Shown here in pieces: positions 1 to 64,000 of a stretch of 64,000 nt of DNA. Where the stretch lies: the IMG/VR virus record IMGVR_UViG_3300014208_000026, positions 32,001-96,000 of that record; one strand, written 5' to 3'. The notes beneath the pieces are model-generated. The model did not search any database. It saw only the letters and a list, made by a program, of their open reading frames with translations, and had not been told where the DNA came from. The position numbers were made by a program, and so were the translations under genes. This DNA comes from a virus (Duplodnaviria; Caudoviricetes). Position 1 is the stretch's first letter. Each line of letters begins with the position of its first letter.

Positions 1-68
1 TTGACACTCTCTCGGATAACGAGATATCTAAGGGGCGTGTTCGCTACGAGGTAGCTGAGCGGACAGGG

Positions 69-275
69 GTGACCTATGCTTACGTTCGACAGCTAGAGGA
101 CAAGATGCTCTCCGTAGTCCCCAAGATCATCGCCAACGATCCTCACCTCCAGAAGCTCATCAACAGAGTGCTCGACCGTTCTGAGATCGAAGCCATGACC
201 TCCGGCTACAAGACAGCCAAGAAAAGATCCTTGGCTTTCCAGCGGATCACTGCCTCCGATCCAGTTCCCTTCTAA
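69..275 (+). CDS. small hypothetical protein
   Basis: 68 aa ORF with GTG start and purine-rich upstream sequence; TTGACA at 1-6 may be its -35 box. Confidence 0.5.
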   Translation: MTYAYVRQLEDKMLSVVPKIIANDPHLQKLINRVLDRSEIEAMTSGYKTAKKRSLAFQRITASDPVPF

Positions 276-282
276 TTTCTTC

Positions 283-311
283 TTGACAGCATCCCAGGTT
301 CCCGCTATAAA
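283..311 (+). promoter_or_regulatory. sigma70-type promoter
   Basis: TTGACA (283-288), 17 nt spacer, TATAAA (306-311). Confidence 0.85.
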
Positions 312-316
312 GGGGC

Positions 317-830
317 TTGTGTCTATTTGTTCTTTGAGCGTGGTCCTCCTGAGCTGTTCTCCCCGAGGCTTACACGGGAGACTTGAGGAGGTCCAAGAGA
401 TTGGGACAGAAGCCGTTGCGACTCTCCTTTAACGAGGGGGAGGTTCGGACTGGGAACCTTGATGTAGGACCCAGTATGCTGAGGGATCGCTGTCCACGCT
501 CAAACAGTACCCATGATGGGGTACGGGTTCTTTGACATAAAAGGATTCCCCCGTAGCAAATCTCCCTAACCCAAAAGGTGGGAGGTGGCTCGGAGCCGAC
601 TAAGACGGATCCCCTGAGCAGAGATCCTCCGGCAGCCGAGTAAGTCCCGAGTGGTGAGACCTAAGAAAGCGTCCCTTACGTAAGTAGAGGACAGGTTGAA
701 GACCCACTAACCCCTGAGAACAGATCCTCTAGAACATAGGTTCAGGATCTCTCAGGATCCTAAGGCCCTAGGATCTTAGGTTCTTGAACCCTCAGATCGG
801 GATCTCAAAATTCAGAAGTGATCTAAGAGT
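317..830 (+). ncRNA. candidate large structured non-coding RNA (ends approximate)
   Basis: Follows a consensus promoter and has no + strand ORF of 60 aa or more. Perfect 11 bp long-range helix 333-343/494-504, many nested hairpins, possible pseudoknot 449-454/470-475, boxA-like TGTTCTTTGA at 328-337. Confidence 0.6.
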
Positions 831-910
831 CCGTGTTCGAGTCCTGATGCTGGTTCTAAGGATGCTGGTGCTGATGGTCTGAGTCCTGGTCTGAGTCCTG
901 GTGATGATGG
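723..910. repeat. GATC-dense and low-complexity repeat tract (resumes at 2515-2630)
   Basis: GATC at 723, 746, 756, 772, 795, 801, 820; degenerate GATGCTGG and CTGAGTCCTGGT repeats. Confidence 0.7.
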
Positions 911-1018
911 TCCTAAGGGTTCTCAACAGTCCCCATAGGTAGCCTATAATGTGCCCTGATTGGTAACATTTAACCCGGGTGAAAGAGTCAGCGTTCATTT
1001 CGGGTCTCCGAAGTGGAT

Positions 1019-1047
1019 TTGACTCCCTCCAATATTTCCCCTATACT
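1019..1047 (+). promoter_or_regulatory. sigma70-type promoter of tnpB
   Basis: TTGACT, 17 nt, TATACT. Confidence 0.75.
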
Positions 1048-1071
1048 TCCCCTTAGTGGAGGCTCGATTTC

Positions 1072-2496
1072 ATGAAGTCCAAGAAGTCGCGATTCTTTTT
1101 TCTCCACCCAGACACCAACCCCATTAAGCGCTCAAAGGTCGAGGATCTCTACGCCGAGTTTCTATCCTATCGTACCCTCTGTGTCAAGACCCTTCTGGGG
1201 AATCGAAAGCTCAGCCTCTCCCGTAAGGAGATGAAAGCCTTTTTCCCGGGATCTGACGTCCTCACTTCCCAAATCCAAAAGAACGCTCAGGATGAAGCAG
1301 TGGTTACCGTCAGGTCTTGGGCTGCTGCAACTTACTCTCGTAAGATCAAAAAACAGATAACTTTGTTAAAGAAAGAGGGAGCAATAACAGAGGATGAGGC
1401 TCGACAACTTTACGCCGTGGGTAAGTACTCCGTAAGTAAACCCTCAGCTACTATCTCTCAAGAAGCAATCGACTTTTACTGGGATCTGTTGGATACCTTT
1501 GGCGGTAAGAAACCCGAGGTCCGTTATGGATCCCCCATGTACCTCACGGAGATGACCTCTAAACTAACGGATCCAGAAGAGACGATTATAGCTGACTATT
1601 GGTTGAAAATTTCTACTCTTGAACCAAGAAAAACAGTTTGGTTACCGTTAGTCGGGAATCCTTACGTAGCTCATGCCGATGAAGTCTCCAAGACGATTCA
1701 GTGTCAACCGACAACGAACGGTCGTTGGCGGTTCATGGTCGTAGAGAAAAAGGAATACGAGATCCCTGAGGTTGATCTGGATGCTCCTAGGTTGGGTTTA
1801 GACGTAGGATTAAACGTCCTGGCAGCTACCTCTTCGGGAGACTTGTACGGGGAGGACGTTAAGCCCAAATTCGACAAGAAATGGGAACAAATCAAGAAAC
1901 TTAGGGCTAACCGCCAGAGGCAAGGGCTCAAAGAAGATTCTCTCAGGTTGAAAACCCTGGAGTCGAAGCTGTCGGGGTTAGTTAAAACAGAGACCGGACG
2001 AATAGTTAACCTGCTTGTAGCTAAGCATCCTGGAACGGTCTTTGTCCTTGAGGACCTCGACCTTTCCGGATGCGCAGGCCAGAAACGGTTTGCTTACAGA
2101 GCACTCCAGCACAGCCTTGAGACCAAGGCTCCCTGTATAAAGATCAATCCTGCGTATACTTCGCAGGAATGTCCCTCCTGCGGCTATATCTCGCGTAAGA
2201 ATCGCACGGGGACGAAGTTCCATTGTCGCTTTTGCGGACGTGTCGCGCATGCTGACTGGGTCGGCTCAACTGGTATCCTGAGACGTTCTCAAGATGTCGA
2301 GATCAGTTTAGCCATGGATCCAGAAAGCGTGAAAGAGGTGCTGATCGGTAGATTCCTTCTTGCACAAAGAGGGATTCACCTATCGGGATTTCTTCGGAAC
2401 GAAAAGGAGCCCCCACCGTTGGGCCCCGGGCTTACTACCGAGGGATCTGGGTTAAGCCTAGACGTCGGCACAGCTCTAGAGTCAAGACCTATTTAA
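1072..2496 (+). CDS. tnpB: TnpB / Cas12f-like RNA-guided nuclease
   Basis: RuvC-I LGLDVG, RuvC-II VLEDL, zinc ribbon TSQECPSCG...CRFCG, RuvC-III HAD. Confidence 0.9.
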   Translation: MKSKKSRFFFLHPDTNPIKRSKVEDLYAEFLSYRTLCVKTLLGNRKLSLSRKEMKAFFPGSDVLTSQIQKNAQDEAVVTVRSWAAATYSRKIKKQITLLKKEGAITEDEARQLYAVGKYSVSKPSATISQEAIDFYWDLLDTFGGKKPEVRYGSPMYLTEMTSKLTDPEETIIADYWLKISTLEPRKTVWLPLVGNPYVAHADEVSKTIQCQPTTNGRWRFMVVEKKEYEIPEVDLDAPRLGLDVGLNVLAATSSGDLYGEDVKPKFDKKWEQIKKLRANRQRQGLKEDSLRLKTLESKLSGLVKTETGRIVNLLVAKHPGTVFVLEDLDLSGCAGQKRFAYRALQHSLETKAPCIKINPAYTSQECPSCGYISRKNRTGTKFHCRFCGRVAHADWVGSTGILRRSQDVEISLAMDPESVKEVLIGRFLLAQRGIHLSGFLRNEKEPPPLGPGLTTEGSGLSLDVGTALESRPI

Positions 2497-2729
2497 GTAG
2501 GTCTTGATGAACGGTGCTGATGTTGAGAGTGCTGGTTCAAGTTCAAGTCCTGATGCTAGTGCTGGTCCTGTAGGTAGTAAAGAAGCTGTACTGGTTCCTT
2601 CGGATGGTGAGTGCTGGATCCTGGTTCTTTGAAATCCTGGTGAACGGATCCTCTCAAAGAGACAGATCCGTTCCTGAGCCTATAGAACTCCCTCTGGTAG
2701 AGGGACGAACAGAAAAGAAGCTCAGGAAC

Positions 2730-3068
2730 ATGAACCTCTCAGAGAATCTAGCTCTCGCCTGTTTGTACGTGATGGGGGGTAGAGCCCAACCGTTCTTCCC
2801 AGGGACAGATCGCTGTGCCCCCTCCTTCATCGTAAGGGTGTTACTAACCCTTCCCGCTCCCTATAGGGAATCGGATCGGTGTAGGTTCCCCATGGATATC
2901 AAATGGGATCTATGGGAACTGATGGTGCCTCTGATAGAATCTGAAACATACAGTCCTAAGCTTCCTGTGAACCAACACCTGTTAAGAGCCACGGATTTCG
3001 ATCAGCTAGTCCTCTTGATGACGGGTAGAGTCGAGGAGGCTCTAAGAGAAGCTGGAAGGATCCCATAA
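2730..3068 (+). CDS. hypothetical protein (ORF track start 2604; ATG 2730 preferred)
   Basis: Open frame abutting the next gene. Confidence 0.5.
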   Translation: MNLSENLALACLYVMGGRAQPFFPGTDRCAPSFIVRVLLTLPAPYRESDRCRFPMDIKWDLWELMVPLIESETYSPKLPVNQHLLRATDFDQLVLLMTGRVEEALREAGRIP

Positions 3069-3073
3069 AGAAA

Positions 3074-3280
3074 ATGGCTGAACAAAGAAAGCTTACCATT
3101 GCCAAGGACAAAACTCCCGTTTGGATCCACTGTCGAGCTAGGAAGACCTGCCCAGGGAACATGGCGGAACCGGTGTTCGACCAAGAGTCCCCGGGAGGGG
3201 GTGGGATCGTGAAGCGATACCGCTGTCTCACCTGTAAAGGGACTTTCCACATTACTGTAGGGTCCCAGTTCAAGGGCTGA
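3074..3280 (+). CDS. small zinc-ribbon protein
   Basis: HC...C and CxxC motifs in 68 aa. Confidence 0.65.
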   Translation: MAEQRKLTIAKDKTPVWIHCRARKTCPGNMAEPVFDQESPGGGGIVKRYRCLTCKGTFHITVGSQFKG

Positions 3281-3288
3281 TCTCGCTG

Positions 3289-3301
3289 GATCGGGTATAT
3301 A
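3289..3301 (+). promoter_or_regulatory. conserved 13-mer putative phage promoter (copies at 9978, 13730, 15156, 22669)
   Basis: GATCGGGTATATA-like motif at five gene junctions upstream of replication genes. Confidence 0.6.
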
Positions 3302-3338
3302 AGAGGACTAGGAATCCTGTCGGGAGCCCTGTCCTCAA

Positions 3339-3995
3339 ATGCCACGACTCAGTTCTCTCCTCTACTATGGTCCAGGTGCCAGGGACAAGGCCATCGAAGA
3401 AGCCCTGTCGAGAGGCAGGCTCCTGTGCCCCCCGATCGGGGATCAAGGACTAAAGGTGGATGATGCGAGAGCCGTCGCAGAACTCCTGCAAGGCTCCGCT
3501 GTAGGGGATGCTCTCGGGGCTGTAGTGATCGGCCCTATGGACTGGGCCTCCAAAGAAGCACCTGACGTATTGCTGAAGTCTATAGAAGACACCTCAGAGT
3601 GGGTCTACCCCGTCCTGTGGGCTTTCGACATCGGAGAGGTAAGGGATACCATTATCTCCCGCTGTCTGGCCCACTGGGCCCCCGCAGAAGACGGTAAATG
3701 GGATCTGAACCAAAGGTCGGAACGGGTTGCTAACACCCTGTTGGAGTCCATCAAGGATAACGACACCATGACCGTCCTGACGATCGTCCGGGATCTCATG
3801 AAGAAAGACGCCAAGGATAAAGAACGGGAAGAGGACCACGATATCGGGGTCGAGCTGCTGGTCTCCCTGGTTCAAAGGTTGGACCCCGAGCGTACTGAGG
3901 ACTTGGAACTCTGGTTGCGGATTCGGAGGGCTATGAGGGTGTCTCACCCCTCCCCTGCCGAGATCCTAGATGCTCTCCTACCTGCGGTTAAATAG
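3339..3995 (+). CDS. holB: DNA polymerase III delta-prime-like clamp loader subunit
   Basis: KVDDARAV...EAPDVLLKSIED resembles the A.NALLKxLEE motif; adjacent to holA. Confidence 0.7.
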   Translation: MPRLSSLLYYGPGARDKAIEEALSRGRLLCPPIGDQGLKVDDARAVAELLQGSAVGDALGAVVIGPMDWASKEAPDVLLKSIEDTSEWVYPVLWAFDIGEVRDTIISRCLAHWAPAEDGKWDLNQRSERVANTLLESIKDNDTMTVLTIVRDLMKKDAKDKEREEDHDIGVELLVSLVQRLDPERTEDLELWLRIRRAMRVSHPSPAEILDALLPAVK

Positions 3996-4007
3996 TGAGG
4001 TCACTCC

Positions 4008-5003
4008 ATGGCTAAGTCCCTCCAGATTTTCTACGGGTCGAACACCTACCTGCGGGATCGGAACTGCCGAGAGGCTTTGTTCAAGGCCAGGAAGGCAGGC
4101 TATGAGGTGAACGAGGTAGCTGGGGATGATGTGATCGGGTTGGCGGCTCAACTCTCGGGCATTTCCGATCTCTTCGGGACGGGAAAGCCAAAGAAGAAGC
4201 TGGTCTATATTAACGACGAGGATAGCAAGCTGCTTTTAGCTCCTGTGAAGCGGTACCTGGAGGATGACACCACGACCGGTTTCATGCTCATTAAAGGCCC
4301 TGCGAAGCCGAAGGCCAAGTCGGGTTTGGCTCAGTTGATCCTGGAGCACCCCAAGCAGGCTCGGGAGTTTGTTGCCCCTCCTCCCTATAAGGCGGAGGAT
4401 GAAGCCATTCAGTTCAGCATCCATGAAGCCGGACTCCATTCCAAGAACATGACCCAGAAGACGGCGGCGGCTTTGGTCAAGGTGATCGGCACCGACCTGG
4501 TGATGCTCGCCTTTGAGATCATGAAGGCCAGCCTGTACCTGGATTCCCTCGGGGACAAGAACGAGATCACGGTCGAGTCCCTCCGGAAGACCTGGGCCCC
4601 GTTCGCTGAGGTAGAGGTGTTCCCGCTGGCGAATGCCCTCATCGACAAGGGAGCTAAGGAAGTTGCTCTCCTCCTGCGACGCATCGAAGACACTCACTCG
4701 GAGGATGCAAGCGGTCGGACCATCAAGGTGTGTAGACAGGTTGGGTCGAACATCATGACCTGGATGTCCATCCTCCACCTGCATGAACTGGGGGTTCGTC
4801 CGAAGGACGCCGCCGAGCGGATGGGGATGAACGCCTACCGCTATGAAAAAATTCTCCTGCCTGAAGCCAAGAAGGCCGGGAAAGTTTTTCTTCGAAAAGT
4901 CCTCGGGGTGCTTGCAGAATCCGAGAAAGGGGTCCGGAGAGGCGAGTTGAACCCCTGGATCGGACTGCAAACGCGCATCCTTCGGATGTTACTGAGAGAT
5001 TGA
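4008..5003 (+). CDS. holA: DNA polymerase III delta subunit
   Basis: 331 aa; IFYG start, IGTDLVMLAFEIMK and VFPLANAL match delta subunit architecture. Confidence 0.75.
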   Translation: MAKSLQIFYGSNTYLRDRNCREALFKARKAGYEVNEVAGDDVIGLAAQLSGISDLFGTGKPKKKLVYINDEDSKLLLAPVKRYLEDDTTTGFMLIKGPAKPKAKSGLAQLILEHPKQAREFVAPPPYKAEDEAIQFSIHEAGLHSKNMTQKTAAALVKVIGTDLVMLAFEIMKASLYLDSLGDKNEITVESLRKTWAPFAEVEVFPLANALIDKGAKEVALLLRRIEDTHSEDASGRTIKVCRQVGSNIMTWMSILHLHELGVRPKDAAERMGMNAYRYEKILLPEAKKAGKVFLRKVLGVLAESEKGVRRGELNPWIGLQTRILRMLLRD

Positions 5004-5140
5004 GATTCTGGAGGTAAAAAGCCTTGTTTTGCCAGGGCTCGTAGAGGCCGGGGCGGTACAGTAATAAGGCTATCGCGCTCGCTTAGAGGGTCGGATGTTT
5101 GTGGCCGACCCTCCCTGTCATAACCGCTTCGGAGCAAAGC

Positions 5141-8100
5141 ATGTTTGTCGGCGCCCAGCAGGATCGAAAAGTTCGCATCTTCTCCCTCAAGCCCGAGTTT
5201 GTTGCTCAGTACAAGGACAAGCAGCCGCCTTGGGGTCCTTTGGGATATTTCGTGTATAAGAGGACCTACAGTAGGCCTTTGTTTGCTAATAATCCTGATG
5301 GACCAACAGAAGAGTGGTATCAGACCTGTCAGAGAGTTGTAGAGGGTGTTTACAACATTCAGAAGCATCACTGTAGGGGCATGGGTCTGGAGTGGAAAGA
5401 AGAGAAGGCTCAGATTTCAGCCAAAGAGATGTATGACCGTATGTTCAACTTCAAGTTCCTTCCCCCTGGACGCGGTTTGTGGTCCATGGGTACGGATGCA
5501 GTAATGATCAAGGGCGGGGCAATTTTGAACAATTGTTTCGCAGGAGAGACAGAGATCCTCACTGCCGATGGGGTGAAGAAGATCAGAGACGTCGCTGGAA
5601 CCATACAGACTCTTCTGGTCCATGACGGGACGTGGGCCGAAGCCCCTGTCCGGTCGTTCGGTATTCAGAAGCTGGTCAAACTTACCGTGGAGAGAGGGGG
5701 GGCCTATAAGACTGTTTTCTGTACTGCGAATCATCGGTGGTTAGTGAGTGTTGATCCCACCTACCCAATCTGCAACATTAGTCATTATGGGTCGCCTGTG
5801 GTACTGAATGGTATTGAGGCACGAGAGGTTGAGACCACGCTGCTTGCCGAAGGGGTTCCTCTTTACAGCGTACTCCCCGGAGTTGGGGTAGGGCCTGACG
5901 TTGAACCTTGGTTCGTAGTCAGTGTAAAGGAAACGGGTCGCGAAGAAGAAGTGTTCTGCGCTACCGTCCCTCAGTACGGAAACTTCACTCTGGCAGATGG
6001 TTTACTCACGGGAAATTGCGGGTTCACGTCGACCGAAAACATCAAAGAAGACTTTGCCGATCCTTTCACGTTTCTGATGGATATGTCGATGCTGGGCGTC
6101 GGAGTCGGCGGGGATATGCTCGGGGCAGGGAAGGTGAAGATCCTTACCCCCAGGATCAAGGACGAGACTTTCGTAGTGGAGGACAGTCGCGAAGGCTGGG
6201 TCGAGCTGGTCGGGACGGTGTTGAACAGCTTTGTCCACAAGGGCTACATGCCTGCCAACATCGACTACACGAAGGTTCGTCCTCGTGGGGCGCCGCTCAA
6301 GGGCTTCGGTGGAACCGCTTCGGGTCCGGGGCCTTTGATGGATCTCATTGACAGTATTAAGAAGGTTCTCACGCCTCCGGAAGGTGTGGAGTCCTATTGG
6401 ATCACCTCACGACACATTTCAGATATCATCAACATGATTGGGCGGTGTGTTGTAGCTGGCGGGATCCGCAGAAGTTCCACTATTTTGTTCGGGGATCCTG
6501 CCGACGAAGAGTTCCAGAATCTCAAGGACCCGACTGAGCGCGATGCTCTTCGACGGGAATTGACCCTTCTGCGTGAGACGGAAGCAAGCAAAGTCCCCTC
6601 CGTGCGAAGTCTGCGGGACTCTATCGAGACGCTGGCGGCACAAGAGCGGAACGCTTGGTTCCTGCCGCTTCAGGAAGAAGTCCAGAAGTGCATGGAGGGA
6701 GGGAACCATACAAAGGCAACCGAACTCCTGAAGAAGAAGCAGCCGGAAGAGACTGTTCGGCTGCGGGAGTTGCGGGCGGAACTGAAGCGTCTCGTGAAGG
6801 AAGAATCGGATAAATCAACTTCCGTTCAGGAACTTGAGGGGAGGTTGTACTCTCTCCCCCTGGAGGCGTGGCGTTGGTCGAGTAACAACAGCCTCGTGGC
6901 TACTGTGGGAATGGACTACACGAAGGCGGCAGAGTCCATCGCTAAGAACGGAGAGCCTGGACTGTTCTGGTTGGACAACGCTCGGGCTTTCTCTCGCATG
7001 GGTCGAAAGCCCGACTGGAAGGACAAGCGGGCCAAGGGTTGCAATCCCTGTTTTGCTGGGGACACCTTGATTGCTGTCGCGGATGGTCGAGGGGCTGTTC
7101 CTATCAAGGATTTGGCAGAGACTGGAAACGACGTTCCGGTCTATGCTATGAATCCTGAGACTGGAGAGGTGGCTGTTCAGCGTGCGTGGCGTCCCAGGAA
7201 GACTCGTTCGGGTGCAGAACTTCTGGAGATCCAGTTCGAGGGAGGCGGATCTCTGCGGGTTACCCCCGATCACGGGATGCTCACTATGGACGGGAGGAAG
7301 ATTCCGGCCAGTGAGATCCGGCAGGGGTTCATGGTTCCGTATTCCCAGGAAGACCTTCGTGTAGAGCACCCTTTTGAGACTTTCGAGTGCGACAGTGTTG
7401 TCAAGCCCTGTGAAGTGTGCGGGAGAGCCCTGGAGGTTCCTTTTGGCCGTCGTGAGGAGTCTTGTTGTTCCCCTGAGTGTTTCGACAAGCTGGCCGCTCG
7501 GGAACAGCAGGGGAAGGTGTGGGGTGAGGGGGTAGAGGCACGCAGGGTGTCCGCTGTAGTGAAAGTCCGAGAGTTGGAGGATGTGTACAATCTGACTGTC
7601 AAAGACTTTCATACTGTGGGCATTGCTCTAGACAACAATGTTAGTTGTTGTTCTATTGTTTTTACGGAAAATTGCAGCGAGCAAACGCTGAACTCGATGG
7701 AATTATGTACCCTTGTTGAGACTTTCCCTGCTAACCATGATTCTTTTGATGACTTTGCCAAGACATTGAAGTTCGCATATCTCTATGCAAAGACCGTAAC
7801 TCTTGTCATGACACACAATCAAAAGACGAACAATGTTATGGCTCACAACCGTCGTATTGGTTGTTCGATGTCTGGCATTGTGCAGGCCGTGCATAAGCAT
7901 GGGCGTTCGGAGTTTAGAAATTGGTGTAAGGAAGGCTATAAGGAACTGTTGAGGTGGGACGAAACATATAGTGAATGGCTTGGAATACCTAAAAGCATAA
8001 AGATAACGTCTGTCAAACCCTCGGGCACAGTTTCGCTGCTCTGCAATGCTACTCCTGGTATCCATTTCCCCCACAGTCAGTTCTACATTCGTAATATCCG

Positions 8101-9970
8101 TGTACAGAATACCTCTCCCCTGGTTCAACTGTACAGGGATGCGGGCTATCCTGTCGAGAAGGACCGCGGGGCTCCGGACACCAGCGTGATTTCTTTCCCT
8201 GTGGAGGAGCCGAACTTCTGGAAGTCCAAGTCCGACGTTTCTATGTGGGAGCAACTGGCTCTGGTTGAGGACCTTCAGTGGTATTGGGCCGATAATCAGG
8301 TGTCCTGTCTGACAGGGAGCACCCTGGTTAGAACTAGCCAGGGTTGGCTCAGGATGTCCGAGTTGTCTAATTCTATGTTTGGGGAGGACCGCCCAGTTGG
8401 GGCTTATCCTTACTCGGGACCCTTGCAAGCACTCAACGCCGACAATGAGTGGTCTCCGATTTCCGCTCTGGTAGTGAATGAGCCTAAGCCTTTGGTGCGG
8501 GTGGTATGTGAAGGGGGGCAGATTCTTACCGGTACTCCTGAGCACCAGCTTCGGGTGATCGGTCCGGATTTGGAATTTCAGTGGAAGCCTTTGAGTGAGA
8601 TAGGGGTTAACGACTATCTCGTAGAGGTGATCAACCATAAGGGTTACAACTCCACGAACCAGATCGTTCAGCGTAGGTTAGAGAAGTTCCAGTTCTCCGG
8701 AAGGTCGGATGCAGACCGTAATTTCAAGGCTCCTACGTGCATGACAAGAGAATTGGGTGAGCTTTTGGGCTTCATAGTCTCTGATGGGCATATTCACCTA
8801 AGCACAGACCAGGGATTCGGTCTGACTCAGAGATCTTCTGCGACTGCTGTTGTAGACAGGTTTCACGAAATAGTTCCTGAGTTGTTCGGTTCAAAGGTCT
8901 GTACAATTGTTAATGCCCGATTTAACAAGGAGGACCCCGTTCTGTCTCTCGCTGTTAATTCTAAAAAGGGAGCTTTGTGGTTAAGGTGGTTGGGTGTATA
9001 CGACGAGAAAAAGCTGAAACGAGTGCCTTGGCCTGTTATGATGGCTGGAGAAGGGGTTATTAAGGCTTTTTTGCGCGGGGTTACCCTTGACGGGCATTTC
9101 TCTAATACTAATGGGCGTATTTACGTCATGACAACTAACTCTTATAAATTAGCGGAAGAATTGTGTGTGTTACTTAAGCATGTAGGTTTTCAGCCAGCTC
9201 TTTTACCAGCACAGGGCACTGATCACACCATGAAGTCTCCTTATAACGGTAAGGTTTACAACTGTGACCCCACTTGGACTGTCTCTCTGTCTACTGCACA
9301 GTCTGCCCGTTTCATGAGAATGATCGGTTTCGCTGAGGATCACAAGAATGAGGCTTATGCGGAACGCGGGGATAAGCATCGGCACAATCTGTTTGGTGGA
9401 GTTCCCGATTTTGGTCTCAGGGACCGGATGCGGACTCTTGAACATCGGTGTCAGAGTCGTTTCTTGAATGACCATTGGCACGGGGCTTCTTGTCATCCTG
9501 ATAAGGAAGTTTCGAGGGAAACCCTTCTTCAAATGAGGGATATGGGAGAAAGCATTCCGGAGAAACTGCTTCAGGACGATTTTGTGTTCCGTCGTGTTCT
9601 TGCGGTGGAGCCTGCAGAACCCGAAGTGACGTATGATCTCACTGTGACAAATGGGCACAGCTATATTGCGAATGGTTTTGCCTCGCACAACTGCACTGTA
9701 ACTTTCAAACCCGAGGAAGCCAAGGACATCAAGTCGGCTCTCGAAACCTACGAAACCCGTTTGAAGTCCGTGTCTTTCCTGCCTCTCAGGGACCACGGCT
9801 ACGACCAAGCCCCCTACATCGAGATCGACGAGGCTACCTACCGCCAGATGGTGGCTGCAATCAGCCCTGTCGACCTCTCTGTACTTGGCCATGACCAGGA
9901 GGATAAGGGGTGTGACGGGGAAGCTTGCCTCATCAAAGCCCAGGCTATGGCCGCTGAGCAGTCTGCTTAG
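5141..9970 (+). CDS. nrdJ: class II (AdoCbl-dependent) monomeric ribonucleotide reductase with three inteins
   Basis: FLPPGRGLW, LNNC, RWSSNNS, spliced NPCSE..ELC, VKPSGT, C-terminal CDGEAC; ATG 5141 follows a GGAG. Confidence 0.95.
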   Translation: MFVGAQQDRKVRIFSLKPEFVAQYKDKQPPWGPLGYFVYKRTYSRPLFANNPDGPTEEWYQTCQRVVEGVYNIQKHHCRGMGLEWKEEKAQISAKEMYDRMFNFKFLPPGRGLWSMGTDAVMIKGGAILNNCFAGETEILTADGVKKIRDVAGTIQTLLVHDGTWAEAPVRSFGIQKLVKLTVERGGAYKTVFCTANHRWLVSVDPTYPICNISHYGSPVVLNGIEAREVETTLLAEGVPLYSVLPGVGVGPDVEPWFVVSVKETGREEEVFCATVPQYGNFTLADGLLTGNCGFTSTENIKEDFADPFTFLMDMSMLGVGVGGDMLGAGKVKILTPRIKDETFVVEDSREGWVELVGTVLNSFVHKGYMPANIDYTKVRPRGAPLKGFGGTASGPGPLMDLIDSIKKVLTPPEGVESYWITSRHISDIINMIGRCVVAGGIRRSSTILFGDPADEEFQNLKDPTERDALRRELTLLRETEASKVPSVRSLRDSIETLAAQERNAWFLPLQEEVQKCMEGGNHTKATELLKKKQPEETVRLRELRAELKRLVKEESDKSTSVQELEGRLYSLPLEAWRWSSNNSLVATVGMDYTKAAESIAKNGEPGLFWLDNARAFSRMGRKPDWKDKRAKGCNPCFAGDTLIAVADGRGAVPIKDLAETGNDVPVYAMNPETGEVAVQRAWRPRKTRSGAELLEIQFEGGGSLRVTPDHGMLTMDGRKIPASEIRQGFMVPYSQEDLRVEHPFETFECDSVVKPCEVCGRALEVPFGRREESCCSPECFDKLAAREQQGKVWGEGVEARRVSAVVKVRELEDVYNLTVKDFHTVGIALDNNVSCCSIVFTENCSEQTLNSMELCTLVETFPANHDSFDDFAKTLKFAYLYAKTVTLVMTHNQKTNNVMAHNRRIGCSMSGIVQAVHKHGRSEFRNWCKEGYKELLRWDETYSEWLGIPKSIKITSVKPSGTVSLLCNATPGIHFPHSQFYIRNIRVQNTSPLVQLYRDAGYPVEKDRGAPDTSVISFPVEEPNFWKSKSDVSMWEQLALVEDLQWYWADNQVSCLTGSTLVRTSQGWLRMSELSNSMFGEDRPVGAYPYSGPLQALNADNEWSPISALVVNEPKPLVRVVCEGGQILTGTPEHQLRVIGPDLEFQWKPLSEIGVNDYLVEVINHKGYNSTNQIVQRRLEKFQFSGRSDADRNFKAPTCMTRELGELLGFIVSDGHIHLSTDQGFGLTQRSSATAVVDRFHEIVPELFGSKVCTIVNARFNKEDPVLSLAVNSKKGALWLRWLGVYDEKKLKRVPWPVMMAGEGVIKAFLRGVTLDGHFSNTNGRIYVMTTNSYKLAEELCVLLKHVGFQPALLPAQGTDHTMKSPYNGKVYNCDPTWTVSLSTAQSARFMRMIGFAEDHKNEAYAERGDKHRHNLFGGVPDFGLRDRMRTLEHRCQSRFLNDHWHGASCHPDKEVSRETLLQMRDMGESIPEKLLQDDFVFRRVLAVEPAEPEVTYDLTVTNGHSYIANGFASHNCTVTFKPEEAKDIKSALETYETRLKSVSFLPLRDHGYDQAPYIEIDEATYRQMVAAISPVDLSVLGHDQEDKGCDGEACLIKAQAMAAEQSA
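5534..6016 (+). mobile_element. mini-intein 1 in NrdJ (161 aa)
   Basis: Starts CFAGETEIL, has TANHRW block B, ends TGN before Cys. Confidence 0.9.
7049..7672 (+). mobile_element. mini-intein 2 in NrdJ (208 aa) with Cys-rich insert
   Basis: Starts CFAGDTLI, has TPDH block B, ends TEN before Cys, inserted inside NP-C. Confidence 0.9.
8306..9691 (+). mobile_element. intein 3 in NrdJ with LAGLIDADG homing endonuclease (462 aa)
   Basis: Starts CLTGSTLV, has LLGFIVSDG and FLRGVTLDG, ends SHN before Cys. Confidence 0.92.
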
Positions 9971-10019
9971 AAGCCCAGATCGGGTATATAGACGCACGAC
10001 CTTTTGACAGAGGGCCTTT

Positions 10020-12362
10020 GTGACCTCCCCTACTCCTACCTACTACTCCGGCAGAATTAACACCGTCCTCTTCTCCAATCCGGCGAAGTCCTTCTACGTG
10101 TTCAAGATGATGCCTGATGGCCGCTCGGAAACCGTGGCAGTCAGGGGTCAAGTGGTTGGCCTGGATATTGAAGTTGGCACGTGGTTTGGTTTCGAGGCTC
10201 ACTGGGAGAACCACCCCAAGCACGGGCGCCAGTTGGTTATCGACAAAGCCCCCGTGTTCAAGAACGGGTGGGACGCGGACACGGTAGTCCAGTTGTTGAT
10301 TTCCAGTGGGGTAGGGGAGGGCGTGGCTCATTCCCTCAAGAAGACTTTTGGATCTAACCTCCCCCAGGCACTCCTGGATGCTGAAACCCTACAGTCCAGC
10401 CCTGGCATTTCGAAGTTCACGGCTCAGCTTATCTCGTCCAAGTGGGATTCCATCCGAGCCTATCACGAGACCTTGAACTTCCTTCTCAAGATCGGCGTCC
10501 CCCAGGGGCAGATTCGTTCCCTGTGGTCCATGTACCGAGAGAAAGCGGAAGAGGTGATGAGTCGCAATCCGTGGGCTCTCACCCGCATTGACGGGATCAG
10601 TTTCGAAGTAGCTGACGAGATTGCCAGTCGTTTGAATATCCCCCTCGACTGTCCTGAGAGAGTTCAGGGAGCGGTGCTCTACGTAAACCGGTCCCAGAAG
10701 GAGTCTGGTCACCTCTATTTGAGTTCGGGAGATATCCTGAATGCCGTACGGAGGTATATCCCTGGAGTGACCCCGAAGGCAATCGGTGAGGCTCTGGTTA
10801 CTGCGAGTAAGGAGAAGTTGTTGGTACTCGACCGAGAAACCCGTCCTGGGTTGACGGCTGTATACGAGCCTTGGGGGTACAGGGTAGAGAATGAGTGCGC
10901 CCGTCTCCTGCATGACCGCGTTCGAACTGCGGGGGTCGGGGATCCTGTAGCCTATGCGGAGGCCCTCACCTCTTTGGGGGTTGTAGTTGAGCGGAAGTCG
11001 GAAGATACCTTGAAGCAAACGGTCGACAAGGTTGTAGATGGTTGGGGGAAGGTGTTGGGGTTGCAGCTTTCCCCCGACCAGATTCGAGGGGTAAGAAACG
11101 CCCTGATTGAGCCCGTGTCGATTATCAACGGTCTGCCCGGGACAGGAAAGACGGCTTCTCTGAAAGTCGTCGTCAAGATCCTTCAGGCTATCGGGGAGCC
11201 TTACCTACTCGTTGCACCTACGGGGATTGCAGCGAAGAGGTTGGAGGCTTTGACAGGCGCCAAGGCTGCTACGATCCATCGGGCGTTCGGGGCCCAGAAC
11301 GTCAGTTCGGATGAAGGAAGAGAAGCCACGTACGAGGGCATTGTTGGAACGGGGACCGGAGCCAAGACGGACGCGGAGGGGGAAGTTTGGGAGTACGGGG
11401 ACGGAAACACACATACTGCCAGGGTTATAGTCGGAGATGAGTTCAGCATGGCAGACCAGCACCTTCTGTACCGTATTTTATCATGTACTTCCGATAAATG
11501 CCGTTTGGTGTTTGTTGGAGATGCAGCGCAGCTTCCGAGTGTTGGCCCGGGGAATGTACTGAGGGATTTGGCTGGAAGCCAGAAGTTCCCTGTGGTGGCC
11601 CTCACCCAGATTTTCCGACAGGACCACACGAGCGGGATTGTTCCGGCGGCTCATGCGATCGTCCACGGAGAATTCCCCAAGACGGGTTGCGGAGCAGAAG
11701 ATGATTTTGTGTTGTTGGAGCGTGAGGGTGAGGCGGAGGTTTACAACACGATCCTGGGTTTGGCGGATCGGATGTACCGGCAGAGGATTCAGTTTCAGAT
11801 TCTCAGCCCGAAGCATGATGGGCCGGTAGGAGTCACGGCGTTGAATGCGGGGCTGAGGGAACTGCTCAATCCCGCAGCCGAAGGGCTCTTGGAAACTCGC
11901 ATGGGGCGGAACATCGTGCGGGAAGGGGACCGCGTCATGGTCGTCAAGAACAACTACAAGCTGGGGGTCTATAACGGGGACATCGGGAAGGTGAACCGCA
12001 TCAACCGGAAGACCGAGGAGATCGAAGTCAAGATTTTCGGGAATCCGGTACTATTTGTACCATTTAAGTTCAGTGAGTTTGCTGTTTATGTACGAATGGC
12101 GTTTGCCTGCAGCATTCATAAGAGCCAATCGCAGGAATTTGATAGGGTGATTGTACCTCTGGTCGACTCATTCAAGCACCAGCTACAGAGAAACCTGCTT
12201 TATACGGCGGTTACGCGAGCCAAGAAGAAGGTTTACCTTGTGGGGACGAAGACCGCTCTGGCTCGGGCCGTGGAGAATGACCGCGAGGATCGGCGGAACA
12301 CCTTGTTTCGGGATCGTTTGGAGAAAGCTTTCCAGAAGGGAACCGACAAAGATGAAGCCTGA
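10020..12362 (+). CDS. recD2: RecD2-like SF1B helicase
   Basis: N-terminal OB and HhH region, GLPGTGKT, VGDEFSM, VGDAAQLPSVG, SIHKSQSQE, LLYTAVTRA. Confidence 0.92.
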   Translation: MTSPTPTYYSGRINTVLFSNPAKSFYVFKMMPDGRSETVAVRGQVVGLDIEVGTWFGFEAHWENHPKHGRQLVIDKAPVFKNGWDADTVVQLLISSGVGEGVAHSLKKTFGSNLPQALLDAETLQSSPGISKFTAQLISSKWDSIRAYHETLNFLLKIGVPQGQIRSLWSMYREKAEEVMSRNPWALTRIDGISFEVADEIASRLNIPLDCPERVQGAVLYVNRSQKESGHLYLSSGDILNAVRRYIPGVTPKAIGEALVTASKEKLLVLDRETRPGLTAVYEPWGYRVENECARLLHDRVRTAGVGDPVAYAEALTSLGVVVERKSEDTLKQTVDKVVDGWGKVLGLQLSPDQIRGVRNALIEPVSIINGLPGTGKTASLKVVVKILQAIGEPYLLVAPTGIAAKRLEALTGAKAATIHRAFGAQNVSSDEGREATYEGIVGTGTGAKTDAEGEVWEYGDGNTHTARVIVGDEFSMADQHLLYRILSCTSDKCRLVFVGDAAQLPSVGPGNVLRDLAGSQKFPVVALTQIFRQDHTSGIVPAAHAIVHGEFPKTGCGAEDDFVLLEREGEAEVYNTILGLADRMYRQRIQFQILSPKHDGPVGVTALNAGLRELLNPAAEGLLETRMGRNIVREGDRVMVVKNNYKLGVYNGDIGKVNRINRKTEEIEVKIFGNPVLFVPFKFSEFAVYVRMAFACSIHKSQSQEFDRVIVPLVDSFKHQLQRNLLYTAVTRAKKKVYLVGTKTALARAVENDREDRRNTLFRDRLEKAFQKGTDKDEA

Positions 12363-13734
12363 GATTTTGATCCTTCCCGTAGGGGACAATCCGCCGAAGG
12401 CTACTCTGTACTACGGACAGCACGTTTTGGACGTTCTGAAGGAGTTGCCGGACGAGAGTGTTCATGCGATCGTGACAAGCCCGCCTTACTATTCTTTGAG
12501 GCGGTACGGAACAGAGCCGGTGATTTTCGGGGGAGATTCGGAGTGTATTCACGAGTGGTCCGGTTCAGAGGAAGAAGGTCAGTGGACGTGTTCTAAGTGT
12601 GGGGCTTGGAAGGGGGAGTTAGGGCAAGAGCCCTCCCCCGAACTTTTTGTTTTGCATCTCGTCGAGATCCTCCATGAAGCGAAGCGGGTTCTTCGGTCGG
12701 ACGGCCAACTTTGGCTTAACCTCGGGGATAGCTTTGCTAACGACACGAAGTGGGGCGGGTCGAGCGGAGGGAAACACGTCAAGGCCCTTCACGGGGATAC
12801 AGGGATTGGGCGAGATAAGAAGTCGACGGGACTAATGCCGAAGAGCCTCATTGGAATTCCTTGGCGGGTAGCTCTGGCTCTCCAAGAAGATGGCTGGTGT
12901 CTTCGCAACGACAATATTTGGGCAAAGAAAAATTCTATGCCATCACCCGTTTCAGACAGGTTCTCTTGTAAGCACGAACACATTTTCCTGTTGACCAAGG
13001 AACCGCACTATTTCTTTGACCTGGAAGCTGTGCGGGTGCCTTTCGAGTCAGGCAGTTATGACGAGGACGGGAATCACTGTCCTTCTCAAAACTGGTTTGA
13101 GAAGAATGAGGGGGAGCGGAAGATTGACAACATAGAGGCGAACCTGGGGGATATGTCGGGGCCTCCCCGTAGAGTTGGGCGAGGGCTTTTCAATCCAGGA
13201 GGGAAGAATCCCGGGGATGTGTGGCACTTAGCTACCCACCCGTACCCCAAGGCTCATTTTGCTTGTTGGCCACCCGCTATCCCCGAACGTTGTATCAAAG
13301 CCGGTACCAGTGAGCGTGGGTATTGCCCTGTCTGCGGTGCTCCGTGGATTCGACAGGTAGAGAAAGAGAAGATTCCGGACCGACCCAATCGAGTGCAGGG
13401 TAGGGAGGGGGACACGCTCGGGGAGGCCCACGGAAAGGACGGGAGGTCCGGTTCTCGATGTAGCCTGTCCGTTCGTACTTTGGGTTGGGAGCCTTCGTGT
13501 GATTGTGGGTCAGACCTGCCCCTTACCCGTGCTGTGGTGCTTGACCTCTTTAGTGGGTCAGGCACTACAGGCATGGTCGCTCTTCAGTTGGGTAGGGACT
13601 ACATCGGAATCGACCGGTCCGAGAAATACTTGCCGATGGCCAAGGAACGGATTTCGGGTATAGAGGAGGCTCCTGAGAGCCCTGTCTCACAGGACGGGAC
13701 GCAGCCTAGCATCACCGACCTTTTCGGCCGATAG
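12352..13734 (+). CDS. N6A/N4C DNA methyltransferase (beta class) with Zn-finger inserts
   Basis: VTSPPY, DLFSGSGTT; ATG 12352 overlaps the end of recD2. Confidence 0.9.
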   Translation: MKPEILILPVGDNPPKATLYYGQHVLDVLKELPDESVHAIVTSPPYYSLRRYGTEPVIFGGDSECIHEWSGSEEEGQWTCSKCGAWKGELGQEPSPELFVLHLVEILHEAKRVLRSDGQLWLNLGDSFANDTKWGGSSGGKHVKALHGDTGIGRDKKSTGLMPKSLIGIPWRVALALQEDGWCLRNDNIWAKKNSMPSPVSDRFSCKHEHIFLLTKEPHYFFDLEAVRVPFESGSYDEDGNHCPSQNWFEKNEGERKIDNIEANLGDMSGPPRRVGRGLFNPGGKNPGDVWHLATHPYPKAHFACWPPAIPERCIKAGTSERGYCPVCGAPWIRQVEKEKIPDRPNRVQGREGDTLGEAHGKDGRSGSRCSLSVRTLGWEPSCDCGSDLPLTRAVVLDLFSGSGTTGMVALQLGRDYIGIDRSEKYLPMAKERISGIEEAPESPVSQDGTQPSITDLFGR

Positions 13735-13774
13735 GGTATAGTAGGGTCGTCACTGCTTTCTGCATGAGGCCCCT

Positions 13775-15112
13775 ATGCCAGATACCACCACCACTTCAAT
13801 CCAGTCGTTCGAGGATCTCGTCAGCGTCTCCGATATCGAGAAGACTTACCGCAGTCTGGCTCCGATGGAAGTCGAGCTGGACGATGACCCCCTGGCTTAT
13901 GGCCCGAAGCGGTTGAACCTCAAGACCTCTGAGGTTCGTCGCTGTCTATCCCAGTTGGAGCGTTCCTTTTCAGAGTGGAGCCGCCAGCGGGCTACTTTGA
14001 ATCGGAGGGTTATCAAGATCAGTGCTCTCATTGAGCAGAAGATGCAAGACCTCATGGAGAACGACCCCTTGGTCCGTTCCGGTTCTTCCCGTCTCGACAG
14101 GGAGGACAGGGCGAATCGGCGGATGCGGGAGGAAGTCTCGGAGAAGACGCGGCTGGAAGAAGCCATTAATGAGATTGACAGTCTGCTTGTGGTGATCAAA
14201 GCCAAGCGGGCGGACTTGAAGGATGTTTCCGGTCGAATCAAGGACCAACTGAAGATATGCCAGGAAGAGTTAGGCCTGGGGGCTCGTTGGGGGTCCAGAC
14301 TGCCAGCGAACGCCGCTTCTATTGAGTTGGTCCCAGGTCTCGGGGCTGGAATGCTCGACACGGCTCAGGATTTGGATTCTGAATTGGAGTCTTTGATTGC
14401 CGTAGAGGAATCTGACGAGAGGAGTCGGAACACCACTCCGGCGTGGATGGATGAGGAACCTGTAGCCGAAGAGGTAGAGGAGGCCGTCGAGACGTCCGAA
14501 GAAGAGGAGCCTGAGATTCTGGTGAGCCAAGAGGTTCTGGGGGATGGAGAAAGCCCCCAGGCCATTGAGGCTGAGGTTGAGTGTTTGGCGGACGAGGTTG
14601 GTGCTCTTGTCTCAGAGCCGGAAGTGCTCGTTCAGGACAGCGGTCCGGTCGAACCAGAGGTAGTCGTTCCGGTTGAAGTGAAGGAAGAGCCCAAGCTGGA
14701 CTTGGATTTTGATCTAGGGGCTCTGCTCTCGGATGAACCTCCTGCTGTCCAGGAAGAGGAAGCCGTCGTTGAGGTTACTGTCCCTGCCCCAGAGGAGAAG
14801 GAGGAATGCTTTCCGATTCCTGAGGTAACAGAGCCCGAGGCGATTGTTTTGGAAGAACCTCCCGTTCTTGTCGCGGATACCGCCCCTGTTACCGAAGCGC
14901 CTCTTTCTCCTGCGGCTGAGGTAGAGGCTCTGTTCCTGGGGGTTTCGATCCCTTCTGGGGATTTCGATAGTGTCCAGGACCATCCTTTGGACTCCTTGCT
15001 GGCTGGAATCACCGAATCCAAGAGCACGGACAAGGTTGCCAGTGCCGTGGATTCCTTTGGTCTTCTCGTCACGCACGACGAAGAGATCATCAACGCCCTG
15101 ACCAACGACTGA
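13775..15112 (+). CDS. coiled-coil protein with long acidic tail, possibly a UvsY-like recombination mediator
   Basis: Helical N-terminal ~170 aa then Glu/Pro-rich region; sits next to ssb, ruvC and recA. Confidence 0.45.
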   Translation: MPDTTTTSIQSFEDLVSVSDIEKTYRSLAPMEVELDDDPLAYGPKRLNLKTSEVRRCLSQLERSFSEWSRQRATLNRRVIKISALIEQKMQDLMENDPLVRSGSSRLDREDRANRRMREEVSEKTRLEEAINEIDSLLVVIKAKRADLKDVSGRIKDQLKICQEELGLGARWGSRLPANAASIELVPGLGAGMLDTAQDLDSELESLIAVEESDERSRNTTPAWMDEEPVAEEVEEAVETSEEEEPEILVSQEVLGDGESPQAIEAEVECLADEVGALVSEPEVLVQDSGPVEPEVVVPVEVKEEPKLDLDFDLGALLSDEPPAVQEEEAVVEVTVPAPEEKEECFPIPEVTEPEAIVLEEPPVLVADTAPVTEAPLSPAAEVEALFLGVSIPSGDFDSVQDHPLDSLLAGITESKSTDKVASAVDSFGLLVTHDEEIINALTND

Positions 15113-15249
15113 AAAATGACCCTGTTTGTCGTTTTCCCCGAAGAGACGGGACGCCGATAGAGTATATATAAGATCGGCTGGTCAAGCGACCTGTGGGAAC
15201 CTGTCAAAGACCGAGCCGAGAACAACCACTGTGAGAAGAGGTAAAAGAG

Positions 15250-16023
15250 ATGAGTGACCAAGAACTGCTGCAAGAGATCGGAGCGATGGAGTTCGGGATC
15301 GATTCGGGCGACGATGACGTTGGTCGGAAGCACAATCGTTGGAGCCCGAAGGAAGGCGTGTTCCGTGTTTCGTTCTTCTGGTGGAACGGCATGGACAAGG
15401 GCACGATTGACCCGTCGGCTCTGGAGGCCAAGTCTCCGAAGTTCGTCCAGGTCAAGACGTTGTTCGACGACGCCATTGGGACCAACTTCTTTGCCAAGGG
15501 CCCTGAGTACCTGAAGCTCTGCCCTGGCAAGCAGGTCAAGGAGTACATCGGCTCGATCATCGTTGTGTGGCCGATCCAGGCTGACGGTGAGATCGATATG
15601 GTTGCCGTCAAGGCGGGCAAGGCCAAGGTCTACGTTTGGCGCATGCCTCCCGACAAATATGACCAGATCAAGTCCCAGCACCGCAAGTTCCACCTGGGGG
15701 CTTCGGACGTGGAAGTGACGGTCACGGACGCCACCTACCAGAAGATGACGTTCCAGCCCTACGGCAAGTCGTTCCTCAAGCAGCTTGTCGCTAAGTATGA
15801 GGAGCCGGGGATCAAGACCGTTCTCCAGCCGCTGCTGGACAAGGCCAAGAGCCTGATCGAAGTCGGCGTGGCTTCGGAGCTGGCCCTGAACCTGTCTCTG
15901 GACGAGCTTCGTGAGCGTATGGGCAAGGGCTCTCCGGCCACTGCCACGGCGCATGCGACTGCTTCCAGCGGTGAAGTGGACGCCGAACTCGACGGTCTGA
16001 TCGATCCCACGAGCAACGACTAG
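15250..16023 (+). CDS. probable single-stranded DNA-binding protein
   Basis: 257 aa, aromatic beta-rich core, acidic C-terminal tail, strong codon bias, recombination context. Confidence 0.65.
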   Translation: MSDQELLQEIGAMEFGIDSGDDDVGRKHNRWSPKEGVFRVSFFWWNGMDKGTIDPSALEAKSPKFVQVKTLFDDAIGTNFFAKGPEYLKLCPGKQVKEYIGSIIVVWPIQADGEIDMVAVKAGKAKVYVWRMPPDKYDQIKSQHRKFHLGASDVEVTVTDATYQKMTFQPYGKSFLKQLVAKYEEPGIKTVLQPLLDKAKSLIEVGVASELALNLSLDELRERMGKGSPATATAHATASSGEVDAELDGLIDPTSND

Positions 16024-16047
16024 TCCCAGATTGCGAGGGGTCGAGAC

Positions 16048-16707
16048 ATGAGAGTTCTCGGTCTTGACCCCTCGCTTTCTCAGTTCGGTTGGGCACTCGT
16101 CGAGCTTTCCGGTCCTGAAGGCTATGCTCAGTGCCTGAGTCGTGGAAGGTTGAGGGCGCCTGCTCGCAATTTTCCTGCTTTCGTCCAGCGATACCTCCAC
16201 CAGCGGGACGAGTTGAGAACTGTGATTCAAGAACAGAAACCCGACAAAGTGTCTATCGAGTCCCCCATCTTTGGGGAAATGTACTCGGAGGGCATGTACG
16301 GGCTGTTTCTCTATTGTCACGAGGCTTTGTTGCTGGAAGGTATGGACGCCGTGCATTTCTCTCCTGGACAGACCAAAGCTTGTGCTCGGGAATGCATTCC
16401 GCGTCCTCCGAAGTGGAAGATGGAGAAAGAGGATATGGTCGAGGCCGCCAAAACCGTATCCGGTATCAAGAAGTCCTGGAATCACAACGAGGCGGATGCT
16501 TACTGGGCGGCTCACTTGGGGGCTAGGTTCTGGCTCCTTCGGGAAGGGGCAATCCAGGAAGAACACCTGGGAGCCAGGGAGCGGGATCTCTTCCTGGAGA
16601 TCCACAAGTATATGAAGGGTAAGAAGGCGGGGCAGACGGAGTATTCCGGTCTGCTCTATCGGGAAGACGATCGTTTCTTCCTGTGGTCACAACTGAAGGA
16701 GGCGTAA
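16048..16707 (+). CDS. ruvC: RuvC-like Holliday junction resolvase
   Basis: MRVLGLDPS, IESP, HNEADA. Confidence 0.88.
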   Translation: MRVLGLDPSLSQFGWALVELSGPEGYAQCLSRGRLRAPARNFPAFVQRYLHQRDELRTVIQEQKPDKVSIESPIFGEMYSEGMYGLFLYCHEALLLEGMDAVHFSPGQTKACARECIPRPPKWKMEKEDMVEAAKTVSGIKKSWNHNEADAYWAAHLGARFWLLREGAIQEEHLGARERDLFLEIHKYMKGKKAGQTEYSGLLYREDDRFFLWSQLKEA

Positions 16708-16708
16708 C

Positions 16709-18067
16709 ATGCCAAAAGGCATTCCTAACAAGAAGCGGATTGCTCCCGTAGAGGATCCGGATCAGGGCGAGATCGAAGAGGGTGTTGTCGAAGTCGTCGA
16801 GAAGAATGAAACCCCCAAGGCTTCTATTTCAGGAAAGCCGCCCACGGCCCTGAAGCTGGCCCTGGAGGACCTGAAGAAGGACACCAAGGGCAAAGAAGGT
16901 AGCTACGTGGTGCTGGACCCGAAGCTGCTCACTCAGTCTTTCCCTCACTGGGGGACTGGTTCGATTACTGCCGATTACTACATCGGCGGGGAGCCCAACG
17001 AGAAGGGGGTTGCACCCTGCCCGGGATTGCCCAAGGGGCGTGTGACCCTGCTGTACGGTAGAGAGTCCTCGGGCAAGACCACCCTCGCCCTTACAATGGC
17101 TGCGGCCGTGTGTAAGGCGGGGGGTACTTGCTGTTACATCGACTACGAGCAGGAAGTGAACCTGTCGTGGGCTGAGACTCTGGGGGTGCCGGTCAAGGAC
17201 GAGGCTCGGTTCCAGCTTCACCAGCCGGACAACCTTGACGCAGGGGCCTTCGTAGCTTTGAAGATGATTCAGCGGGGCGTTTCCCTGGTCATTTTCGACT
17301 CGGTCGGAGCTTCTCAGACCAAGGCGGAGAGCCTGAAGGCTCTCGACGAGGCTGCTCGCGTAGGTGCTAACGCTGGGTTCTGGAGTCGAGTGGCTCCCAC
17401 GCTGAAGAACGCCTGCAACAAGTACGGGTCCTCTTTGCTGGCTATTTCCCAGGTTCGTACGAAGGTGGACACTTCGGGCGGTAAGGCCAAGGGGGATCCT
17501 GAGAAGCCCCAGGGCGGGAACATTTGGATGCACGTCCCGAGCGTTCGTATCAAGCTTGTCCGCATCGGCGCTCTGAAGGAAGGGGTTTTCGATCCGTTCC
17601 AGAACAAGATCGAAGACGCCGTGGTCGGCCTGATCGGCAAGATGAAGATCGAGAAGTGCAAGGTCAGCCAGAACATGGGACGTGAGGGGATCTATCACCT
17701 GCGTTCCGGTTTCGGGTTCGACAATCCTACGACGATCATCGAGCTTTGTTCCAAGCACCGTATTGTCCGCAAGGACGGGTCTTGGTTCACGGTCGAAGGT
17801 CCGGACGGGAATGAGTGCCGTGCTCAGGGTCTTCGCGGTTTCCGAGAGAAGGTTCTGAAGGACGAAGCTCTGTTCAAGTTCCTTTGGAGGAAGACCGTTG
17901 AGGCGCTTTCCGCCCACGCCGCTTCTCCCGTAGAGGAAGAAGAGGTGGAGATGGTCGAGGGGGACGACGAAGCAGAAGCTCTGCTGGCGGAACTCTCTGG
18001 GGAGAAGGGTCTGTCCACGGACGGGTCTGAGATCGATGACGACGAAGGCGGGATCGAGGGCGAATAG
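16709..18067 (+). CDS. recA: RecA/UvsX recombinase
   Basis: GLPKGRVTLLYGRESSGKTT, IDYEQ, VIFDSVG, GSWF. Confidence 0.95.
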   Translation: MPKGIPNKKRIAPVEDPDQGEIEEGVVEVVEKNETPKASISGKPPTALKLALEDLKKDTKGKEGSYVVLDPKLLTQSFPHWGTGSITADYYIGGEPNEKGVAPCPGLPKGRVTLLYGRESSGKTTLALTMAAAVCKAGGTCCYIDYEQEVNLSWAETLGVPVKDEARFQLHQPDNLDAGAFVALKMIQRGVSLVIFDSVGASQTKAESLKALDEAARVGANAGFWSRVAPTLKNACNKYGSSLLAISQVRTKVDTSGGKAKGDPEKPQGGNIWMHVPSVRIKLVRIGALKEGVFDPFQNKIEDAVVGLIGKMKIEKCKVSQNMGREGIYHLRSGFGFDNPTTIIELCSKHRIVRKDGSWFTVEGPDGNECRAQGLRGFREKVLKDEALFKFLWRKTVEALSAHAASPVEEEEVEMVEGDDEAEALLAELSGEKGLSTDGSEIDDDEGGIEGE

Positions 18068-18081
18068 ATAGGGGGCCCTAA

Positions 18082-19467
18082 ATGGCTGTCAAAGTCCGCA
18101 TCAAAAATTTCCAGTCACTCAAGGACATCTCCTTTGAAATCAAAGGGATGACGACCATCACGGGCCAGAACAACTCTGGTAAGACCGCTATCATGCGGGC
18201 CCTGCGGGGTGTCTGGGAAAACACGGCTTGTGAGTCCTACATTCGTTCCGGAGAAGCCTATTTCTCGGTTTCGATGGATTTCGAGGACGGGCAGTCCGTG
18301 CTTTGGGAGAAGGGGACTGAGAAGCCAAACGGGAAGGGCGGGACCATCAACCGCTACGTGATCAACGGTGTCACGTACAATGACGTCGGGCAGGGGGTTC
18401 CGGAGGCTCTGGACGCACTCAAAATCACGTCCGTCCAGGCCTCCGGACACACCCTCTGGCCTCAGATCGCCACACAGTTCCCCGACACGCAGCACTCCTC
18501 CCAGGTGTTCCTGCTCGACAAGACGGGTCCGGTGATCGCAGAGGCAATCGCGGACGTGGAAAAGGTCGGGTTGTTGAACAGAGCTTTGAAGGAGTCTGAG
18601 ACTGACCGCAGGACCGCCAACGCCGAACTGAAGACTCGACGTAAGGATGAATCCGAGGTCGCAAAGGGCCTGGAGCGGTTCGAGGGCTTGGAAGAGGTCG
18701 ACGTAGAGGTCATTCGACTTGAAGAGAAGTCGGCCGAGTTGGAGGAAGCCCGTAAAGGGTTGTTGCTCCATATGCTGCTCAGGGAGAAGGTGCAGAAGGC
18801 GGCGGGGGAAGTCTCTCGACTCCTCCCTGTGGAAAAGGTAGCTGTTCCGAGTACCGAGCGGGTTGCAGAACTGGAGGGCGCCCAGAAGAATCTGGCCCTC
18901 CACACCACGTTGCGGGATAGGGTTGTGAGAACCGACAAGGAAGTCTCTCGGCTCCTGCCTATCGAGAAGGTTCTTATCCCTGGGGCCGAGCAAACCGACA
19001 AGCTGCAGAAGTACCAGAAAGCGCTTACCACGGCTTCTAGGCTGAAGGGCTCTCTTGCACAGGCTGCGGCGGAGGTTTCCCGCCTGGGGGGTGTCGAGCA
19101 AGCTATTATCCCTGACGAACCGGTTTCCGTACAAGACCTCGGGGCACAGTTGCGGCAAGCCCACGAGATCCAAGCGGCCATTAAGAAGGCGGCGGGGGAC
19201 GTGGAACGGTACTCCGCGATTGAGGGGGTTGAATTCCCCTCCTCCGATCGGCTCCTGAAGATTCAGAAGACTCTGGGGGAAGCCCTGGACTTCAAGAAGC
19301 GGTTGTCGGGGACTGCCACGGAGGTGGCTTCCCTGACGGGGCAGTTGGAGACCGCTGAGAAGGGGTATATTGCAGCAGGGGTTGAAGTCGACTCCCTGAA
19401 GGCAGAACTGGGAAGCTGTCCTCTCTGCGGAGAGGTTTTCGGTGAAGGACACTTGCATGGATCCTAA
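18082..19467 (+). CDS. sbcC: SbcC/Rad50-like ATPase, N-terminal half ending at the zinc hook
   Basis: IKNFQS, Walker A GQNNSGKT, Q-loop, coiled coil, terminal CPLCG; no Walker B. Confidence 0.85.
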   Translation: MAVKVRIKNFQSLKDISFEIKGMTTITGQNNSGKTAIMRALRGVWENTACESYIRSGEAYFSVSMDFEDGQSVLWEKGTEKPNGKGGTINRYVINGVTYNDVGQGVPEALDALKITSVQASGHTLWPQIATQFPDTQHSSQVFLLDKTGPVIAEAIADVEKVGLLNRALKESETDRRTANAELKTRRKDESEVAKGLERFEGLEEVDVEVIRLEEKSAELEEARKGLLLHMLLREKVQKAAGEVSRLLPVEKVAVPSTERVAELEGAQKNLALHTTLRDRVVRTDKEVSRLLPIEKVLIPGAEQTDKLQKYQKALTTASRLKGSLAQAAAEVSRLGGVEQAIIPDEPVSVQDLGAQLRQAHEIQAAIKKAAGDVERYSAIEGVEFPSSDRLLKIQKTLGEALDFKKRLSGTATEVASLTGQLETAEKGYIAAGVEVDSLKAELGSCPLCGEVFGEGHLHGS

Positions 19468-20770
19468 AATCCTGAAGGCCGCTATTGGGGATAGCCCTGG
19501 TGTCGCCTCGTTGTACTACGGACAGGACGTGCTTGAGACTCTGAAGCAGTTACCGGACCAGTCCGTTCATATGGTGGCAACTTCGCCTCCCTATTTCAAC
19601 TTGCGTTCATATTTGCCCGAAGGGCACCCTGACAAGGCACGTGAAATAGGAGTCGAGGAAACCCCAGAGGAGTACGTCGAGAAGCTGGTTGTGGTGTTCC
19701 GTGAAATCTGGAGAGTGTTACACAACTCGGGTGTGATTTGGATTAATATCGCAGATAGCTATGTGGGTGGCGGGGGCTTTTCCCCTAATGCCCCGTCAAA
19801 TCTGGCAGGTTCTAAGCAGGCTACGCAGGGCGGGGCTAAGCCTGGGGGCGTTAAGCCCTGCGGTAAGCTGAAGCCTAAAGACCTCGTTGGTATCCCCTGG
19901 CTGGTAGCCCTGGCTTTGCGGGATGATGGCTGGTATTTGAGATCCGACTGTATCTGGCATCGGATCAATAGCATGCCAGAGAGCGTTTCGGACCGCTGTA
20001 CTAGAACCCATGAGTACATTTTCATGCTGACCAAGAAGCCTAAGTATTTCTTTGACGCAGAGGCGATCAAAGAAAAGACGGCTGCGGAGACTAGAGACCC
20101 CAGTACGACGGGGGTTACGGATTTTTTCGGATCAAATGAGGACACTTCTGATTCTGTTGATATTGATGTAACGAGAAATCATAGAACAATTTGGTCTTTT
20201 TATTCTCGTCCATATAAAGGCGCTCATTTTGCTACTTTTTGCGAGGAGCTTCCTGAGACCATGATCAAGGCAGGTTCCAGCTCATGGGGTTGTTGCCCTC
20301 GCTGTCTAGCCCCTTGGAAGAGAGTATCGGGGAAGCCCTGCGAGAAGTGCGGCGCTTTCGTCAGAACGGCTGCTGTCAAGTGCCCAGGTTGCGGTCACGT
20401 TCGGGATTGGAAGAAAGGCCGTATGGCCAAGGAAGAACTTCTAGCCGGGAATTTTGATTCCGGGTCGGGAAAGCACGTTCCCAGGTTCCCGGGCAATTAC
20501 AAGAACAACACGGTCTTTGGGGAGTGGGTTCCTACCTGTAACTGTCCGGCCCATGAGCCGGTTCCATGTACCGTGCTGGACCCTTTCAGCGGGTCTGGGA
20601 CTACGGGCAGGGTAGCCCTCCGGCTGAAGCGTAACTACATCGGGATCGATTTGAACAAAGAGTACGAGGCCATGGCCGTCAAGCGAATTGACGGGGTTAC
20701 GGAGCCCGAGGTTTCTACTGACGGAATTCTGGAGCAAGGGACGCTCGTTGTTTTTGGAGCCTCAAAATGA
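19457..20770 (+). CDS. second N6A/N4C DNA methyltransferase with Zn fingers
   Basis: ATSPPY, DPFSGSGTT, CPRC, CEKC and CPGC motifs. Confidence 0.9.
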   Translation: MDPKILKAAIGDSPGVASLYYGQDVLETLKQLPDQSVHMVATSPPYFNLRSYLPEGHPDKAREIGVEETPEEYVEKLVVVFREIWRVLHNSGVIWINIADSYVGGGGFSPNAPSNLAGSKQATQGGAKPGGVKPCGKLKPKDLVGIPWLVALALRDDGWYLRSDCIWHRINSMPESVSDRCTRTHEYIFMLTKKPKYFFDAEAIKEKTAAETRDPSTTGVTDFFGSNEDTSDSVDIDVTRNHRTIWSFYSRPYKGAHFATFCEELPETMIKAGSSSWGCCPRCLAPWKRVSGKPCEKCGAFVRTAAVKCPGCGHVRDWKKGRMAKEELLAGNFDSGSGKHVPRFPGNYKNNTVFGEWVPTCNCPAHEPVPCTVLDPFSGSGTTGRVALRLKRNYIGIDLNKEYEAMAVKRIDGVTEPEVSTDGILEQGTLVVFGASK

Positions 20771-21732
20771 TCAAGCTAGTTTACCGTAAAGACGCTCATC
20801 TTGCCGGACAGTCTCCGCAGTCCCGTAAGGATGACTACGCCGAGTCCATTCTCGCCAAGCTTCGACAGACTGTTGAAATCGCAGAGGAAGAGAACGCGGA
20901 CGCCCTGTTGGACGGTGGGGACCTTTTCCACGTCAAGGCACCGACGAGGAATCCCCACTATCTGACTACCCGTTTGATTGAGGCCCACTACTCCAGGGTT
21001 CGTACGTACCTGACTCCCGGGAACCACGACGTGGTGTACGGGGATATGCAGCACCTCGCCCAACAGCCCCTTGAAGTGTTGTTTGCCTCTGGGGCGATTC
21101 GACGCTTGTACGGAGAGCATGAGGCGGTGTTCGAGCGGGACGGTTTGAAGGTGCGTGTTGTCGGGGTAGCTTATCCTGGCAGGGAGTACGACAAGAGCAT
21201 TCTCGATATCAAGAAGAAGGACGAGGACTACCTCGTTGTGTCCGCACACCTCCTGGCCAGCAGCGAGGGCGGGTCTATGTTCGAGAATGAAGATATCATC
21301 TCCTACAGTGACCTCAAAGGGCTGGATGCTTCGGTCGTGCTGTTTAGTCACTGGCATAAGAACCAGGGCATTGTAGAATTTGCCCCTGGGAAGTGGGTCG
21401 TGAATATCGGGGCTCTCTCCCGAGGGTCTTTGATTCAGGACAACGTGGAGCGCACTCCCTCGGTGGCGGTTCTCTCGTTTACCAAAGAGGGCATTCAGGT
21501 TGTGGAACGGCCTCTGAAGGTTCTGCCTGCGGACGAGGTTTTCGATTTGCAGGGTAGAGTACGAGCGGAAGCCCGTACCATGACCATCGAGGATTTCGTG
21601 ACCCACGTCGATGAAATGCTGTCTCCTACGGTCACGCAATCGTTGGCTGAGACGGTGCGAAACCTGCCTGATATTCCGGAAGCTGTGCGGGAGAAGACTC
21701 TCGATTACATTGAACGAGCTAAGGTAGTCTGA
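20767..21732 (+). CDS. sbcD: SbcD/Mre11-like metallophosphoesterase nuclease
   Basis: DAH, GGDLFH, GNHD, SHWH motifs. Confidence 0.85.
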   Translation: MIKLVYRKDAHLAGQSPQSRKDDYAESILAKLRQTVEIAEEENADALLDGGDLFHVKAPTRNPHYLTTRLIEAHYSRVRTYLTPGNHDVVYGDMQHLAQQPLEVLFASGAIRRLYGEHEAVFERDGLKVRVVGVAYPGREYDKSILDIKKKDEDYLVVSAHLLASSEGGSMFENEDIISYSDLKGLDASVVLFSHWHKNQGIVEFAPGKWVVNIGALSRGSLIQDNVERTPSVAVLSFTKEGIQVVERPLKVLPADEVFDLQGRVRAEARTMTIEDFVTHVDEMLSPTVTQSLAETVRNLPDIPEAVREKTLDYIERAKVV

Positions 21733-21734
21733 CG

Positions 21735-22673
21735 ATGGAACAGCAGAAGATTCTCTATTGGACGGGGTTCGACCGTTACGAAAACTGCCCTCAGCAGTAC
21801 CTATGGTACTACGGCTGGCCCGGAATCGACGTGGGGGGAGGTCCTGGGAAAAAGAAGCCCGTCCCGAAGCAGCGGTCCGAGCACCACCTCCTCATGGGGA
21901 CTGTGATTCAGGCTGTCGTCGAGTGGATGTATCTAACCGAAGCATGGAAGAATCCGGTTACTCTGCGATCTTCCGCTCGGGAGACCCTGGACAAGCGGTT
22001 CGAGCGGGAGTTGGCTCGACGTTTTGTCGACTGGCACGAGGTTACCCGTCAGGAGATTTACGATATCTGCCTGAGCGGGGTAATGGGCTATCTGGATACG
22101 ATGGTTGCCAACCGGTTGGTTGGGGACGTGATGCGGCCCGAGATTGAGTTCATCGGTTGCCTGAAGCAAGACAGCTACCCTATTGCGGTTCGAGCGGACC
22201 TTGTGATTGTTCGCAAGAACACGAACGTTCTGCCTGGGGTGACCGTTCTAGACGGGAAGAATTCCAAGCACAAAGACAAGTACACGAATCCAGATCAGTT
22301 GAGGTGGACCGCCCTTTGCCATTATCTGCGTCAGGGGACTTTGCCAGACCGGTTGGGGTGGTGTTACTACCGATACCCTGCGGGCACTCCCATTCCTGGG
22401 ACGGATCAAGTAGAGACAGGGATTGACTGGGTGTCCTACACTCTGGACGAAGTCAAGGGTCTGGCGGCACGGGCCATCGAGGCTCACGACGGATTGTTGG
22501 CACAGAATTTCGATCCGCATCCGGTTCCGAAGGTCTGCAAGTTCTGTGATTACGAGCCCGTGTGTGAGGCTCGGCAGACTACCAAGAGGCGCCGGAAGCC
22601 CAAGCCAAGTTTGTTTGGGGATGGGGAGGATTGGTCCCCCCGTGAGGTCGAGATCGAGGGAGAGCCTGAATAG
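21735..22673 (+). CDS. Cas4/RecB-like PD-(D/E)XK exonuclease with probable Fe-S cluster
   Basis: N-terminal CP, RADL...LDGK, DQL, C-terminal CKFCxxxxxC. Confidence 0.8.
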   Translation: MEQQKILYWTGFDRYENCPQQYLWYYGWPGIDVGGGPGKKKPVPKQRSEHHLLMGTVIQAVVEWMYLTEAWKNPVTLRSSARETLDKRFERELARRFVDWHEVTRQEIYDICLSGVMGYLDTMVANRLVGDVMRPEIEFIGCLKQDSYPIAVRADLVIVRKNTNVLPGVTVLDGKNSKHKDKYTNPDQLRWTALCHYLRQGTLPDRLGWCYYRYPAGTPIPGTDQVETGIDWVSYTLDEVKGLAARAIEAHDGLLAQNFDPHPVPKVCKFCDYEPVCEARQTTKRRRKPKPSLFGDGEDWSPREVEIEGEPE

Positions 22674-22721
22674 AGTATATAGGGGACTGACGAGTTCACC
22701 GGACTGAGAGGTAAAAAGAAA

Positions 22722-22994
22722 ATGCCGGATCCTACGATGCAGTTGGAAGCCGCTCTCAAGAAGCGGGAGACGCTCTCGAACCTGAAGGAGCGGTTGACAG
22801 GTACTTTGGAAGCCGCTAAGAAGCGTCAGGAAGAGGCTCGGGCGGAATGCCAGAAGCGGGGGATCGACCCCGACAATCTGGACAACGTGATCAAGAAGTT
22901 GGAGACGGCCTTCTCCGAGGGCGTTTCCAAGTTCAGTGCAGATTTGGAAGTTGCGGAAACCAACCTCAAGCCGTTTGCAGGAGAACAAGGATGA
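22722..22994 (+). CDS. small coiled-coil protein
   Basis: 90 aa heptad-rich, strong RBS GAGGT. Confidence 0.75.
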   Translation: MPDPTMQLEAALKKRETLSNLKERLTGTLEAAKKRQEEARAECQKRGIDPDNLDNVIKKLETAFSEGVSKFSADLEVAETNLKPFAGEQG

Positions 22995-24142
22995 AGATTC
23001 AGGTTGCCAGCCAGGACCTCAAGGCCGCGTTCAAGGTTGCGTCGTGCGCCGTGGGTAGTGAGGGCGAAGACGTCCAGACCCATTTCGTGTTCAGGGCTTC
23101 GGACAAGGGGAAGGTGGAGATCCTGTCCTATTCCCAGCGTATCTTCGCCAGTTCCCCTCTGGTCTGCACGGTAGAGGGCGGGCCTTTCTCGTTCACGATG
23201 CGTGCAAAGGATATCCAGAAGTGGGTGCGGGCTCTGCCGGATGAGCTGTTGACGTTGGAATTCGACCAGGGTACCGCCAACGTGGTGGCCAAGGCCAGCA
23301 ATGCCACTGTCCCGTTCGGATCCCTGGATCCGGCCAGTTTCCCCTACTGGGACGGCGAACTGAAGGACGCCAAGGAGATTTCAGAGATTCCGGCCGGTGC
23401 CTATCGTGAGGCCCTGATCTATGCTCGCGGGTTTGCTTCGAAGGAAGACACGCAGCAGCCCGCTCTGTGTGTTGTGCGAGTGCAGGATGGTGTGTGCATG
23501 GCGACGGACCAGACCGGCGTGGTCAAGGTCACTATCCCTTCCCTGAAGGGCACCTCTACCCTGGCCCACACCAAGTACCTCAAGGGTCTGACCGACTACC
23601 TGGGGGGCTTGGGGACGAAGCCGGTCAAGGTGCTCACTCATCCCCGTATGACTGTGTACGTGGGTCCGGATGGGGAATATTTCGGGGAGAGCGCTCACGG
23701 GCTCATGTTCCCCGACCTTTCGATTGACGGGAATATCCAGGACCAGAACTGGTGGGAGTTCAACGTCAAATCGATGCAGTCGGCTATCGAGGCTCTGGGG
23801 GCTACGGCCAAGGACGATGATCAGAAGATCAAGTTCCGTCTCGACCCGCAGGCCAACAAGATCATGATGTCAATGGCTACTCGAACGGGCGGAGAGAGCC
23901 GTTTCGAAGTTCCCTGCCTGGGTTACGGGAAAGAGCCGGACTTCGATATCTACACCGACACTTTCACTTTGGGGAAGGGCCACCTTCTCACGATCCTGGG
24001 CCTGTATACGGACGCCACTGCCCGTCTCGGGGTGAACTACCCTGGAGCCAAGACGAAGACCGGTTGGGTTCGTCAGCGTCGTGTTGTCGCCAGCCCTGAG
24101 GGCGATTGCGAGTTCCTGGCAATCCTTCTCTGGCTGTTCTAG
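22991..24142 (+). CDS. dnaN: DNA polymerase III beta sliding clamp
   Basis: 383 aa, three-domain clamp pattern (SLDPASFP, MATDQ, FPDL); ATG 22991. Confidence 0.8.
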   Translation: MKIQVASQDLKAAFKVASCAVGSEGEDVQTHFVFRASDKGKVEILSYSQRIFASSPLVCTVEGGPFSFTMRAKDIQKWVRALPDELLTLEFDQGTANVVAKASNATVPFGSLDPASFPYWDGELKDAKEISEIPAGAYREALIYARGFASKEDTQQPALCVVRVQDGVCMATDQTGVVKVTIPSLKGTSTLAHTKYLKGLTDYLGGLGTKPVKVLTHPRMTVYVGPDGEYFGESAHGLMFPDLSIDGNIQDQNWWEFNVKSMQSAIEALGATAKDDDQKIKFRLDPQANKIMMSMATRTGGESRFEVPCLGYGKEPDFDIYTDTFTLGKGHLLTILGLYTDATARLGVNYPGAKTKTGWVRQRRVVASPEGDCEFLAILLWLF

Positions 24143-24153
24143 GAGACAAGACT

Positions 24154-24567
24154 TTGGAACCTCTAGTCTTATACTTGAGCAGACAGTTGGGGTTGGGGGT
24201 TTCCTGCAACGCTCTATGCCAGGAGTTGCTGGACGACCAGTCTTTGCTGGGGCGGGCCTATCCCCGGGTGTGTCGCAGTCGCGTAGCGGCACAGCTTAGG
24301 GCCCAGACAAAAATCCGCAAAGCTCTGGATTGTTCTTTCAAGCCTCTATTTGCGTGGTTCCTGGAACGCAAAGCGGGCCAGACCTGGGACGTGGTCAGTA
24401 AGCAGGTTGTTTTGGCGGGTAGTGTGAAGGAGGCTCGCGTGTTGGCTTCTGAAAAGGCCGGAGAAGAAGGGGCTCGGTGTTGGTTGTCGGGGCGACGGTC
24501 TACATGCACCCGACTCCCCTCTGTGGAAGGGCCTGCTCGTGCTCTTGTCAACAATTACGCAGGCTAG
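24154..24567 (+). CDS. hypothetical protein
   Basis: TTG start after AGGAGA; fills the gap between genes. Confidence 0.5.
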   Translation: MEPLVLYLSRQLGLGVSCNALCQELLDDQSLLGRAYPRVCRSRVAAQLRAQTKIRKALDCSFKPLFAWFLERKAGQTWDVVSKQVVLAGSVKEARVLASEKAGEEGARCWLSGRRSTCTRLPSVEGPARALVNNYAG

Positions 24568-24575
24568 GCTTTAAG

Positions 24576-25220
24576 ATGGAACCTCTTCTGGCTGTCCCCG
24601 CGATTACACCCCTTCGCTCAAAGCTGGAGAGGGTGAAGGGAGTTCGAGACGGCGAGCAGCTTCGTCTCTCTACCCTCCAGAAAGCTATCAAGAAGTTGGA
24701 AGAGGACGAAGAACTTCTGAGTCTGGTTTCCGCCCTCCTGCGTTCCCTGATTGATAAGGAAGTGGAAGCAGGGAAGCAGGTCATCGAACGTTTGCAGACC
24801 GAGGCGTTGCAGGCGGTGTTCGATGATCAGGATATTTCCCTGCGAGCGGAACTTTCCATCCAGAGGAACAAGGTAGCCGTCGAGTTGGTGACTGTCCAGA
24901 AGCAAGAGGACGGCACGGTGAATCAAGGTATCAGTTCGGACGCTTTCGGCGGGGCTGTGACTACGGTAGAATCCGTGCTGATGCGTATCGTCGTGATCCT
25001 GCGCCGAGAGCTTCGTAGGATTCTGTTGTTGGACGAGAGCCTTCCGGCGTTCGATCCCAACTACGTGACGAACATGGCGAAGTTCCTCTCCCTGTTGTGT
25101 GCTAAGCTGGGCTTGGATATTTTGCTCATTAGTCACAACCCCGTTCTGATTGAAGGGAGCGATAGCGCCCTCACACTGGTCAAGAAGGGCAATTTCGCCA
25201 AACTGACAAGGCTTCGTTAA
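24576..25220 (+). CDS. sbcC: SbcC/Rad50-like ATPase, C-terminal half
   Basis: Coiled coil, then signature-like SDAFGGA, Walker B LLLDES, D-loop AFD, H-loop ISHN. Confidence 0.85.
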   Translation: MEPLLAVPAITPLRSKLERVKGVRDGEQLRLSTLQKAIKKLEEDEELLSLVSALLRSLIDKEVEAGKQVIERLQTEALQAVFDDQDISLRAELSIQRNKVAVELVTVQKQEDGTVNQGISSDAFGGAVTTVESVLMRIVVILRRELRRILLLDESLPAFDPNYVTNMAKFLSLLCAKLGLDILLISHNPVLIEGSDSALTLVKKGNFAKLTRLR

Positions 25221-25221
25221 A

Positions 25222-25800
25222 ATGAGCACTGCTCAACGTACCGGAATGAAGCGTCGGAAGGAAGTTGAACAGAAGCTCCGACAGGTACGTTTCCGGCACT
25301 TGAAGGTCTATTTGAACGAGAAGCTGAAGCGAGCCGCCTGTAACTGTGAGTTTTCGGGCTGCTACCCCCAGGGAACAGAGGCCACTTGTGCTCATGCAGC
25401 CCTCCTTGACGTCCCCTATCGTATCTGCGATTCCAGGTTCGGAGGGGATAAGATCGCTCAGGTGTGTCCTCATTTCCAGGCCAAGCTGGGGGTCGAGCAG
25501 TACAAGGAAGAGTTCCGGCAACTCATGACCCGCAGTCGGGCTGAGATTGCTCAACGGTATCCTGATATCGCGGCTCTCATGTGGGTGCTCGGTGAGGATT
25601 TCGTGCAGGATATTCAATTGGAGGCTGATGATGTCTGGTCTGAAACCGAAACCCCGCAAGATTCTGGCTCTGCACCTGGACCAGATGACGAAGCCTGTAC
25701 CCGAGCGGGCCTCGGAGAAGGCGCCGACCTCACCGGCAGAGTGCCCGAAGGTGCCTCGCAAGAACCACGACCTTCTGGGGCGGGGGACACTGCCTCTTAA
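25222..25800 (+). CDS. Cys-rich hypothetical protein
   Basis: 192 aa ORF with several Cys/His clusters. Confidence 0.6.
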   Translation: MSTAQRTGMKRRKEVEQKLRQVRFRHLKVYLNEKLKRAACNCEFSGCYPQGTEATCAHAALLDVPYRICDSRFGGDKIAQVCPHFQAKLGVEQYKEEFRQLMTRSRAEIAQRYPDIAALMWVLGEDFVQDIQLEADDVWSETETPQDSGSAPGPDDEACTRAGLGEGADLTGRVPEGASQEPRPSGAGDTAS

Positions 25801-26341
25801 AGAAGGGACCCTGCTCGTAGAGTTTCCTGTTCACCCTGGACTCGCTCCTTACTTGGTTACAGGGGCTTCGAAGCCCCATCTTTGGATTGAGCGGGCTTTT
25901 GGCAAGGGCGGTAGGGGTGCTTACGTCCGTCTCGCGGTGAAGTCCCAGGAAAAGGATCTCGGAGCCTACTACTGGTCCATGGTGGAGACTTTGAGTCAGC
26001 GGAGTGATCAGTCCGGATGGGGGAGCATATTCAAGGCCACTCCGGAGGTGCCTTTTGAGGAAACCATCCGTAAGGCTCTCCAGTATGTTCTCTCGTTCGA
26101 TATCAGCGAGGTCGAGGTGTTGGTCCATCCCGACTGTGCAGATTCTGCCATGAAGGCCGTGGCTCCTGAATTTGTGACTCCGGTTACGTGGTTCAAGACC
26201 CCTTGTTGCGTGGTGGTGCCCAGGGATCGCGATTTCCTGGGGGCTCTCCTGGCCGTGTCCCCTGGAAGGTTTGTGGGGATCGTCCACAATGCCAGTCGTG
26301 GTTTTGCAATGGCTGTCCCGACTGCGGGGGTCGCGGTTTGA
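25751..26341 (+). CDS. hypothetical protein (start uncertain)
   Basis: Open frame ending in a TTGA overlap with the primase start. Confidence 0.55.
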   Translation: MPRKNHDLLGRGTLPLKEGTLLVEFPVHPGLAPYLVTGASKPHLWIERAFGKGGRGAYVRLAVKSQEKDLGAYYWSMVETLSQRSDQSGWGSIFKATPEVPFEETIRKALQYVLSFDISEVEVLVHPDCADSAMKAVAPEFVTPVTWFKTPCCVVVPRDRDFLGALLAVSPGRFVGIVHNASRGFAMAVPTAGVAV

Positions 26342-27036
26342 GAGCGTGGCTTGAAGAGGCTCTGTCGAATACTGAGTTGCCGGAGGACGCAATAGGGTAT
26401 CTATTACGGCGTGGCGCCAAACCCGAGACCTACACGAAGATGGGGGTTACAGTTTGGCAGGCTCCGGAAGCGGTAGCGCCGGACCAGAGCCGCAAAGACC
26501 GGTATGGCCCCAGGTGGGAGAAGCTTCAGGGACGGCTTGCTATCCCGCTAGTATCCCCCGCAGGTAAGGTAATTGGGGTCGAGTTTCGAGGGATGGAGCA
26601 GAAGAAGTTGGATCGGTATCTGCTCCCCGAGGCGGAGTGGAATCCGGTCTGGCATATGATTCCAGGGTCCGTGGAGGCTCTGTGGGCTGGACGTCCTGCG
26701 TGGTTGGTTGAGGGGGCTTTCGATATGTACGCCATGGAATGGGCGGCCCCTGGAGACGGTATTTTCGCAGTGCTGAGGGCGGCTCTTTCCAGGAAGCAAA
26801 TTGAGTTCCTGAGGCGGTTTGCCTCTTTCGTGAATGTTTGTTTCGACAGGGATAAGCCCGGGTTGGAAGGCATGCATGGAGGAAAGGACAAGACCGGTAA
26901 GTTTCATCCTGGGGCGTTGTACCTCCTCAGGAAGGCCGAGATCGCGTGTGCAGAGGTTGTTTTCCGGGGGGGTAAAGACCCCGGTGAATTGTGGGATGCA
27001 AGGGGTCGGGACATGACGGCATGTTTCGGTCGCTAG
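26338..27036 (+). CDS. dnaG: DnaG-like primase, TOPRIM core only
   Basis: VIGVEFR, WLVEGAFD, CFDRDKPG, GKDPGE; no N-terminal zinc-binding domain. Confidence 0.8.
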   Translation: MRAWLEEALSNTELPEDAIGYLLRRGAKPETYTKMGVTVWQAPEAVAPDQSRKDRYGPRWEKLQGRLAIPLVSPAGKVIGVEFRGMEQKKLDRYLLPEAEWNPVWHMIPGSVEALWAGRPAWLVEGAFDMYAMEWAAPGDGIFAVLRAALSRKQIEFLRRFASFVNVCFDRDKPGLEGMHGGKDKTGKFHPGALYLLRKAEIACAEVVFRGGKDPGELWDARGRDMTACFGR

Positions 27037-27061
27037 CACCATCGACAAGAGGAGAGAAGAA

Positions 27062-27580
27062 ATGGAGTACTGGCTGGCACCGGAAGAGGAACTGAAGCGG
27101 ATCCAGGAGATGGCGGACAAGTACGAGCGCCTGAATCAGGTCGCTCTCGTCTCGGATGAGATCGCCATCGTGTTTCGTGAGAAGGCGTCGAAGTCGGGCG
27201 GCAAGGTTTCGCTCGGGAAGACCCTGAAGACGAGTCCGATGCAGACAGCTTTGTCGGCAAAGGATTGGAAGTTCGTCCTTCAGGTCGGGCATGATGAGTG
27301 GGTGAAGCTTGACGCCACCCAGCGGGAGGCCCTGCTGTTCCACCTGCTGTGTGGTTGCGGCGTCAAGGAAGATGAAGAGGCGGGCGGGGATCTCGCGTTC
27401 ACCGTCATTCCTCCGGATATCCAGGCGTACCGCGAGGAACTTGAGATTTTCGGTGTCTGGCAACCCAAGGGTGAGGACGAAGAAGAAGCCTCGTCCGCCT
27501 CTGTCGAGGCTCTGTTCTCGAAGAAGGAACTGGACAAGGGCAAGGGCGTCGACGCTGCGGAAGAAGAGGATTCGGAATAG
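27062..27580 (+). CDS. phage metallopeptidase-fold protein with degenerate active site
   Basis: EWVKLDATQREALLFHLLCGC and PDIQAY in place of HELxH and HD. Confidence 0.6.
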   Translation: MEYWLAPEEELKRIQEMADKYERLNQVALVSDEIAIVFREKASKSGGKVSLGKTLKTSPMQTALSAKDWKFVLQVGHDEWVKLDATQREALLFHLLCGCGVKEDEEAGGDLAFTVIPPDIQAYREELEIFGVWQPKGEDEEEASSASVEALFSKKELDKGKGVDAAEEEDSE

Positions 27581-27624
27581 TCTCTGGACCGTTCTAGCTT
27601 GATGATCTCCCGAAGAGGTGCTGA

Positions 27625-29064
27625 GTGAGTTACGATACTTCGTTCCGGCCTCGAACCTACGATGAAGTGTTGGGGCAGGAAGCTATCATTCGAGTCCTTC
27701 GGGAGATCATCAAGCAAGGTCGGGGGTTTCAACAGTCCTACGTGTTTGCGGGTCTGTGGGGCGGCGGAAAAACCACGTTGGGTAGAATCTTCGCCAGAGC
27801 CCTTCTCTGTCAGCATCCGAAGGATACGGGAGATCCTTGTGATGAGTGTCTTTCTTGCAGGTCTTTCCTGGAGAAGGGAGTCAGCGAAGATTTTACAGAG
27901 GTAGACGCCGGAGCGACGTCCAAAGTAGAAGATGTGCGTAAGATTCTTGATCTTTTACAGTTCCAAACATTCTCCGGTAAACAACGGATATACTTGATCG
28001 ATGAGAGTCATCGTCTAAGTTCGGCCTCCAGAACAGCACTTCTTAAGTCTTTAGAGGATGAGGTTAAACCCGGCTCTAAAGATAAGCAGCTTGTTTGCAT
28101 ATTCTGTACTACAGAGCCAGAATCAATGCACCCAACGATCTTTTCTCGCTGTGCCCCTATCTTTAGAGTTCAAGCAGTGGCTCCCGAGATCCTTGCCAAG
28201 CGGCTGGCTTTCGTGTGTGAGCAGGAGAAGGTCCCGTACGACAGGGAGGCTCTGGTTCTAGTCTCCGAGATCGTGGAGTGCCATATCCGTGACGCCCTGA
28301 AAGCCATAGAAGGGATAGCCCTTCTGGGGGCCGTCAACTTGGAAAACACTCGGTCCTACCTGCACCTGGATTTGCAGGATACCTACCTGTCCATCATCGA
28401 GAACCTCGGAACGGACCTGCAAGGAGTCTTGTCCCGTACGGACGAAATGTTCCTTCAGATTTCTCCTGCGACGTTCTACGAGAAGCTGGCCGAGATTGCT
28501 TTGCTGGCCTACCGGCTCTTTCTTGGGATCCCCCCGCAAGGTTCTCACTGGGACAAGGTTCGGTTGCAGGCGGTGGGGCAGAGATTCGGGGAGAAGCTTA
28601 TCGACGTGGCATCTTGGCTGTCCCAGCGTCCGGTACGGCCTTCCCCCGCTATGGTGCATTGTGATCTGGCGATTCTGCATCGTGTAGTGTCTGGCGTGCA
28701 AGCTTTGCCCGCGACAAATCCCGACCCTGTTGTTTTCATGGCAAGTTCTGCCCCGCCCGTCGCGCACCCTATTAGCAATATGCCTCTTCCCGCACTTTCT
28801 TCTCCGACACCGATAGTTTCTCAGCCCCAGGCTGTTTCTGCAACTTCGGTATCTACAAATGGGAAGACTTCTGGTACTATATCGATGGTAACAGCAGGTG
28901 GGCGTTTCGATGCTGATCCACGAGGGTATCGAAGACCTGATTCTGTTGAAACAAAAAAGAACCCTGCGATCATGGAACCTGCCGATTTCGGACGGTTCCT
29001 GTATCAACACTTTTTGAGTATTGCCGATGGACAAACGGGACAATCCAACATGGGTGGTAGTTGA
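27625..29064 (+). CDS. dnaX: DNA polymerase III gamma/tau clamp loader ATPase
   Basis: RPRTYDEVLGQE, GGGKTT, PCDECLSC, IDESH, LLKSLED, RDAL. Confidence 0.92.
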   Translation: MSYDTSFRPRTYDEVLGQEAIIRVLREIIKQGRGFQQSYVFAGLWGGGKTTLGRIFARALLCQHPKDTGDPCDECLSCRSFLEKGVSEDFTEVDAGATSKVEDVRKILDLLQFQTFSGKQRIYLIDESHRLSSASRTALLKSLEDEVKPGSKDKQLVCIFCTTEPESMHPTIFSRCAPIFRVQAVAPEILAKRLAFVCEQEKVPYDREALVLVSEIVECHIRDALKAIEGIALLGAVNLENTRSYLHLDLQDTYLSIIENLGTDLQGVLSRTDEMFLQISPATFYEKLAEIALLAYRLFLGIPPQGSHWDKVRLQAVGQRFGEKLIDVASWLSQRPVRPSPAMVHCDLAILHRVVSGVQALPATNPDPVVFMASSAPPVAHPISNMPLPALSSPTPIVSQPQAVSATSVSTNGKTSGTISMVTAGGRFDADPRGYRRPDSVETKKNPAIMEPADFGRFLYQHFLSIADGQTGQSNMGGS

Positions 29065-29656
29065 ACTCAACCGGACCGGAGAGGTCAAGGTTGAGGAAGG
29101 TACCTTAGAAGAGTCCCTTCGGCGTGACCTGGATGCTGATCTTCCCCTTTTCATTCCAGCTAAGACCTACATGAAGGGCAATAAGCCCGTTACCGTACAG
29201 TTGATGCAGGGGTACGCTTTTGTTGGGGCGGGGCTCGACGAAGTTTCCTACTTCGCTTTGGAGAAGCGCCCTTACGTCAGTCGAGTTCTCTCTTCAAAGA
29301 ATGCAAGCAAGATGCGGGTTCTGCAGGTCGTCTCAGACGAGAAGGTCAAAGAGCTTCGTAGAAAGCTGCGGGAGGCGATAGCTTCCGATATCGAGATCGG
29401 GGCTCACGTTACGATTACGGAAGGGCAGTACGCCAAGCTAGACGGGAAAGTGGTCGGACTGGAAGAAGACAATGCCTTTGTCTACGTTGTGCTGCGATCT
29501 TTGAAGATCGTTGCGTCCGTGCCGGTGGTCTTTCTTGAGACCGTCGAATGCGGGGCAGATTGTGCTGTGTGTCTTGGACTGGGCGACGGCGAGAGAAGCC
29601 GCAACACCTGGGGAGATGCAGCATGGCACAATTTTGGTCCGGACATCAAGTCGTAG
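29027..29656 (+). CDS. nusG: NusG/RfaH-family transcription factor
   Basis: NGN domain (WVVV...LFIP...GYAFV) plus KOW motif (IGAHVTITEGQYAKLDGKV). Confidence 0.8.
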   Translation: MDKRDNPTWVVVELNRTGEVKVEEGTLEESLRRDLDADLPLFIPAKTYMKGNKPVTVQLMQGYAFVGAGLDEVSYFALEKRPYVSRVLSSKNASKMRVLQVVSDEKVKELRRKLREAIASDIEIGAHVTITEGQYAKLDGKVVGLEEDNAFVYVVLRSLKIVASVPVVFLETVECGADCAVCLGLGDGERSRNTWGDAAWHNFGPDIKS

Positions 29657-30228
29657 ACCCAACTGAGTTGGAAGCAAGGTTCTCCAATGAGGACGGGATA
29701 GGCTACCTGGAGTCCATTACCGAAGAGCCTTCAGAAGAGGCTCTAGAGAAGATCAAGAAGGTTCGGGTCATAATGGAGACGCTTCCGGACAGGGAAGCGG
29801 ACTTCGTCGACCTGTATTTCTTCAAACAGATTCGGCAGACTGGCATTGCCGATATTTTCAAGGTCAGTCAGCCGACCGTTTGTTACCGGCTCCAGAGAGC
29901 GACGGCTCGAATACGATTCCTGCTGGAACTGCCCGCCTTGATCTGGGAAGATTTCCAGCGGGATGTGGCTGTGGCTTTGCCTGATTTTCTTGACCGACGG
30001 ATCATGTTCCTTATGTATGGGACGGCTTGTCAGAGTGAGGTAGCCAAGATTCTGAAGGTGTCCCAGGGGTTGGTTCGGCACCGGTTCATCCGTTCCATCG
30101 TGCGTTTGAGGGATCACGCGGATATGGGCCTCTATGCCAAGTTGTTCGAAGCTATTGCCAGCAACCTGAATATCCGTAGGGAAGTCCAGCGTTCTTGGGA
30201 AGGCCGCGTCTCCTGCGTTGTTGCCTAA
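29623..30228 (+). CDS. regulator with two sigma70 region-4-like HTH domains
   Basis: LPDREADF...IADIFKVSQPTV and LDRRIM...VAKILKVSQGLV; no sigma region 2. Confidence 0.75.
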   Translation: MAQFWSGHQVVDPTELEARFSNEDGIGYLESITEEPSEEALEKIKKVRVIMETLPDREADFVDLYFFKQIRQTGIADIFKVSQPTVCYRLQRATARIRFLLELPALIWEDFQRDVAVALPDFLDRRIMFLMYGTACQSEVAKILKVSQGLVRHRFIRSIVRLRDHADMGLYAKLFEAIASNLNIRREVQRSWEGRVSCVVA

Positions 30229-30289
30229 TCTGGCACTTTCGTTTTCCTGTCTATAGCCTTCTTCTAGTAGAGCAGTGTCGGGAGTGGCG

Positions 30290-30616
30290 ATGTCAAAAAG
30301 TTCGGTCCAAACAGAGTCGAAAGGCACCCAGCGAGTCGTGATGTCACACAAGGTGGCCTCTCGTTGGCTAGAGCAGGCGGCTCAGCCTGAGTACCGCATG
30401 CGAGTGTTTGTGGGGTCCGACTATGAGAACCTCCCTAACCTCCTGCGATCGTTCCGTGACGGCAAAGTGGCGTTGAAGAAAGTGGCTTCTATTCCAGACC
30501 TGGGGATTGAAGTCCAGGCCGATTACGTGTCGGTGTGGTCGAAGAACAGGACCGCGTTGCTCACGCTCCGGAAGTGGTGCGAGGATCGAAAGTTGGAAAC
30601 CTCGGGAATCTGGTAA
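30290..30616 (+). CDS. hypothetical protein with KVASRWL tag
   Basis: 108 aa ORF with GGAG RBS. Confidence 0.7.
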   Translation: MSKSSVQTESKGTQRVVMSHKVASRWLEQAAQPEYRMRVFVGSDYENLPNLLRSFRDGKVALKKVASIPDLGIEVQADYVSVWSKNRTALLTLRKWCEDRKLETSGIW

Positions 30617-30627
30617 GGAATAAGACC

Positions 30628-31296
30628 ATGAGCACACTCAGGAAGGCTGCGATTCAGTTGGCCCATGGGAACCCCAAGGTTCGTCCATATCTGTTGCCTC
30701 TACTGGCCCGTACGGCGGCGGGAGGAAAGTGGATTCAGGACGCCATTAAGCAGCCTGGGGCTCTCCATGAGCACTTTGGAATCCCGAAGGATGAAACTAT
30801 CCCCCCTGAAAAGATCGACGCCGAGATTGCCCGCGTGAAGTCGAAGAAGAAGCCTTCTGCGGGGGATGCAACCCTGCTCAAGCAGTTGAACCTCGCCAAG
30901 ACCCTCCGAGGGTTCGGGAAGAAAGCGGGGATGGTGGGGGACACAGAGCCTGTGCTGGGCACCGCTTTGGACTACTTCTCGCGAGATCGGGCCAAGAACC
31001 TTGTGAACAAGCTGCTGGCGAAGTACACGAATGGTATTTTCAGGGACACTTCTTGGAAGCCTCTGGGGGATATCCGACGGGCTTTCGAGCAGGCTAATAT
31101 CCCCCTGATCATTTCGGGCGGGACTTATGGCCACAACGATGAGGGCACGCCGACCAACAAGAGCTGGCACCTGGAGGTCCCCTTCATTAACCAGGGCGGG
31201 AAGCCCACATGGCTGATCGGTACTTGTGTGGCGTCGGGAGCAGGTTCCGTTAAGGACCCTCTGGAACGCTATGATCTCGTAGCATACGTGAGCTAG
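30628..31296 (+). CDS. putative virion cargo protein with N-terminal LAHxNP tag
   Basis: MSTLRKAAIQLAHGNPKVRPYLLPLLARTAA. Confidence 0.7.
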   Translation: MSTLRKAAIQLAHGNPKVRPYLLPLLARTAAGGKWIQDAIKQPGALHEHFGIPKDETIPPEKIDAEIARVKSKKKPSAGDATLLKQLNLAKTLRGFGKKAGMVGDTEPVLGTALDYFSRDRAKNLVNKLLAKYTNGIFRDTSWKPLGDIRRAFEQANIPLIISGGTYGHNDEGTPTNKSWHLEVPFINQGGKPTWLIGTCVASGAGSVKDPLERYDLVAYVS

Positions 31297-31308
31297 GGGG
31301 TTAGGGCC

Positions 31309-32121
31309 ATGGATGACAAGCAACTCCGAAAAACTTTGGTGCGGTTGGCTCACCAGAAGCCCGAGCTTCGTGGGAGGCTTCTGCCCCTGATCCGTACCGC
31401 GGCAGTGAAGCGTCCGGAAGAGTTCAAGCACCTCAAACGTTACACCTCTTCTGATCTGCGGGAGTTCTGTGACTCTCTGTACACGAAGAATTTCCTCCGG
31501 ATGAAAACCCACGACGCCTGGAAAACAGGGATGCTCCTCTCCTCTCCTATGTACGCTCTGGGTTCGGGGTTGTTGGGTTCGTTTGGCGGGCCAGTGGGCA
31601 AGGCGATCCGTGAACGTTCATTGAAACCGATTCTTGCAGGGGCTGCGGACCCAGGCGGGAAGATTCTGGACGGTATCCTGCGTACGATTGGGCCGGACAA
31701 CGTTTTGGAACTGATGTCAGGGGAAAAATACGCTTTCATCACCTGGATTACGGACAACGGGGAAAACGTTGTGTCGGTGTCTTTCCTCCCTGACAAAGAG
31801 AAGAAGGCCCCTGGCGTTGGAATGAAAGTTTTTGAAATCACGGACTACCTTCAGGCTCATGGTCTGATTCCGTCCGGCGGTGGTTCCCAGTGGAATTACT
31901 ATGGTCTGGAAAGCAAACCTGGGGAGGGACCCTTCGTTCGTCTTGGGAAGAGGACGATTCGATTGGTGTGGCGTAGTCGGCGTACGGATCAGTGGGCTCC
32001 AGGTAGGAAAGGTCCGTTGATGGATGGCGGGGCGGACCGTGAATATGCGTTCGGGAACACCACTCCTGCAATGCTGGACGGCATGATCGAGTACGTGAAA
32101 AAACACTCGAAGGGGCGGTAA
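31309..32121 (+). CDS. putative virion cargo protein with N-terminal tag
   Basis: LRKTLVRLAHQKPELRGRLLPLIRTAA. Confidence 0.75.
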   Translation: MDDKQLRKTLVRLAHQKPELRGRLLPLIRTAAVKRPEEFKHLKRYTSSDLREFCDSLYTKNFLRMKTHDAWKTGMLLSSPMYALGSGLLGSFGGPVGKAIRERSLKPILAGAADPGGKILDGILRTIGPDNVLELMSGEKYAFITWITDNGENVVSVSFLPDKEKKAPGVGMKVFEITDYLQAHGLIPSGGGSQWNYYGLESKPGEGPFVRLGKRTIRLVWRSRRTDQWAPGRKGPLMDGGADREYAFGNTTPAMLDGMIEYVKKHSKGR

Positions 32122-32123
32122 CA

Positions 32124-32552
32124 GTGGCTGCAACCCGAACTCTAGTATCTGCAACGTACCAGTCCGTCGTAGACGAAGGCACCTTTACCTTTGTCGTGAC
32201 GGTGGACTCGAACTCCATTTCTGGAGTGCAGAGCATTCGGGGTCCGAACGGGACGTACTTGGATTCCATGACCTCGTTGCCTCAAACGGTCGTGCAGGAT
32301 ATCCAGGACGCAATCACGCAGGTGGAGGACCAATTGGCCCAGACAAGTGATATCAATGGTCAGTTGGTGTTTGCAGGGGAAACAACGAAGGCTGTGGTTT
32401 TCGTGACTCCCATGGGGAACACCAACTATCGGGTGGTTACTTCCGTAGTGGACTACGTCCCTGTTCGAGTGATTAGTAAGACGACGACCGGTTTCACGGT
32501 GGAGACTGGCGTCACCTATACGGGTCGCGTTGGGTACGACGTTTTCGTATAA
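32124..32552 (+). CDS. putative structural protein with lectin-like C-terminal module
   Basis: Beta-rich; C-terminus resembles that of 33111-34322. Confidence 0.6.
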   Translation: MAATRTLVSATYQSVVDEGTFTFVVTVDSNSISGVQSIRGPNGTYLDSMTSLPQTVVQDIQDAITQVEDQLAQTSDINGQLVFAGETTKAVVFVTPMGNTNYRVVTSVVDYVPVRVISKTTTGFTVETGVTYTGRVGYDVFV

Positions 32553-32570
32553 GAAAGGGAGGAAAAGACC

Positions 32571-33095
32571 ATGGATAACACGCTGCTTCGTAAAAATCTG
32601 GTTCGGTTGGCGCATGAGAAGCCCGAGCTTCGTGAGAAGCTGGTCCCCCTGCTGAAGAAGACGGCGGGCGCAAATCGGAAGGCTTTTGCTTCCAAGGTGA
32701 AGACCGAGTTCAAGATCATTGTTGATCATATTGAGAAGACTACTACAGAAGATTTCCCTGATTCGGGAGCCTCTGGAAAGTCCAGCATCGAGATTTCTAA
32801 GAGCAATCTCGGGTCTTTTGGCTCTTTCAGTGAGGTCGTAGGCTTTCTTCAGAGACAGTATGATTTTCCAGGCTCTAAAGAAAATTGGAATGCTTTCGAG
32901 CCAGGGCGTGTTACGACGAACCGTTCTGAGACGGACTCCGGGAGTGTCCCTGATACCACAGAGACACTGGGTTGGCAGAAAGGGGAACAACGGCTGTTCC
33001 TTGCAGACTACAATGTCTGGTTCCATTTCGCCCGGGTCTATACGCCGAGCGAGAAGGAAATTTCCAAGGTCTTCAAGATTCCGATGTATGACTAA
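32571..33095 (+). CDS. putative virion cargo protein with N-terminal tag
   Basis: LRKNLVRLAHEKPELREKLVPLLKKTAG. Confidence 0.75.
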   Translation: MDNTLLRKNLVRLAHEKPELREKLVPLLKKTAGANRKAFASKVKTEFKIIVDHIEKTTTEDFPDSGASGKSSIEISKSNLGSFGSFSEVVGFLQRQYDFPGSKENWNAFEPGRVTTNRSETDSGSVPDTTETLGWQKGEQRLFLADYNVWFHFARVYTPSEKEISKVFKIPMYD

Positions 33096-33110
33096 GAGAG
33101 GTAAAAGACC

Positions 33111-34322
33111 ATGGCTCAGGGACCTTTCCAGGTAGACCAGCTTAAGATCGAGCCCTCAGCGGCCGGTACACGAACAATCGGACGCCATACGGATGGATCT
33201 ATTCTGTTCACGGACCCTGTGGCCGGAACTCTGACTCTTGCGCAGTTGGCTGGTTTGCAAACCATGACCAACGTGCTCATGGTCGGTAAGGGAGGCCCCG
33301 CTTCTCGCTACACAACCCTTACGGACGCCCTGGCCACTATCCCCCCTTCCGCGTCGAGCACGAACCCTTACGTGGTTCTGGTCGGTCCTGGGGTCTATGA
33401 AGAGAACGTGATTCTCAACAGCGACGGTGTGACTCTGTTCGCCTTGGGTTCCGTTCGAGTCACGGCTCCCTCGGGGAGTACAACGGCGGCTCTCACTATC
33501 CAGGCGGACGGTTCTGTTGTGCCGAAGGGCTGCAAGGTCATCGGGTTTTCTTTCGTCAACCCAAACAGCAATCGAGACTGTGTTCGCATTTATGGTCTGG
33601 CGGGTTCCGAAGTTGGGTCCGAGTGGCTCTCTTTCCTTGACTGTGACTTCGAAGCTTCAGGGGATGGGGCTTATCAAATTCGAGCGGACACGGCTGACTT
33701 CATCCGTGTCCAAGGGGGTTCCTGGTCGAACAGCCACGTCAACTCCCGCACCAAGTTCACGAACTGCGCTCGGGTTGTGGTTGAAGGGGTGCAGGACGCG
33801 AAAGACTTCACCCTCCTGTACGACACGACTGGTTCCGTTCCGAGTGAGGTTTCCAGTGAGTACCGCTTGGCCTATCTGAGCGGAGTTGACACCATCGCCT
33901 GCACCCTGTCTGGAGCGGGTAGCCTCTTCCTCGACAACGTGTCTCAAACTGGCAACCTCACGGTTGACGGGGACCGGCCTCTAGACGCTAGCTTCTGTAG
34001 GTTCGGAAACCTTACCGTGAACGGAACGGTAGAGGCAACACTGTCTGCCTGTTCCAGAGGAACCGCGACGGGTTCTGGTACAAGCACTCTGGCGGAATCC
34101 TATCTGAGCGGGTCCGCTTCTTTCACGGCGGATGATACAGGGGCCGTGGCTTTCGACGTGGGCCAGCCAGATACCGACTATTCCGTGTCCTTGGAACTCG
34201 GGGCAAATGCCGGAGGGTTAGTTCCTGCTTCGGTAGAGACAAAGACGGTTTCTGGTTTCGATATCGTTTTCGACGCTGCTCAGACCACGACGGTAGGCTA
34301 TACCGTGACTCGCAAGCTGTAA
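33111..34322 (+). CDS. beta-helix (pectin lyase/pectinesterase-like) fibre or spike protein
   Basis: YTTLTDAL...VLVGPGVYEENV entry motif followed by beta-helix-like repeats. Confidence 0.7.
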   Translation: MAQGPFQVDQLKIEPSAAGTRTIGRHTDGSILFTDPVAGTLTLAQLAGLQTMTNVLMVGKGGPASRYTTLTDALATIPPSASSTNPYVVLVGPGVYEENVILNSDGVTLFALGSVRVTAPSGSTTAALTIQADGSVVPKGCKVIGFSFVNPNSNRDCVRIYGLAGSEVGSEWLSFLDCDFEASGDGAYQIRADTADFIRVQGGSWSNSHVNSRTKFTNCARVVVEGVQDAKDFTLLYDTTGSVPSEVSSEYRLAYLSGVDTIACTLSGAGSLFLDNVSQTGNLTVDGDRPLDASFCRFGNLTVNGTVEATLSACSRGTATGSGTSTLAESYLSGSASFTADDTGAVAFDVGQPDTDYSVSLELGANAGGLVPASVETKTVSGFDIVFDAAQTTTVGYTVTRKL

Positions 34323-34339
34323 CAGGGAGACGTTGGATT

Positions 34340-35413
34340 ATGAACAAGCAAGCTGCGGCTACCGCCCTCCAGATCGTCGGGGAGTTTCTTTCTCGCGAAT
34401 GGCCCGAAGCCAAGAAGGCTATCGACGTCCAGGATTGGACCAAGGCTCTGAGCTGGGTCGACATGATGCTGTCTGCCTATTTCCACGCGGCGGGGATGAA
34501 CGAGGCTGTTCTCGACCTCTCGGACACGGACGCAGCTTCTCGCCTCTCTTCCCTGAAGCGGGCTTTGGAGCAGGGCGATCCGGACAAGATTGCTATCTGG
34601 GTGCGGTATGTTGAGCAAGAGGCGATCCCCGAGTGGAAGAAGATTCTCGTCAAGTACCGCTGGCAGTCGAAGTGGATGGGCAAAGCGGAGACCCTCATGC
34701 GGATGGCGAATCCGATTCTGAATGAGGCTGCGGGGATGAGCACTGCGATTTGGAAGAAGGTTTCGGAGAAGTATTTCACTGCGGGCCCCGAGGCGGCTCA
34801 GGAAATGCTCGACAAGATTAATGCCCGCAGGAACAAGGTAGCCCAGAAGTTCTCGTATGAGGATATGGTTGCCAACTTCTCACAGGCGAGTCTTGACGCC
34901 AAGGACTACTTCACGGACGGCGGTCAGGCTTGGAACGGCCCGAACTTCTCTCGCGTGCAGGACTACGTTCGTAAGGAGCGGGACGAAGCAACCCTGGACC
35001 TTCCGGTTATGTCGGGAACCAGAGTGGCTTTCAACCCCACCCTGGAAGCACTGTTGACCTATCCGACTCCTCCGAATGCCAAATACGCTGGAACGGTGGT
35101 TCGGGTGCGGACGGCACACGGGGATATGACAGCGGTCAAGGATCTCGTGTTCGTGAAGTGGGATACCGGTTCGTTCATGCCGGTCATGCGTCAGCACCTG
35201 CGTAGGGCGTCGACCAAGAACCAGAAGACGGCTTCCTCCTATCGTGTGGTGACGGCCTCCCTGGGGGACTTGACCGAATTCATGAAGGTTGGCGGGGCCA
35301 GCGACTCTCTCATCCACAAGGCCACTCGGGATCTGTGGAGCCTGGAGAAGTCCGGCGGGAAGTTCGTGCTGGAACGGTTGTTCACGGAATCTGGCGAGCC
35401 GCTTAAGGTGTAG
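34340..35413 (+). CDS. multidomain hypothetical virion-region protein
   Basis: 357 aa ORF with a KTASS junction. Confidence 0.7.
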   Translation: MNKQAAATALQIVGEFLSREWPEAKKAIDVQDWTKALSWVDMMLSAYFHAAGMNEAVLDLSDTDAASRLSSLKRALEQGDPDKIAIWVRYVEQEAIPEWKKILVKYRWQSKWMGKAETLMRMANPILNEAAGMSTAIWKKVSEKYFTAGPEAAQEMLDKINARRNKVAQKFSYEDMVANFSQASLDAKDYFTDGGQAWNGPNFSRVQDYVRKERDEATLDLPVMSGTRVAFNPTLEALLTYPTPPNAKYAGTVVRVRTAHGDMTAVKDLVFVKWDTGSFMPVMRQHLRRASTKNQKTASSYRVVTASLGDLTEFMKVGGASDSLIHKATRDLWSLEKSGGKFVLERLFTESGEPLKV

Positions 35414-35415
35414 GG

Positions 35416-36114
35416 ATGCAGAAGAAAGCGGATGCTGGTCAGGATATTCTCTGGAGTCTGGTCGACCGGAGGGCTTATGCAAAAGTGCGTAGTCGTTTGA
35501 TTCGGGAGGACACCCAGGCTGGAGAATTTCTGTCACAGATCGCAGGCAAGCTTATCGAGCTTCTGGATCTCCCCCAGAACGAAGAGTACGCCCTCAATAG
35601 ACTCCGGAACGTGGTCACGAACCATTGGGATATGGGGAACATTCGGAATCAGGTGTTCAAGGCTGCGGATCTGTTGGGGCTGAATCTGCCCTCGGGCATG
35701 TTCGCTTCGAAGAGGGCCGGTCAGAAGAAAGGGCGCCATGCGGGCTACGATATTCTGTTCAAGCTGATCGACGAACAGAAGTACAACGCCAAGCACGATG
35801 AGATCGAGAAGGCGGGGGATGCTCAAACGGCTTCCCTATTCTTGGACATCGGGGCTACTCTGGCGGGTCTTTTCTATCGGATGGTGCCAGGGCGAGAGGC
35901 TTTGGACCATTTCCAAGATGTCGTTGAAAACGGGCTGCGTTGGGACGTGGCTCTGATTCGTGAAAAGGTGGTTTCGGCAGCAAACTCGCTTGGACTGAAG
36001 GTTTCAGGCCTTCGTCTCGCCTCTGGGGACAAACAGCTTCGTAGAGACTTGATTCGTTTGGCTTCTGCTAATCCAGGTCTGAGAAGTGCCCTTCTCCCCT
36101 TGCTTTCAAGGTAG
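35416..36114 (+). CDS. protein with internal tandem duplication and C-terminal tag
   Basis: AGQDILWSLVD and AGYDILFKLID repeats; ends LRRDLIRLASANPGLRSALLPLL. Confidence 0.75.
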   Translation: MQKKADAGQDILWSLVDRRAYAKVRSRLIREDTQAGEFLSQIAGKLIELLDLPQNEEYALNRLRNVVTNHWDMGNIRNQVFKAADLLGLNLPSGMFASKRAGQKKGRHAGYDILFKLIDEQKYNAKHDEIEKAGDAQTASLFLDIGATLAGLFYRMVPGREALDHFQDVVENGLRWDVALIREKVVSAANSLGLKVSGLRLASGDKQLRRDLIRLASANPGLRSALLPLLSR

Positions 36115-36120
36115 TGATCT

Positions 36121-36990
36121 ATGGACTCAAAGCAGCAGACTCACCGCATCGTAGCCCGATGGGCCCTGAGACGGGCAGTTCAAGAGGTCTGTGCCTCTCC
36201 AGATTTCCACGTCCGTACCGCTTCTCTTGTTGGATTCACCCCCGAAGTGGTAACTGCTTTTGCGGACAGTTTCATCCTGCCGGTCATTGATTTCCACGAC
36301 CGGACAGCTTTGTTTGGAGGGCTCACCCGTAGGCTATCTCAGTTTGTGGAGATGCTTCGGAAGGCTCCCGCTCTTTGGGAGAAGATCAAAGAATTCCTAG
36401 GGATCAAGAATCTGTTGGATATTCCGAGAGCCATCAAGAAGTGGGCTCAAGAAGGATTCCAGGCGATCCGGAACGTGTTCAAGAAGCTGACGCACGAGTT
36501 TCCCTTGGCTCTGTTCTTCACGGTCCCGAAGGCTATGCCTACAATCACCGATGCTGTGAATCGTATCATGGCGAAGAGCCCCTTCATCCAGCGTGCGGTC
36601 AAGAGCATTCAAGGGGCGGCGGTGAAAATCGATCAGCTACTGGATAGGGCTCTGCCGACTTTCCGGCGTCCCATCCTGGCGGCAATTTTCATTTGGTTCT
36701 GGATGAACATTGCAGAACTGTCTTTCGACCTCCCGGGGACCATCGAGGGTTTCCTGGGTGGGGTTACTCTAGGACAACTTTTCAATGAGTTGCCCGAGAA
36801 CGGTTTGAGTTTCCTGGCGGGCATGTTCGGTTTGGGTTACGAGTTCCTGCCTCTGGTCATTATTGCCCGTGTTGCATGGTTGGTGTCTAAGCGATACATG
36901 AAATGGGTGCCGGGTAAGGGGTTGATAGTTGACTGGGGTGCCGTTACGGCAGGGGCGGAACGGTCTCAAGAATTCGTGTCCGTTTTTTAG
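36121..36990 (+). CDS. probable membrane protein
   Basis: Hydrophobic segments ILAAIFIWFW and FLAGMFGLGYEFLPLVIIA. Confidence 0.65.
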   Translation: MDSKQQTHRIVARWALRRAVQEVCASPDFHVRTASLVGFTPEVVTAFADSFILPVIDFHDRTALFGGLTRRLSQFVEMLRKAPALWEKIKEFLGIKNLLDIPRAIKKWAQEGFQAIRNVFKKLTHEFPLALFFTVPKAMPTITDAVNRIMAKSPFIQRAVKSIQGAAVKIDQLLDRALPTFRRPILAAIFIWFWMNIAELSFDLPGTIEGFLGGVTLGQLFNELPENGLSFLAGMFGLGYEFLPLVIIARVAWLVSKRYMKWVPGKGLIVDWGAVTAGAERSQEFVSVF

Positions 36991-37025
36991 CCTTTAGGCT
37001 TTCCTCTATAGGAGGAGAAGCCCTC

Positions 37026-37652
37026 ATGAGCAGTACAAAACGAGTTGCTAGTCGATATCTACAGCGTCAGTGGCCTCAGAATTTCAGAACCAAGACGGCC
37101 GGTGAGGTCATCCACGTCAAGGACAAGGCGGGAGACGCTCTGGAATGGGCTTATGCCCGTGGCCCGTCCGGTCGTGAGATTTCCCCGAACTTCAAGTTCA
37201 ACGAGAAGAACGTCAAGGTGCTGGCAAAAGTGATGCGCTCCCTGTTGGCCGCCCTTGGCCACACCATGACGGGGTACCACACTTTCACCAAGATCAAGTC
37301 GGTTGGCCTCTCCCCCGACGGCAAGTTGGGTGGCAAGGGTTACGTGATAGAGATCGCCACCATCCGTAAGCACCTGACGAACTGTATCGAGGCCCTCTCT
37401 TCGATCACTGACACCCTCTATGACGAAGTGAAAGCCCCGCATTGGGCCGCCGCTTCTCGTCAGGAGACTCCAGAAGCCAAGCAGGAACTCCATGAGGTCG
37501 TGGAGCAGGCCAAAGAAATCAAAGAGGACCCTGAGGGTTGGGCCGAAGAGCAGGAAGAGGATATGGGGGACGACGTTCCAGAGATCAACGACGAACCCGA
37601 TGAGCCTGTGAACCTTAAGACCGCCAGTACACGCTATCGCAGGAGCCGCTAA
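37026..37652 (+). CDS. hypothetical protein with RVASRYL tag
   Basis: 208 aa; KRVASRYL, KTAG and KTAS. Confidence 0.75.
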   Translation: MSSTKRVASRYLQRQWPQNFRTKTAGEVIHVKDKAGDALEWAYARGPSGREISPNFKFNEKNVKVLAKVMRSLLAALGHTMTGYHTFTKIKSVGLSPDGKLGGKGYVIEIATIRKHLTNCIEALSSITDTLYDEVKAPHWAAASRQETPEAKQELHEVVEQAKEIKEDPEGWAEEQEEDMGDDVPEINDEPDEPVNLKTASTRYRRSR

Positions 37653-39811
37653 TGAAACCTAAGAGTGCAAAGTCCAATCTGCCGTTTGACACGACTCCGT
37701 CCCTCGGCTCCAACTACGGCCTGGATGGTTTCGATTTCGACCTGGAGTATGGCGAGGGTGTGAAGGATAAGGCTTCTCTCCCCTCTGCCAGGGGCCTGTC
37801 TGGTTTGCCTGACGGGGTTGTCATGGGCAAGCCAAATATCGAGAAGTTTCCCGTAGGAGTTGTTCGGGCCTCGGAAGGCAACTTCGATTTGACAGCGTTC
37901 ATGTCTGAGCCTCAGTTGAATGACCTGGACTGGTTGGAGTTTGCTGAGCAAGACCTGGAGCGCCTTCCGGAGAATCCCATTCATATTATCCCCGAGTTGG
38001 TCGACGCTTGGGGGGTTGAACGGCGTACTGACGGTGTGAACAAGCGTCTCCCTTACCAGACCAAGGAAGCCATTGATCAGGCCCGTCCCAAGGTTGCCAA
38101 GCCTGGAAAGACGGCCAGCGAGATCAAGGACGTTGTCCGGCAGGCTATGCGCCGGTCCGCTTACGGTGAGCCTCTGGACAAGATTCTGAGAGAAGCGGCT
38201 CTGGCCCTCGGCCCCGATGCTGAGAAGGCCAAGACGGCTATGGCGGCTCTCAGGGCGGAACACGGCTTGGTTGGCAAGGTTCATATTCGAGCCTCGGTGT
38301 TCCCTGGGTGTTGGAACGGTCGTTTTGCGGAAGAGATTCGGAAGTACGCCTCGCAGGCTAAGTACGTGGTTGCGTCTCCTCATTGTGCGGGTTGCGTTCA
38401 CGCCCAGAACAACCACTGCGCGATTTTCAAGAAGGAGATCGTGGTCGACGTTCCGTGGGAACAGGCTCGTACTGCCTATGCCCCTCGTTTGGCGGCGGCT
38501 GGTCAAAAGGTCGCTTCGGACGGCAATGCAAAAGAGGCTTTGAAGGCCGCTCTCACTTCTACCCCCCGTAAGATGCAGTCCTCGCTTGGCCAGATTTTCC
38601 CGACCATCAAGACGGCAACTGGTGTGACCCCCGAAGAGGCTTTTGCTAAGCTGGCTTCCCTTTCCGCTCCGGTCCAGGAGAAGATCGGTATTGCAGACAA
38701 GCAGGCGGCTGAAGAACGAAAGCAAGTGCAGGTCCAGATTGCCAAGTGGCATAGGGCCGGTTTGCTCCCGAGTAAGGAAGAAGCTACTCGGCTGGTGAGA
38801 TCCTCGGCGGACCCCAGGAGTATTCTGAAGGCCGGAGCTGCTTTGATTTTAGCTTCCAAGGCCACTTCGTACAGCGGGTCGGGGATTGTAGTCGACACGG
38901 GAAAGACCGCTTCGCGTGGTCTGGCTTGGAGGGAGTTGGAGCGGGCGGAGAAGGCCAAGAAGGCAATCAAGGCCCGTGTAGAGAGCGATGCTTCCGAAGC
39001 CCTCGGGAAGATGGTCAAGGCCGGACTCCTGAAGGATGAAGAAGTTCGTCGAATCGTCGCCAAGCAGTTGCCCCCCGACGAACAAATGCGGTTGGCTACG
39101 GCTGTTGTGGCTCGCAGGGCTTCCACGGTAGCCCTCCCGCAGAAGACCAAGGCTGCGGCTGACTACACCGGAGCCGGAGAAAGGGCTCTGCCCGCTCGTG
39201 TGGCAGTCCCGAAACCGGCGGCATTCTCCTCACAGCATATTGCCAAGGTCGTGTCTGAGGCAAAGCGGTTGATGAACGCCGGACACGCTGGAAAGATGCT
39301 CGATGGGCTGCTGAAGGTTCATTTCTCCGGTGGTTTGCTGAAGGCGGCTTCGGTAGCGCTCAAGGAAGCCCGGGACGCCCACGAAGGTCTGGCCGGTCAC
39401 GTTTACGTGGATGCTTCCGTTTATGCTTCCCAGCGGGGGACTACAGGCTGCGACGCGGGGGCACTCCTGCATCGTACCAAGGGCACCAAGTTCCTGTTGG
39501 CTATGGATCGGTGCAACGGTTGCACGGCCCACAACGTAGAGGGCGTGTGCCAGAGGTACGGGAAGCAAGTAACCGCTTCAGTTCCCGTGGAGAACCCGAA
39601 GGGGTTTCAGCGGGAAATGATTCGGTTGGCTAACATTTCGGATTCGGAACGAACGGCTGAGTTGTTTGTGACGGACGGCGGGCAGGTTCTCGCTGAGTTC
39701 GGCGGGCTGTCGAACGCCCCCCTGGACGATATCGACCTGGATACCGCCCCGTCGTCCAAGGACCTCGGAGAGATTTTGTTCGGCGGACTCGATGCAGGGA
39801 GTGACGAATGA
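37652..39811 (+). CDS. large Ala-rich protein with duplicated Cys-rich module
   Basis: 719 aa; two HxGLxGxVxxxAS...C...CxGC...C modules. Confidence 0.75.
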   Translation: MKPKSAKSNLPFDTTPSLGSNYGLDGFDFDLEYGEGVKDKASLPSARGLSGLPDGVVMGKPNIEKFPVGVVRASEGNFDLTAFMSEPQLNDLDWLEFAEQDLERLPENPIHIIPELVDAWGVERRTDGVNKRLPYQTKEAIDQARPKVAKPGKTASEIKDVVRQAMRRSAYGEPLDKILREAALALGPDAEKAKTAMAALRAEHGLVGKVHIRASVFPGCWNGRFAEEIRKYASQAKYVVASPHCAGCVHAQNNHCAIFKKEIVVDVPWEQARTAYAPRLAAAGQKVASDGNAKEALKAALTSTPRKMQSSLGQIFPTIKTATGVTPEEAFAKLASLSAPVQEKIGIADKQAAEERKQVQVQIAKWHRAGLLPSKEEATRLVRSSADPRSILKAGAALILASKATSYSGSGIVVDTGKTASRGLAWRELERAEKAKKAIKARVESDASEALGKMVKAGLLKDEEVRRIVAKQLPPDEQMRLATAVVARRASTVALPQKTKAAADYTGAGERALPARVAVPKPAAFSSQHIAKVVSEAKRLMNAGHAGKMLDGLLKVHFSGGLLKAASVALKEARDAHEGLAGHVYVDASVYASQRGTTGCDAGALLHRTKGTKFLLAMDRCNGCTAHNVEGVCQRYGKQVTASVPVENPKGFQREMIRLANISDSERTAELFVTDGGQVLAEFGGLSNAPLDDIDLDTAPSSKDLGEILFGGLDAGSDE

Positions 39812-41184
39812 TGCAGAACCGAAAAGCCTATATCACCGACCGACCTGAGATGGCAGAAGACCTAGCCGCTCTGCTTGGATTGCTTCATGCCCTGTACTGG
39901 AATGGCTGGACTTCCCACTGGCAGTCGAAGGGGCCTACTTTCCTGGCAGACCATGACCTTTTTTCTCGGGTCTATACGGCCTATCCTGACGAGATCGATG
40001 CTCTGGCAGAGAAGACGGTAGGGTACTTCGGGATTGAGGCCGTGAACGTGTTCCCCCACGTTGAGCGATTCAAGGAGTGGTTGGATTCCGCCATGGAAAC
40101 GGCCGACCCCTTTGAGCGGGCTCTTGAGGGCGAGAATTCTCTGATCCTCTTTGCGGGGACTTTGCGGGAGAAGCTTGGGGACGACTTGGGTCTGTTCCCT
40201 GGTCTTGACGATTTCCTGACGGGACTGTGTGACGCCCATGAAACGAGTGTCTACCTTCTCCAGCAGAGGATCGGGGGAGATCAGGAGCCTGTCGTTACCA
40301 TCCCCGACGTGCCTGTAGAGATGGATCTTGACTCAGAGTGGCAGTCTATCCCTGAGCCTGGGGATGGCGTCCCTCCCGTTCTCGACGACAGTGCCTTGAC
40401 CGATGAGTTGGATTCCGAATGGCAGAAGGTCGGGGCCGCAGTGGCTCCCTCGGCTGAAGGTTTGTTTTTCAACAACCCCGAGCAGCGTGAGGTTCGGGAG
40501 TTTGCTCAGACAGGGGCTCCGTCGAACAACACGGGGATCGCAAAAGCCTCTCCCTTGGAAACCGGAGACGTGCAGGCTACTCCTCCGACTCCTTCCGAGA
40601 TTTTGGAGCAGCCTGGGGCGGACCAGTTCTCGACGCTCAATCGTTACTTGATTCGGACAGAGCAGCCTACGGATGAAAAGGTTACGCAGAGTCACGATGA
40701 ATTGCCGAAGCATCCCGATATGATGCAGCTTCAGGCTTCTTTGGAGCGGGATTGGGTCAAGCTGGCTGCAGCTTACCCCTCTATCATCACCGAGGCTAAC
40801 TGGGAAGAGTTTGAGGCGGGTGAAGGCATTTGGGAACGGGACGGGTTGAAGAGGGCTTGGAAGGGCTACAACGTTTCCATGACCTACGAGATTTACCAGT
40901 CTCCGGAAGAGGATGACGATGAGCCCGCAGATCCCGAGAGGGGCTTTGAGTTCAAGGACCGAAACTACGAGTACCTCGAAGATGCTTTGGACTCCAATTC
41001 TAACCGCAATTGGTTGGAGTGGTCCTCCTCACACCCTTCGAGCGGGGATTGGATTACAAGCGAGGACAGTGAGAACTACCGCACTGGGGAGAGGACTCAG
41101 TACTCCCTTTTCATCAAGCGGGGGGACAAAAACCCCCTGACCAAGTTGGAAATCGACTATATCACCGAGCAGTTCAGGTTGTAA
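39808..41184 (+). CDS. Dps/ferritin-like domain fused to an acidic linker and unknown C-terminal domain
   Basis: SHWQSKGPTFLADHDLF...EIDALAEK Dps ferroxidase pattern. Confidence 0.8.
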   Translation: MMQNRKAYITDRPEMAEDLAALLGLLHALYWNGWTSHWQSKGPTFLADHDLFSRVYTAYPDEIDALAEKTVGYFGIEAVNVFPHVERFKEWLDSAMETADPFERALEGENSLILFAGTLREKLGDDLGLFPGLDDFLTGLCDAHETSVYLLQQRIGGDQEPVVTIPDVPVEMDLDSEWQSIPEPGDGVPPVLDDSALTDELDSEWQKVGAAVAPSAEGLFFNNPEQREVREFAQTGAPSNNTGIAKASPLETGDVQATPPTPSEILEQPGADQFSTLNRYLIRTEQPTDEKVTQSHDELPKHPDMMQLQASLERDWVKLAAAYPSIITEANWEEFEAGEGIWERDGLKRAWKGYNVSMTYEIYQSPEEDDDEPADPERGFEFKDRNYEYLEDALDSNSNRNWLEWSSSHPSSGDWITSEDSENYRTGERTQYSLFIKRGDKNPLTKLEIDYITEQFRL

Positions 41185-41186
41185 CC

Positions 41187-41687
41187 ATGAGGCATACCGG
41201 AGCCCAACCTCGATTCAGTTTGCTTGTGGCACATTTCTCAGGGGCGCATGACGCCCAAGGAAATCCTGTGAAGCTGCGTAGCGTGATCACGCAGCAGCGC
41301 CTGAGCCTCAGTAATACCACTTGGGGCACAGGGCTGATCACCAGTGCTGTCGACGCCCCGTGTACAGCGACCATTACGGTTGCGGACAACGATTTCTCTA
41401 CGGGAGCCGTAGAACTGCACCTCGACGACCACCTGTTGGTTTCCGGTGTGCATTACGCTATTGGAGCCTCAGCTACTGACACGGCACACAATCTTGCAGC
41501 CGCGATTACGAACCTGCATGGATTCAATGCAACTCATTTGCTTGGGGTTGTATCAATTACGGGTCCTGTGGGTCCCGACGGCGGTACAATTGAATTGAAA
41601 GTGTTGCACCGTGGGACGATTCTCAATGTTACATACACGCCCTTCGTTGTGGGGCAACCCCGTCTCGGGCCGCTCAGCATCGCCTAG
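41187..41687 (+). CDS. putative structural protein
   Basis: Beta-rich 166 aa in the virion cluster. Confidence 0.6.
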   Translation: MRHTGAQPRFSLLVAHFSGAHDAQGNPVKLRSVITQQRLSLSNTTWGTGLITSAVDAPCTATITVADNDFSTGAVELHLDDHLLVSGVHYAIGASATDTAHNLAAAITNLHGFNATHLLGVVSITGPVGPDGGTIELKVLHRGTILNVTYTPFVVGQPRLGPLSIA

Positions 41688-41731
41688 TCCGTTTTTCATC
41701 CTTTACATTCCGTCACTGTAGGAGGAAGGCC

Positions 41732-42409
41732 ATGGCTGCGTCACCGCAGGCTATTGCAAGCAAACGTCTTTTGGTCGGTTTGGGCCCAGACGTGAAGCGT
41801 ATTCGTGTCATCAATAGCTACGGTCAAGAGACTTGGAGAACTCCGACTACCGTTGCCGATGCAGACGTGGTCATGACCAACGCCGAGGGCAAGCCCATCG
41901 TCATGCTCCAAGAGCCTGGGCGACCTAGGAAGGTTGAGGTCGAGCCGAATACCGAAGCTATTGCTGAGATGCTGCGGCTGAAGAAAGAGGAGGGGGGACG
42001 GTCCAAGATCATCAAGGCTCTGAAAGAGGACCCCGACTCCCTCAAGGGGTTGGATGCGCTCATCCTCGGTATGGCCGAAGAACAGGAATCTATCCGATTC
42101 GAACGCACGGTAGCCGAAAAGCACGGCAAGGATACGAGTACGCTGTCTATCCGCAGATCCCAGGCCCTACGTGCAATCGCTGAAACTTTGCTGAAGAAGC
42201 GGGAACTGGCTACGGCTAAGGAGATCGATCTGTCCAGTCCTACTTTCAAGGTTCTGTTGCGTTTCATCCTTGAGACTGTCCAGGAGGCCATGCGGGCGTC
42301 GGGTCTTCCAGAGGATGCAATCAACGACGTGTTCACCAAGTTCGGCAAGAAGATGAACGCTACGGAGTGGGAAGCAGATGCTAGACGGTCCATGAAGACC
42401 GCGAACTAG
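41732..42409 (+). CDS. possible terminase small subunit
   Basis: Helical 225 aa protein directly upstream of the terL cluster. Confidence 0.45.
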   Translation: MAASPQAIASKRLLVGLGPDVKRIRVINSYGQETWRTPTTVADADVVMTNAEGKPIVMLQEPGRPRKVEVEPNTEAIAEMLRLKKEEGGRSKIIKALKEDPDSLKGLDALILGMAEEQESIRFERTVAEKHGKDTSTLSIRRSQALRAIAETLLKKRELATAKEIDLSSPTFKVLLRFILETVQEAMRASGLPEDAINDVFTKFGKKMNATEWEADARRSMKTAN

Positions 42410-42521
42410 GGAGGGGGAGATAGAAAGTGCTTTTCAGAGTTAGTGCCGATTCGTCCAACTGGGAGTTGGACGTTAGCTGGGCCATGGTGGCCCGGGAATG
42501 GCCTCAAGGAGGGGCCTTATA

Positions 42522-43676
42522 ATGTTGAGAGTTACAGAGTTCGTCGAGCGAGACCTGGGGTTCAAGTTGTTTCCGGTGCAGAAGTTTTTCCTCAGAATGG
42601 CTTATGGGGAGGCTCTGGACACCAAAGAGAAGTTCAAAGTCCCGCGAAGCTGGCACCTGGATAGCTTTTATGACATGACAGAGGCCGAGTATTTGCAGTT
42701 TCTGTACAACGAAGGGCGTTGCAATGCTTCGGAGCCAGACCCGTCCTTGAGAGACGTGTTTCTGGCAGGAGGCAGGCTCGGCTCCAAGTCAACCCTGAGC
42801 GCAATCCTATCGGCCTACGAGACATATAAGCTGATTCAAAAAGATAACCCACAGAAATACTACGGAATGTTGGAAGGGACGACAATTGACGTATTGTCTG
42901 TGTCTACAGACAAAGATCAAGCCGGAATGGTTTACCAAGAGGCGTCATTACTGCTGAGCCGCAGCGGGTACACCCGTCCCTATAGGGCACTTTCGACCCT
43001 GTCGTATACGAGGTTTCAGTCCCCCGCGGACGTCAGGCGTTATGGTTTTTTCCAGGGCCAGGAGGCGGGGTCTAAAGCCACTCTCCGTATGACTTTCAGG
43101 TCATGTATCGCAAAGGGTCTTAGGGGTCCTAACTGTGCCGCCGTGATTCTTGACGAGATGGCCCATTTTTGCGACGAAGGTCAGGGCTCAGCGGAAGCTG
43201 TCTACGACGCTGTGACCCCTAGTATCGCAAATTTCACTCCCAAAGACCCGACTGATCCGAGGATTGTGATCGGTCCTCGGGAGTCTAGTCTTTTTGTTCT
43301 TTCCACCCCCCTGATTGCCGTTCAAGGGGATGAGCCTGATTTCTTCTGTAGTTCGTACTCCAGTTCTTTCAAGTCTGGCGGGTGCCTATGCCTCCAGATC
43401 CCGACTTGGGAGCTTAACCCTGCTATTCCGGTTGGGGTGTATCAGAAAGCCTTTGAACGGAACCTCGCTACTTTCGAGGCAGAGTTCGGGGCGCGGTTCG
43501 TTACGCGGGAAAAAGTCGTGACCCCCTCATCCGGGATTTCTCGAATCAAGGTGCTGGTGCTCAGGTCGGGCGTAGAGACGTGGTTGCAGCTAGAAGGGCT
43601 CCAGGAGACTGACGTCATCCCCTTGAAAATTGATGGTACTCCTTTTATCGCAATGACCCGAACCGGAGATAACTAA
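42522..43676 (+). CDS. terminase large subunit paralog 1, ATPase domain only
   Basis: LFPVQ, GGRLGSKS, ILDEMAH, IPTWELNP; no nuclease domain; ATG after AAGGAGG. Confidence 0.8.
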   Translation: MLRVTEFVERDLGFKLFPVQKFFLRMAYGEALDTKEKFKVPRSWHLDSFYDMTEAEYLQFLYNEGRCNASEPDPSLRDVFLAGGRLGSKSTLSAILSAYETYKLIQKDNPQKYYGMLEGTTIDVLSVSTDKDQAGMVYQEASLLLSRSGYTRPYRALSTLSYTRFQSPADVRRYGFFQGQEAGSKATLRMTFRSCIAKGLRGPNCAAVILDEMAHFCDEGQGSAEAVYDAVTPSIANFTPKDPTDPRIVIGPRESSLFVLSTPLIAVQGDEPDFFCSSYSSSFKSGGCLCLQIPTWELNPAIPVGVYQKAFERNLATFEAEFGARFVTREKVVTPSSGISRIKVLVLRSGVETWLQLEGLQETDVIPLKIDGTPFIAMTRTGDN

Positions 43677-43677
43677 A

Positions 43678-44628
43678 ATGCATGGAATCATCGAGTTCGC
43701 CGAGAAGAGCCTGAATATCCGTCTCTATCCTGTCCAGAAAGTCGTCCTCAAGACTATCTATGGAGAGCCTTTGGACGACAGGGAAGCCTTTAAGATCCCG
43801 ACCGATTGGAGACAAGAAAAGTATCTCTCCATGACAGAGGCAGGATACCTTCAGTATCTATATGAAGAGGGACGAAGCAACGTGAGGGAGCCTAATCCCG
43901 CACTCAAAAAATCCGTTCTCGTAGCCGGACGTCGGGTAGGTAAGAGTTTTCTGGAAACTATCATCATGAGGCACGAGATCCAGAAGTTGGTTTCTCCGGA
44001 TTTTGGAGATCCTCATGCTAGATATGGTTTGTCGCTGAATGACAAGATCAATGTTATATCGGTTACTCCAGGGAGTGATCTAGCCCGCTACATCAAGACA
44101 GAGTTCTGTGCTCTTGTTCCGGGAGTGCCTACTTACGGGGAGTCTGGGACAAGATTCCGGACTTCTGCTCTGAACAGTTCTCTGCGCTCCCCTGCGGAGT
44201 ATAACGTGCGGGCTATGTTCCTGTCTTCTTACTCTCCAGAAGTTTTGAGAGGTTTGAATGCCTATGTTTTGATTTTGGATGAGGCAGGGCATATGACGGA
44301 CAGGCAGTTGTGCGATATCACAAACGCTTGTGGTGCCTATGTGTTTTTTCCGAAAAAAGAGGGCAAGCCTAGCGGGCCTCTGGAGTCCAGAGTTGTCACT
44401 ATCTCCTCTCCTGGAAGGCCCTTTTACGATAAACGCAAAACACTATTCCAGCAGATATATGAGATAGATTTCAGAATGGGGACCAGTACGTGTTTCCAGA
44501 TTCCGACGTGGGAAATGAACCCCACTATCCCTGCCAAAGAGTATTCTAAGCACTATGACAAAGATCCTCTTATTTTTGAAATAGAGTTCGGGGCTAGGTT
44601 CTTGGAGTACAAGGAGACTCTTGTATAA
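43678..44628 (+). CDS. terminase large subunit paralog 2, ATPase domain only
   Basis: LYPVQ, GRRVGKS, ILDEAGH, IPTWEMNP; ends at EFGARF. Confidence 0.8.
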   Translation: MHGIIEFAEKSLNIRLYPVQKVVLKTIYGEPLDDREAFKIPTDWRQEKYLSMTEAGYLQYLYEEGRSNVREPNPALKKSVLVAGRRVGKSFLETIIMRHEIQKLVSPDFGDPHARYGLSLNDKINVISVTPGSDLARYIKTEFCALVPGVPTYGESGTRFRTSALNSSLRSPAEYNVRAMFLSSYSPEVLRGLNAYVLILDEAGHMTDRQLCDITNACGAYVFFPKKEGKPSGPLESRVVTISSPGRPFYDKRKTLFQQIYEIDFRMGTSTCFQIPTWEMNPTIPAKEYSKHYDKDPLIFEIEFGARFLEYKETLV

Positions 44629-47600
44629 TGGCTGGTTTAGGTGACATAGCCCTCGACATTGGGCGCAAGGCTTCCACGGGGAAGGGTAGCGGCAAGATTG
44701 CCAACATCATCGACTTCGTCGAGTCTCCCTGGGGGTTGAAGGCCAGACTGTATCCTGTCCAACGGGTGATCCTCAAAGCCCACTACGGGATCCCCCTGGA
44801 TGACCGGAACAAGATTGTCAATCTCACGGATTGGCGCCGCGAAGATTCGCGCATGATGACTGAGGCTGACTATCTTAAATTTCTATTTGATGCGGGTAGA
44901 TGTAATATTAGAGAAGTAGATCATGAACGTAGAGAGATGATACTCTCGGTCGGACGTCGCTCGGGCAAGTGCAATTTGGGTGATAGTTTAATATTAACTA
45001 ATAAAGGTGTAACAAGAATAGATGCTCTAGGCGATCCTAACGGACCGGAGTTTCAGCCTCTCGAAATCGAGGTTGCCCAGGAAGCAGATAGAAAGGCGAT
45101 TTCGAAGTTTTTCTACAACGGGGGTGTGAAGCCCACCCGTACTTTGACCACTCGCTGCGGTTACAGACTTGGGGGGACGGACAACCATCGTATCAAGGTT
45201 CTGACCCAAGACGGCATAGTGGATTGGAAGTACCTTGCGGATATCCAGGTCGGGGATACCGTTTGCATTCACCGTAAGACGGACCTGTGGGCTTCCGAAT
45301 ACGTTGACTGCACCCCCTACTGGACAAGCGGGGGGTTGAAAAAACTCACTTTTCCGACTTTGTTGGACGAGGATTGGGGTTTCTTGTTGGGTCTTCTCGC
45401 GGGGGACGGAACCTGGGTTCACAAGACCGGCATAGAATTGACCGTGGCTGATATTGAAACCAAAATTCACGCTCGTGCCCTGTGGGATCAGCTTTTTGGC
45501 AGTCACAAAGAGCAGCAGGTTAAGGAATCTCCGATAACCAGTAGAGTGCAGTTTTTCAGTGTCGCTATGAGGCAGTTCCTTCACAACCTAGGCTGGGAGC
45601 TTGGCATTGCTCGGGACGCCAAGATGGTGCCCTGGTCCATCATGAGGTCCCCTAAGTCTGTTGTCCAAGCTTTCCTGCGGGGTCTGTTTGAGACGGACGG
45701 CGGGGTTGAATCTGGCGGTAAGGTCGTTTCATTCAGCACTGCGAGCGGCCGACTGGCCCGAGAAGTGCAAACTCTCCTTCTCAATCTGGGTATTGTCAGC
45801 CGTATCAAGCCGAAACCTATCAAGGGCAAGATTTACTGGATCTTGTGCGTCAGAGGGCTTCGGAGTCGGATTGCTTTTGCTGAACTCGTAGGATTCGACT
45901 CGCACAAGAAAATGGATCCCCTGCTGGCGTCGATTGAGGCGGCAGGGAAAGAAGGGAGCAATGCAGAAGGGATCCCGTACCAAAGACCCTGGTTGCGGAA
46001 ACTGTTGGAGTCTGTTCCTGCCCTTCAGGGCATTCCGGGGCACAAGCAGGAGTGGAGCCGGTCCAAGCTTCGGGCGGTATTAGGCAACACTCTCAAGCCC
46101 AGCACCGCTGAAGAAGTAACATATCCTATGTTGTTGAATGCCCTTCCCGTTGCTCGCTCCCTGGGAGCAGACCTTAGAATCATTGCCCATTTCGAGGAAC
46201 TTCAGCGCCTCGACTATTTCTTCGACCCCATCGAGACCATCGAGGAGGGGGAACATCCTGTCTACGACCTGAACGTGCCCGACGGGGAGTCTTTCGTAGC
46301 CAACGGGATGACAAACCACAACACGATGATCTCGGCTCTCATTTCCGTCTACGAGATGTACAAGCTGATCCAGAAGGGCAATCCGCAACACTACTATGCT
46401 CTTCCGCAGACCAACAACATTCAGATCATCTCGGTCGCTACGGACAAAGACCAAGCAGGAATTCTCTACAACGAGGCTTCCGGCTATTTCCGTTCGTGTG
46501 ATTTCTTCCAACCGTATACCGCCAACAACACCCTGTCCTATGCTCGTTTCCAGTCGCCCGAGGATATCCAGTTGTACGGTCCCTACGCTGAGGACCCTAC
46601 GGCCAAGGCTACTCTCCGCATGACCTTCCGGTCCTGCGTTGCGAAGGGGCTCCGTGGTGCTGGTAACCTTGTGGTCATCCTCGACGAGGTAGCCCACTTT
46701 ACGGATTCGGGGCAGTCCTCTGCTTCCGCCGTGTATGACGCTGTGCAGCCGTCTACCGCTACGTTCTTCCCGAAGGACCCGAAGGACCCTACGACCCCTC
46801 TCGGTCCTGGTGAGGGCCGTACCATTCTGATTTCTTCCCCGCTCGGTCGAGAAGGCATGTTCTACAAGCTCTTCGAGATCGGGTTCAAGGGCGGAGAGGC
46901 CGCCGAGAACATGCTTTGTGTTCAAGCCCCCACCTGGGAGGTAAACCCGACCGTTCCGGCCAGTGAGTTCAAGAAGCATTTTGCCAAGGACGCCAAGGTC
47001 TTCTTCACGGAGTTTGGGGCGGACTTCTCGGATCGTACTCGTGGTTGGATTGAACGCGAGAAAGACCTGACGGACTGTATTAAGCCGGATGCGAAACCGA
47101 CGTACAAGGCCGCTCCCAGACAGCCTCACTTCTTGGGTCTGGACGTCGGGTTGGTGAACGACGGTACCGCTATTGCCATCGGACACAATGAAGGCGACCT
47201 GATCGTCCTGGATATCATGGACTACATTCGAGCTGGAGAGGGCAAGTACGTTCACCACGAACGGTTGGAGTTTGAGGACGTGGCCCAGTGGGTTTACGAG
47301 TGGACTCGCCGTTTCCATATCAAAGAGGGCATTTTTGATAAGCACCTTGCAGACGTGATGGAGCAGTACCTGACTAAGAAGGGTATCGGGACGCTGGTTT
47401 CGCAAAGGTTCACTCCGCAGGAACGATCAGATGTGTACCAGTCGTTCAAGGATATGATGTACGACCGGAGGCTGGTCCTCTATGACGCTCCGATTGTTTC
47501 CGGAGAAATCCACTGTGCGTACATCAAGGAACTGTTGGAGTTGCAGGCAGAGACGCGCACCAAGTATATCACCGAGGTCAGAGCCCCGAATATCGAAGGC

Positions 47601-47834
47601 AAGCACGACGATATGTCGGACGCCTTGACCCGTATGGTCTGGTTGGCTTCTCAGGCGGCCTGTAAGACCCATCACATTGCTGTGACCAGCGGGGCTACCA
47701 GCAGGGACTACGTTCGTGACCCTATGTTGTCCTCATCGAGCAAAGCCGTTATGCGCCGTCACCGGATGACCCGTTCAGGGAGTTCTCCTGAGCGAATGAT
47801 TCCGAGGGGCGGGCGGCTTGGAAGGCGGTTCTAA
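44628..47834 (+). CDS. terL: terminase large subunit, full length, with intein
   Basis: LYPVQ, spliced GRRSGKT, ILDEVAH, nuclease LGLDVG...HDDMSDA. Confidence 0.92.
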   Translation: MAGLGDIALDIGRKASTGKGSGKIANIIDFVESPWGLKARLYPVQRVILKAHYGIPLDDRNKIVNLTDWRREDSRMMTEADYLKFLFDAGRCNIREVDHERREMILSVGRRSGKCNLGDSLILTNKGVTRIDALGDPNGPEFQPLEIEVAQEADRKAISKFFYNGGVKPTRTLTTRCGYRLGGTDNHRIKVLTQDGIVDWKYLADIQVGDTVCIHRKTDLWASEYVDCTPYWTSGGLKKLTFPTLLDEDWGFLLGLLAGDGTWVHKTGIELTVADIETKIHARALWDQLFGSHKEQQVKESPITSRVQFFSVAMRQFLHNLGWELGIARDAKMVPWSIMRSPKSVVQAFLRGLFETDGGVESGGKVVSFSTASGRLAREVQTLLLNLGIVSRIKPKPIKGKIYWILCVRGLRSRIAFAELVGFDSHKKMDPLLASIEAAGKEGSNAEGIPYQRPWLRKLLESVPALQGIPGHKQEWSRSKLRAVLGNTLKPSTAEEVTYPMLLNALPVARSLGADLRIIAHFEELQRLDYFFDPIETIEEGEHPVYDLNVPDGESFVANGMTNHNTMISALISVYEMYKLIQKGNPQHYYALPQTNNIQIISVATDKDQAGILYNEASGYFRSCDFFQPYTANNTLSYARFQSPEDIQLYGPYAEDPTAKATLRMTFRSCVAKGLRGAGNLVVILDEVAHFTDSGQSSASAVYDAVQPSTATFFPKDPKDPTTPLGPGEGRTILISSPLGREGMFYKLFEIGFKGGEAAENMLCVQAPTWEVNPTVPASEFKKHFAKDAKVFFTEFGADFSDRTRGWIEREKDLTDCIKPDAKPTYKAAPRQPHFLGLDVGLVNDGTAIAIGHNEGDLIVLDIMDYIRAGEGKYVHHERLEFEDVAQWVYEWTRRFHIKEGIFDKHLADVMEQYLTKKGIGTLVSQRFTPQERSDVYQSFKDMMYDRRLVLYDAPIVSGEIHCAYIKELLELQAETRTKYITEVRAPNIEGKHDDMSDALTRMVWLASQAACKTHHIAVTSGATSRDYVRDPMLSSSSKAVMRRHRMTRSGSSPERMIPRGGRLGRRF
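44970..46322 (+). mobile_element. LAGLIDADG intein in TerL Walker A (451 aa)
   Basis: Starts CNLGDSLIL, has LLGLLAGDG and FLRGLFETDG, ends NHN before Thr. Confidence 0.92.
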
Positions 47835-47836
47835 CC

Positions 47837-48085
47837 ATGAGCGCACTTTCCCCAAAGAGTCCTATCAGGGCGGATCACCGAGTGATCTGGAAAGTTGTGA
47901 AGCTGACAGGCGGGAACGGGGCTCTGCGAATTGACAGTGAGATGACTCGCATCTCGAACGTCTTTCGAAGGCTGGGTGGGTCCTGGACGGGTTTCTTCAA
48001 AGGGAGCATCGACGATGTGACTCTGTTGAAGAAGGTGGTGCGGTTCGCTATGAAAAAGGGATACGTGACGAAGAGTTCTGAGTAA
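47837..48085 (+). CDS. small basic hypothetical protein
   Basis: 82 aa ORF in operon. Confidence 0.55.
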   Translation: MSALSPKSPIRADHRVIWKVVKLTGGNGALRIDSEMTRISNVFRRLGGSWTGFFKGSIDDVTLLKKVVRFAMKKGYVTKSSE

Positions 48086-48103
48086 GAAGGTAGAGTAGAG
48101 ACT

Positions 48104-48430
48104 ATGAGTAAGATGCGGGCCCGTCTATCTTCCATGGAAAACGATAGAGAGGTGCAAAGCCATGTAGCCGAGGCCGAAAGTGCCTTGGCGAAGGCAATGC
48201 AAGTTGCCAGGGCTGCATCGGGAGAGGCTGGTTCTGCTCAAAGGACACGTTCGGTTGCCGTGATTCGGGATATCGAGAGGGCGTTACATGCCCTGTCTGG
48301 AATCCGGAGAATCGGGGGGATTGATCTTACCGATGAGGATTTGATGGGTTCGGAGGAGAGAAAGAAGGTACGGGAGGCACGAGCGGTTGCCCGTGACGAA
48401 AAGACTCAACGTGCTCGAAGGAGTGCTTAA
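48104..48430 (+). CDS. hypothetical protein
   Basis: 108 aa ORF in operon. Confidence 0.6.
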   Translation: MSKMRARLSSMENDREVQSHVAEAESALAKAMQVARAASGEAGSAQRTRSVAVIRDIERALHALSGIRRIGGIDLTDEDLMGSEERKKVREARAVARDEKTQRARRSA

Positions 48431-48432
48431 CT

Positions 48433-50304
48433 ATGGCTGTCCAAAAACCGCGTACACGTCGAGTGTCTATCGTTGGGAATCGAGGGACCCCCCGGAGGGT
48501 CGTGGCAGGGGCCATGCGGTCGAACGGGTTGGAGGGGGCTGTTGAAGTCTCTAAAGTAAAGCCTCGTCCGGCAACCCTGGGCCGTCCCGCCGTCAGGACG
48601 GGAAAGCCAGGGAAGATTGCCTCTGGCTCGATGCGGTTGGGTACTTCCGCTTTCGGCATGCCCGGGATTGGGAACTCTACGATGGGGCAGGGAGGTAACT
48701 TCTACTCCCCTGAGTTGTCGACTGACTTTTTGGAATTGCCGCAGAGCAGGGACGAAGAACGAAACTACTATCGGTTCTTCTACAAGCACGATCCTTTCGT
48801 CGGTCAGGCTATTGACCTCCAGACAGATATTCCGCTCTCGAAGATTCGATTGGGTAAGCCTGAGATTCCAGAGTTTGATTTGGACTATTTGAACAGCCCC
48901 GAAGGAAAGGAATTCTTGAAGGGGGCGGACAAACTGGCCAAGCAGTCCCAGCGGTTCTGCAAGAAGTGGAACCGTAGGATTCACTTGCTGAAACAACTTC
49001 TGGATATCTCCCATGATTTGAACCTTCTCGGTGAGGTTTTCGTTTTCATAGAGGACGACAATCCAGAGATGCCTGACGACGTGAGATACAACACGGTCCT
49101 GGCGATTGATCCCGAAGGGGGGGAGCCAGTAGAGCAGAAGCATGAGCGCGAAGACGCGGATGAGCGGGCCTACGAGTGGCTCCGGACGCATTACAAGGGA
49201 TGGACCGCCATGCGGGTTCTGCCGCCCGAGCAGATCAGTATGAAGTCTTTCCCCTTCACTGACGAGAGGCTCATCCAGCTCATTATTGATAGTAAGACCA
49301 AGGATCTCGTGAACCAAGCTATGGCGGGGGATCCCGACTCCCAGCGGATCATGGAAAGTCTGCCTGAGGATGTGGTTAATGCTGTGCTAGAAGGGGTCAA
49401 CATTCCTTTGAACACGGACCCTGAAGCAGGATCTTTCGTACATTATATATCTCGTCGTAAGTCTCAATATGAAGAGAGAGGCACTTCTGTATTATCAAGA
49501 TGTATAAGAACACTTGTTTTTATGGACAAATGCCGTCAGGCAAATACTTCGATTGCATCTCGTCATATGACACCTATGCGTATTGTTTGGGTTGAAGATG
49601 GCGATGCGGCTGATGTTGAAGAATTGCGTGAACAAGTTGATATGGCGCTTCAGGACCCCGACTATTCGATCATCACGAACTATCAGGTCAACTGGGAGGA
49701 GATGGGGGCGGAGCAGCGGCTTCTGGATCTAACTAGTGAGTACGAGCGAGCAGACCGTATGTTGTATGCCGGTCTGGGAGTTACGGAGTCGCTGTTGTCC
49801 GGTGAGTCCTCCTACTCAGGGGATAGGATCAACCTGGAGGTGATCAACACCCGTTTCATGCTCTTCCGCGAGTTGATGCAAGAGTTTGTCGAAGAGCACC
49901 TCTACGCTCCGATGTGTCGCCGGATGGGTTACGTGGTCACGGACGAGTGGGGGGACGAGATTCCGCTGGTTCCTGGACTGTCCTTTACTCGACTGGCTCT
50001 GCGGGACAATGCGGACACGTTCGACTCCATGCTGAACCTCTACCAGAAGGGCAGTTTGGATATTGACGTGATCCTGGAACTCTTGAATATCGATCCCGAG
50101 ACGACCCGCGAGAAGCTGAAGCGGGATCTGTTCACTCTCCAGGACGCCACCTTCAACGAACTTCTGCGTAGCATCTACAACGACGCGGCTCAGAAGCTCA
50201 ACGACAATTCCAACATGATCGACCTCATGGCGAAGAAGATGGGGATCGACGGGCTGGTGTACAAGAAGGCACAGGAAGAAGGCGACGGTCGGTTCGGCGG
50301 CTAG
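48433..50304 (+). CDS. probable portal protein
   Basis: 623 aa downstream of terL; YRFFYKHDPFVGQAID, RGTSVLSRC and LYAGLGV patterns. Confidence 0.75.
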   Translation: MAVQKPRTRRVSIVGNRGTPRRVVAGAMRSNGLEGAVEVSKVKPRPATLGRPAVRTGKPGKIASGSMRLGTSAFGMPGIGNSTMGQGGNFYSPELSTDFLELPQSRDEERNYYRFFYKHDPFVGQAIDLQTDIPLSKIRLGKPEIPEFDLDYLNSPEGKEFLKGADKLAKQSQRFCKKWNRRIHLLKQLLDISHDLNLLGEVFVFIEDDNPEMPDDVRYNTVLAIDPEGGEPVEQKHEREDADERAYEWLRTHYKGWTAMRVLPPEQISMKSFPFTDERLIQLIIDSKTKDLVNQAMAGDPDSQRIMESLPEDVVNAVLEGVNIPLNTDPEAGSFVHYISRRKSQYEERGTSVLSRCIRTLVFMDKCRQANTSIASRHMTPMRIVWVEDGDAADVEELREQVDMALQDPDYSIITNYQVNWEEMGAEQRLLDLTSEYERADRMLYAGLGVTESLLSGESSYSGDRINLEVINTRFMLFRELMQEFVEEHLYAPMCRRMGYVVTDEWGDEIPLVPGLSFTRLALRDNADTFDSMLNLYQKGSLDIDVILELLNIDPETTREKLKRDLFTLQDATFNELLRSIYNDAAQKLNDNSNMIDLMAKKMGIDGLVYKKAQEEGDGRFGG

Positions 50305-50361
50305 TTTTTTTTTTGCCTATAGGGTCTGTCTGGGTAGGTGAGTTTCTTAACTTGAAAGGTT

Positions 50362-50856
50362 ATGACCATGACGACCCTGAAGAGCGCGTGTGTGAAGTTG
50401 GCGTATGAGAATCCGGAACTCCGCCCTCTGCTGATGCCTCTGCTGCGAAGCAAGACGGCAACCGAATTCCCCTCAAAAGAGGCTCTTGAGAAGTACCTCA
50501 AGGATCACCCCGGGGCAAACCGGTCGAACCATAAAGTTGTCGAGAACAAGGGTAAGGGAGAGGCCAAGACTGAGGGCAAAGAGGATTCTAAGGCTGTCTC
50601 CATGTCTCGTGAAGGCTACAAGGCTATTGCAAATTCCCTCCGTGGGTTTGGCAGTTCAGGTTCTTGGGAGCACGTTATTTCCTATGCCATTTCGGATAAG
50701 CCCATGGAAAGGAAGCACGTGGATAAGGTTCTTTCCGACATCAACGGGTATCTGAAGAACTGGAAAGCAACCTCCGAGAGTAACCGTTGGGGGGACAGGG
50801 ACAAGAAGAGCCTGACTCGGGCCAAGGGCATTCTGGAGAATTGGTCCAAGAAGTAG
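50362..50856 (+). CDS. putative virion cargo protein with N-terminal tag
   Basis: LKSACVKLAYENPELRPLLMPLLRSKTAT. Confidence 0.75.
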   Translation: MTMTTLKSACVKLAYENPELRPLLMPLLRSKTATEFPSKEALEKYLKDHPGANRSNHKVVENKGKGEAKTEGKEDSKAVSMSREGYKAIANSLRGFGSSGSWEHVISYAISDKPMERKHVDKVLSDINGYLKNWKATSESNRWGDRDKKSLTRAKGILENWSKK

Positions 50857-50919
50857 TTCCCATTCTCCCCACTCTCGCGCAATAACCAGTCTATTCCTTT
50901 CCTCTAATAGAACCTCTGC

Positions 50920-52026
50920 GTGAGTTCTGCCGTGGGTGCTATTCTATACTTGACCAACGTCAAGGTTTTCGAAGAAGCCTTGGCAAACTTGAATCGGTCG
51001 ATTCTCTACCCGACTGACCGTTGGGATCTGGCTATCAACTACGACACGCTCATGAGAAACGGGAAGCGTTGGGCAGACTACATCATCGACAAGCTGTCTG
51101 TTCCTCCCGCCTATGCCAAGTCGGTGGAAATGATTTCCAGGGAGTTTGCCAAGCCTCGGCGTCCCAAGGATATTCCAGCTTGGTTCGAGAAGAACAAGAA
51201 GCGGTTGGAAGTCCTGCTCCTGGCTGACAAGTGGCCCCAGGCTTCTGAGAACGAGGGTACAGAGGGAGAGGTTTTCAAACACGGGGGGTTGACAATCCAC
51301 AACGTCATTCGAGCAAGCGGTAAGGCTCTCGAAGATGCTTTGAAGACCCTCGATATCGCGATGAGGAATGCTGCGGGTACGGGGATCTCGGATTTCCGGT
51401 CGGTGGTGTATGGGGACGTGTACCTCGTCGGGCAGTTGGGCCGAAAGAACTGGGCCGCTTGGTATATGCCCGCCAAGGATATGATTTACCTCCGACCTGG
51501 GGTCAGGGGCTTACCTCCCGAAGAGTGCGCCCAGCACCTGTTGCACGAGTTCGGGCACCGGTACTGGAAATTGAAGTTGTCTCGTGAGGTAATGGGGACT
51601 TGGAACTCACACCACTACCTCATGGAACATGGAATCGGTGCGGGTGGAGACGCTGAAGCCAAAATGCCGGAGGTCGGGGATGCACTCCCTATGAATGTGG
51701 ATAGGAAAAAGGTCAAGGTTGAAAAGATTGAGAAGTCGACTTATTCTCTTGTTGCCGTAGATACGGGGGCTCCTGCGGGCACAATATCTTTTAGTCAGCT
51801 ATTCAATTGGCTGTACAATTATTCAATAGCCGAGAAGTTTCCGACCCTGTATGCCCGCACGGATGCCGAAGAGCACTTCTGCGAAGCATTGTCCCTGAGG
51901 GCTCTGGGCAAGCTGAAGGCTCACAACCTGGAAGCATTCGACAAGATTGTTCTGGGAGAAGGGAAGGGACAGGGGGCTGTGAGGGTTGCGGGTCGGTGGT
52001 TGCGAGGAAAGGGCTGGGCAAGATGA
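50920..52026 (+). CDS. zincin metallopeptidase (HEXXH) protein with C-terminal tag
   Basis: LHEFGH...YARTDAEEHFCE; ends RVAGRWL. Confidence 0.75.
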   Translation: MSSAVGAILYLTNVKVFEEALANLNRSILYPTDRWDLAINYDTLMRNGKRWADYIIDKLSVPPAYAKSVEMISREFAKPRRPKDIPAWFEKNKKRLEVLLLADKWPQASENEGTEGEVFKHGGLTIHNVIRASGKALEDALKTLDIAMRNAAGTGISDFRSVVYGDVYLVGQLGRKNWAAWYMPAKDMIYLRPGVRGLPPEECAQHLLHEFGHRYWKLKLSREVMGTWNSHHYLMEHGIGAGGDAEAKMPEVGDALPMNVDRKKVKVEKIEKSTYSLVAVDTGAPAGTISFSQLFNWLYNYSIAEKFPTLYARTDAEEHFCEALSLRALGKLKAHNLEAFDKIVLGEGKGQGAVRVAGRWLRGKGWAR

Positions 52027-52787
52027 ATCACGCTACATCAGTTGCTTTGATGAAGTTCCTTTCAGGGGTCGCTAGGAGACTCGGAGTGGGAAATGACACA
52101 TATATTGTGGGAGGAGCTGTGCGTAATTTTACGCTTGATCCAACAGGACTCAAGTATCCGATCAAAGATTTGGATATTGTAATAGATCCGGTATCTGTAG
52201 GCAGAAAAGATGCTTCTGATTGGTTTGCAAAGCAATTGTCTGAGAACATACCAGCAGAAACCAAGATCGTTACGAATAATTATGGAGTTGCGATATTGTC
52301 GGTAGTTGGGGAATGGGTTCTTGATGGGCAATCTATGCGCGGAGAGGTCATTGAGATTGCTAATGCTCGAAAAGAGAGTTATGGGGGTGGGGATAGTGAA
52401 AAGGATTCGGGAAAAGGATATAAACCTCATATGGTTGAACCAGCGACTATATATGAAGATATAAAAAGAAGAGAGTTCACCATGAATTATCTCCTCTGGC
52501 GTTTGTATGATCTTGCAGATGGTCCAGACAAAGCTGAGATATTGGATCTTGGGGGTTGTGGACTAAGGGATCTTAAAGAAGGTGTGTTGCGTTGCCCCTC
52601 CGATCCGGACAAGACTTTTTCCGATGATCCTAGTAGGCTTTTGAGGCTTTGTAGGTTCTCTGTGAAATACGGCTTTAAGATACCTCCTGAAATAGTAGAG
52701 TCTGCTAGAAGAAATGCGCATAAACTCAAGAACATACCTCCTAGTGCTCTTTCCAATTTACTCATTAAAATACTAGAGGGAAAATAG
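52023..52787 (+). CDS. cca: class II tRNA nucleotidyltransferase (CCA-type), N-terminal piece
   Basis: IVGGAVRN, KDLDI, EDIKRREFTMN, DDPSRLLR. Confidence 0.85.
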   Translation: MNHATSVALMKFLSGVARRLGVGNDTYIVGGAVRNFTLDPTGLKYPIKDLDIVIDPVSVGRKDASDWFAKQLSENIPAETKIVTNNYGVAILSVVGEWVLDGQSMRGEVIEIANARKESYGGGDSEKDSGKGYKPHMVEPATIYEDIKRREFTMNYLLWRLYDLADGPDKAEILDLGGCGLRDLKEGVLRCPSDPDKTFSDDPSRLLRLCRFSVKYGFKIPPEIVESARRNAHKLKNIPPSALSNLLIKILEGK

Positions 52788-53822
52788 ATGCCTGCTTCAC
52801 CTGAAAAAAGATGGACTGAAGAACAAGACAGCACCCTGCGTGAAGGTTGGGCTGGTGGCGTTTCCGCAGAGGATCTCGCGTTGAAGTTGTTAAGAACGGA
52901 AACATCTATTCGCGGACGAGTTGCGATACTGGGAGTGCGGAGGAGTCCGGGATATATTTCTTCTATTCGTTCAAGTCTGAGTGTTGGTAAGCGTTTTAGT
53001 TGGACGGAAGAAGAGGAGAATATGCTACGTGTCTTTTACGAGGAGCAAGGGCTGTCTTACGAGGAGGTGGCTGTTAAATTACCTGTTGCTAAGACCTATA
53101 CTGCAATCCGGATGAAAGTACGGAAACTAGGGCTTCACCACACTAAAGAACAGTTTCTAGCAGTTTGTAGTCGTATGTCTATGGGGGACAGAAATGGCAT
53201 GTACGGAAAACCCGGGATTAATCTAGGGAAATCTCCTTCGGAAGAAACACGGAATAAGATAAGAGAGAACAAGCTGGAGGGTTTTGCTTCTGGGAGGCTA
53301 CATGGCATGGTTGGCCCTCTTAATCCTGCATTTGGTAAACCCAGCTCTATGCGCGGTAAACATCTTCCGGATTCTGCAAAGCAGACTCTTAGCCAGAAAG
53401 CCCGTGTCCGGTGGTTGGATAGGTCTGAGCAATATAAGTCAGACCATTTGTTAAAGATGCGTAAAGGCTGGATAACCTGGGCTATGAGAACGGAGGAAAA
53501 CAGAACTTGGATTGAGAAACTGGTAGCAATATGGCTGCAAGAAGAGGCTCTGGCATTTACGGAGCAGACACAGGTCGGTTTCTATATTGTGGATTTCCTA
53601 GTCGGTAATAAGGTGATCGAAACGCAAGGCGACTACTGGCATGCCAATCCTTCTGTTTACAGTCAGTTGGACTCCACGCAGAAATCAAATGTACGGAGAG
53701 ACAAGGCCAAAGCAACTTACCTGAAAAATCGAGGTTTCGGATTTCTGTCTTTGTGGGAGTTAGACCTGAAAAAGAATCCCGAGGGCTGTCGAAATCTACT
53801 ACGGGAGTTCTTAGCCTCATGA
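52788..53822 (+). mobile_element. free-standing homing-endonuclease-like ORF (Myb/HTH repeats, NUMOD3, Vsr/EDxHD-like nuclease)
   Basis: WTEEQD and WTEEEE repeats, GMYGK...SEETRNKI, IVDF...IETQGDYWH. Confidence 0.8.
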
Positions 53823-55939
53823 ATACAACTGCTGCAAAAAAAGCCCTGCTCGAAATGCAAAGGCTTGGTCTGCTCGAAGTCATCAAGGAGATCGTCCAGG
53901 AGAACAAGGCGTTCCGGAACGCCCTTGGGAACTGGTCCGAGAAGACGGACCTGACGTTCTTGTTCGACCTCATGGATCTTGGTATGCCGGTAGGACGCGG
54001 GCTCTCTTTCCTCAGCAAGCCGGAGCAGGAGAGGGTTCGAGAAATCACCGTCGATATGGACGCCGCTGAAGGCCGCAAGTTCGTGACCATTCTGGAGCAG
54101 CCCGGACAGGTTATCAGCACTCCAGCTCTCATGGAAGAGTTCAATCTGAAAGGCCCCCAGGTTCGGCAAATCATGTTGACCGCGAGGGCTCTGTTGCTTG
54201 ACCGTCCAGAGTTGGCTCAGGACGCTGCAAAGTGGGAAGGGTTGGTTCGGGACCAGTTGCGGCAGGTTTTGAAGACCGCAGCGTGGGCCCCCTCAAAGAC
54301 CCCTCTTCGCAGAAGTGGCATATCCCGTTCATGGGATGCTTTCGCCAAATCCCATCGCAAGAACTTCTGGTATCTGCCCTATACCGTGGCCGCGAACGGG
54401 GAGATGATCGAAGATCAGTTGAAGCGTATGTACGTGCGGTACTGGACGGAGGACCCTACCACTGCGGACGTTACGTTGGGGGTGTTCCTACGGGGACACG
54501 AAGAGTTCCTGCGTAAGCGTGGAGAGGCAAACCAGAGGGCTCTGGACAACGCAGGCGATCAAGAGGCCCTGTTGGGCCGCTTGATGGCCGGAACGGCCTC
54601 TGCAGAAGATGTACGCGAGATCGGCAAGCTGTGGTCGAAAGACAACGTGTACACCTCCGATACCCGCAGAGCAAAAGATACGGTCAAGCGTAGAATACTT
54701 GAGCTGGCTCGACGACACCATTGGATGTCCGGTTACGGGGTGGACAAGCGGGTTACGAAGTACCCGTACATTTTGTACGTCGACACGCCCTTTGGTCAGG
54801 TGGCTTTCCACGAACAGTTGCCCTCTGTGCATCGGGAATATCCTGGGGAGTGGGACCGGAAACACGCAACGTGGGAAAGGGCCGCTAAGGTCTTGGAACG
54901 GTACGGGTTGAAAGACGGCGGCGGGGGAGCAACGATGGAGAGTAGAGTCGCATCGAGGTATCTGCAAGGCGGTGTGGGGATGGATAAGCAAAGTTCGGTT
55001 CGGCAGGCTCTTTTACATGTGACCGGTTCCCCCTCAATCACCCCCTGCCCCAAGAAACCCGACCGAGTGTGGACGATCCTGCGGGATAAGCACCCTCGAT
55101 TGCCGTTCACTCCGATCTTTGAAGTGAATGCGTTCCCCGAAGACCAGATTCATGACTGGAAGTGGTCTCAGGGGAACCTCCGGTATTTCAGCAGGATCAC
55201 TACCGAGAATCAGCCCCGGTGGTTGCTTTTGGAGTTCGGGAAGGAAGAACCGAAGATGTGCCCGAAGTGCGACAAGGATTTCCCCGCTGGTTCGAACTTC
55301 TGCCCCGATTGTGGGGTAAAGCTGGTAAGCAAAGTTGCATCGAGATACTTGTGCACAGCAGCGGCAGAAGAGGTCGTCGACTCCAACCTCAAGGGTGTCG
55401 TCGAGGTTCCCAGGAACACGTTCCCTGTGGAGGTTCTCCCTCCCAAGAAGAAGCGGAAAAAATGGCCCTTCGAAGGGTTCATTGATTTCCAGGGGTTGGA
55501 GATCGACGTAGAGAACGACAAGGGATCGGTGCGGAGCGGGGTGTCAGAAGATGGAACCCCGTGGGCTGTCGAAATGTTCTGGCCGTACGGTGAGATCAGA
55601 GGGACAGAAGGGGTCGACGCTCCTGACGCCTTGGATGCATACGTAGGCCCCAACCACGATTCCTCTCTTGTCGTGGTTATTCACCAGCATGACCCAGACA
55701 CGGGAAAGTACGACGAGGACAAGGTCATGCTGGGGTTCGACTCTACTGAGGAAGCGATCGGGGCGTACAAGAAACAGTACAGCAAGCCTGGGTTCTATGT
55801 AGAAGGTGAGTATACCGAAATGCCCATTGGGCAGTTCTGGCGGTGGGTGCATGATGACAAGAACAGGGGCAAGAAAGTGAAGGCTCGGGTTCAAAGAATC
55901 GCCTCTAGGTGGTTGAGGGAGGATTCTTTTGCAGAGTAG
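53819..55939 (+). CDS. polyvalent protein: CCA enzyme C-terminal piece, unknown domains, zinc ribbon and pyrophosphatase-like domain
   Basis: Begins KKALLEMQRLGLLE (continues the CCA body domain); CPKC..CPDC; PYGEI..GVD..DALDAY...DEDKVMLGF. Confidence 0.75.
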   Translation: MNTTAAKKALLEMQRLGLLEVIKEIVQENKAFRNALGNWSEKTDLTFLFDLMDLGMPVGRGLSFLSKPEQERVREITVDMDAAEGRKFVTILEQPGQVISTPALMEEFNLKGPQVRQIMLTARALLLDRPELAQDAAKWEGLVRDQLRQVLKTAAWAPSKTPLRRSGISRSWDAFAKSHRKNFWYLPYTVAANGEMIEDQLKRMYVRYWTEDPTTADVTLGVFLRGHEEFLRKRGEANQRALDNAGDQEALLGRLMAGTASAEDVREIGKLWSKDNVYTSDTRRAKDTVKRRILELARRHHWMSGYGVDKRVTKYPYILYVDTPFGQVAFHEQLPSVHREYPGEWDRKHATWERAAKVLERYGLKDGGGGATMESRVASRYLQGGVGMDKQSSVRQALLHVTGSPSITPCPKKPDRVWTILRDKHPRLPFTPIFEVNAFPEDQIHDWKWSQGNLRYFSRITTENQPRWLLLEFGKEEPKMCPKCDKDFPAGSNFCPDCGVKLVSKVASRYLCTAAAEEVVDSNLKGVVEVPRNTFPVEVLPPKKKRKKWPFEGFIDFQGLEIDVENDKGSVRSGVSEDGTPWAVEMFWPYGEIRGTEGVDAPDALDAYVGPNHDSSLVVVIHQHDPDTGKYDEDKVMLGFDSTEEAIGAYKKQYSKPGFYVEGEYTEMPIGQFWRWVHDDKNRGKKVKARVQRIASRWLREDSFAE

Positions 55940-58904
55940 CGCCCACAAGAGGGTCATAGGAGGGATACGTACAGCAGCTTTCTGCCACCTCGGCCCTCTC
56001 TATCATGGAACCAAGGATCCCGAAGGGCTCCTGGAAGCCCAGACCTTTGATTGGAGCCGGTTGCAGTCTCGGGATTCGGGTTTCTTCGGGAACGGCTTTT
56101 ACCTCGCAGACAGTCCGCAACATGCTCGATCCTATGGGGGGACGGTCTTGGAAGTGGCCCTGAAGCCCTCGGCCAAGATCCTGTGCGCCATGGAGCCTGG
56201 AGTCTTCTCTGGAATGACCCCCACGAAGTCTCCCTCTTACCAGGAGGAATTCGCTGTTTTCATGACCGGACGGATTGTGAAGCATCGGGGGGATATAGAA
56301 AAGGCCAAGAAAATCGTAGAGGGGGAGTACACCCCGGGAGGCACTTCTTTCGACTCCATTGGTTGGAAAAAAGATATCACAATGTGGGTACGGGACGAGA
56401 AGGTGGCCGATGCTATCAATTGGGGGTCTGAGACAATTGTCCTGAACCCCCAAGCTATCGCCAGCATCCGACGAATCCGGTACCGTAAGACTCAAGCAAG
56501 TGCGGCTGACGGCATCAAGACCGGCAAAGGCAAAGGGGTCGGTTTCTTCATCCCGCTCCCGTTAGATGAAGCCGCCAAGTTCCCCTCTCTCGGAGACCAG
56601 GATAAAAGCCCGAGCCACGTTACCTTTTTATACGTTGGTGACGTAACTCCCGAGGAGGAGCCAAAACTGCTGAGTGTCGCTCGCAACGTGTTCCGCTCTT
56701 TCGCCAGGGGTCCTGTGAGAGCCCATTCCCTGCCCGTGGAATACTTTGTCCATCCGGCCATGGGGCGTCGGGTAGCTGTCGTACCTTGGCAGTTCGACAA
56801 GGATCTGGCCGGACTCCGCTGGAAGCTGCGGGATGCTCTACAGGACGCGGGTTTCAAGGTAGAGGACAGTTTTCCTCTTGTATACCGTCCCCACACGACT
56901 CTCCGGTATTGTGAGAGCCTCCAGGAGGAGTACAAAGGCTCAGTGCCAGTTGCGGGCTGGTCTTTCGACGCGGTTGAGATTTGGGGCCTGCCATATTTGT
57001 ACCGGATTCCGTTTGGGGAAGGTTGTTCAGTGAGGGTTGCCGGAGCCCCCCTGTCCTTTGCTCCTGCGGAGGACAAGAGAGGCAAGCCCCTCTCCCCTGG
57101 GGACTATGTGCAGCTTCGAGGTCGGGACGGATGGGTGGCAATTAGCCCCAACGTCCAGGGGTTCTATTACCTCGACGAAGAAAATACGGGGATGGCACCT
57201 CAACTTGTTATCGTGACAACGGATTGGAAGGGGGCTGTTAAAACCTCTGAGGTTGTCAAGACGCAGACCGTCAGGATGTCCGCGTATAAAGATCCTCCCG
57301 AGGACGTGGCTCGGGTTCTGCAGACGCTTAGGGTAAAAGTCTCCCGTACTGCTCAGTGTGGGGGATTGGCTTCGAGAGTAGCCAGCCGATTCCTGGAGGC
57401 TTCCAAGAGTCTCCCCATGAAAGGGCGTCGTTACGGATTCTTCATCTACGGGGACAAGACCGGGGCCTGGGAGTTGGGAGATAGTGCTCGCTGGGGAGGG
57501 TTGGAAGACGGAGCGTGGCAGGCTATCCCGAGCTTCTCTTCGAAGAACGAGTGGCGCAACCTGTCTGTAGAGGGGGCTACTGAGCATCACCCTGGATTCT
57601 TGAAGGCTCTCAGGGAGATGGTTCGAGAGTATCCCGAAATGACAGATTGGTGGGTCCAGTTCGACGGGCCTTGGATTGAAGTACGGGACTTGGTAGGAAG
57701 CGGCTCCGTTTCTCCCAAGTTCAATTGGGAGTCCCTCAAGCTATACCACGGCACCAGCATGGCGGCTTGGGAGAAGATCCAAAAGCAAGGGCTCCTCCCT
57801 CGCAATCTGAGCGGGATGGGGCCTTCGTATGGGACGCTATCGCAGGCAGGGGAAGGGCATAAAGACGCTGTGTACCTCACGACCCAGATTGGCACTGCTA
57901 GAATGGCCGCCAGAGACGCGGCTCGCGTCACAAAGAGTAAGCCTATAGTTTTGCAGATAAGGGGGCTGGATGCGGAGTTCGTGGTTGCCGACGAGGATAG
58001 CCATTCGGCCAACCCTGAAGTGAGCCTCCAGACCTTGGGTTCTGTGGCTTACGTAGCCCCGATTCCTGCAAGTAGGGTGGAAATGTTCGAGTATTTAGTG
58101 GACAGCGGGTGGACTAAAACCGCTCGTTTCGATCCCGAACTGGAGGGGTTGGGCGGGTTGCTTCGGGGAGAACCGACCACTCTGTACCACGGGACCACAC
58201 GGCAGTTCAAGAAGTTCGACTTGTCCAAGTCCCGTACGGAGTTGGTGAATGATTTCTACGGGGCTGGCATTTTCCTGACTCCTTCTCAGAGTGTTGCTTG
58301 GGATTACGCCGAGGCCAATAGAAACATTGGATTACCGTCGTCGATTGTGCAGGAACTCAAGAGGAAGAATCCCGTTGCGGGGGATTTCTTGGAAGCTCTG
58401 GTCAAGCACGGGGATGCTGCTTGGGATATAAAGTTGCCTAGCGGGCGCACTTGGGCACAGTCCTTCGCCAGCGACGAGCTAGAGGCGGGGGTCGATCCGA
58501 ACAGCATCAGTGACATTGCGCAGTACGTCGAGGGCAGCAAGGTTCATCCGTTGGCCGACCAGACCGGTTTTGTTAATATCTTCAGTACCTCTACAGGAGC
58601 CCCTGAGTGGCTGTACGACCTGTTGGCAGAGGTGGGCCTGGACGACAAAAAGTACCGTCCCAAGGTCTACGCAGTATCTGTGAAGGTAGACAAGGTGTTG
58701 GTGACAGCCAAGGAGAGTGAGGCTAAGAAGGCCCACAGTCGGGGTTACGATGCGGTGATATTCCACGGGTCCAGGCTGGTGGGCGGAGTACCCGAGGTTG
58801 CAGTTTTCGACCCGAGCAAGGTTCGTATCCTGAATGTTCGTACGGGGTCCTTGGTTCAACGAGTTGCCTCCCGATACTGTGAAGGGGGTCTGAGTGGGAA
58901 GTAG
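55929..58904 (+). CDS. polyvalent protein: three ART-fold domains plus 2H phosphoesterase
   Basis: Three LYHGT motifs (GFYLA, VYLTT, GIFLT) and two HxT motifs (SHVTF, PHTTL). Confidence 0.8.
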   Translation: MQSSAHKRVIGGIRTAAFCHLGPLYHGTKDPEGLLEAQTFDWSRLQSRDSGFFGNGFYLADSPQHARSYGGTVLEVALKPSAKILCAMEPGVFSGMTPTKSPSYQEEFAVFMTGRIVKHRGDIEKAKKIVEGEYTPGGTSFDSIGWKKDITMWVRDEKVADAINWGSETIVLNPQAIASIRRIRYRKTQASAADGIKTGKGKGVGFFIPLPLDEAAKFPSLGDQDKSPSHVTFLYVGDVTPEEEPKLLSVARNVFRSFARGPVRAHSLPVEYFVHPAMGRRVAVVPWQFDKDLAGLRWKLRDALQDAGFKVEDSFPLVYRPHTTLRYCESLQEEYKGSVPVAGWSFDAVEIWGLPYLYRIPFGEGCSVRVAGAPLSFAPAEDKRGKPLSPGDYVQLRGRDGWVAISPNVQGFYYLDEENTGMAPQLVIVTTDWKGAVKTSEVVKTQTVRMSAYKDPPEDVARVLQTLRVKVSRTAQCGGLASRVASRFLEASKSLPMKGRRYGFFIYGDKTGAWELGDSARWGGLEDGAWQAIPSFSSKNEWRNLSVEGATEHHPGFLKALREMVREYPEMTDWWVQFDGPWIEVRDLVGSGSVSPKFNWESLKLYHGTSMAAWEKIQKQGLLPRNLSGMGPSYGTLSQAGEGHKDAVYLTTQIGTARMAARDAARVTKSKPIVLQIRGLDAEFVVADEDSHSANPEVSLQTLGSVAYVAPIPASRVEMFEYLVDSGWTKTARFDPELEGLGGLLRGEPTTLYHGTTRQFKKFDLSKSRTELVNDFYGAGIFLTPSQSVAWDYAEANRNIGLPSSIVQELKRKNPVAGDFLEALVKHGDAAWDIKLPSGRTWAQSFASDELEAGVDPNSISDIAQYVEGSKVHPLADQTGFVNIFSTSTGAPEWLYDLLAEVGLDDKKYRPKVYAVSVKVDKVLVTAKESEAKKAHSRGYDAVIFHGSRLVGGVPEVAVFDPSKVRILNVRTGSLVQRVASRYCEGGLSGK

Positions 58905-60030
58905 AGACCTACAGGCTTCGTTGGTCTTATACCACGGCACCTCTGGAGGTTTTGGGGATCTGGACCCGGACAAGAGCGGTCTAGGGACACATTTCGGTAG
59001 TTACCGTGCGGCCACCCGGCGTTTGCGGGGGCTGAAAAACGTGCAGGGGCCGCATCCGGTTGAGGTCCGAAGGTACAAGATCCTTTCTTCGAACCCCCTG
59101 CTTCTGGATGACGTCGGGGCTTGGGACAGTCTGCCGGATGTCGAGCACGCTCTCATCAAGGTTGGGGTCATGCCCTTGGAAGAGCTTCCCAATAGCCGTC
59201 AGTTGAATGGGTCTGCTGCATGGGAACACCTTCGGGATTTGATTGAATCCGCAGGTTACGATTCCGTGGTCTACGCCAATCGGCTTGAGGACCGTGGTTC
59301 TCTGTCCTACATTGTCTGGGACCGTTCTATGGTGCAGAGACTCCCTGACGCCAAGATTCCCAAGCACCTGAAGACCGCTTCTGGCACGGTCCCCATTCTC
59401 GTCCTCCCAGCCGAAACAGTGAAGTACCGGAAAAAGTTTCCCGGATTCAAAGACACTCTGATCGTGGGCAAGTTCCTAGCGTCGGTCTCCCTATATCGGA
59501 TTTTCGACTTCGATGAGTTCCTCGGTTTGATGTACCGCTTTAACTCCGATATCAAAGGTGGTACCTTTGCGATTCCTGCTGAGAGAACTTTCGGGGCGTC
59601 CTGGAGCGGTAGTTTGCAGGATGCTTTGGACTTCGGGACTGGTTGGAAATCTCGGGGTAGATTAAAGGGGCAACTCTACATTGCAGAGATTGACGGGAAT
59701 GGCAAGACTTTCAGCCATCTGGCTCCCAACATCGATCCTATTTTTGACGGGTTTGCTCTCGATAATGCTTTTCAATCTAACATGCACGTTGATAGCTGTC
59801 GTGGTGAGTTGGGTTGCTCTGTAGTCCACGTTCGTCCCTCCAAGGTGAAGACGTGGTATAGGGTGGACGAGAGCGGGCACCCTGAGAAAGTTTCTGTCCA
59901 GGAGTTGCAGGCGGAATTCAAGGAATGGGAAGAGAACCGGAAGAAGGAGTACATGACGGCCTCTGCGGACAAAACCGCAGCGACGCTCACGAAAGCTTGG
60001 ATCATGTCTGTCCGGCGAGGTTGGAAGTAG
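58894..60030 (+). CDS. polyvalent protein with two ART-fold domains
   Basis: LYHGT..GTHFG..GYDSVVY and LYR..ASWS motifs separated by KTAS. Confidence 0.7.
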   Translation: MGSRDLQASLVLYHGTSGGFGDLDPDKSGLGTHFGSYRAATRRLRGLKNVQGPHPVEVRRYKILSSNPLLLDDVGAWDSLPDVEHALIKVGVMPLEELPNSRQLNGSAAWEHLRDLIESAGYDSVVYANRLEDRGSLSYIVWDRSMVQRLPDAKIPKHLKTASGTVPILVLPAETVKYRKKFPGFKDTLIVGKFLASVSLYRIFDFDEFLGLMYRFNSDIKGGTFAIPAERTFGASWSGSLQDALDFGTGWKSRGRLKGQLYIAEIDGNGKTFSHLAPNIDPIFDGFALDNAFQSNMHVDSCRGELGCSVVHVRPSKVKTWYRVDESGHPEKVSVQELQAEFKEWEENRKKEYMTASADKTAATLTKAWIMSVRRGWK

Positions 60031-61323
60031 TTACGGGTAGCATAGACTTTTATCCAAGCTACACATTTCTTGGGTATCAGGGACTACATGCTCCTGACCG
60101 ATCTCCGCCCAATAAAATCCACGTCTATTGTCCAAAGATCGCCAGCCTTCCCCCAGAGGGGTTAGGTTCAGGCTAATATTCCGGGAGGCGTTCAAGTCAG
60201 CATTTGCGGCGAAGCCGCATTTCTTGCACTTGAACATCTCTCCTTTTCTATTAGCCTTCTGGACCCATCCACAACACGAACATCTCTGGCTCGTAAAAGC
60301 TGGGGGGACTTTAATGATCTGGACACCAGTGTCTTCACAAAGTCTACCCAGCTTACCAAAGATCTCCGTATATGTCCAACTCCTCATGGACTTGGACGTT
60401 CTCACGCCTAATCTAAGATTCTTGATCGCCTCGATCTTAAGTGTTTTTACTCCCCGTAGGTTTAGCTGGTTCAACGACCAGTTGATGTAGTTGGTCCTGT
60501 GGGCTTGAGCCCTCGCGAAAGCTTTAGACCCCTTCTTCTTATGGTTCATCTCAGCGATGATCTTGGGCAGGGTCCAACCATGCACGTCTTCCTGGGACTG
60601 AACCCCGTCGCTCGAAGAGAACACTTTCTTATAACCTATATCCACCCCAACTGTTGTTCCCTGAGATACGGGTTCGGGTTTGGGAATAGAAAATACACAC
60701 GTTACAGAGTTTGAGTTTAGTCTAAGCCCAGGTCTGATCTCACCTCTGGACTTCATCTCGTTAAAGTGCTTAGTTAGTTTGATCGGGAACACGATCTTTA
60801 GGGAGTGGTCCCAACCAGGAGGAGTACCTAAACAGGTTAGATTTACATAAGCATCGAACGAGGTCTCGGACTCCCAGTCGATCTTGACGAATCTTGAGTC
60901 CAGTTGGGGATTCATGTTCTTGAGATCCGGCTTGGACATTTTGGTCTTATCTATGACCTTCTTGAGCTTCTGGGCTTGTTTGGTCTTACCCTCAGCTAAA
61001 AGTTTAGCATAGACGAACTCACGCCTTTTCTGCTTTTCACGAGTTCCTCTCACGATCCCAGAAGCCTGTTTAGCTGCGGCTTGGACAGCACGAGCCGAGA
61101 GCCAAGTCTGGGTCGAGACTTGATCTGTAAAGTTTTTCGAAAACAACCTCTGGATCTCAGCGTCCTCTCCGAGAGTCCAGAGAGGGTCGACGAACAGAGC
61201 GGTTACTCGCCAGTACTCTTCAGTAAAGAGATCGATGAGATCTCGTTTTCCTGGGTTGGTGAATTTGAGGGACAGTTTAGAGGACCGGATCAGGGAGTAT
61301 TTGTCTTTCTTGGATCGAGCCAT
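60031..61323 (-). CDS. tnpB: TnpB RNA-guided nuclease (solo element)
   Basis: VGVDIG, IEAIKNL, TSQRCSCCG...CKKCG, NADLNAS. Confidence 0.9.
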   Translation of the reverse strand: MARSKKDKYSLIRSSKLSLKFTNPGKRDLIDLFTEEYWRVTALFVDPLWTLGEDAEIQRLFSKNFTDQVSTQTWLSARAVQAAAKQASGIVRGTREKQKRREFVYAKLLAEGKTKQAQKLKKVIDKTKMSKPDLKNMNPQLDSRFVKIDWESETSFDAYVNLTCLGTPPGWDHSLKIVFPIKLTKHFNEMKSRGEIRPGLRLNSNSVTCVFSIPKPEPVSQGTTVGVDIGYKKVFSSSDGVQSQEDVHGWTLPKIIAEMNHKKKGSKAFARAQAHRTNYINWSLNQLNLRGVKTLKIEAIKNLRLGVRTSKSMRSWTYTEIFGKLGRLCEDTGVQIIKVPPAFTSQRCSCCGWVQKANRKGEMFKCKKCGFAANADLNASRNISLNLTPLGEGWRSLDNRRGFYWAEIGQEHVVPDTQEMCSLDKSLCYP

Positions 61324-61360
61324 CGGGTCCTGGACTCCTTCAGTTCCTTCGGAAAACCGG

Positions 61361-61404
61361 TTGACAAAAAATCCATCCCTGTCTATAGTACCCTATAGAC
61401 AGGG
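61361..61404. promoter_or_regulatory. sigma70-type promoter (+) overlapping a 12 bp palindrome at the left end of TnpB element 2
   Basis: TTGACA, 17 nt, TATAGT; CCCTGTCTATAG-TACC-CTATAGACAGGG at 61377-61404. Confidence 0.65.
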
Positions 61405-61535
61405 TATTGGAACACGATACTTTAGTAAACTCACGATACTCTGGTAAACCAGAGTAAACTGCCTACACTTCTTTCAAACCCGCTAAGTTCCCTATAGCCT
61501 CGCTATGGTTAGGAGCCTATCTAAGGGACTGCCTT

Positions 61536-61925
61536 ATGCCCGACCGGAATCTTACAACCCGAATTGCCCAAAGGCACTTGCAGGCTCGCAAGTTTGTCTT
61601 GACTCCGCAGGTAGTCGCCGAGTTCCGCAAAGAATTCCTGATGTTGATGAAGAACCTGAAGCGAGTTCAGGATTACGAAGGGGCGATGGCCCTGAAGGAG
61701 GCTCTCCGTACCTGGAACCAGGACATGGATTTCTTTTTCGAGCAAATCCGTGATTTCCTCGAAGATCTGGTTCGAACCGAGAAAGACTCCGGTACAGGTA
61801 AATGGGCGGAGCATTACCTCAAGGAGTTAGGTCCGAGTTTCGGGGCTTTTCTGCATTGGGTTCCACATCTTCCGGTGACTAGGGTGGGGACGGTAACTTT
61901 TGATTTTGATTTCGATTTTAGATAG
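61536..61925 (+). pseudogene. 5' piece of a tagged zincin peptidase gene interrupted by TnpB element 3
   Basis: Starts with RIAQRHL tag; rejoins 63144 in frame when 61876-63143 is removed. Confidence 0.7.
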
Positions 61926-63143
61926 GAAATTTCATATGATCTTGGCACACCGCATACAGCTTGACCCGACTTTCAAACAGGTCCGGTATTTTGTCCAAGC
62001 CAGCGGTACGCACAGATTCGTTTCTAACTGGGCTTTGGCTGAGTGGAATCGGCTTTACGAAGCCGGAGAGAAGCCAGACGGAATGAAGTTGAGGAAATCT
62101 TTCAACTCCCGTTACCCCAAGGAGTTCCCTTGGATCTCGGAACTCCACAGGGACTGTCATTCACAGCCTTTTAACGATCTCCAAGTGGCATTCTCTAGGT
62201 ATTTCAAAGGCGAGGCCAAGCATCCTGTATTCAAGAAAAAGGGAGAGCACGATTCTTTCTATGTAGCAAATGACATTATCTCTTTGGATGAGTCAAGAGT
62301 TCGAATTCCACGTTTGGGTTGGGTTCGGATGACGGAGCCCCTCCGGTTCGCGGGGAAAATTATGAGTGCCCGAGTCACGAGAACCGCTGACAAGTGGTTT
62401 ATTTCTGTCCAGGTGGACATAGGAGATCCCGCTCAAAGTGGTCAGTGGGAGCGAATTTCTGACGGGACAGTCGGGGTAGACCTGGGAATCAAGCATGCAG
62501 TGGTCACCTCCGACAATGAGGTATTCGACGGCCCTAAGCCTCTGAAGAAGAACTTGGAGAAGCTTAAACGTTTGCAGCGACAACACGCCCGTAAGCAGAA
62601 GGGCTCCAAGAACAGGCACAAACTCACGATGCGGCTGGCTCGGCTCCACGCCAAGATCGCGAACATCCGGAAGGACTTTCTACACAAAGTGACGACCAAG
62701 ATCTGTCGTGAGAACCAAACGATAGTTCTTGAGGATCTGAACGTAGCGGGGATGATCAAGAATCATAAGCTAGCTCGGGCGATCATGGATATTGGGTTTG
62801 GAGAGTTCAGGAGGCAGGTTGAGTACAAGTCCGGCCTCTACGGGAACACCCTAATTCTGGCGGACCGGTTCTATCCTTCTTCTAAGTTGTGTTCAAAGTG
62901 TGGACACAAAAAAGAGGATCTGACTCTAAAGGATCGGACGTATTGTTGTGAAGCTTGTGGTGCTGAGATCGACCGGGATCTCAATGCGGCTTTGAATTTG
63001 CGTAATCTAAGTACCCTCGGCTTGAGGGGAGCTTCCGGAGGCGATCTACCTCCGGTAAAAGCCTGTGGACCGAAAGAGCCTCGGAGCGTCGGGAAGAAGC
63101 AGGAACCGAAACGTGTGAAGGGATAAATCCATGCACAAGTCGG
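61876..63143 (+). mobile_element. solo TnpB element, IS607-like GG core
   Basis: CGG at both junctions; typical right end GCCTGTGGA...GAAGCAGGAA...hairpin...GTCGG. Confidence 0.8.
61936..63126 (+). CDS. tnpB: TnpB (IS605 OrfB type with N-terminal HTH)
   Basis: MILAHRIQLDP, VGVDLG, IVLEDL, SSKLCSKCG...CEACG, DRDLNAA. Confidence 0.92.
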   Translation: MILAHRIQLDPTFKQVRYFVQASGTHRFVSNWALAEWNRLYEAGEKPDGMKLRKSFNSRYPKEFPWISELHRDCHSQPFNDLQVAFSRYFKGEAKHPVFKKKGEHDSFYVANDIISLDESRVRIPRLGWVRMTEPLRFAGKIMSARVTRTADKWFISVQVDIGDPAQSGQWERISDGTVGVDLGIKHAVVTSDNEVFDGPKPLKKNLEKLKRLQRQHARKQKGSKNRHKLTMRLARLHAKIANIRKDFLHKVTTKICRENQTIVLEDLNVAGMIKNHKLARAIMDIGFGEFRRQVEYKSGLYGNTLILADRFYPSSKLCSKCGHKKEDLTLKDRTYCCEACGAEIDRDLNAALNLRNLSTLGLRGASGGDLPPVKACGPKEPRSVGKKQEPKRVKG

Positions 63144-64000
63144 ATGAGCAGTATCAGTACGCCGATTTTCTGAAGGAACTGCCAACCTGGGAGAACCGAA
63201 TCCGCGCCAAGTCCTCGACCGCTTGGAAGTATCTCGCCGAGTTGGCGGAGTGGGCTGTACGGGATGATTTCGGCGGAGGTGGCGGGAAGCCCGTAGTCCT
63301 ACGGAGGAGAGAGAAAGAGAACGTCCGGTTGGAGGGGTTTGCAACCCAACTCGTAGGATACGAGGACGATGAAGAATGGCACAGAGATAATCTTGCACGC
63401 CTGAAGGCGGGTCTTGCCCTGTACCGGAAACGGGCTCAGGCGGTCTATCCTTGGCTGCTGAAGTACCAACTCCCCCTGGTCGTGAACTTCGAAGAGTCTT
63501 CTCGGGAGGACTCCGCCGCTAGTTACGAACGCTCTTTCATTCGGATTGGGGTTTGGGCTGTCTCCGACCTCCCCATGGATTTTGTTCATGCCCTAGCTCA
63601 CGAGATGGGGCACCACATGTTCAAGACCCTGGTGACAGCCCAAGGTCGGGAAGCATGGACTGCTTTCATCAAGGGGTCTTACAAGGCGCTTGACCTCCGG
63701 GACGTGCTAGCAAAGTCACGTCCAGATGAAACTCTGTTCCGGTTGGACGATAGGATTCAGCGGGAGGATCCCATCCTCCACATTCAGCTACAGACCCTTA
63801 TCTATGACCCGCGGTACAAAGAGTACGATTTGATCAGCACTACGAGCATCAAGGAGTACCTGGACGCGGGGAAAGACCCGATCGTCCAGGTTCCGGCCCA
63901 TGCCATTTCGGGCTACGCAGGGAAGAACCAAGAGGAAGCGTTCTGCGAGGCGTTCGGGAACCTTGTGGGCTATGGTTCTCGTTCCGTACTGCTTGAGGTT
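63131..64000 (+). CDS. 3' piece of the zincin metallopeptidase gene (runs off window)
   Basis: Frame open from ATG 63131 to the window end; AHEMGH and YAGKNQEEAFCE. Confidence 0.8.
   Translation, partial: MHKSDEQYQYADFLKELPTWENRIRAKSSTAWKYLAELAEWAVRDDFGGGGGKPVVLRRREKENVRLEGFATQLVGYEDDEEWHRDNLARLKAGLALYRKRAQAVYPWLLKYQLPLVVNFEESSREDSAASYERSFIRIGVWAVSDLPMDFVHALAHEMGHHMFKTLVTAQGREAWTAFIKGSYKALDLRDVLAKSRPDETLFRLDDRIQREDPILHIQLQTLIYDPRYKEYDLISTTSIKEYLDAGKDPIVQVPAHAISGYAGKNQEEAFCEAFGNLVGYGSRSVLLEV

What the first reader, a model, noticed from the sequence alone, without database searches (positions are those of the whole stretch)
42522..47834. Three tandem terminase large subunit paralogs, two of them ATPase-only
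Seen: all three share L(F/Y)PVQ, a MT(E)A(E/G/D)YLxxL...GRxN segment, Walker A, ILDExxH and (I/A)PTWExNP. Paralogs 1 and 2 end shortly after EFGARF, where the full copy continues into its nuclease domain. Both have intact frames and sit in the operon, so they do not look decayed. Established: packaging motors are homopentamers of one TerL, and Avs STAND defence proteins sense TerL. Inference: a heteromeric motor, packaging regulators, or decoys that titrate terminase-sensing immunity.
Basis: partly seen in the sequence, partly recalled or inferred. Interest (0 to 1): 0.8.

Follow-up and report, generated by a model that had tools for sequence, protein, structure and literature searches.

The report
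Two ATPase-only terminase copies before terL
Just upstream of its DNA-packaging motor gene (which is itself interrupted by a self-splicing intein), this huge groundwater phage carries two intact extra genes that encode only the motor's ATP-burning half; such short copies prove to be an old, widespread, fast-evolving accessory family whose role is still unknown.

Summary
Three co-oriented, tightly packed genes share a TerL ATPase domain: P1 (42522-43676), P2 (43678-44628) and P3 (44628-47834). Only P3 has the nuclease domain.

P1 and P2 are not decay products:
- Each has its own Shine-Dalgarno site and keeps the Walker A Lys, Walker B Asp-Glu and the trans arginine finger.
- Each keeps 84-87% of the family's most conserved columns.
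- P1 models as a complete TerL ATPase domain (Z 22.8 to P74-26 TerL).

They are not recent copies of P3; an AU test rejects that. They fall in an old clade of short copies. Other huge phages carry such copies, either wedged between the TerS-position gene and terL or standing alone. About 60 short clusters appear among the 150 best profile hits. One orthologous pair shows dN/dS of at most 0.28, with dN three times that of the neighbouring TerL.

Function is unresolved. I favour a modulator of the phage's own terminase, at about 0.4. A simple Avs decoy is weakened because isolated TerL ATPase domains activate Avs2 and Upx.

The kind is known (T4 vs.8), and this scan has noted it before on other DNA.

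The parts
41732..42409 (+). Conserved 225-aa gene in the TerS position. In relatives without short copies its homolog ends within -10 to +22 nt of the terL start.
   Evidence: jackhmmer over about 100 loci found homologs in 74 loci, directly upstream of TerL. There are no Pfam or PHROG hits, and only faint TerS-like leads in the Atlas at scores of 0.79 or less.
42522..43676 (+). P1: stand-alone TerL ATPase domain (384 aa from 42522; 392 aa if read from 42498) with a C-terminal tail.
   Evidence: Family ATPase HMM 2e-110, with no nuclease match. AAGGAGG lies 9 nt before the ATG at 42522. The AF2 model has pLDDT 90 and aligns over residues 1-329 to the P74-26 TerL ATPase domain 4ZNL at Z 22.8, rmsd 3.1, 233 residues aligned. 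The Walker A Lys, Walker B DE and the LRG arginine are all present.
43500..43673 (+). P1 tail, 58 aa after EFGARF. It is predicted as four short beta strands at low confidence.
   Evidence: No match to the nuclease HMM. pLDDT is about 50-56 with four strands. It aligns partly with the tails of P1-type relatives P0131, P0138, P0146 and P0157. It also shows a weak two-piece likeness to the P3 intein.
43678..44628 (+). P2: stand-alone TerL ATPase domain (316 aa). It starts 1 nt after the P1 stop.
   Evidence: Family ATPase HMM 2e-57, with no nuclease match. GGAG lies upstream of its ATG. The AF2 model has pLDDT 70, and its best PDB matches are the P74-26 and T4 gp17 ATPase domains. It has GRRVGKS, ILDE and LRG.
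44628..47834 (+). P3: full-length TerL precursor (1068 aa). Its start overlaps the P2 stop (TAATG), and AAGGAG lies upstream.
   Evidence: ATPase HMM 5e-182 in two pieces, and nuclease HMM 4e-103. PHROG large-terminase families match. It is the only nuclease-domain match in the 257-kb record.
44970..46322 (+). Intein with a LAGLIDADG homing endonuclease, inserted in the Walker A of P3 (GRRSGK|C...HN|T).
   Evidence: Pfam Intein_splicing 1e-11 and LAGLIDADG_3 6e-21. Intein-free homologs read GRRSGKT straight across the site. The same site is occupied in L014 and L015.
47046..47831 (+). Nuclease domain and basic C-terminal tail of P3. Both are absent from P1 and P2.
   Evidence: The nuclease HMM matches ORF residues 817-1073. 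See also the alignment with full-length homologs.
47837..48430 (+). Two small conserved genes (82 and 108 aa) between terL and the portal gene.
   Evidence: jackhmmer finds homologs in 48-57 loci at the same place.
48433..50304 (+). Portal protein.
   Evidence: PHROG 16240, portal, 6e-31. It is 59% identical to the L006 neighbour.

Best explanation
SHOWN. P1 and P2 are expressed-looking, selection-maintained proteins, each consisting of one complete TerL ATPase domain. They keep the adenine/Q motif, Walker A, Walker B, C-motif and the trans-acting arginine finger. They lack the nuclease domain, the basic C-terminal tail and the roughly 25-residue N-terminal leader of the real TerL. They belong to an old clade of such short copies. 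In several huge phages these copies sit between the TerS-position gene and terL. P1 and P2 are translationally coupled to the intein-bearing terL.

INFERRED (my preferred mechanism). They work on the phage's own packaging machinery as accessory ATPase subunits. They are made together with TerL. They bind ATP and DNA as isolated TerL ATPase domains do. They engage TerL's ATPase ring, or a pre-assembly form of it, through the same ATPase-to-ATPase interface that uses the arginine finger. Because they have no nuclease and no portal-side tail, they would tune ring composition, nuclease dosage, or initiation and termination, rather than translocate DNA themselves.

The two copies come from two different subclades, which may mean two non-redundant roles.
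For: Genes look real:
- Each ORF has its own SD and tight coupling, with a 1-nt spacer and a TAATG overlap.
- The sequence is identical in a second study.

Fold and active site are kept:
- The P1 model has pLDDT 90 and matches the P74-26 TerL ATPase domain at Z 22.8. P2 matches the same fold.
- The LRG arginine aligns with P74-26 R139, and both copies keep it.
- P1 and P2 keep 87% and 84% of the 38 columns that are at least 90% conserved in full TerLs, against 35% and 20% agreement with the consensus at variable columns.

The copies are old and maintained:
- AU tests reject P1+P2+P3 as one clade (p 0.0035) and P1+P3 (p 0.038).
- Both copies sit in a 14-member clade of short copies only, SH-aLRT 94, under a mixture model. 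FastTree gives a 46-member short clade.
- For the L006/L100 ortholog pair, dN is 0.50 with dS saturated, so dN/dS is at most 0.28.

The position in the packaging module recurs:
- The same slot is occupied in L006, L014, L026 and L100/L101.
- The TerS-position gene is retained upstream.

Across 63 short representatives, 70% keep the trans arginine finger and 84-89% keep the Walker residues. That fits a protein which still works in an ATPase oligomer.
Against: - No binding evidence of any kind exists.
- Most relatives do without a short copy: 78 of 80 metagenome loci, and a 98%-complete 424-kb relative has a single TerL. The function is therefore dispensable for the motor.
- Some short copies stand alone, far from any terL and among small opposite-strand ORFs.
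- Short copies evolve about three times faster than the adjacent TerL.
- 10-30% of the family has lost a catalytic residue.

The last four features are more typical of accessory or conflict genes than of motor subunits. From general knowledge of ring ATPases, subunits lacking the DNA-translocating C-domain tend to poison a ring rather than help it.
Confidence: 0.4

Rival explanations
1. Conflict gene. The short copies act in phage-host or phage-phage conflict rather than in the phage's own packaging. They could be an anti-defence protein or mimic aimed at terminase-directed immunity. They could also be poison subunits that enter the terminase ring of a co-infecting relative.
For: - Distribution is patchy (2 of 80 loci; none in a 98%-complete relative).
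- The short state arose several times on the tree (at least 4 changes; a second short clade).
- dN is three times that of TerL.
- Catalytic residues are lost in 10-30% of members.
- Two diverged copies occur in one genome.
- Stand-alone copies lie among small ORFs on the other strand.
- Evans et al. 2026 raise an anti-defence role as one possibility for the non-terminase Avs2 activators, T4 vs.8 among them.
Against: - The plain decoy version is contradicted in spirit. Isolated TerL ATPase domains activate EcAvs2 more than 1000-fold and are sufficient for Upx, and vs.8 is toxic with EcAvs2 (PMC13601566).
- In this window the copies lie inside the late packaging operon and keep every catalytic residue and the arginine finger, which a pure mimic would not need.
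- The host and its defence systems are unknown.
Confidence: 0.3
2. Independent DNA-dependent ATPase. The short copies have been recruited to another DNA transaction, such as concatemer processing, recombination or host DNA handling. They sit next to terL only because they arose there by partial tandem duplication.
For: - The ATPase active site and Q motif are complete.
- Stand-alone copies elsewhere in genomes show that adjacency is not required.
- Some members have acquired extra domains: a roughly 200-aa N-terminal extension in L008/P0129, and C-terminal tails in P1-type copies and in P0140.
Against: - The same slot recurs with overlapping start and stop codons in at least five independent loci.
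- No helicase-like or nuclease partner is consistently adjacent.
- Retention of the trans arginine finger points to a terminase-like ring.
Confidence: 0.17
3. Non-functional leftovers of partial duplication or of recombination driven by homing endonucleases around an intein-bearing terL.
For: - The genome is rich in homing endonucleases: the intein here, and an endonuclease-like gene at 52788-53822.
- One stand-alone short copy lies next to a LAGLIDADG_2 gene.
- The L006/L100 lineage also has a nuclease-like fragment ORF after terL.
- The P1 tail shows a weak two-piece likeness to the intein.
Against: - The frames are intact at 32-46% identity to the full copy, and each has its own SD.
- 84-87% of conserved columns are kept.
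- dN/dS is at most 0.28 across saturated dS in an ortholog pair.
- They sit in an old clade of short copies, and AU rejects recent duplication.
- Truncation falls exactly at the domain boundary in dozens of clusters.
- Intein presence is not linked to short copies: L006, L100 and L026 have none, while L015 has an intein and no short copy.
Confidence: 0.05

Closest known systems
T4 vs.8 (stand-alone TerL-ATPase-like protein of T4-like phages; Evans et al. 2026, PMC13601566)
   Same: It is a separate phage gene encoding only a terminase-type ATPase domain, with Walker A and B conserved, alongside a normal full-length TerL. It is restricted to particular phage lineages, and its function is unknown.
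   Different: vs.8 derives from the T4-type (Terminase_6N) TerL. From general knowledge, it is not adjacent to gene 17. Here the copies derive from the PF27249-type TerL of uncultured huge phages, sit inside the packaging operon directly before terL, and occur twice. Sequence homology to vs.8 was not tested. An independent origin is inferred from the different TerL families.
Isolated ATPase domain of Thermus phage P74-26 TerL (PDB 4ZNI/4ZNL)
   Same: P1 superposes on the whole crystallised domain (Z 22.8). The short-copy profile matches it by sequence (5e-05). The short copies end where that construct ends, and they keep the arginine aligned to R139.
   Different: The P74-26 domain is a laboratory truncation of a full TerL, whereas here the truncation is the natural gene. 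The family also has an extra insert of about 65 aa between the Q motif and Walker A.
TerL inteins of actinobacteriophages (Kelley et al. 2016, PMC5050341, not read here; Gosselin et al. preprint, 10.1101/2025.01.02.630785)
   Same: P3 carries a canonical in-frame LAGLIDADG intein. The preprint reports TerL as a recurrent intein host.
   Different: The phage lineage is different. Whether the insertion site matches those of actinobacteriophage TerL inteins was not checked. The intein is incidental to the short copies, since no association was found in the loci examined.
Earlier notes of this scan on nuclease-less TerL ATPase paralogs in other genomes (KPP10/PAK_P3-type phages, Rak2-like jumbo phages, a P1-like phage, a phage-plasmid)
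   Same: They describe the same kind of object: a conserved ATPase-only copy near or apart from terL, with function unknown.
   Different: These are unchecked AI notes on other TerL families. My one spot check, 121Q gp3 against gp4, found no similarity by BLAST or PHROG. In this window both copies keep a full catalytic set, unlike the 'dead' copies described in two of those notes.

Membership tests
TerL ATPase domain (ASCE P-loop, Pfam PF27249 MJ0330_N type) | Walker A with its lysine and Ser/Thr | tested here: met
   P1 reads GRLGSKS, P2 reads GRRVGKS, and P3 reads GRRSGK|T after splicing. The Ser before the Lys in P1 also occurs in 12 of 76 full TerLs.
TerL ATPase domain (ASCE P-loop, Pfam PF27249 MJ0330_N type) | Walker B hhhhDE with the catalytic Glu | tested here: met
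   ILDE is present in all three. The D and E columns are invariant in full TerLs.
TerL ATPase domain (ASCE P-loop, Pfam PF27249 MJ0330_N type) | Trans-acting arginine finger about 11 residues before the Walker B Glu (P74-26 R139) | tested here: met
   The LRG motif aligns to P74-26 LRG/R139. It is present in P1, P2 and P3. It is kept in 44 of 63 short representatives and in 76 of 76 full ones.
TerL ATPase domain (ASCE P-loop, Pfam PF27249 MJ0330_N type) | Terminase ATPase fold | tested here: met
   P1 model: Z 22.8 to 4ZNL, 21.7 to HK97 TerL and 19 to T4 gp17, against about 12 for unrelated helicases. For P2, Foldseek gives 8e-08 to 4ZNL. PF27249 is precomputed on both proteins.
Full-length large terminase (TerL) | C-terminal RNase H-like nuclease domain | tested here: not met
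   P1 and P2 have no match to the family's nuclease HMM, even with filters off for the P1 tail. P3 matches at 4e-103. P1 and P2 are therefore not terminases in the full sense.
Class 1 intein with LAGLIDADG homing endonuclease (P3 insert) | Cys1, block B TxxH, terminal HN followed by Cys/Ser/Thr, two LAGLIDADG motifs, and an insertion that interrupts a conserved host motif | tested here: met
   The insert starts CNLGD, contains TDNH, and ends HN|T. Both LAGLIDADG-type motifs are present. Pfam hits are. Homologs are continuous across the site. Splicing itself is not testable here.
Stand-alone TerL-ATPase paralogs (T4 vs.8 kind) | A separate gene with only a terminase-type ATPase domain and conserved Walker motifs, coexisting with a full TerL | tested here: met
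   The kind is defined from PMC13601566.
Stand-alone TerL-ATPase paralogs (T4 vs.8 kind) | Sequence homology to vs.8 itself | not tested
   No vs.8 sequence was fetched. The TerL families differ (Terminase_6N against PF27249), so common descent of the short forms is unlikely.
Small terminase (TerS) | Small oligomeric DNA-recognition protein encoded directly before terL | tested here: not met
   P1 and P2 occupy the slot but are ATPase domains. The family's usual upstream gene (225-aa type) is retained before them.
Decoy or inhibitor of terminase-sensing immunity (Avs1-3, Upx) | Binds the sensor without activating it | not testable with these tools
   The host and its sensors are unknown. Published data show that isolated ATPase domains activate EcAvs2 and Upx.

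The most novel reading that the evidence does not exclude
The packaging motor of some huge phages is not a homo-oligomer of one TerL. Nuclease-less ATPase paralogs, two distinct types in this phage, would co-assemble with TerL through the arginine-finger interface. The resulting ring would have fewer nuclease domains and specialised subunits.
Probability: 0.2. Interest if true: 0.8.

Novelty: new variant of a known kind. Interest (0 to 1): 0.5.

Why it matters
Tailed-phage packaging motors are treated as rings of a single TerL, and TerL is a main target of bacterial pattern-recognition immunity.

This work shows that ATPase-only TerL copies are a large, old and actively maintained family in uncultured huge phages. 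About 60 clusters at 50% identity appear among the best 150 profile hits. They sit in a fixed slot before terL in several lineages and stand alone in others.

Together with T4 vs.8, this points to repeated, independent evolution of stand-alone terminase ATPase domains. Something useful is evidently being done by half a terminase.

Whichever role is right, it is a gap in the standard picture of packaging. The role could be a motor modulator, a conflict protein, or an extra trigger or shield for Avs/Upx-type sensors.

Annotation pipelines will also mislabel these genes as terL. That matters for TerL-based phylogenies of huge phages.

Tried and rejected
1. Complex prediction of the L006 short copy with the ATPase domain of its neighbouring intein-free TerL gave a score of 0.13 against a mark of 0.32. 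That is no verdict, and the controls were not run.
2. Expression: no RNA holder was listed. Only two groundwater DNA runs hold the stretch.
3. dN/dS on P1 and P2 themselves was impossible. The only other cluster member (P0273) and the second-study contigs are identical. An ortholog pair from another lineage was used instead.
4. P1 tail as an intein remnant:
   - A two-piece collinear likeness to the window's own intein beat 200 of 200 shuffles (z 4.75).
   - The design was post hoc, the intein HMM gives only E 0.16, and the tail aligns partly with tails of other P1-type short copies.
   - I leave it as unexplained, not as evidence.
5. P1 tail as a nuclease remnant: no HMM hit even with filters off.
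6. Short copies as a TerS replacement: rejected, because the usual upstream gene is retained.
7. Link between intein and short copies: no association in the loci seen.
8. The P-loop DNA of P1 and P2 is only 19/45 and 24/45 identical to the intein's home site, so they are not obvious targets for the endonuclease.
9. Searches for related loci with P1 or P2 alone found almost nothing.
10. A first IQ-TREE run timed out.
11. L008's 104-kb record (20% complete) holds only the short form, so it cannot show whether that phage has a full TerL.
12. Spot check of an earlier scan note: 121Q gp3 shows no BLAST or PHROG similarity to its TerL.
13. Literature searches for duplicated, truncated or ATPase-only terminases found nothing specific beyond the Avs2/Upx paper.

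Full report
WHAT IS THERE

The window is part of a 257-kb IMG/VR virus record with an estimated completeness of 49%. The DNA is held by two groundwater metagenome runs from different studies.

Genes 41.7-50.3 kb form a packaging module on the + strand:
- a conserved 225-aa gene;
- three TerL-like genes;
- two small conserved genes;
- the portal gene.

The three TerL-like genes are P1 (42522-43676), P2 (43678-44628) and P3 (44628-47834). P1's likely start at 42522 has AAGGAGG 9 nt upstream. P2 starts 1 nt after P1's stop, with GGAG upstream. P3's ATG overlaps P2's stop (TAATG), with AAGGAG upstream. A contig from the second study covers the P1/P2 junction without a single difference.

Pairwise identities are:
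- P1/P3: 46%, plus 40% over the N-terminal piece;
- P2/P3: 32%, plus 43%;
- P1/P2: 35%.

I built HMMs from 57 full-length homologs. All three genes match the ATPase domain, at 2e-110, 2e-57 and 5e-182. Only P3 matches the nuclease domain, at 4e-103. That is the only nuclease-domain match in the 257-kb record.

P3 reads GRRSGK, then C...HN, then T. The insert has the splicing domain and a LAGLIDADG endonuclease. The same site is occupied in two relatives.

THE SHORT COPIES ARE COMPLETE, LIVE-LOOKING ATPASE DOMAINS

Structure:
- P1's AlphaFold model has pLDDT 90.3.
- Its residues 1-329 superpose on the whole crystallised ATPase domain of P74-26 TerL at Z 22.8. It scores 21.7 to HK97 TerL and 19 to T4 gp17, against about 12 for unrelated helicases.
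- P2's shallower model (pLDDT 70) finds the same structures first.

Both copies end a few residues after E[FY]GAxF, where the P74-26 ATPase construct ends. The same profile alignment equates the family's LRG arginine with P74-26 R139, which lies 11 residues before the Walker B glutamate. R139 is the trans-acting arginine finger by established knowledge of that enzyme, and PDB entry 4ZNJ is its R139A mutant.

P1 and P2 keep the PVQ motif, the Walker A lysine and serine, Walker B DE, the S-[ST]-P motif and this arginine. P1's unusual GSKS is not disqualifying, because Ser at that position occurs in 12 of 76 full TerLs.

Of the 38 alignment columns that are at least 90% conserved among full TerLs, P1 keeps 87% and P2 keeps 84%. 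At variable columns they agree with the consensus at only 35% and 20%.

THEY ARE OLD, NOT LOCAL DUPLICATES

P1's best database matches, apart from itself, are full-length TerLs at 42-48% identity, no closer than its own neighbour P3.

Trees:
- A FastTree of 139 ATPase domains puts 46 short proteins, including P1 and P2, in one clade (0.85). That clade is sister to the clade holding P3. Further short groups lie elsewhere.
- Under a site-heterogeneous model with 50 sequences the picture is less tidy. P1 and P2 still fall in a 14-member clade of short copies only (SH-aLRT 94), together with the short copies of L006, L007 and L008. The short state needs several changes on the tree.
- AU tests reject P1+P2+P3 as one clade (p 0.0035) and P1+P3 (p 0.038).

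The branches are long, so exact relationships are unsure. The six short copies aligned first all read IPTWE[ML]N. In 63 short representatives Ile precedes PTWE in 44, against 10 of 76 full TerLs, which mostly read APTWEV. This argues against pure long-branch attraction.

In FastTree, P1 groups with L014's short copy and four tailed proteins, while P2 groups with the L006 type. This phage therefore seems to hold two different subtypes.

THE FAMILY IS LARGE

A profile of six short copies was searched against 1.84 billion representatives and found 2840 proteins. Among the best 150, about 60 are 290-460 aa with the match spanning the whole protein. Thirty-six of these end within 25 residues of the E[FY]G motif.

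I checked complete ORFs in loci.
- Short copy directly upstream of terL: L006 (319 + 641 aa), L100/L101 (314 + 641), L014 (328 + 1110 with intein), L026 (324 + 618) and L093.
- Stand-alone short copies: L007, L102/L103 (on a 208-kb contig among opposite-strand small ORFs), L104, and L105 beside a LAGLIDADG_2 gene.

Most relatives have none. That includes 78 of 80 metagenome loci and a 98%-complete 424-kb relative with a single TerL. No other locus has two short copies.

In relatives without short copies, the 225-aa-type gene abuts terL. The short copies are therefore insertions between that TerS-position gene and terL, not replacements of it.

SELECTION

For the L006/L100 pair, synonymous sites are saturated. 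dN is 0.50 for the short copy, 0.16 for TerL and 0.10 for the portal, so dN/dS is at most about 0.28. This is purifying selection, but the short copy evolves three times faster than its neighbour.

Conservation of key residues, short copies (63 representatives) against full TerLs:

| Residue | Short copies | Full TerLs |
|---|---|---|
| Walker A Lys | 89% | 97% |
| Walker A Ser/Thr | 83% | 100% |
| Walker B Asp | 84% | 100% |
| Walker B Glu | 89% | 100% |
| Arginine finger | 70% | 100% |

Catalysis is therefore usually but not always retained in the family. In this window it is fully retained.

WHAT THEY DO

Nothing here measures function. The choice is between three readings.

(a) Modulators or subunits of the phage's own terminase. 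In favour: the fixed slot, translational coupling, full catalytic set and retained trans arginine finger. Against: dispensability in most relatives, fast evolution and stand-alone copies.

(b) Conflict proteins. The features that count against (a) count for this reading. However, the simple decoy version meets published counter-evidence. Isolated TerL ATPase domains activate EcAvs2 more than 1000-fold and suffice for Upx. T4's own stand-alone TerL-ATPase paralog vs.8 is toxic with EcAvs2 (PMC13601566). Those authors raise an anti-defence role as one possibility and leave the function open.

(c) An unrelated DNA-dependent ATPase role.

I put these at about 0.4, 0.3 and 0.17, with non-functional leftovers at about 0.05.

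COMPARISON AND NOVELTY

The closest described thing is T4 vs.8: the same kind of object, from a different TerL family and a different genomic place, with function unknown. This scan has also noted ATPase-only TerL paralogs in several other genomes. Those are unchecked notes, and one spot check of mine did not reproduce the claimed likeness.

The intein in TerL is a known kind. TerL is a reported recurrent intein host in actinobacteriophages.

New here:
- a separate, large short-copy family derived from the PF27249-type TerL of uncultured huge phages;
- its recurrent slot inside the packaging operon;
- a phage with two subtypes in tandem, both catalytically complete.

I class it as a new variant of a known kind. 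Interest is moderate: a real gap in packaging biology, but already glimpsed elsewhere and not directly testable in an uncultured phage.

Noticed in passing
L006:13140-13586 and L100:5558-5965: In the L006/L100 lineage a 135-148-aa ORF downstream of terL matches the first half of the TerL nuclease domain (nuclease HMM 4e-29), including the GxDxG-type start. That phage therefore has an ATPase-only copy before terL and a nuclease-like fragment after it. The two orthologs are only 31% identical.
   Followed up: partly
window 43500-43673 (P1 tail); proteins P0131, P0138, P0146, P0157: P1-type short copies often carry a 35-58-aa C-terminal tail. Four relatives share the motif G.[DN]G[IV].V.[KR]...GW.V[TV]TG. 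P1's tail aligns only partly with it, and it also resembles two collinear pieces of the window's own intein (z 4.75 against shuffles). Its origin and role are unexplained.
   Followed up: partly
L105:137-1087 and 1490-2503: A stand-alone short TerL-ATPase copy lies directly downstream of a free-standing LAGLIDADG_2 homing endonuclease gene.
   Followed up: no
L008:3965-5488 (protein P0129 is its database twin): This short copy has an extra N-terminal region of about 200 aa with no family match. No full TerL is present in the 104-kb partial record.
   Followed up: partly
proteins P0139, P0162, P0170, P0174: Some full TerLs of this family are 1400-1700 aa and match the ATPase profile in three stretches. 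That suggests two inteins at different sites: near Walker A, and near profile positions 154-180 or 225-231.
   Followed up: no
window 41187-42409: Two genes (166 and 225 aa) are conserved upstream of terL across 61-74 related loci, and the 225-aa type abuts terL. There are no Pfam or PHROG hits. The Atlas gives only faint leads to TerS-like families (DUF1804, T5 small terminase, Mu gp27; scores 0.79 or less). It may be the family's unrecognised small terminase.
   Followed up: partly
window 52788-53822: A 344-aa protein combines a GcrA-like HTH with a DUF559/MTES_1575-type endonuclease fold, and PHROG calls it a homing endonuclease.
   Followed up: no
window 41000-49000 (runs X1, X2): The same phage sequence appears as identical contig pieces in groundwater metagenomes of two studies dated 2018 and 2022.
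   Followed up: partly

What the first reader, a model, noticed from the sequence alone, without database searches (positions are those of the whole stretch)
52023..55939. CCA-adding enzyme in pieces, split by a free-standing endonuclease with no room for an intron
Seen: the N-piece ends ...SNLLIKILEGK-TAG, the endonuclease ATG follows immediately, and its TGA overlaps the ATG of MNTTAAKKALLEMQRLGLLE. That sequence reads as the direct continuation of the class II nucleotidyltransferase body domain. There is no non-coding flank. The N-piece is AT-rich like the invader. Established: mobE splits nrdA of phage Aeh1 into two functional pieces. Inference: a genes-in-pieces tRNA nucleotidyltransferase held together by translational coupling.
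Basis: partly seen in the sequence, partly recalled or inferred. Interest (0 to 1): 0.8.

Follow-up and report, generated by a model that had tools for sequence, protein, structure and literature searches.

The report
Phage tRNA-tailing enzyme gene split by nuclease
A giant groundwater phage carries its tRNA nucleotidyltransferase (CCA-adding type) gene as two separate genes, because a selfish homing-endonuclease gene sits in a surface loop of the enzyme with no intron or intein to remove it. This is a known kind of gene fracture, seen here in a new host gene and recurring at the same spot in many related phages.

Summary
Window 52023-52787 encodes the head and neck (254 aa) of a class II tRNA nucleotidyltransferase. 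Its TAG is followed at once by the ATG of a 344-aa Vsr-like (EDxHD family) homing endonuclease (52788-53822). The endonuclease TGA overlaps, as ATGA, the ATG of a 706-aa ORF (53819-55939) whose first ~155 residues are the missing body and tail.

Uninterrupted alleles are the rule in related phages and join the two pieces with no residues missing. The break lies in a loop between two helices. I found five more endonuclease-occupied alleles at the same loop, and two alleles where the endonuclease has decayed to an 18- or 73-codon remnant while the gene stays split. Split alleles are scattered over the enzyme tree.

No intron model matches, there is no intein at this site, and TAG is a normal stop in this genome. 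In the window, the N-piece plus endonuclease form a sharply AT-rich block (GC3 0.35 and 0.45, against 0.64-0.69 in the flanks). That points to recent import.

A co-fold supports re-association of the pieces (0.72, best control 0.02), but such a pass is expected for halves of one fold. Enzyme activity, endonuclease cleavage and absence of splicing are untested.

This is a new member of a known kind, like Aeh1 nrdA/mobE and the intein-less "fractured" SbcD-like gene.

The parts
50920..52026 (+). Upstream polyvalent-array ORF (368 aa; weak MPTase-PolyVal match; ends ...RVAGRWL...). Its TGA overlaps the N-piece ATG as ATGA. It marks the 5' edge of the AT-rich block.
   Evidence: PF18818, E 0.057, below the cut-off; GC3 0.640
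52023..52787 (+). N-piece, 254 aa: head and neck of a class II tRNA nucleotidyltransferase. Motifs GGAVRN (residue 30), DLD (49-51), RREFTMN (149), DDPSR (201). Ends ILEGK then TAG.
   Evidence: PolyA_pol 6e-12; phrog_2244 3e-27, profile 3-173/392; it keeps all family-invariant residues
52776..52780 (+). GAGGG, a Shine-Dalgarno-like element for the endonuclease, inside the last codons (Glu-Gly) of the N-piece, 7 nt before ATG 52788.
   Evidence: A comparable element stands before the endonuclease start in all 6 occupied alleles. It is weak on its own: 42% of random positions score as well.
52788..53822 (+). Free-standing homing-endonuclease gene, 344 aa. It has two GcrA/Myb-like HTH repeats (residues ~6-50 and 68-120; the first is extra relative to the 5 homologues), two NUMOD3-like GK repeats (~133-200, read by eye) and a Vsr-like EDxHD nuclease domain (~238-344) with E243, D269, H285 and D305.
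   Evidence: catalytic residues invariant in 6 homologues; profile vs PDB: Vsr 1cw0 1.4e-6; I-Bth0305I 3r3p 1.1e-5
53803..53807 (+). GGGAG, a Shine-Dalgarno-like element for the C-piece, inside the endonuclease's conserved C-terminal tail (..LREFL..), 11 nt before ATG 53819.
53819..54283 (+). NTase body and tail part of the C-piece (residues 1 to ~155). It starts with ATG inside ATGA and continues the helix bundle broken at the loop.
   Evidence: 187 homologues; in most the match lies about 250 residues or more into the protein, behind a head domain
54284..55939 (+). Rest of the 706-aa C-piece ORF: an unknown region, RVASRYL (residue 376), a zinc ribbon (~479-500), KVASRYL (505), an InPase pyrophosphatase domain (553-677) and RIASRWL (693).
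   Evidence: (InPase 3.4e-35)

Best explanation
A site-specific, free-standing homing-endonuclease gene of the Vsr-like EDxHD family has inserted into the coding sequence of a phage class II tRNA nucleotidyltransferase (CCA-adding-type fold). The insertion lies in the loop between two helices near the neck/body boundary, with no intron or intein around it.

The element brings or uses three things: a stop for the upstream half, its own start directly behind that stop, and, in its 3' end, a ribosome-binding site and start codon for the downstream half (ATGA overlap). The locus is therefore most likely read as three tightly coupled cistrons.

The two enzyme halves are made as separate polypeptides. 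They most likely re-associate non-covalently through the helix bundle that the break interrupts (N-piece residues ~206-253 with C-piece residues ~1-39).

In this phage the whole N-piece plus endonuclease came in recently as one AT-rich block. The likely route is homing or recombination with co-conversion of the upstream half, next to the resident GC-rich C-piece.

Shown: the anatomy, the homology, the existence of uninterrupted, occupied and decayed alleles, and the composition break. Inferred: endonuclease activity, coupled translation, assembly and activity of the two-piece enzyme, and its role (tRNA 3'-end repair or maturation by a protein set that lies in a polyvalent, probably virion-packaged, array).
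For: Junctions: TAG|ATG and ATGA.

Continuity of the enzyme:
- Uninterrupted alleles join the pieces with nothing missing.
- Pfam PolyA_pol_RNAbd spans the junction in L002 but is cut at position 25/64 in the window.
- Most close homologues of the N-piece are uninterrupted proteins of about 390-430 aa.

Fold: the AlphaFold model of uninterrupted L002 (residues 1-400, pLDDT 92.2) puts the break in the loop at 247-250, between helices 234-246 and 251-260. Its best 46 Foldseek matches in the PDB are all class II CCA-adding, A-adding, CC-adding enzymes or poly(A) polymerase, over about 400 columns.

Endonuclease:
- DUF559/MTES_1575 plus GcrA/Myb HTH domains.
- E243, D269, H285 and D305 are invariant in 6 homologues.
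- The profile hits Vsr (1.4e-6) and I-Bth0305I 3r3p (1.1e-5).

Same-site recurrence:
- L001, L042, L043, L044 and L045 all have stop/start abutment and 4- or 8-nt overlaps.
- Split alleles sit at 7 or more places in the NTase tree among uninterrupted ones.
- 9 of the 150 listed cluster representatives of the body domain begin at the break.

Persistence of the split after the endonuclease decays:
- L009 has an 18-codon remnant ORF with the same 2-nt spacing and 8-nt overlap.
- L046 has a 73-aa remnant of the nuclease domain between intact N (241 aa) and C (165 aa) genes, on contigs from 3 samples.

Selection: between split alleles pN is 0.23-0.27 (N) and 0.32-0.51 (C), against pS 0.69-0.93. The window's pieces keep every family-invariant residue.

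Recent import: GC3 0.349 and 0.449 against 0.64-0.69, with sharp edges at both ends.

Assembly: co-fold score 0.72, best of 3 controls 0.02. The runs agree in at least 98% of contacts and the partner's pLDDT is at least 83. In the tool's calibration the mark was reached by 58 of 80 solved complexes and by 2 of 110 mismatched pairs.

This is the only PolyA_pol head in the 257-kb record.
Against: - There is no RNA or protein data, so absence of splicing and presence of both polypeptides are not shown.
- The co-fold pass is what one expects for two halves of a fold whose single-chain structures are solved. It shows likeness, not binding.
- The pN/pS contrast partly reflects history before the splits, if the invasions were independent.
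- In this phage the block is unameliorated, so the present pair of pieces may be young and untested by selection.
- The Shine-Dalgarno-like matches are weak individually.
- CCA-adding specificity is not distinguishable from related activities by these data. Motif E is not conserved and motif B reads RRE rather than RRD.
Confidence: 0.8

Rival explanations
1. The insertion killed the gene in this phage. The two halves are recent, still-open remnants that no longer form an enzyme, and the NTase module is dispensable cargo of a polyvalent array.
For: The N-piece plus endonuclease block is compositionally foreign and so recent, which means open frames here prove little. Polyvalent modules are gained and lost freely (PMC5512222). 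The N-piece comes from another lineage than the C-piece; the closest N-piece is only 66-68% identical.
Against: All family-invariant residues are kept in both pieces. Other lineages keep both halves open with tight coupling even after the endonuclease has decayed. In L001 the split is compositionally ameliorated. pN is well below pS. This is the only NTase head in the record.
Confidence: 0.13
2. The N-piece alone (head and neck, with all catalytic motifs) is the working enzyme. The C-piece body is no longer part of it and serves only as the N-terminal domain of the downstream multidomain protein.
For: Motifs A-D all lie in the N-piece. The C-piece is fused to about 550 further residues with other domains.
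Against: In class II enzymes the body and tail hold the tRNA (established knowledge; tRNA complexes such as 5hc9 and 4wc2 are among the fold matches). The predicted interface is extensive, with about 71 contacts. Stand-alone C-pieces of about 150 aa are kept next to N-pieces in L043, L044 and L046, where no other domain is attached.
Confidence: 0.05
3. A hidden self-splicing intron (group I or II) or a split intein restores a single mRNA or protein.
For: Vsr-like endonucleases do occur in group I introns and between split inteins (PMC2677866, PMC3239194). The same genome has a split-intein locus with such an endonuclease (L040).
Against: No Rfam family matches at E up to 10 in 51800-54400, nor at E up to 1 in six related loci. 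There is no non-coding sequence at either edge. The pieces carry no intein blocks and only about 3 extra residues. Remnants of 57 and 222 nt still leave two separate ORFs.
Confidence: 0.02
4. TAG read-through or recoding makes an N-piece-endonuclease fusion. The two are in the same frame, separated by one TAG.
For: The frame is shared in the window and in L001.
Against: In L042-L045 the two ORFs are in different frames, and the stop is TGA, TAA or TAG. TAG is the commonest stop of long + strand ORFs in the window (20 TAG, 13 TAA, 10 TGA).
Confidence: 0.01

Closest known systems
Aeromonas phage Aeh1 nrdA split by the free-standing endonuclease gene mobE ('genes in pieces'; Crona et al. 2011, PMC3045599)
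   Same: An endonuclease gene with no intron or intein lies inside an enzyme gene. Two polypeptides must assemble. The endonuclease's 3' end overlaps the start of the downstream half (overlap noted in PMC2677866).
   Different: The endonuclease is Vsr-like (EDxHD), not HNH. The host gene is a tRNA nucleotidyltransferase, not RNR. The tails created here are only about 3-6 residues, whereas in Aeh1 the insertion-derived tails are essential interaction domains. Function is shown for Aeh1 and not here.
'Fractured genes' and the intein-less SbcD-like locus with a Vsr-like endonuclease (Dassa et al. 2009, PMC2677866)
   Same: The same endonuclease family, the same layout (N half, endonuclease, C half), overlap of the endonuclease's end with the downstream start, and a phage/metagenome origin.
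   Different: 26 of their loci rely on split inteins, and this one has none. It matches their single intein-less case, but in a new host gene. It also comes with a population picture: uninterrupted, occupied and decayed alleles at one site.
I-Bth0305I, prototype of the EDxHD homing endonucleases (Taylor et al. 2011, PMC3239194; PDB 3r3p)
   Same: C-terminal Vsr-like nuclease with the E, D, H, D residues, and N-terminal HTH/NUMOD-type DNA-binding modules.
   Different: I-Bth0305I is encoded inside a group I intron in recA. This one is free-standing inside a coding sequence. Sequence similarity is distant (profile E 1.1e-5).
Class II CCA-adding enzymes, A-adding and CC-adding enzymes, and poly(A) polymerase (e.g. 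PDB 1miv, 3h37, 1vfg, 3aqk)
   Same: Head domain with GGxVR and DxD, RR(D/E) motif B, (E/D)DxxR motif D, and helical neck, body and tail. Whole-length fold match of the uninterrupted homologue.
   Different: About 15-20% identity. Motif E is not conserved. It is often embedded in or next to polyvalent proteins and fused to an InPase pyrophosphatase or preceded by a 2H phosphoesterase. Substrate and specificity are untested.
Polyvalent proteins of phages (Iyer et al. 2017, PMC5512222)
   Same: The neighbours carry ART-PolyVal, InPase and a weak MPTase-PolyVal match. The array lies next to the portal gene, as described for packaged phage-type polyvalent proteins.
   Different: A text search of that paper found no mention of a CCA-adding-type NTase, and it lists pol-beta NTase only for conjugative-element proteins. 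Here the array is cut into several ORFs, one cut being made by a mobile endonuclease.

Membership tests
Class II tRNA nucleotidyltransferase / poly(A) polymerase superfamily | PolyA_pol head domain with GGxVR(D/N) and the DxD metal carboxylates | tested here: met
   PF01743 6.1e-12, above the cut-off. GGAVRN at residue 30, D49 and D51; invariant in 21 homologues.
Class II tRNA nucleotidyltransferase / poly(A) polymerase superfamily | Motif B (RRD-like) and motif D ((E/D)DxxR) in the neck | tested here: met
   RREFTMN at residue 149 and DDPSR at 201. R149, R150, D202, P203 and R205 are invariant. Motif B reads RRE, not RRD.
Class II tRNA nucleotidyltransferase / poly(A) polymerase superfamily | Helical body and tail following the neck in one fold | tested here: met
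   Model of uninterrupted L002, pLDDT 92.2. The top 46 PDB fold matches are all of this superfamily, over about 400 columns. The window's C-piece residues 1-155 align to that part.
CCA-adding enzyme in the strict sense | Adds C, C, A to tRNA 3' ends (as opposed to A-only, CC-only or poly(A)) | not testable with these tools
   Needs an enzyme assay. Sequence hits to poly(A) polymerase, A-adding and CCA-adding enzymes are equally good.
EDxHD (Vsr-like) homing endonucleases | Vsr-like nuclease domain with the conserved E, D, H, D residues | tested here: met
   E243, D269, H285 and D305 are invariant in 6 homologues and align to Vsr E25, D51, H69 and D97. Profile E-values: 1.4e-6 to 1cw0 and 1.1e-5 to 3r3p.
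EDxHD (Vsr-like) homing endonucleases | N-terminal modular DNA-binding region (HTH/NUMOD) | tested here: met
   GcrA 9.6e-9 and a weak Myb match; GcrA structure match. The NUMOD3-like GK repeats were seen by eye only.
EDxHD (Vsr-like) homing endonucleases | Mobility: same insertion site in diverged alleles, with empty sites in relatives | tested here: met
   6 occupied, 2 decayed and many empty alleles at one loop, scattered on the tree.
EDxHD (Vsr-like) homing endonucleases | Cleaves the uninterrupted allele near the insertion site | not testable with these tools
   Needs an in vitro cleavage assay.
Group I / group II intron | Conserved catalytic RNA core around the ORF | tested here: not met
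   No Rfam match at E up to 10 in 51800-54400, and none at E up to 1 in L001, L009 and L042-L045. There are no non-coding bases at either edge.
Split-intein 'fractured gene' | Intein N- and C-fragments at the broken ends | tested here: not met
   No intein domain in either piece. Only about 3 extra residues relative to uninterrupted alleles.
Genes-in-pieces by a free-standing endonuclease (Aeh1 nrdA/mobE type) | Two ORFs collinear with an uninterrupted homologue, with an endonuclease gene between them and no splicing element | tested here: met
Genes-in-pieces by a free-standing endonuclease (Aeh1 nrdA/mobE type) | The pieces assemble into an active enzyme | tested here: inconclusive
   Co-fold 0.72 against a best control of 0.02, with at least 98% contact agreement and partner pLDDT of at least 83. 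This is a prediction only, and is expected for halves of a solved fold. Activity is untested.
Phage-type polyvalent protein array | Characteristic domains (ART-PolyVal, InPase, MPTase-PolyVal) next to head/portal genes | tested here: met
   ART-PolyVal 1.2e-16 and InPase 3.4e-35; MPTase-PolyVal only 0.057. Portal at 48433-50304.

The most novel reading that the evidence does not exclude
The endonuclease element works as a self-contained gene-fission cassette. Its two ends supply the stop, the ribosome-binding sites and the start that keep both enzyme halves translated.

When the nuclease decays, a short remnant ORF is retained purely as a translational coupler. Examples are the 18-codon ORF in L009 and the 73-codon ORF in L046, both keeping the 8-nt stop/start overlap. 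On this reading a selfish element converts a one-chain tRNA enzyme into a stable two-subunit enzyme, repeatedly and in independent phage lineages.

In the window there is a further consequence. The untagged N-piece could reach the capsid only by riding on the C-piece, which carries the RVASR(Y/W)L tags.
Probability: 0.3. Interest if true: 0.6.

Novelty: new member of a known kind. Interest (0 to 1): 0.45.

Why it matters
It adds a new host gene, a class II tRNA nucleotidyltransferase, to the short list of enzymes known to survive being cut in two by a free-standing endonuclease. Unlike the single textbook case, it comes with a natural series of alleles at one site: empty, occupied, and decayed but still split. 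That series makes two questions testable. How do selfish nucleases avoid killing their host gene without an intron or intein? Can they drive permanent gene fission?

The break point (the loop at 247-250 of the uninterrupted enzyme) is also a nature-tested site for making split CCA-adding-type enzymes.

The context is a further lead. The enzyme sits among modules that are probably packaged and injected, next to a pyrophosphatase and, in relatives, fused to a 2H phosphoesterase. This hints at a phage kit for repairing tRNA 3' ends early in infection.

Tried and rejected
- DNA search of 51500-56500 against GenBank phages: no match.
- Locus search with the C-piece (residues 1-400) in viral contigs: nothing. 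With the endonuclease: one weak hit.
- Pfam and PHROGs on C-piece residues 1-170 alone: no family. Continuity was therefore shown through uninterrupted homologues instead.
- Sequencing runs: no RNA holder listed. Contigs of two groundwater DNA runs laid on 50000-58000 showed no joint that skips the endonuclease. The second sample carries the endonuclease (an identical contig covers 53152-53724), so no empty-site variant of this phage was found.
- DNA alignment of the L009 spacer to the endonuclease genes: not significant. The remnant reading rests on layout and on the MAG.../...GCR... residues only.
- dN/dS: synonymous sites are saturated, so only pN against pS is reported.
- Promoter and terminator scan of 50300-56200: at chance level.
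- In-frame N-piece-endonuclease fusion by read-through: rejected, because the frames differ in 4 of 6 alleles.
- tRNA genes as clients of the enzyme: none found in the window or in the 257-kb record.
- Literature search for an endonuclease-split tRNA nucleotidyltransferase: none found in the searched library.

Full report
**Setting.** The window is bases 32001-96000 of a 257-kb IMG/VR virus record (CheckV completeness 49%, so probably a huge phage) from a groundwater metagenome. The region of the finding lies just downstream of the portal gene (48433-50304; phrog_16240, 6e-31). It sits in a run of abutting + strand ORFs with hallmark polyvalent-protein domains: a weak MPTase-PolyVal match (50920-52026), InPase (3.4e-35) and ART-PolyVal (1.2e-16) (Iyer et al. 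2017, PMC5512222).

- ORF 52023-52787 (254 aa) has a PolyA_pol head domain (6.1e-12) and matches the PHROG 'tRNA nucleotidyltransferase' over profile positions 3-173 of 392.
- It ends ...ILEGK-TAG. ATG 52788 follows with no spacer and opens a 344-aa ORF.
- The TGA of that ORF (53820-53822) overlaps ATG 53819 of a 706-aa ORF.
- The N-piece start overlaps the stop of the upstream ORF in the same ATGA fashion.
- TAG is an ordinary stop here: 20 TAG, 13 TAA and 10 TGA among long + strand ORFs.

**The downstream ORF continues the enzyme.** On its own, the first 170 residues of the C-piece match no Pfam or PHROG family. Relatives settle the matter.
- A scan of viral contigs with the N-piece gave 37 loci at 34-66% identity. 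In about 25 of them (about 18 distinct), the N-piece match and the match to C-piece residues 1 to ~150 are contiguous in one frame.
- An example is L002 6001-7848, a 615-aa NTase-InPase fusion.
- Aligned with 20 such alleles, the joined window pieces lack nothing and have about 3 extra residues.
- Pfam PolyA_pol_RNAbd runs across the junction in L002 (residues 211-265) and L029, but stops at profile position 25/64 in the window's N-piece.
- Of the 120 closest N-piece homologues in the 5.8-billion-protein collection, nearly all are 377-444 aa.
- An exhaustive HMMER search with C-piece residues 1-160 found 187 proteins. In most, the match lies 240 or more residues into the protein. Many of these are polyvalent proteins of up to 3381 aa.

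**What the enzyme is.**
- An AlphaFold model of uninterrupted L002 residues 1-400 is confident (pLDDT 92.2, pTM 0.85).
- Its best 46 PDB matches are all class II CCA-adding, A-adding or CC-adding enzymes, or poly(A) polymerase, aligned over about 400 columns.
- The window's N-piece has GGAVRN, DLD, RREFTMN and DDPSR and every residue that is invariant in 21 homologues.
- The specificity (CCA, A, CC or poly(A)) cannot be told from sequence.
- The break corresponds to L002 residues 247-250, a loop between helices 234-246 and 251-260. From memory of the Bacillus enzyme's domain limits, this is near the neck/body boundary.

**What the insert is.**
- The 344-aa protein has two GcrA/Myb-like HTH repeats, two GK-rich repeats that resemble NUMOD3 by eye, and a C-terminal DUF559/MTES_1575 domain.
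- In an alignment with five homologues, E243, D269, H285 and D305 are invariant. They align with Vsr E25, D51, H69 and D97.
- The profile hits Vsr (1cw0, 1.4e-6) and the catalytic domain of I-Bth0305I (3r3p, 1.1e-5).
- This is the EDxHD family of homing endonucleases (Taylor et al. 2011, PMC3239194). The family was first found between the halves of 'fractured' phage genes (Dassa et al. 2009, PMC2677866).

**No splicing element.**
- Rfam (all 4227 families, permissive filters) gives nothing relevant in 51800-54400 at E up to 10. It gives nothing at E up to 1 in six related loci.
- There are no non-coding bases at either edge.
- The pieces carry no intein domain and no extra sequence that could be a split intein.
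- N-piece and endonuclease share a frame in the window and in L001, but not in L042-L045, and the stop codon varies. Read-through fusion is therefore not a conserved feature.

**The same site, again and again.** Short N-piece-like proteins (241-271 aa) in the protein search led to more loci. Together with L001 there are six occupied alleles: the window, L001, L042, L043, L044 and L045.
- Each N-piece ends within 1-2 residues of ...LEG(K/R/G/D) or ...LLEM.
- Each endonuclease starts on or within 2 nt of the stop.
- Each C-piece starts with an ATG or GTG that overlaps the endonuclease stop by 4 or 8 nt.
- All 12 endonuclease and C-piece starts are preceded by a purine-rich element matching 4-6 of 6 bases of AGGAGG at 4-10 nt. 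These lie inside the Leu-Glu-Gly codons of the N-piece and inside the endonuclease's conserved ..(R/L)EFL.. tail.
- A random position reaches that score 42% of the time, and the loci are homologous, so this is only suggestive.
- This is the layout Dassa et al. described. They report overlaps of 6-69 bp, with the downstream start supplied by the invading element.

**Two alleles show the later stages.**
- In L009 the N-part ends ...TLEGR-TAG. Two bases later a GTG opens an 18-codon ORF that begins with the endonuclease-like residues AG and contains GCR. Its TGA overlaps by 8 nt the ATG of an intact 154-aa C-piece.
- In L046 (the same arrangement on contigs from three samples) a 73-aa ORF holds only the distal half of the nuclease domain (..VIETYGDYWH..RRD..LWE..LKEFL). 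It sits between an intact 241-aa N-piece and a 165-aa C-piece, again with an 8-nt overlap.
- So the endonuclease can decay while the gene stays in two coupled pieces.

**Evolution.**
- In a tree of N-parts (120 proteins), the split alleles fall at seven or more separate places among uninterrupted ones. Only the window and L001 are sisters, with support 87/89.
- Nine of the 150 listed 50%-identity cluster representatives of the body domain begin at the break.
- This pattern fits repeated homing into empty sites and/or repeated loss, which is the usual life cycle of such elements.
- Between split alleles, synonymous sites are saturated (pS 0.69-0.93) while pN is 0.23-0.27 for N, 0.29-0.44 for the endonuclease and 0.32-0.51 for C. 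All three genes have therefore been under purifying selection, although part of that history may predate the insertions.

**The window's own history.**
- GC3 is 0.349 in the N-piece and 0.449 in the endonuclease. It is 0.640 in the ORF upstream and 0.691 in the first 165 codons of the C-piece, and 0.57-0.67 further on.
- The change-points coincide with the N-piece start and the endonuclease end, and this is the lowest-GC stretch of the window.
- L001 shows no such contrast.
- The simplest reading is that the whole N half came in with the endonuclease from an AT-richer phage, by co-conversion or recombination ending at the endonuclease, next to the resident C half.
- That agrees with nuclease genes marking boundaries of genetic exchange between phages (title and abstract of PMC10448857, seen; the paper itself was not read).
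- It also means that this phage's pair of pieces is a recent chimera.

**Do the pieces bind?**
- A co-fold of the N-piece and C-piece residues 1-165, each with a 21-row alignment, scored 0.72 (ipSAE; three runs 0.72-0.73). The best of three controls scored 0.02.
- The runs share at least 98% of contacts and the partner's pLDDT is at least 83.
- In the tool's calibration the mark was reached by 58 of 80 solved complexes and by 2 of 110 mismatched pairs.
- The interface is N-piece residues 206-253 against C-piece residues 1-39, that is, the interrupted helix bundle.
- Single-chain structures of this fold are solved, so the pass shows that the halves still look like one fold. It does not show that they bind.

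**Function in context (inference).**
- The record holds no other PolyA_pol head and no canonical tRNA gene.
- In relatives the NTase is fused to an InPase pyrophosphatase (L002), which would remove the PPi product.
- In L009 and L029 it follows a 2H phosphoesterase domain in the same polypeptide.
- Iyer et al. list 2H and InPase among phage-type polyvalent domains that are probably packaged and injected.
- A kit that heals and rebuilds tRNA 3' ends early in infection is a reasonable but untested reading.
- The C-piece carries three (R/K)(V/I)ASR(Y/W)L motifs (residues 376, 505, 693), which earlier notes of this scan read as capsid-loading tags. The N-piece has none. If the enzyme is packaged, the N-piece would have to ride on the C-piece.

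**Comparison and verdict.**
- Intron-less, intein-less fracture of a gene by a free-standing endonuclease is known. Examples are Aeh1 nrdA/mobE, with proven assembly (PMC3045599), fractured gp43 polymerases, and one SbcD-like locus with this very endonuclease family (PMC2677866).
- I found no report of a fractured tRNA nucleotidyltransferase.
- This is therefore a new member of a known kind. It is made more useful by the allele series (empty, occupied, decayed but still split) and by a second kind of invader in the same gene: a LAGLIDADG intein in motif B in L029 and in L031-L034.
What remains open is experimental: that no splicing occurs, that the nuclease cuts empty sites, and that the two pieces make an active enzyme.

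Noticed in passing
L029 4654-8535 (intein about residues 604-1050 of the ORF); also L031, L032, L033/L034: In other phages the same NTase gene carries a full intein (Intein_splicing 5.7e-11 plus LAGLIDADG_3 1.9e-13) inserted in catalytic motif B: ...RREFTFN|C....VVVHN|TLMWRL... The gene is thus a target of two unrelated mobile elements at two sites.
   Followed up: partly
window 54944-54964, 55331-55351, 55895-55915 (C-piece residues 376, 505, 693); also the ends of ORFs 50920-52026 and 55929-58904, and L001, L002, L009, L029, L046: The motif (R/K)(V/I)A(S/G)R(Y/W/F)L recurs at module ends, whether the modules are fused or are separate ORFs. The N-piece has none. Earlier notes of this scan read it as a capsid-loading or processing tag.
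   Followed up: partly
G000:C1:124284-127544 (L040), outside the window: A second Vsr-like endonuclease ORF (ROS/MucR zinc finger plus DUF559) lies between a 259-aa ORF and an ORF that begins with an intein splicing domain (1.7e-12; ...NGILAHN|S). This is a split-intein 'fractured gene' in the same genome.
   Followed up: partly
G000:C1:253423-256671 (L039), outside the window: A DNA-methylase fragment with an apparently intact mini-intein (CLSADTEILT...FRSGN|S) is followed by a 327-aa ORF combining HNH_3 (2e-9) and MTES_1575 (9.5e-9) nuclease domains.
   Followed up: no
window 52788-52994 (endonuclease residues 1-69): The window's endonuclease has an extra N-terminal GcrA/Myb-like HTH repeat, a tandem duplicate of the next one, that the five homologous endonucleases (274-279 aa) lack.
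   Followed up: partly
window 55929-58904; L009 4645-6726; L029 4654-8535: A 2H-phosphoesterase (2',5' RNA ligase-like) module (...SPSHVTFLY...PHxTL.Y...) accompanies the NTase. It is fused upstream of it in L009 and L029 (Pfam 2_5_RNA_ligase2 1.3e-6 in L029). By eye it is also present in the window's next ORF, together with ART-PolyVal. With the InPase domain, this suggests a tRNA-end repair set.
   Followed up: partly
window 54284-55000 (C-piece residues ~160-400): About 240 residues between the NTase tail and the first RVASRYL motif match no Pfam or PHROG family.
   Followed up: no
whole 257-kb record: ARAGORN finds no canonical tRNA gene, although the phage encodes a tRNA nucleotidyltransferase.
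   Followed up: partly

Follow-up and report, generated by a model that had tools for sequence, protein, structure and literature searches.

A split nucleotidyltransferase, a pyrophosphatase-like domain and a 2H phosphoesterase in the head module of an uncultured giant phage: a unit that may act on RNA 3' ends

The locus described here lies within a window of 64,000 nucleotides (the whole stretch of DNA that was analysed) from a 257-kb contig of an uncultured giant phage, with an estimated completeness of about half. The best match to a GenBank phage shows 34% identity, and to our knowledge no cultured relative of this phage exists. The genes of the terminase (42498-47834) and the portal protein (48433-50304) are directly followed by those of the polyvalent proteins (Table 1), and the head protease and the major head protein are encoded downstream; the locus is part of the phage head-morphogenesis module. 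The position of the polyprotein gene after the portal is kept in three other related phages. In L004 and in L006/L007, the portal is followed by a nucleotidyltransferase polyprotein, with or without a leading 2H domain, and then by a homologue of the 368-aa protein, and in L008 by a 2H-nucleotidyltransferase N-piece and a homing endonuclease. The 368-aa protein is homologous to the N-terminus of a 1638-aa protein of L004 and to a 434-aa protein of L006; its module was found in eight homologous polyproteins, and relatives fuse it after the nucleotidyltransferase. At the other end of the locus, the two halves of the 378-aa protein match separate homologous modules (P0071 and P0037); this protein contains a KTAS site at residue 160 and, close to its C-terminus, a KTAA site. 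No tRNA genes were found on the contig.

Table 1 Features of the polyvalent-protein locus (positions in the window).
Feature	Position	Strand	Remarks
p368 module, 368-aa protein	50920..52026	+	Tag variant RVAGRWL at the C-terminus, beginning about 51985
Nucleotidyltransferase N-piece, 254 aa	52023..52787	+	Class II, CCA/poly(A)-polymerase type; GC 0.42
Homing endonuclease gene, free-standing, 344 aa	52788..53822	+	Splits the nucleotidyltransferase gene; GC 0.47
Nucleotidyltransferase C-piece (body domain)	53819..54283	+	N-terminus of the 706-aa polyvalent protein; ATG 53819
Domain without assigned function, about 219 aa	54284..54940	+	Part of the 706-aa protein
Tag 1, RVASRYL	54944..54964	+	
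Small domain with terminal zinc ribbon	54965..55330	+	CPKC...CPDC, about 55241-55325
Tag 2, KVASRYL	55331..55351	+	
InPase domain	55475..55849	+	Family I inorganic-pyrophosphatase-like OB fold of polyvalent proteins
Tag 3, RIASRWL	55895..55915	+	Eight codons ahead of the stop
ART module A, ART-PolyVal-like	55968..56483	+	LYHGT...FYLADS; start of the 991-aa protein, TTG 55929
LigT-like 2H phosphoesterase	56493..57044	+	HVT...HTT; in the 991-aa polyvalent protein
Small domain without assigned function, about 106 aa	57051..57368	+	One homologous module, in P0207
Tag 4, RVASRFL	57375..57395	+	Top-scoring tag in the genome, 27.4 bits
Module C, N-lobe	57390..57713	+	Confident alpha/beta domain without assigned fold
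Module C, ART lobe	57717..58109	+	LYHGT...GLLP...VYLT; conserved HGT, GLxPR, YLTxQ, DxDS
ART module D, bona fide ART-PolyVal domain	58131..58841	+	Pfam PF18760
Tag 5, RVASRYC	58860..58880	+	Eight codons ahead of the stop
378-aa protein	58894..60030	+	N-terminal LYHGT ART-like module, then a second module (translation)

The nucleotidyltransferase is encoded in two pieces. The N-piece matched the Pfam PolyA_pol head domain (E = 1.3e-11) and the PHROG tRNA nucleotidyltransferase (7e-27), contains the head and neck with every catalytic motif, and shares 57-65% identity with the N-part of unsplit homologues. The C-piece, to which P0157 aligned at 8e-34, ends at a KTAA site (54272-54283) and shares 31-55% identity with the C-part of 22 homologues, where the N-part and C-part abut with a gap of 1-12 residues. 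Judged from these alignments, the two halves are colinear with the unsplit homologues, and all the GG..R, KD.D, RR..N and DD..R..R..F residues invariant in the 22 sequences are kept. The protein encoded between the pieces is composed of two GcrA/Myb-like HTH repeats and a Vsr/DUF559/MTES_1575-type nuclease (Pfam GcrA 9.6e-9, MTES_1575 1.4e-4, DUF559 2.7e-4), and is called a homing endonuclease by both PHROG and PADLOC. Its ATG stands directly after the stop of the N-piece, its stop overlaps the ATG of the C-piece, and no Rfam intron was found at the split. The endonuclease gene is absent from the first-pass annotation of this DNA.

The nucleotidyltransferase would be made as two polypeptides because the homing endonuclease gene interrupts it where neck and body meet, and the N-piece, which has no tag, would associate with the C-piece, with which the tagged InPase protein begins. 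Complex modelling predicts such re-association: the pair scored 0.71, against 0.02 for the best of three controls, with at least 97% of contacts agreeing between runs and a partner pLDDT of at least 86. Among solved complexes, 58 of 80 attain the mark for this score, as do 2 of 110 mismatched pairs, although a passing score may reflect likeness to the solved CCA enzymes, which are single chains. The interruption of the gene, together with the low GC of the N-piece and the endonuclease (0.42 and 0.47 vs 0.55), which suggests recent import, could also be read as the mark of a decaying remnant inactivated by the insertion. We regard such decay as very unlikely, since both pieces are intact open reading frames, each with its own start signals, all invariant catalytic residues are retained, and the halves are predicted to bind. 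Moreover, the split recurs: three homologues end at the junction, one relative begins with the C-piece, and in L008 a homologous endonuclease (46% identity) is found at the same nucleotidyltransferase junction.

As the first-pass annotation had proposed, the C-piece is fused to a pyrophosphatase-like domain, which matched Pfam PF18823 with an E-value of 3.6e-35 (121 bits, cut-off 26.8). A solved phage portal (PDB 9b41, 3.9e-15) carries the same domain at its C-terminus, and fusions of the domain with portal and MuF head proteins occur elsewhere. InPase is a promiscuous domain; only 5 of its 119 relatives (48-79% identity) carry the nucleotidyltransferase. Three of the relatives have the nucleotidyltransferase, InPase and 2H in that order in a single chain, one begins with the C-piece followed by InPase, like the gene described here, and others are built as AAA_33 kinase-InPase-2H-SAK. 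Of the remaining parts of the 706-aa protein, the domain of about 219 aa gave no Pfam match and no usable ESM Atlas match, and is absent from the homologue sets, while the zinc-ribbon domain recurs in P0049 and matched Pfam DZR (1.2e-5) and Zn_ribbon_3 (3.6e-4), both under the cut-off.

The 2H phosphoesterase had also been recognised correctly in the next gene: the domain matched Pfam 2_5_RNA_ligase2 (E = 7e-5), LigT-type solved structures were matched by a profile built from 57 homologues (E = 2.6e-5 to 4e-3), and neither HxT motif varies among the 57. The domain of about 106 aa that follows it gave no significant Pfam match. Given their invariant catalytic motifs (22 and 57 homologues, respectively), the nucleotidyltransferase and the 2H domain are likely active enzymes. 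They are encoded in separate genes here; however, when the ART/2H protein, which holds no nucleotidyltransferase, served as the only query, 23 of the 55 2H-bearing homologues retrieved carried the same nucleotidyltransferase in one chain, mostly as direct 2H-N-C fusions (21 of 34 among those of at least 600 aa). A Pfam check confirmed the fusion in five of six sampled long homologues.

Since related phages fuse the nucleotidyltransferase, InPase and 2H in one chain, their joint work on RNA 3' ends is probable, and the three likely constitute one unit. In the mechanism that we propose, the LigT-like 2H phosphoesterase would open 2',3'-cyclic phosphate ends, the class II CCA-type nucleotidyltransferase would then extend or rebuild the 3' end, with tRNA as the most plausible substrate, and InPase would remove the pyrophosphate released by nucleotidyl addition. 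That this head-module unit acts on RNA 3' ends and that its proteins are packed into the virion is, taken together, a reading we hold to be moderately probable. Not everything in these polyproteins concerns RNA, given that those of relatives also hold DNA-acting modules, e.g. topoisomerase IB.

Alternatively, the locus could encode a generic counter-defence or host-takeover arsenal without RNA repair, in which 2H would, like Acb1, break down nucleotide signals of host immunity, either cyclic oligonucleotides or 2'-5' oligoadenylates, the nucleotidyltransferase would be a poly(A) polymerase destabilising host RNA or would act on nucleotides, InPase would hydrolyse a nucleotide-like signal, and the ARTs would modify host proteins. 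The ESM Atlas neighbours of 2H are viral 2H/LigT/Acb1 clusters (score 0.95), among them clusters with 25-100% of members carrying the Acb1 family, and the modules shuffle widely, beside DNA-acting enzymes. PcnB poly(A) polymerase is the best NCBIfam match of the nucleotidyltransferase (2e-25, vs 4e-18 for CCA enzymes), but both models match far below their curated cut-offs and allow no call between CCA and poly(A) addition; no Pfam tRNA-binding model matched the body domain. Iyer et al. consider polyvalent 2H domains more likely to be nucleotide-signal degraders or RNases, and favour a nucleotide-directed role of InPase (PMC5512222). Nevertheless, an arsenal of this kind seems unlikely to us: the 2H domain gave no match to Pfam Acb1 (PF23474), even at E 10, while LigT-type models and solved RNA 2',3'-cyclic phosphodiesterases do match it; its direct fusion to the nucleotidyltransferase would be hard to explain if the substrates were unrelated; and the domains combined in the kinase-InPase-2H-SAK relatives are associated with RNA end healing in other contexts.

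The rest of the 991-aa protein, whose gene has its ribosome-binding site inside the tail of the upstream gene, within the Tag 3 region, includes several ADP-ribosyltransferase (ART) modules, at least two of them of the ART-PolyVal type. Module A, with homologous modules in P0008 and P0116, matched Pfam ART-PolyVal at 3.3e-4 (21.9 bits, under the cut-off of 31.2), and module D, with 41 homologues, matched PF18760 at 1.2e-16 as part of the whole protein and at 1.2e-11 as a segment (46-62 bits, cut-off 31.2). Neither of these modules nor the N-lobe of module C appears in the first-pass annotation. The ART lobe of module C (AF2 pLDDT 93) had been described there as Tpt1/KptA-like. Its closest solved structure is indeed the NAD+ lobe of Tpt1/KptA (VIA-align Z 9.7-11.0, rmsd 2.0-2.8, 85-94 residues; Z of 8.6 or less for other ARTs), and the module C profile matches Tpt1 chains at E 0.004-0.1 across 28-33 residues. 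In Tpt1, however, three residues of the catalytic Arg-His-Arg-Arg tetrad lie in the N-lobe, whereas the N-lobe of module C (AF2 pLDDT 90) has no invariant Arg or His across 53-56 homologues. Folded alone, it matched nothing in Foldseek at E 0.001 or better and no Tpt1, and its best PDB match was Stay-Green (7y5y, Z 5.8), although homologues span both lobes as one unit, always together. In addition, module C has Tyr (YLT) in place of the His of the Tpt1 motif VHL and a conserved DxDS, like H-Y-D ARTs. Membership of module C in Tpt1 was ruled out, as only the NAD+ lobe is alike and the N-lobe has neither an assigned fold nor an invariant Arg or His.

These differences bear on the full scheme of the first-pass annotation, a four-step, ligase-free, virion-delivered tRNA repair that includes damage by anticodon nucleases: 2H would leave a 2'-phosphate, the Tpt1-like module would remove it with NAD+, CCA would be rebuilt, and InPase would pull the reaction forward. 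Its chemistry is coherent, a 2'-phosphate being the product of ThpR/LigT, the NAD+ lobe lies about 1-2.4 Z closer to Tpt1/KptA than to other ARTs, and module C shares a chain with 2H here and in P0045, and with the nucleotidyltransferase in P0007. Furthermore, 2H enzymes also process Appr>p, the product of Tpt1 (PMC7824862). Still, a fusion with 2H or the nucleotidyltransferase was seen in only 2 of 55 module C homologues, which usually pair with a zincin-like module, and with the N-lobe and motif differences above we judge the complete scheme quite improbable. A ligase is required to mend the breaks made by anticodon nucleases, and no match to Rnl2 or RtcB was found across the 257-kb contig; anticodon-break repair is therefore not supported, and 3'-end repair fits better than repair in the anticodon loop. 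All four domains named in the first-pass annotation were found at the positions given there, and of the suggested repair kit the coupling of 2H, nucleotidyltransferase and InPase is backed by recurrent fusions in relatives. The H-Y-D-type ART modules, including the one with the Tpt1-like NAD+ lobe, travel in the same polyproteins, are shuffled independently among relatives and probably modify other host targets.

The domains of the two polyvalent genes are separated by five [RK][VI]ASR[YFW][LC] tags, in agreement with the earlier description. The strict form, [VI]ASR[YFW], occurs 11 times in the 257-kb contig, always in frame and on the + strand, with five copies in these two genes; four more variants outscore the best opposite-strand control, and the RVAGRWL variant of the 368-aa protein has a PSSM score of 13.7 (11.6 for the top control of this kind). 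The Ser and Arg codons of the tags vary freely, and the conservation is therefore at the protein level. Of 30 tags in homologues, 23 are no more than 20 residues away from the edge of a module or the end of a protein, where random placement would put 21%; deep positions within a module, with an expectation of 41%, hold none. A second motif, KTA[ASG], is found 28 times, compared with 4.7 ± 2.2 in shuffled sequences, is concentrated in the protease tail, a scaffold-like protein and the polyproteins, and does not occur in the portal, the major head protein or the terminase. Both peptides mark module borders, their most likely roles being loading into the capsid, cleavage by the head protease, or both.

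From the portal-adjacent position, the domain families and the tags, we infer virion delivery; the timing of action is likewise putative. The proteins might instead stay unpackaged, as late cytoplasmic enzymes encoded in the head cluster, the peptides being processing or docking motifs rather than signals for capsid loading. The strict tag is present in only 1 of 119 InPase relatives and is thus specific to one clade, and cytoplasmic RNA-repair enzymes are encoded by jumbo phages (PMC7824862). We nonetheless find an unpackaged state unlikely: the place right after the portal is kept in the three related phages, InPase occurs elsewhere in fusions with portal and MuF head proteins, and the protease tail and the scaffold-like protein have KTA[ASG] sites as well.

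The favoured reading, a packaged unit acting on RNA 3' ends, may be set beside known systems. In E. coli Cca, a nucleotidyltransferase is linked to an HD domain that acts as a 2',3'-cyclic phosphodiesterase. InPase, 2H and H-Y-D ARTs are all listed as phage-type polyvalent domains by Iyer et al. (2017), and the multi-domain proteins described here are of the kind that these authors predicted to be packed into the capsid and injected along with the DNA (PMC5512222). The multi-enzyme proteins of this phage are a variation on this already known polyvalent-protein theme.

The 257,181-base IMG/VR contig that holds the window was given a completeness of 49% by CheckV, which implies that the phage is very large. 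PHROG searches set the locus in a head-morphogenesis module, where it is filled by four genes on the plus strand, listed below with their neighbours. No close DNA relatives of the locus were found in a viral contig scan with the 991-aa protein, a megablast of 50000-60000 against GenBank phages returned no match, and GenBank phages hold no close relative of this phage. The best GenBank phage match of the nucleotidyltransferase is 34% identical and belongs to a 735-kb uncultured phage, with Lak phages at 27%. PADLOC output on the locus was not informative. The 991-aa protein consists, in this order, of an ART-PolyVal-like module (module A), a 2H domain, a small unknown domain, a two-lobed module with LYHGT...GLLP...VYLT in its second lobe (module C), and a bona fide ART-PolyVal (module D, 1.2e-16). 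The first-pass annotation had described the stretch 52023-58904 as a putative virion-delivered tRNA/RNA repair kit, and its coordinates for the InPase, 2H and LYHGT domains agree with ours to about 30 bases. For the domain encoded by 54284-54940, between the C-piece and the InPase, no Pfam match and no usable ESM Atlas match were obtained.

Features of the locus and its surroundings (window scale; L002 is a stretch of the contig of this phage)
Feature	Position	Strand	Evidence or remark
Ribonucleotide reductase ORF, 1623 aa	5099-9970		PHROG family matched in three separate stretches
Terminase pieces	42498-47834		PHROG
Portal	48433-50304		PHROG
Nucleotidyltransferase N-piece, 254 aa	52023-52787	+	Pfam PolyA_pol head 1.3e-11; PHROG tRNA nucleotidyltransferase 7e-27
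Homing endonuclease, 344 aa	52788-53822	+	GcrA/Myb-like HTH repeats (two); Vsr/DUF559/MTES_1575-type nuclease
706-aa protein with InPase at its end	53819-55939	+	PF18823 3.6e-35
991-aa protein	55929-58904	+	TTG start, six bases past GGAGG
TnpB/OrfB_IS605-type gene	60031-61323	-	Cas12f1-like TNB domain (1e-18 to 1e-29 for the two genes)
TnpB/OrfB_IS605-type gene	61900-63126	+	Cas12f1-like TNB domain
2229-aa protein	63131 to past window end (L002:3131-9820)		HD domain 3.2e-7; three HExxH-like motifs
Head maturation protease with two inteins	71161-74475 (L002:11161-14475)		
Major head protein	76768-77643		downstream of the locus

The N-piece scored 45.3 bits against Pfam PolyA_pol (PF01743, cut-off 23). 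Invariant in 22 homologs, and all present here, are the residues of the metal-binding head motifs GG..R and DxD (G30, G31, R34, D49 and D51) and those of the neck motifs, the RRD-type motif B and the nucleotide-selecting motif D (R149, R150, N155, D201, D202, R205, R208 and F212); motif D reads DDPSR here, as against EDxxR. Head and neck alike place the enzyme among the class II nucleotidyltransferases. The NCBIfam models for PcnB (2e-25, 89.5 bits, cut-off 305.65) and for CCA enzymes (4e-18, 24-65 bits, cut-offs 290-624) both matched, and the protein falls far short of the curated CCA equivalog cut-off, which separates CCA from PcnB, and of the PcnB cut-off too. In P0157, an unsplit homolog of 476 aa, residues 4-247 correspond to the N-piece (57% identity, 1e-101) and residues 246-394 to residues 21-169 of the 706-aa protein (39%, 8e-34). 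Taken with Pfam, PHROG and PF18823, this homolog confirms the arrangement proposed from the first reading, a nucleotidyltransferase (of the class II, CCA/poly(A)-polymerase type) whose C-piece is joined to a pyrophosphatase-like domain.

In all 21 unsplit homologs that have both the N-part and the C-part, the two abut with a gap of 1-12 residues; P0028, with an intein in its N-part, has a gap of 561 residues. In the window, the N-piece stop lies directly before the ATG of an ORF called a homing endonuclease by both PHROG and PADLOC, and the stop of this ORF overlaps the C-piece ATG. That a group I intron caused the split was rejected, as no Rfam family was found in 50000-64000 and the ORFs abut, leaving no room. 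Three homologs stop exactly at the N-piece/C-piece junction, one InPase relative starts with the C-piece, a 46%-identical endonuclease occupies the same junction in L008, a contig of a relative, and another nucleotidyltransferase homolog has an intein within its head domain. Judged by these sequences, the nucleotidyltransferase is split, not broken. The N-piece (GC 0.42) and the endonuclease (0.47) form a low-GC island against 0.55-0.56 around them, and relatives have no comparable dip, which fits import by the endonuclease along with flanking sequence. Complex prediction supports binding of the two pieces to each other, with a score of 0.71 that may show mere likeness, because single-chain CCA enzymes are solved; the best of three controls scored 0.02. 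Of 80 solved complexes, 58 reach the mark of 0.71, as do 2 of 110 mismatched pairs; 97% or more of the contacts are common to the runs, and the partner pLDDT is 86 or higher.

The InPase matched PF18823 with 121.2 bits (cut-off 26.8) over model positions 12-134 of 135; DAPDALDAY and DEDK, seen in its translation, are candidates for the four conserved acidic metal-binding residues of the family. In the 2H domain, both H-x-T motifs (H48, T50, H140 and T142) are invariant in 57 sequences, and its profile matched the solved structures 2fyh, 1vdx, 1iuh and 5h7e across both motifs (E 2.6e-5 to 3.8e-3), these being LigT-type RNA 2',3'-cyclic phosphodiesterases and 2'-5' ligases. Profiles were needed for this, the single sequence giving a weak LigT match among solved structures (E 0.88). 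The copy in the window scored 23.3 bits, under the Pfam cut-off of 27 that its homologs pass at 30-37 bits. Motifs and sequence matches both assign the domain to the LigT-like 2H group. Anti-CBASS Acb1 (PF23474) did not match the domain at E up to 10, and the ESM Atlas neighbours of the 2H domain are viral 2H clusters, some of them annotated as Acb1.

A HMMER search with the 991-aa protein, a query that itself lacks the nucleotidyltransferase, returned 837 representatives at E 0.001 or better, and the modules of this phage were mapped onto the best 149 of them. Each module was aligned separately; a 150-row whole-protein alignment was discarded, as it misplaced 2H and module C fragments (15-20% identity). 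The 2H module is present in 55 of the best 149 of 837, and in 23 of these 55 it shares a chain with the nucleotidyltransferase (21 of 34 among the 2H-bearing homologs of at least 600 aa). The usual order is 2H followed directly by the N-part and C-part, and Pfam confirmed the fusion in five of six long examples. Single cases of 2H-ART-nucleotidyltransferase (P0008), nucleotidyltransferase-ART-p368-module C (P0007; p368 is a 368-aa protein) and 2H-module C (P0045) were also seen; elsewhere the main fusion partners of module C are zincin-like modules. With the InPase region as query, 119 relatives were obtained, three of which carry nucleotidyltransferase, InPase and 2H in one chain in the same order as in the window, while one has nucleotidyltransferase-InPase and one C-piece-InPase. 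The gene order recurs as well: in the relatives' contigs L004 and L006/L007 the portal is followed by a nucleotidyltransferase polyprotein, with or without 2H, and a p368 homolog, and in L008 by a 2H-nucleotidyltransferase N-piece and the homing endonuclease.

Other combinations occur in these relatives. The order AAA_33 kinase-InPase-DUF5661-2H-SAK is recurrent (P0159, P0160 and others) and would be a second RNA-end-healing-like module set around the same InPase. Two genes past the 2H-nucleotidyltransferase polyprotein of L006, topoisomerase IB and RNA_ligase (PF09414) domains share a protein of 940 aa (L006:10080-12902), and topoisomerase IB is also joined to 2H-nucleotidyltransferase (P0062) and to 2H with InPase (P0164).

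Module C homologs always cover residues 490-732 as a single unit, for which AlphaFold gave a two-lobed model (pLDDT 93). Among solved structures, the NAD+ lobe of Tpt1/KptA is the best match of the second lobe (Z 9.7-11.0, rmsd 2.0-2.8, 85-94 residues), with TreX, pertussis and cholera toxins, DarT and Arr next behind (Z at most 8.6). The best sequence matches of the module C profile are likewise Tpt1 chains, over 28-33 residues only, and the score against Pfam Tpt1/KptA (PF01885) is 15.6 bits, with a cut-off of 26. When the N-lobe was folded alone (pLDDT 90), the fold search gave no Tpt1 match and none that is convincing, the best being Stay-Green at Z 5.8. Among 53-56 homologs the N-lobe has no invariant or near-invariant Arg or His, and the sole conserved Arg found in a search for the Tpt1 Arg-His-Arg-Arg tetrad is the one after GLxP. 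Since it is in the N-lobe that Tpt1 keeps three of its four catalytic residues, module C falls outside the Tpt1 family; from the Tpt1/KptA-like domain of the first-pass annotation, the resemblance of the NAD+ lobe is retained and the family membership is not. Module C is an ART of the H-Y-D style whose NAD+ pocket resembles that of Tpt1 and whose N-domain is new. That it might simply be another ART-PolyVal copy was considered and rejected: hhalign against module D gave a probability of 5% and aligned only the HGT...[FY]LT core. Module D itself (residues 735-991) scored 46-62 bits against PF18760 (cut-off 31.2), its profile giving nothing meaningful among solved structures, and module A (residues 14-185) scored 21.9 bits, below that cut-off.

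The modules are interspersed with a short peptide tag. Its core, [VI]ASR[YFW], has 11 copies in the contig, all in frame on the plus strand; a DNA or RNA motif was rejected as an explanation because the codons differ freely. With a matrix built from homolog tags alone, four further variants beat the best opposite-strand score used as control, among them RVAGRWL, with which the gene immediately preceding the N-piece ends. Of 150 homolog representatives, 28 carry the tag. Among 30 homolog tags, 23 are no more than 20 residues away from a border between modules or an end of the protein (21% expected at random), and none is deep inside a module (41% expected). The tag is a short peptide common to unrelated proteins and conserved at the protein level; the strict form occurs in only one of the 119 InPase relatives, so the tag code is specific to one clade. 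A second short site, KTA[ASG], has 28 copies, compared with 4.7 ± 2.2 in shuffles. Its copies fall in the tail of the protease, in a 459-aa protein that looks like a scaffold and in the polyproteins, one of them lying exactly at the C-piece end; the portal, the major head protein and the terminase have none.

Degenerate tags are seen in unsplit nucleotidyltransferase homologs: in P0157, RVACQFL (residues 398-408) separates the nucleotidyltransferase from an SH3-like domain at the C-terminus, and the N-terminus of P0158 bears RVASDIR (residues 8-14). Both polyvalent genes have the same ending (55895-55939 and 58860-58904), consisting of a tag, eight codons and a stop, with the TTG or GTG start of the next gene inside that tail after a GGAGG or GGGGG box; this looks like a repeated junction cassette. 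In the 2229-aa protein, RVASRFL stands at residue 1262 and a variant of the tag near residue 1345; the protein also has three KTA sites and a long acidic and lysine-rich tail of low complexity, and could be a processing peptidase or polyvalent cargo.

The pair of TnpB/OrfB_IS605-type genes separates the ART proteins from the polyvalent protein of 2229 aa, and no guide RNA family was found with Rfam. The head maturation protease has 1104 aa, compared with 535 aa in the relative L004, owing to two Hint/intein insertions, and a LAGLIDADG insertion is also present in the portal of L006. The three separate PHROG stretches of the ribonucleotide reductase ORF suggest intein insertions there. At least two ORFs (42498-43676 and 44628-47834) resemble parts of the large terminase subunit, and the terminase gene may also be interrupted, since a single 781-aa ORF of L007 aligns to three window ORFs (these two and 43678-44628).

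The most economical reading is that the locus products are phage-type polyvalent proteins, a known kind. The conserved core in this clade would be a unit for RNA 3' ends made up of 2H, the class II nucleotidyltransferase and InPase, with E. coli Cca and its HD phosphoesterase as an analogue; the ARTs would be co-passengers, shuffled independently, and the tags and KTA sites would serve loading and/or processing. We infer packaging and cleavage of these proteins, as well as all their catalytic activities. Repair after anticodon nucleases, which the first reading had included, was not upheld: Rnl2 (PF09414) and RtcB (PF01139) ligases had no match on the contig, about half of the genome by CheckV, and no tRNA genes were found on it, so that repair of anticodon-loop breaks is unsupported and, on this half of the genome, so is maturation of phage-encoded tRNAs. 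The search for T4 Rnl1 (PF09511) was uninformative, its control matching nothing in any genome.

A far-reaching reading, which we regard as improbable, is a capsid-packed, ligase-independent line for the tRNA acceptor end in a clade of uncultured giant phages. The 2H domain would open the cyclic phosphate, the Tpt1-like ART would clear the 2'-phosphate with NAD+, the two-piece CCA enzyme would rebuild the end, and the InPase would remove pyrophosphate or possibly strip pyrophosphate added to CCA ends by defences of the toxSAS/CapRel type, each module being addressed and released by a portable 7-residue peptide. If true, such a line would neutralise tRNA-targeting immunity before any phage gene expression. 

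Neither polyvalent virion proteins nor phage RNA repair is a new idea, but the two have so far been kept apart; some giant phages may inject RNA-end repair or RNA-tailing enzymes as cargo that acts before phage transcription. The locus offers material for experiments in a natural split nucleotidyltransferase, a Tpt1-like NAD+ lobe with a new N-domain, and a border-marking peptide found across many metagenomic relatives.

Among known systems, E. coli Cca joins a class II nucleotidyltransferase to an HD phosphoesterase able to clear 2',3'-cyclic or 2'-phosphate ends. The enzyme described here is likewise coupled to a phosphoesterase and conserves the head and neck motifs; however, its partner has the 2H rather than the HD fold, its body domain is divergent (44.7 bits against NF008137, the E. 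coli Cca model, cut-off 451), its gene is split and it is embedded in multi-enzyme proteins. In T4-like phages, genes are split by free-standing homing endonucleases, and here too the endonuclease ORF lies exactly between the enzyme halves, each with its own translation signals, the differences being the target, a nucleotidyltransferase, and the nuclease, a Vsr/MTES_1575-type enzyme that bears GcrA-like HTH repeats. Module C shares with Tpt1/KptA the NAD+ lobe (18-24% identity) and the YHGT...GLxP motif, but it has YLT in place of the VHL motif of Tpt1, and no Tpt1-type RNA-binding N-lobe was found in it. Like the T4 capsid-targeting sequence and encapsulin cargo-loading peptides, the tag is a short peptide common to unrelated head-cluster proteins, and it may double as a protease site; unlike them, it stands at N-termini, C-termini and between modules, and its sequence is unrelated.

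For jumbo phages, a CCA-adding enzyme, 2H and a KptA-type ART have been proposed to counter host attack on tRNA (Iyer et al. 2021, Viruses, PMC7824862). Those are separate, presumably cytoplasmic enzymes accompanied by RNA ligases and kinases, whereas here they are modules of head-cluster polyproteins on a contig with no Rnl2 or RtcB ligase match. The phage-type polyvalent proteins of Iyer, Burroughs, Anand, de Souza and Aravind (2017, J Bacteriol, PMC5512222) include InPase, 2H and H-Y-D ARTs, and our proteins resemble them in having several unrelated enzymatic domains per polypeptide, InPase, 2H and ART-PolyVal among them, and in lying beside head genes; at least two domains of disparate activity are combined in one polypeptide, in a phage head/packaging context. 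A further likeness is a giant neighbour with HExxH motifs, possibly the processing peptidase. In contrast, a conserved delimiter peptide is present here and none is described there, and 2H is recurrently joined here to a class II nucleotidyltransferase. That paper mentions no CCA-type (class II) nucleotidyltransferase, Pol-beta nucleotidyltransferases being given for conjugative elements only, and it argues against any link between the 2H domains of polyvalent proteins and RNA repair, so that the fusions described above go beyond it. The recurrence of 2H-nucleotidyltransferase(-InPase) fusions by the portal gene suggests, contrary to this founding paper, that polyvalent 2H domains may be repair-linked.
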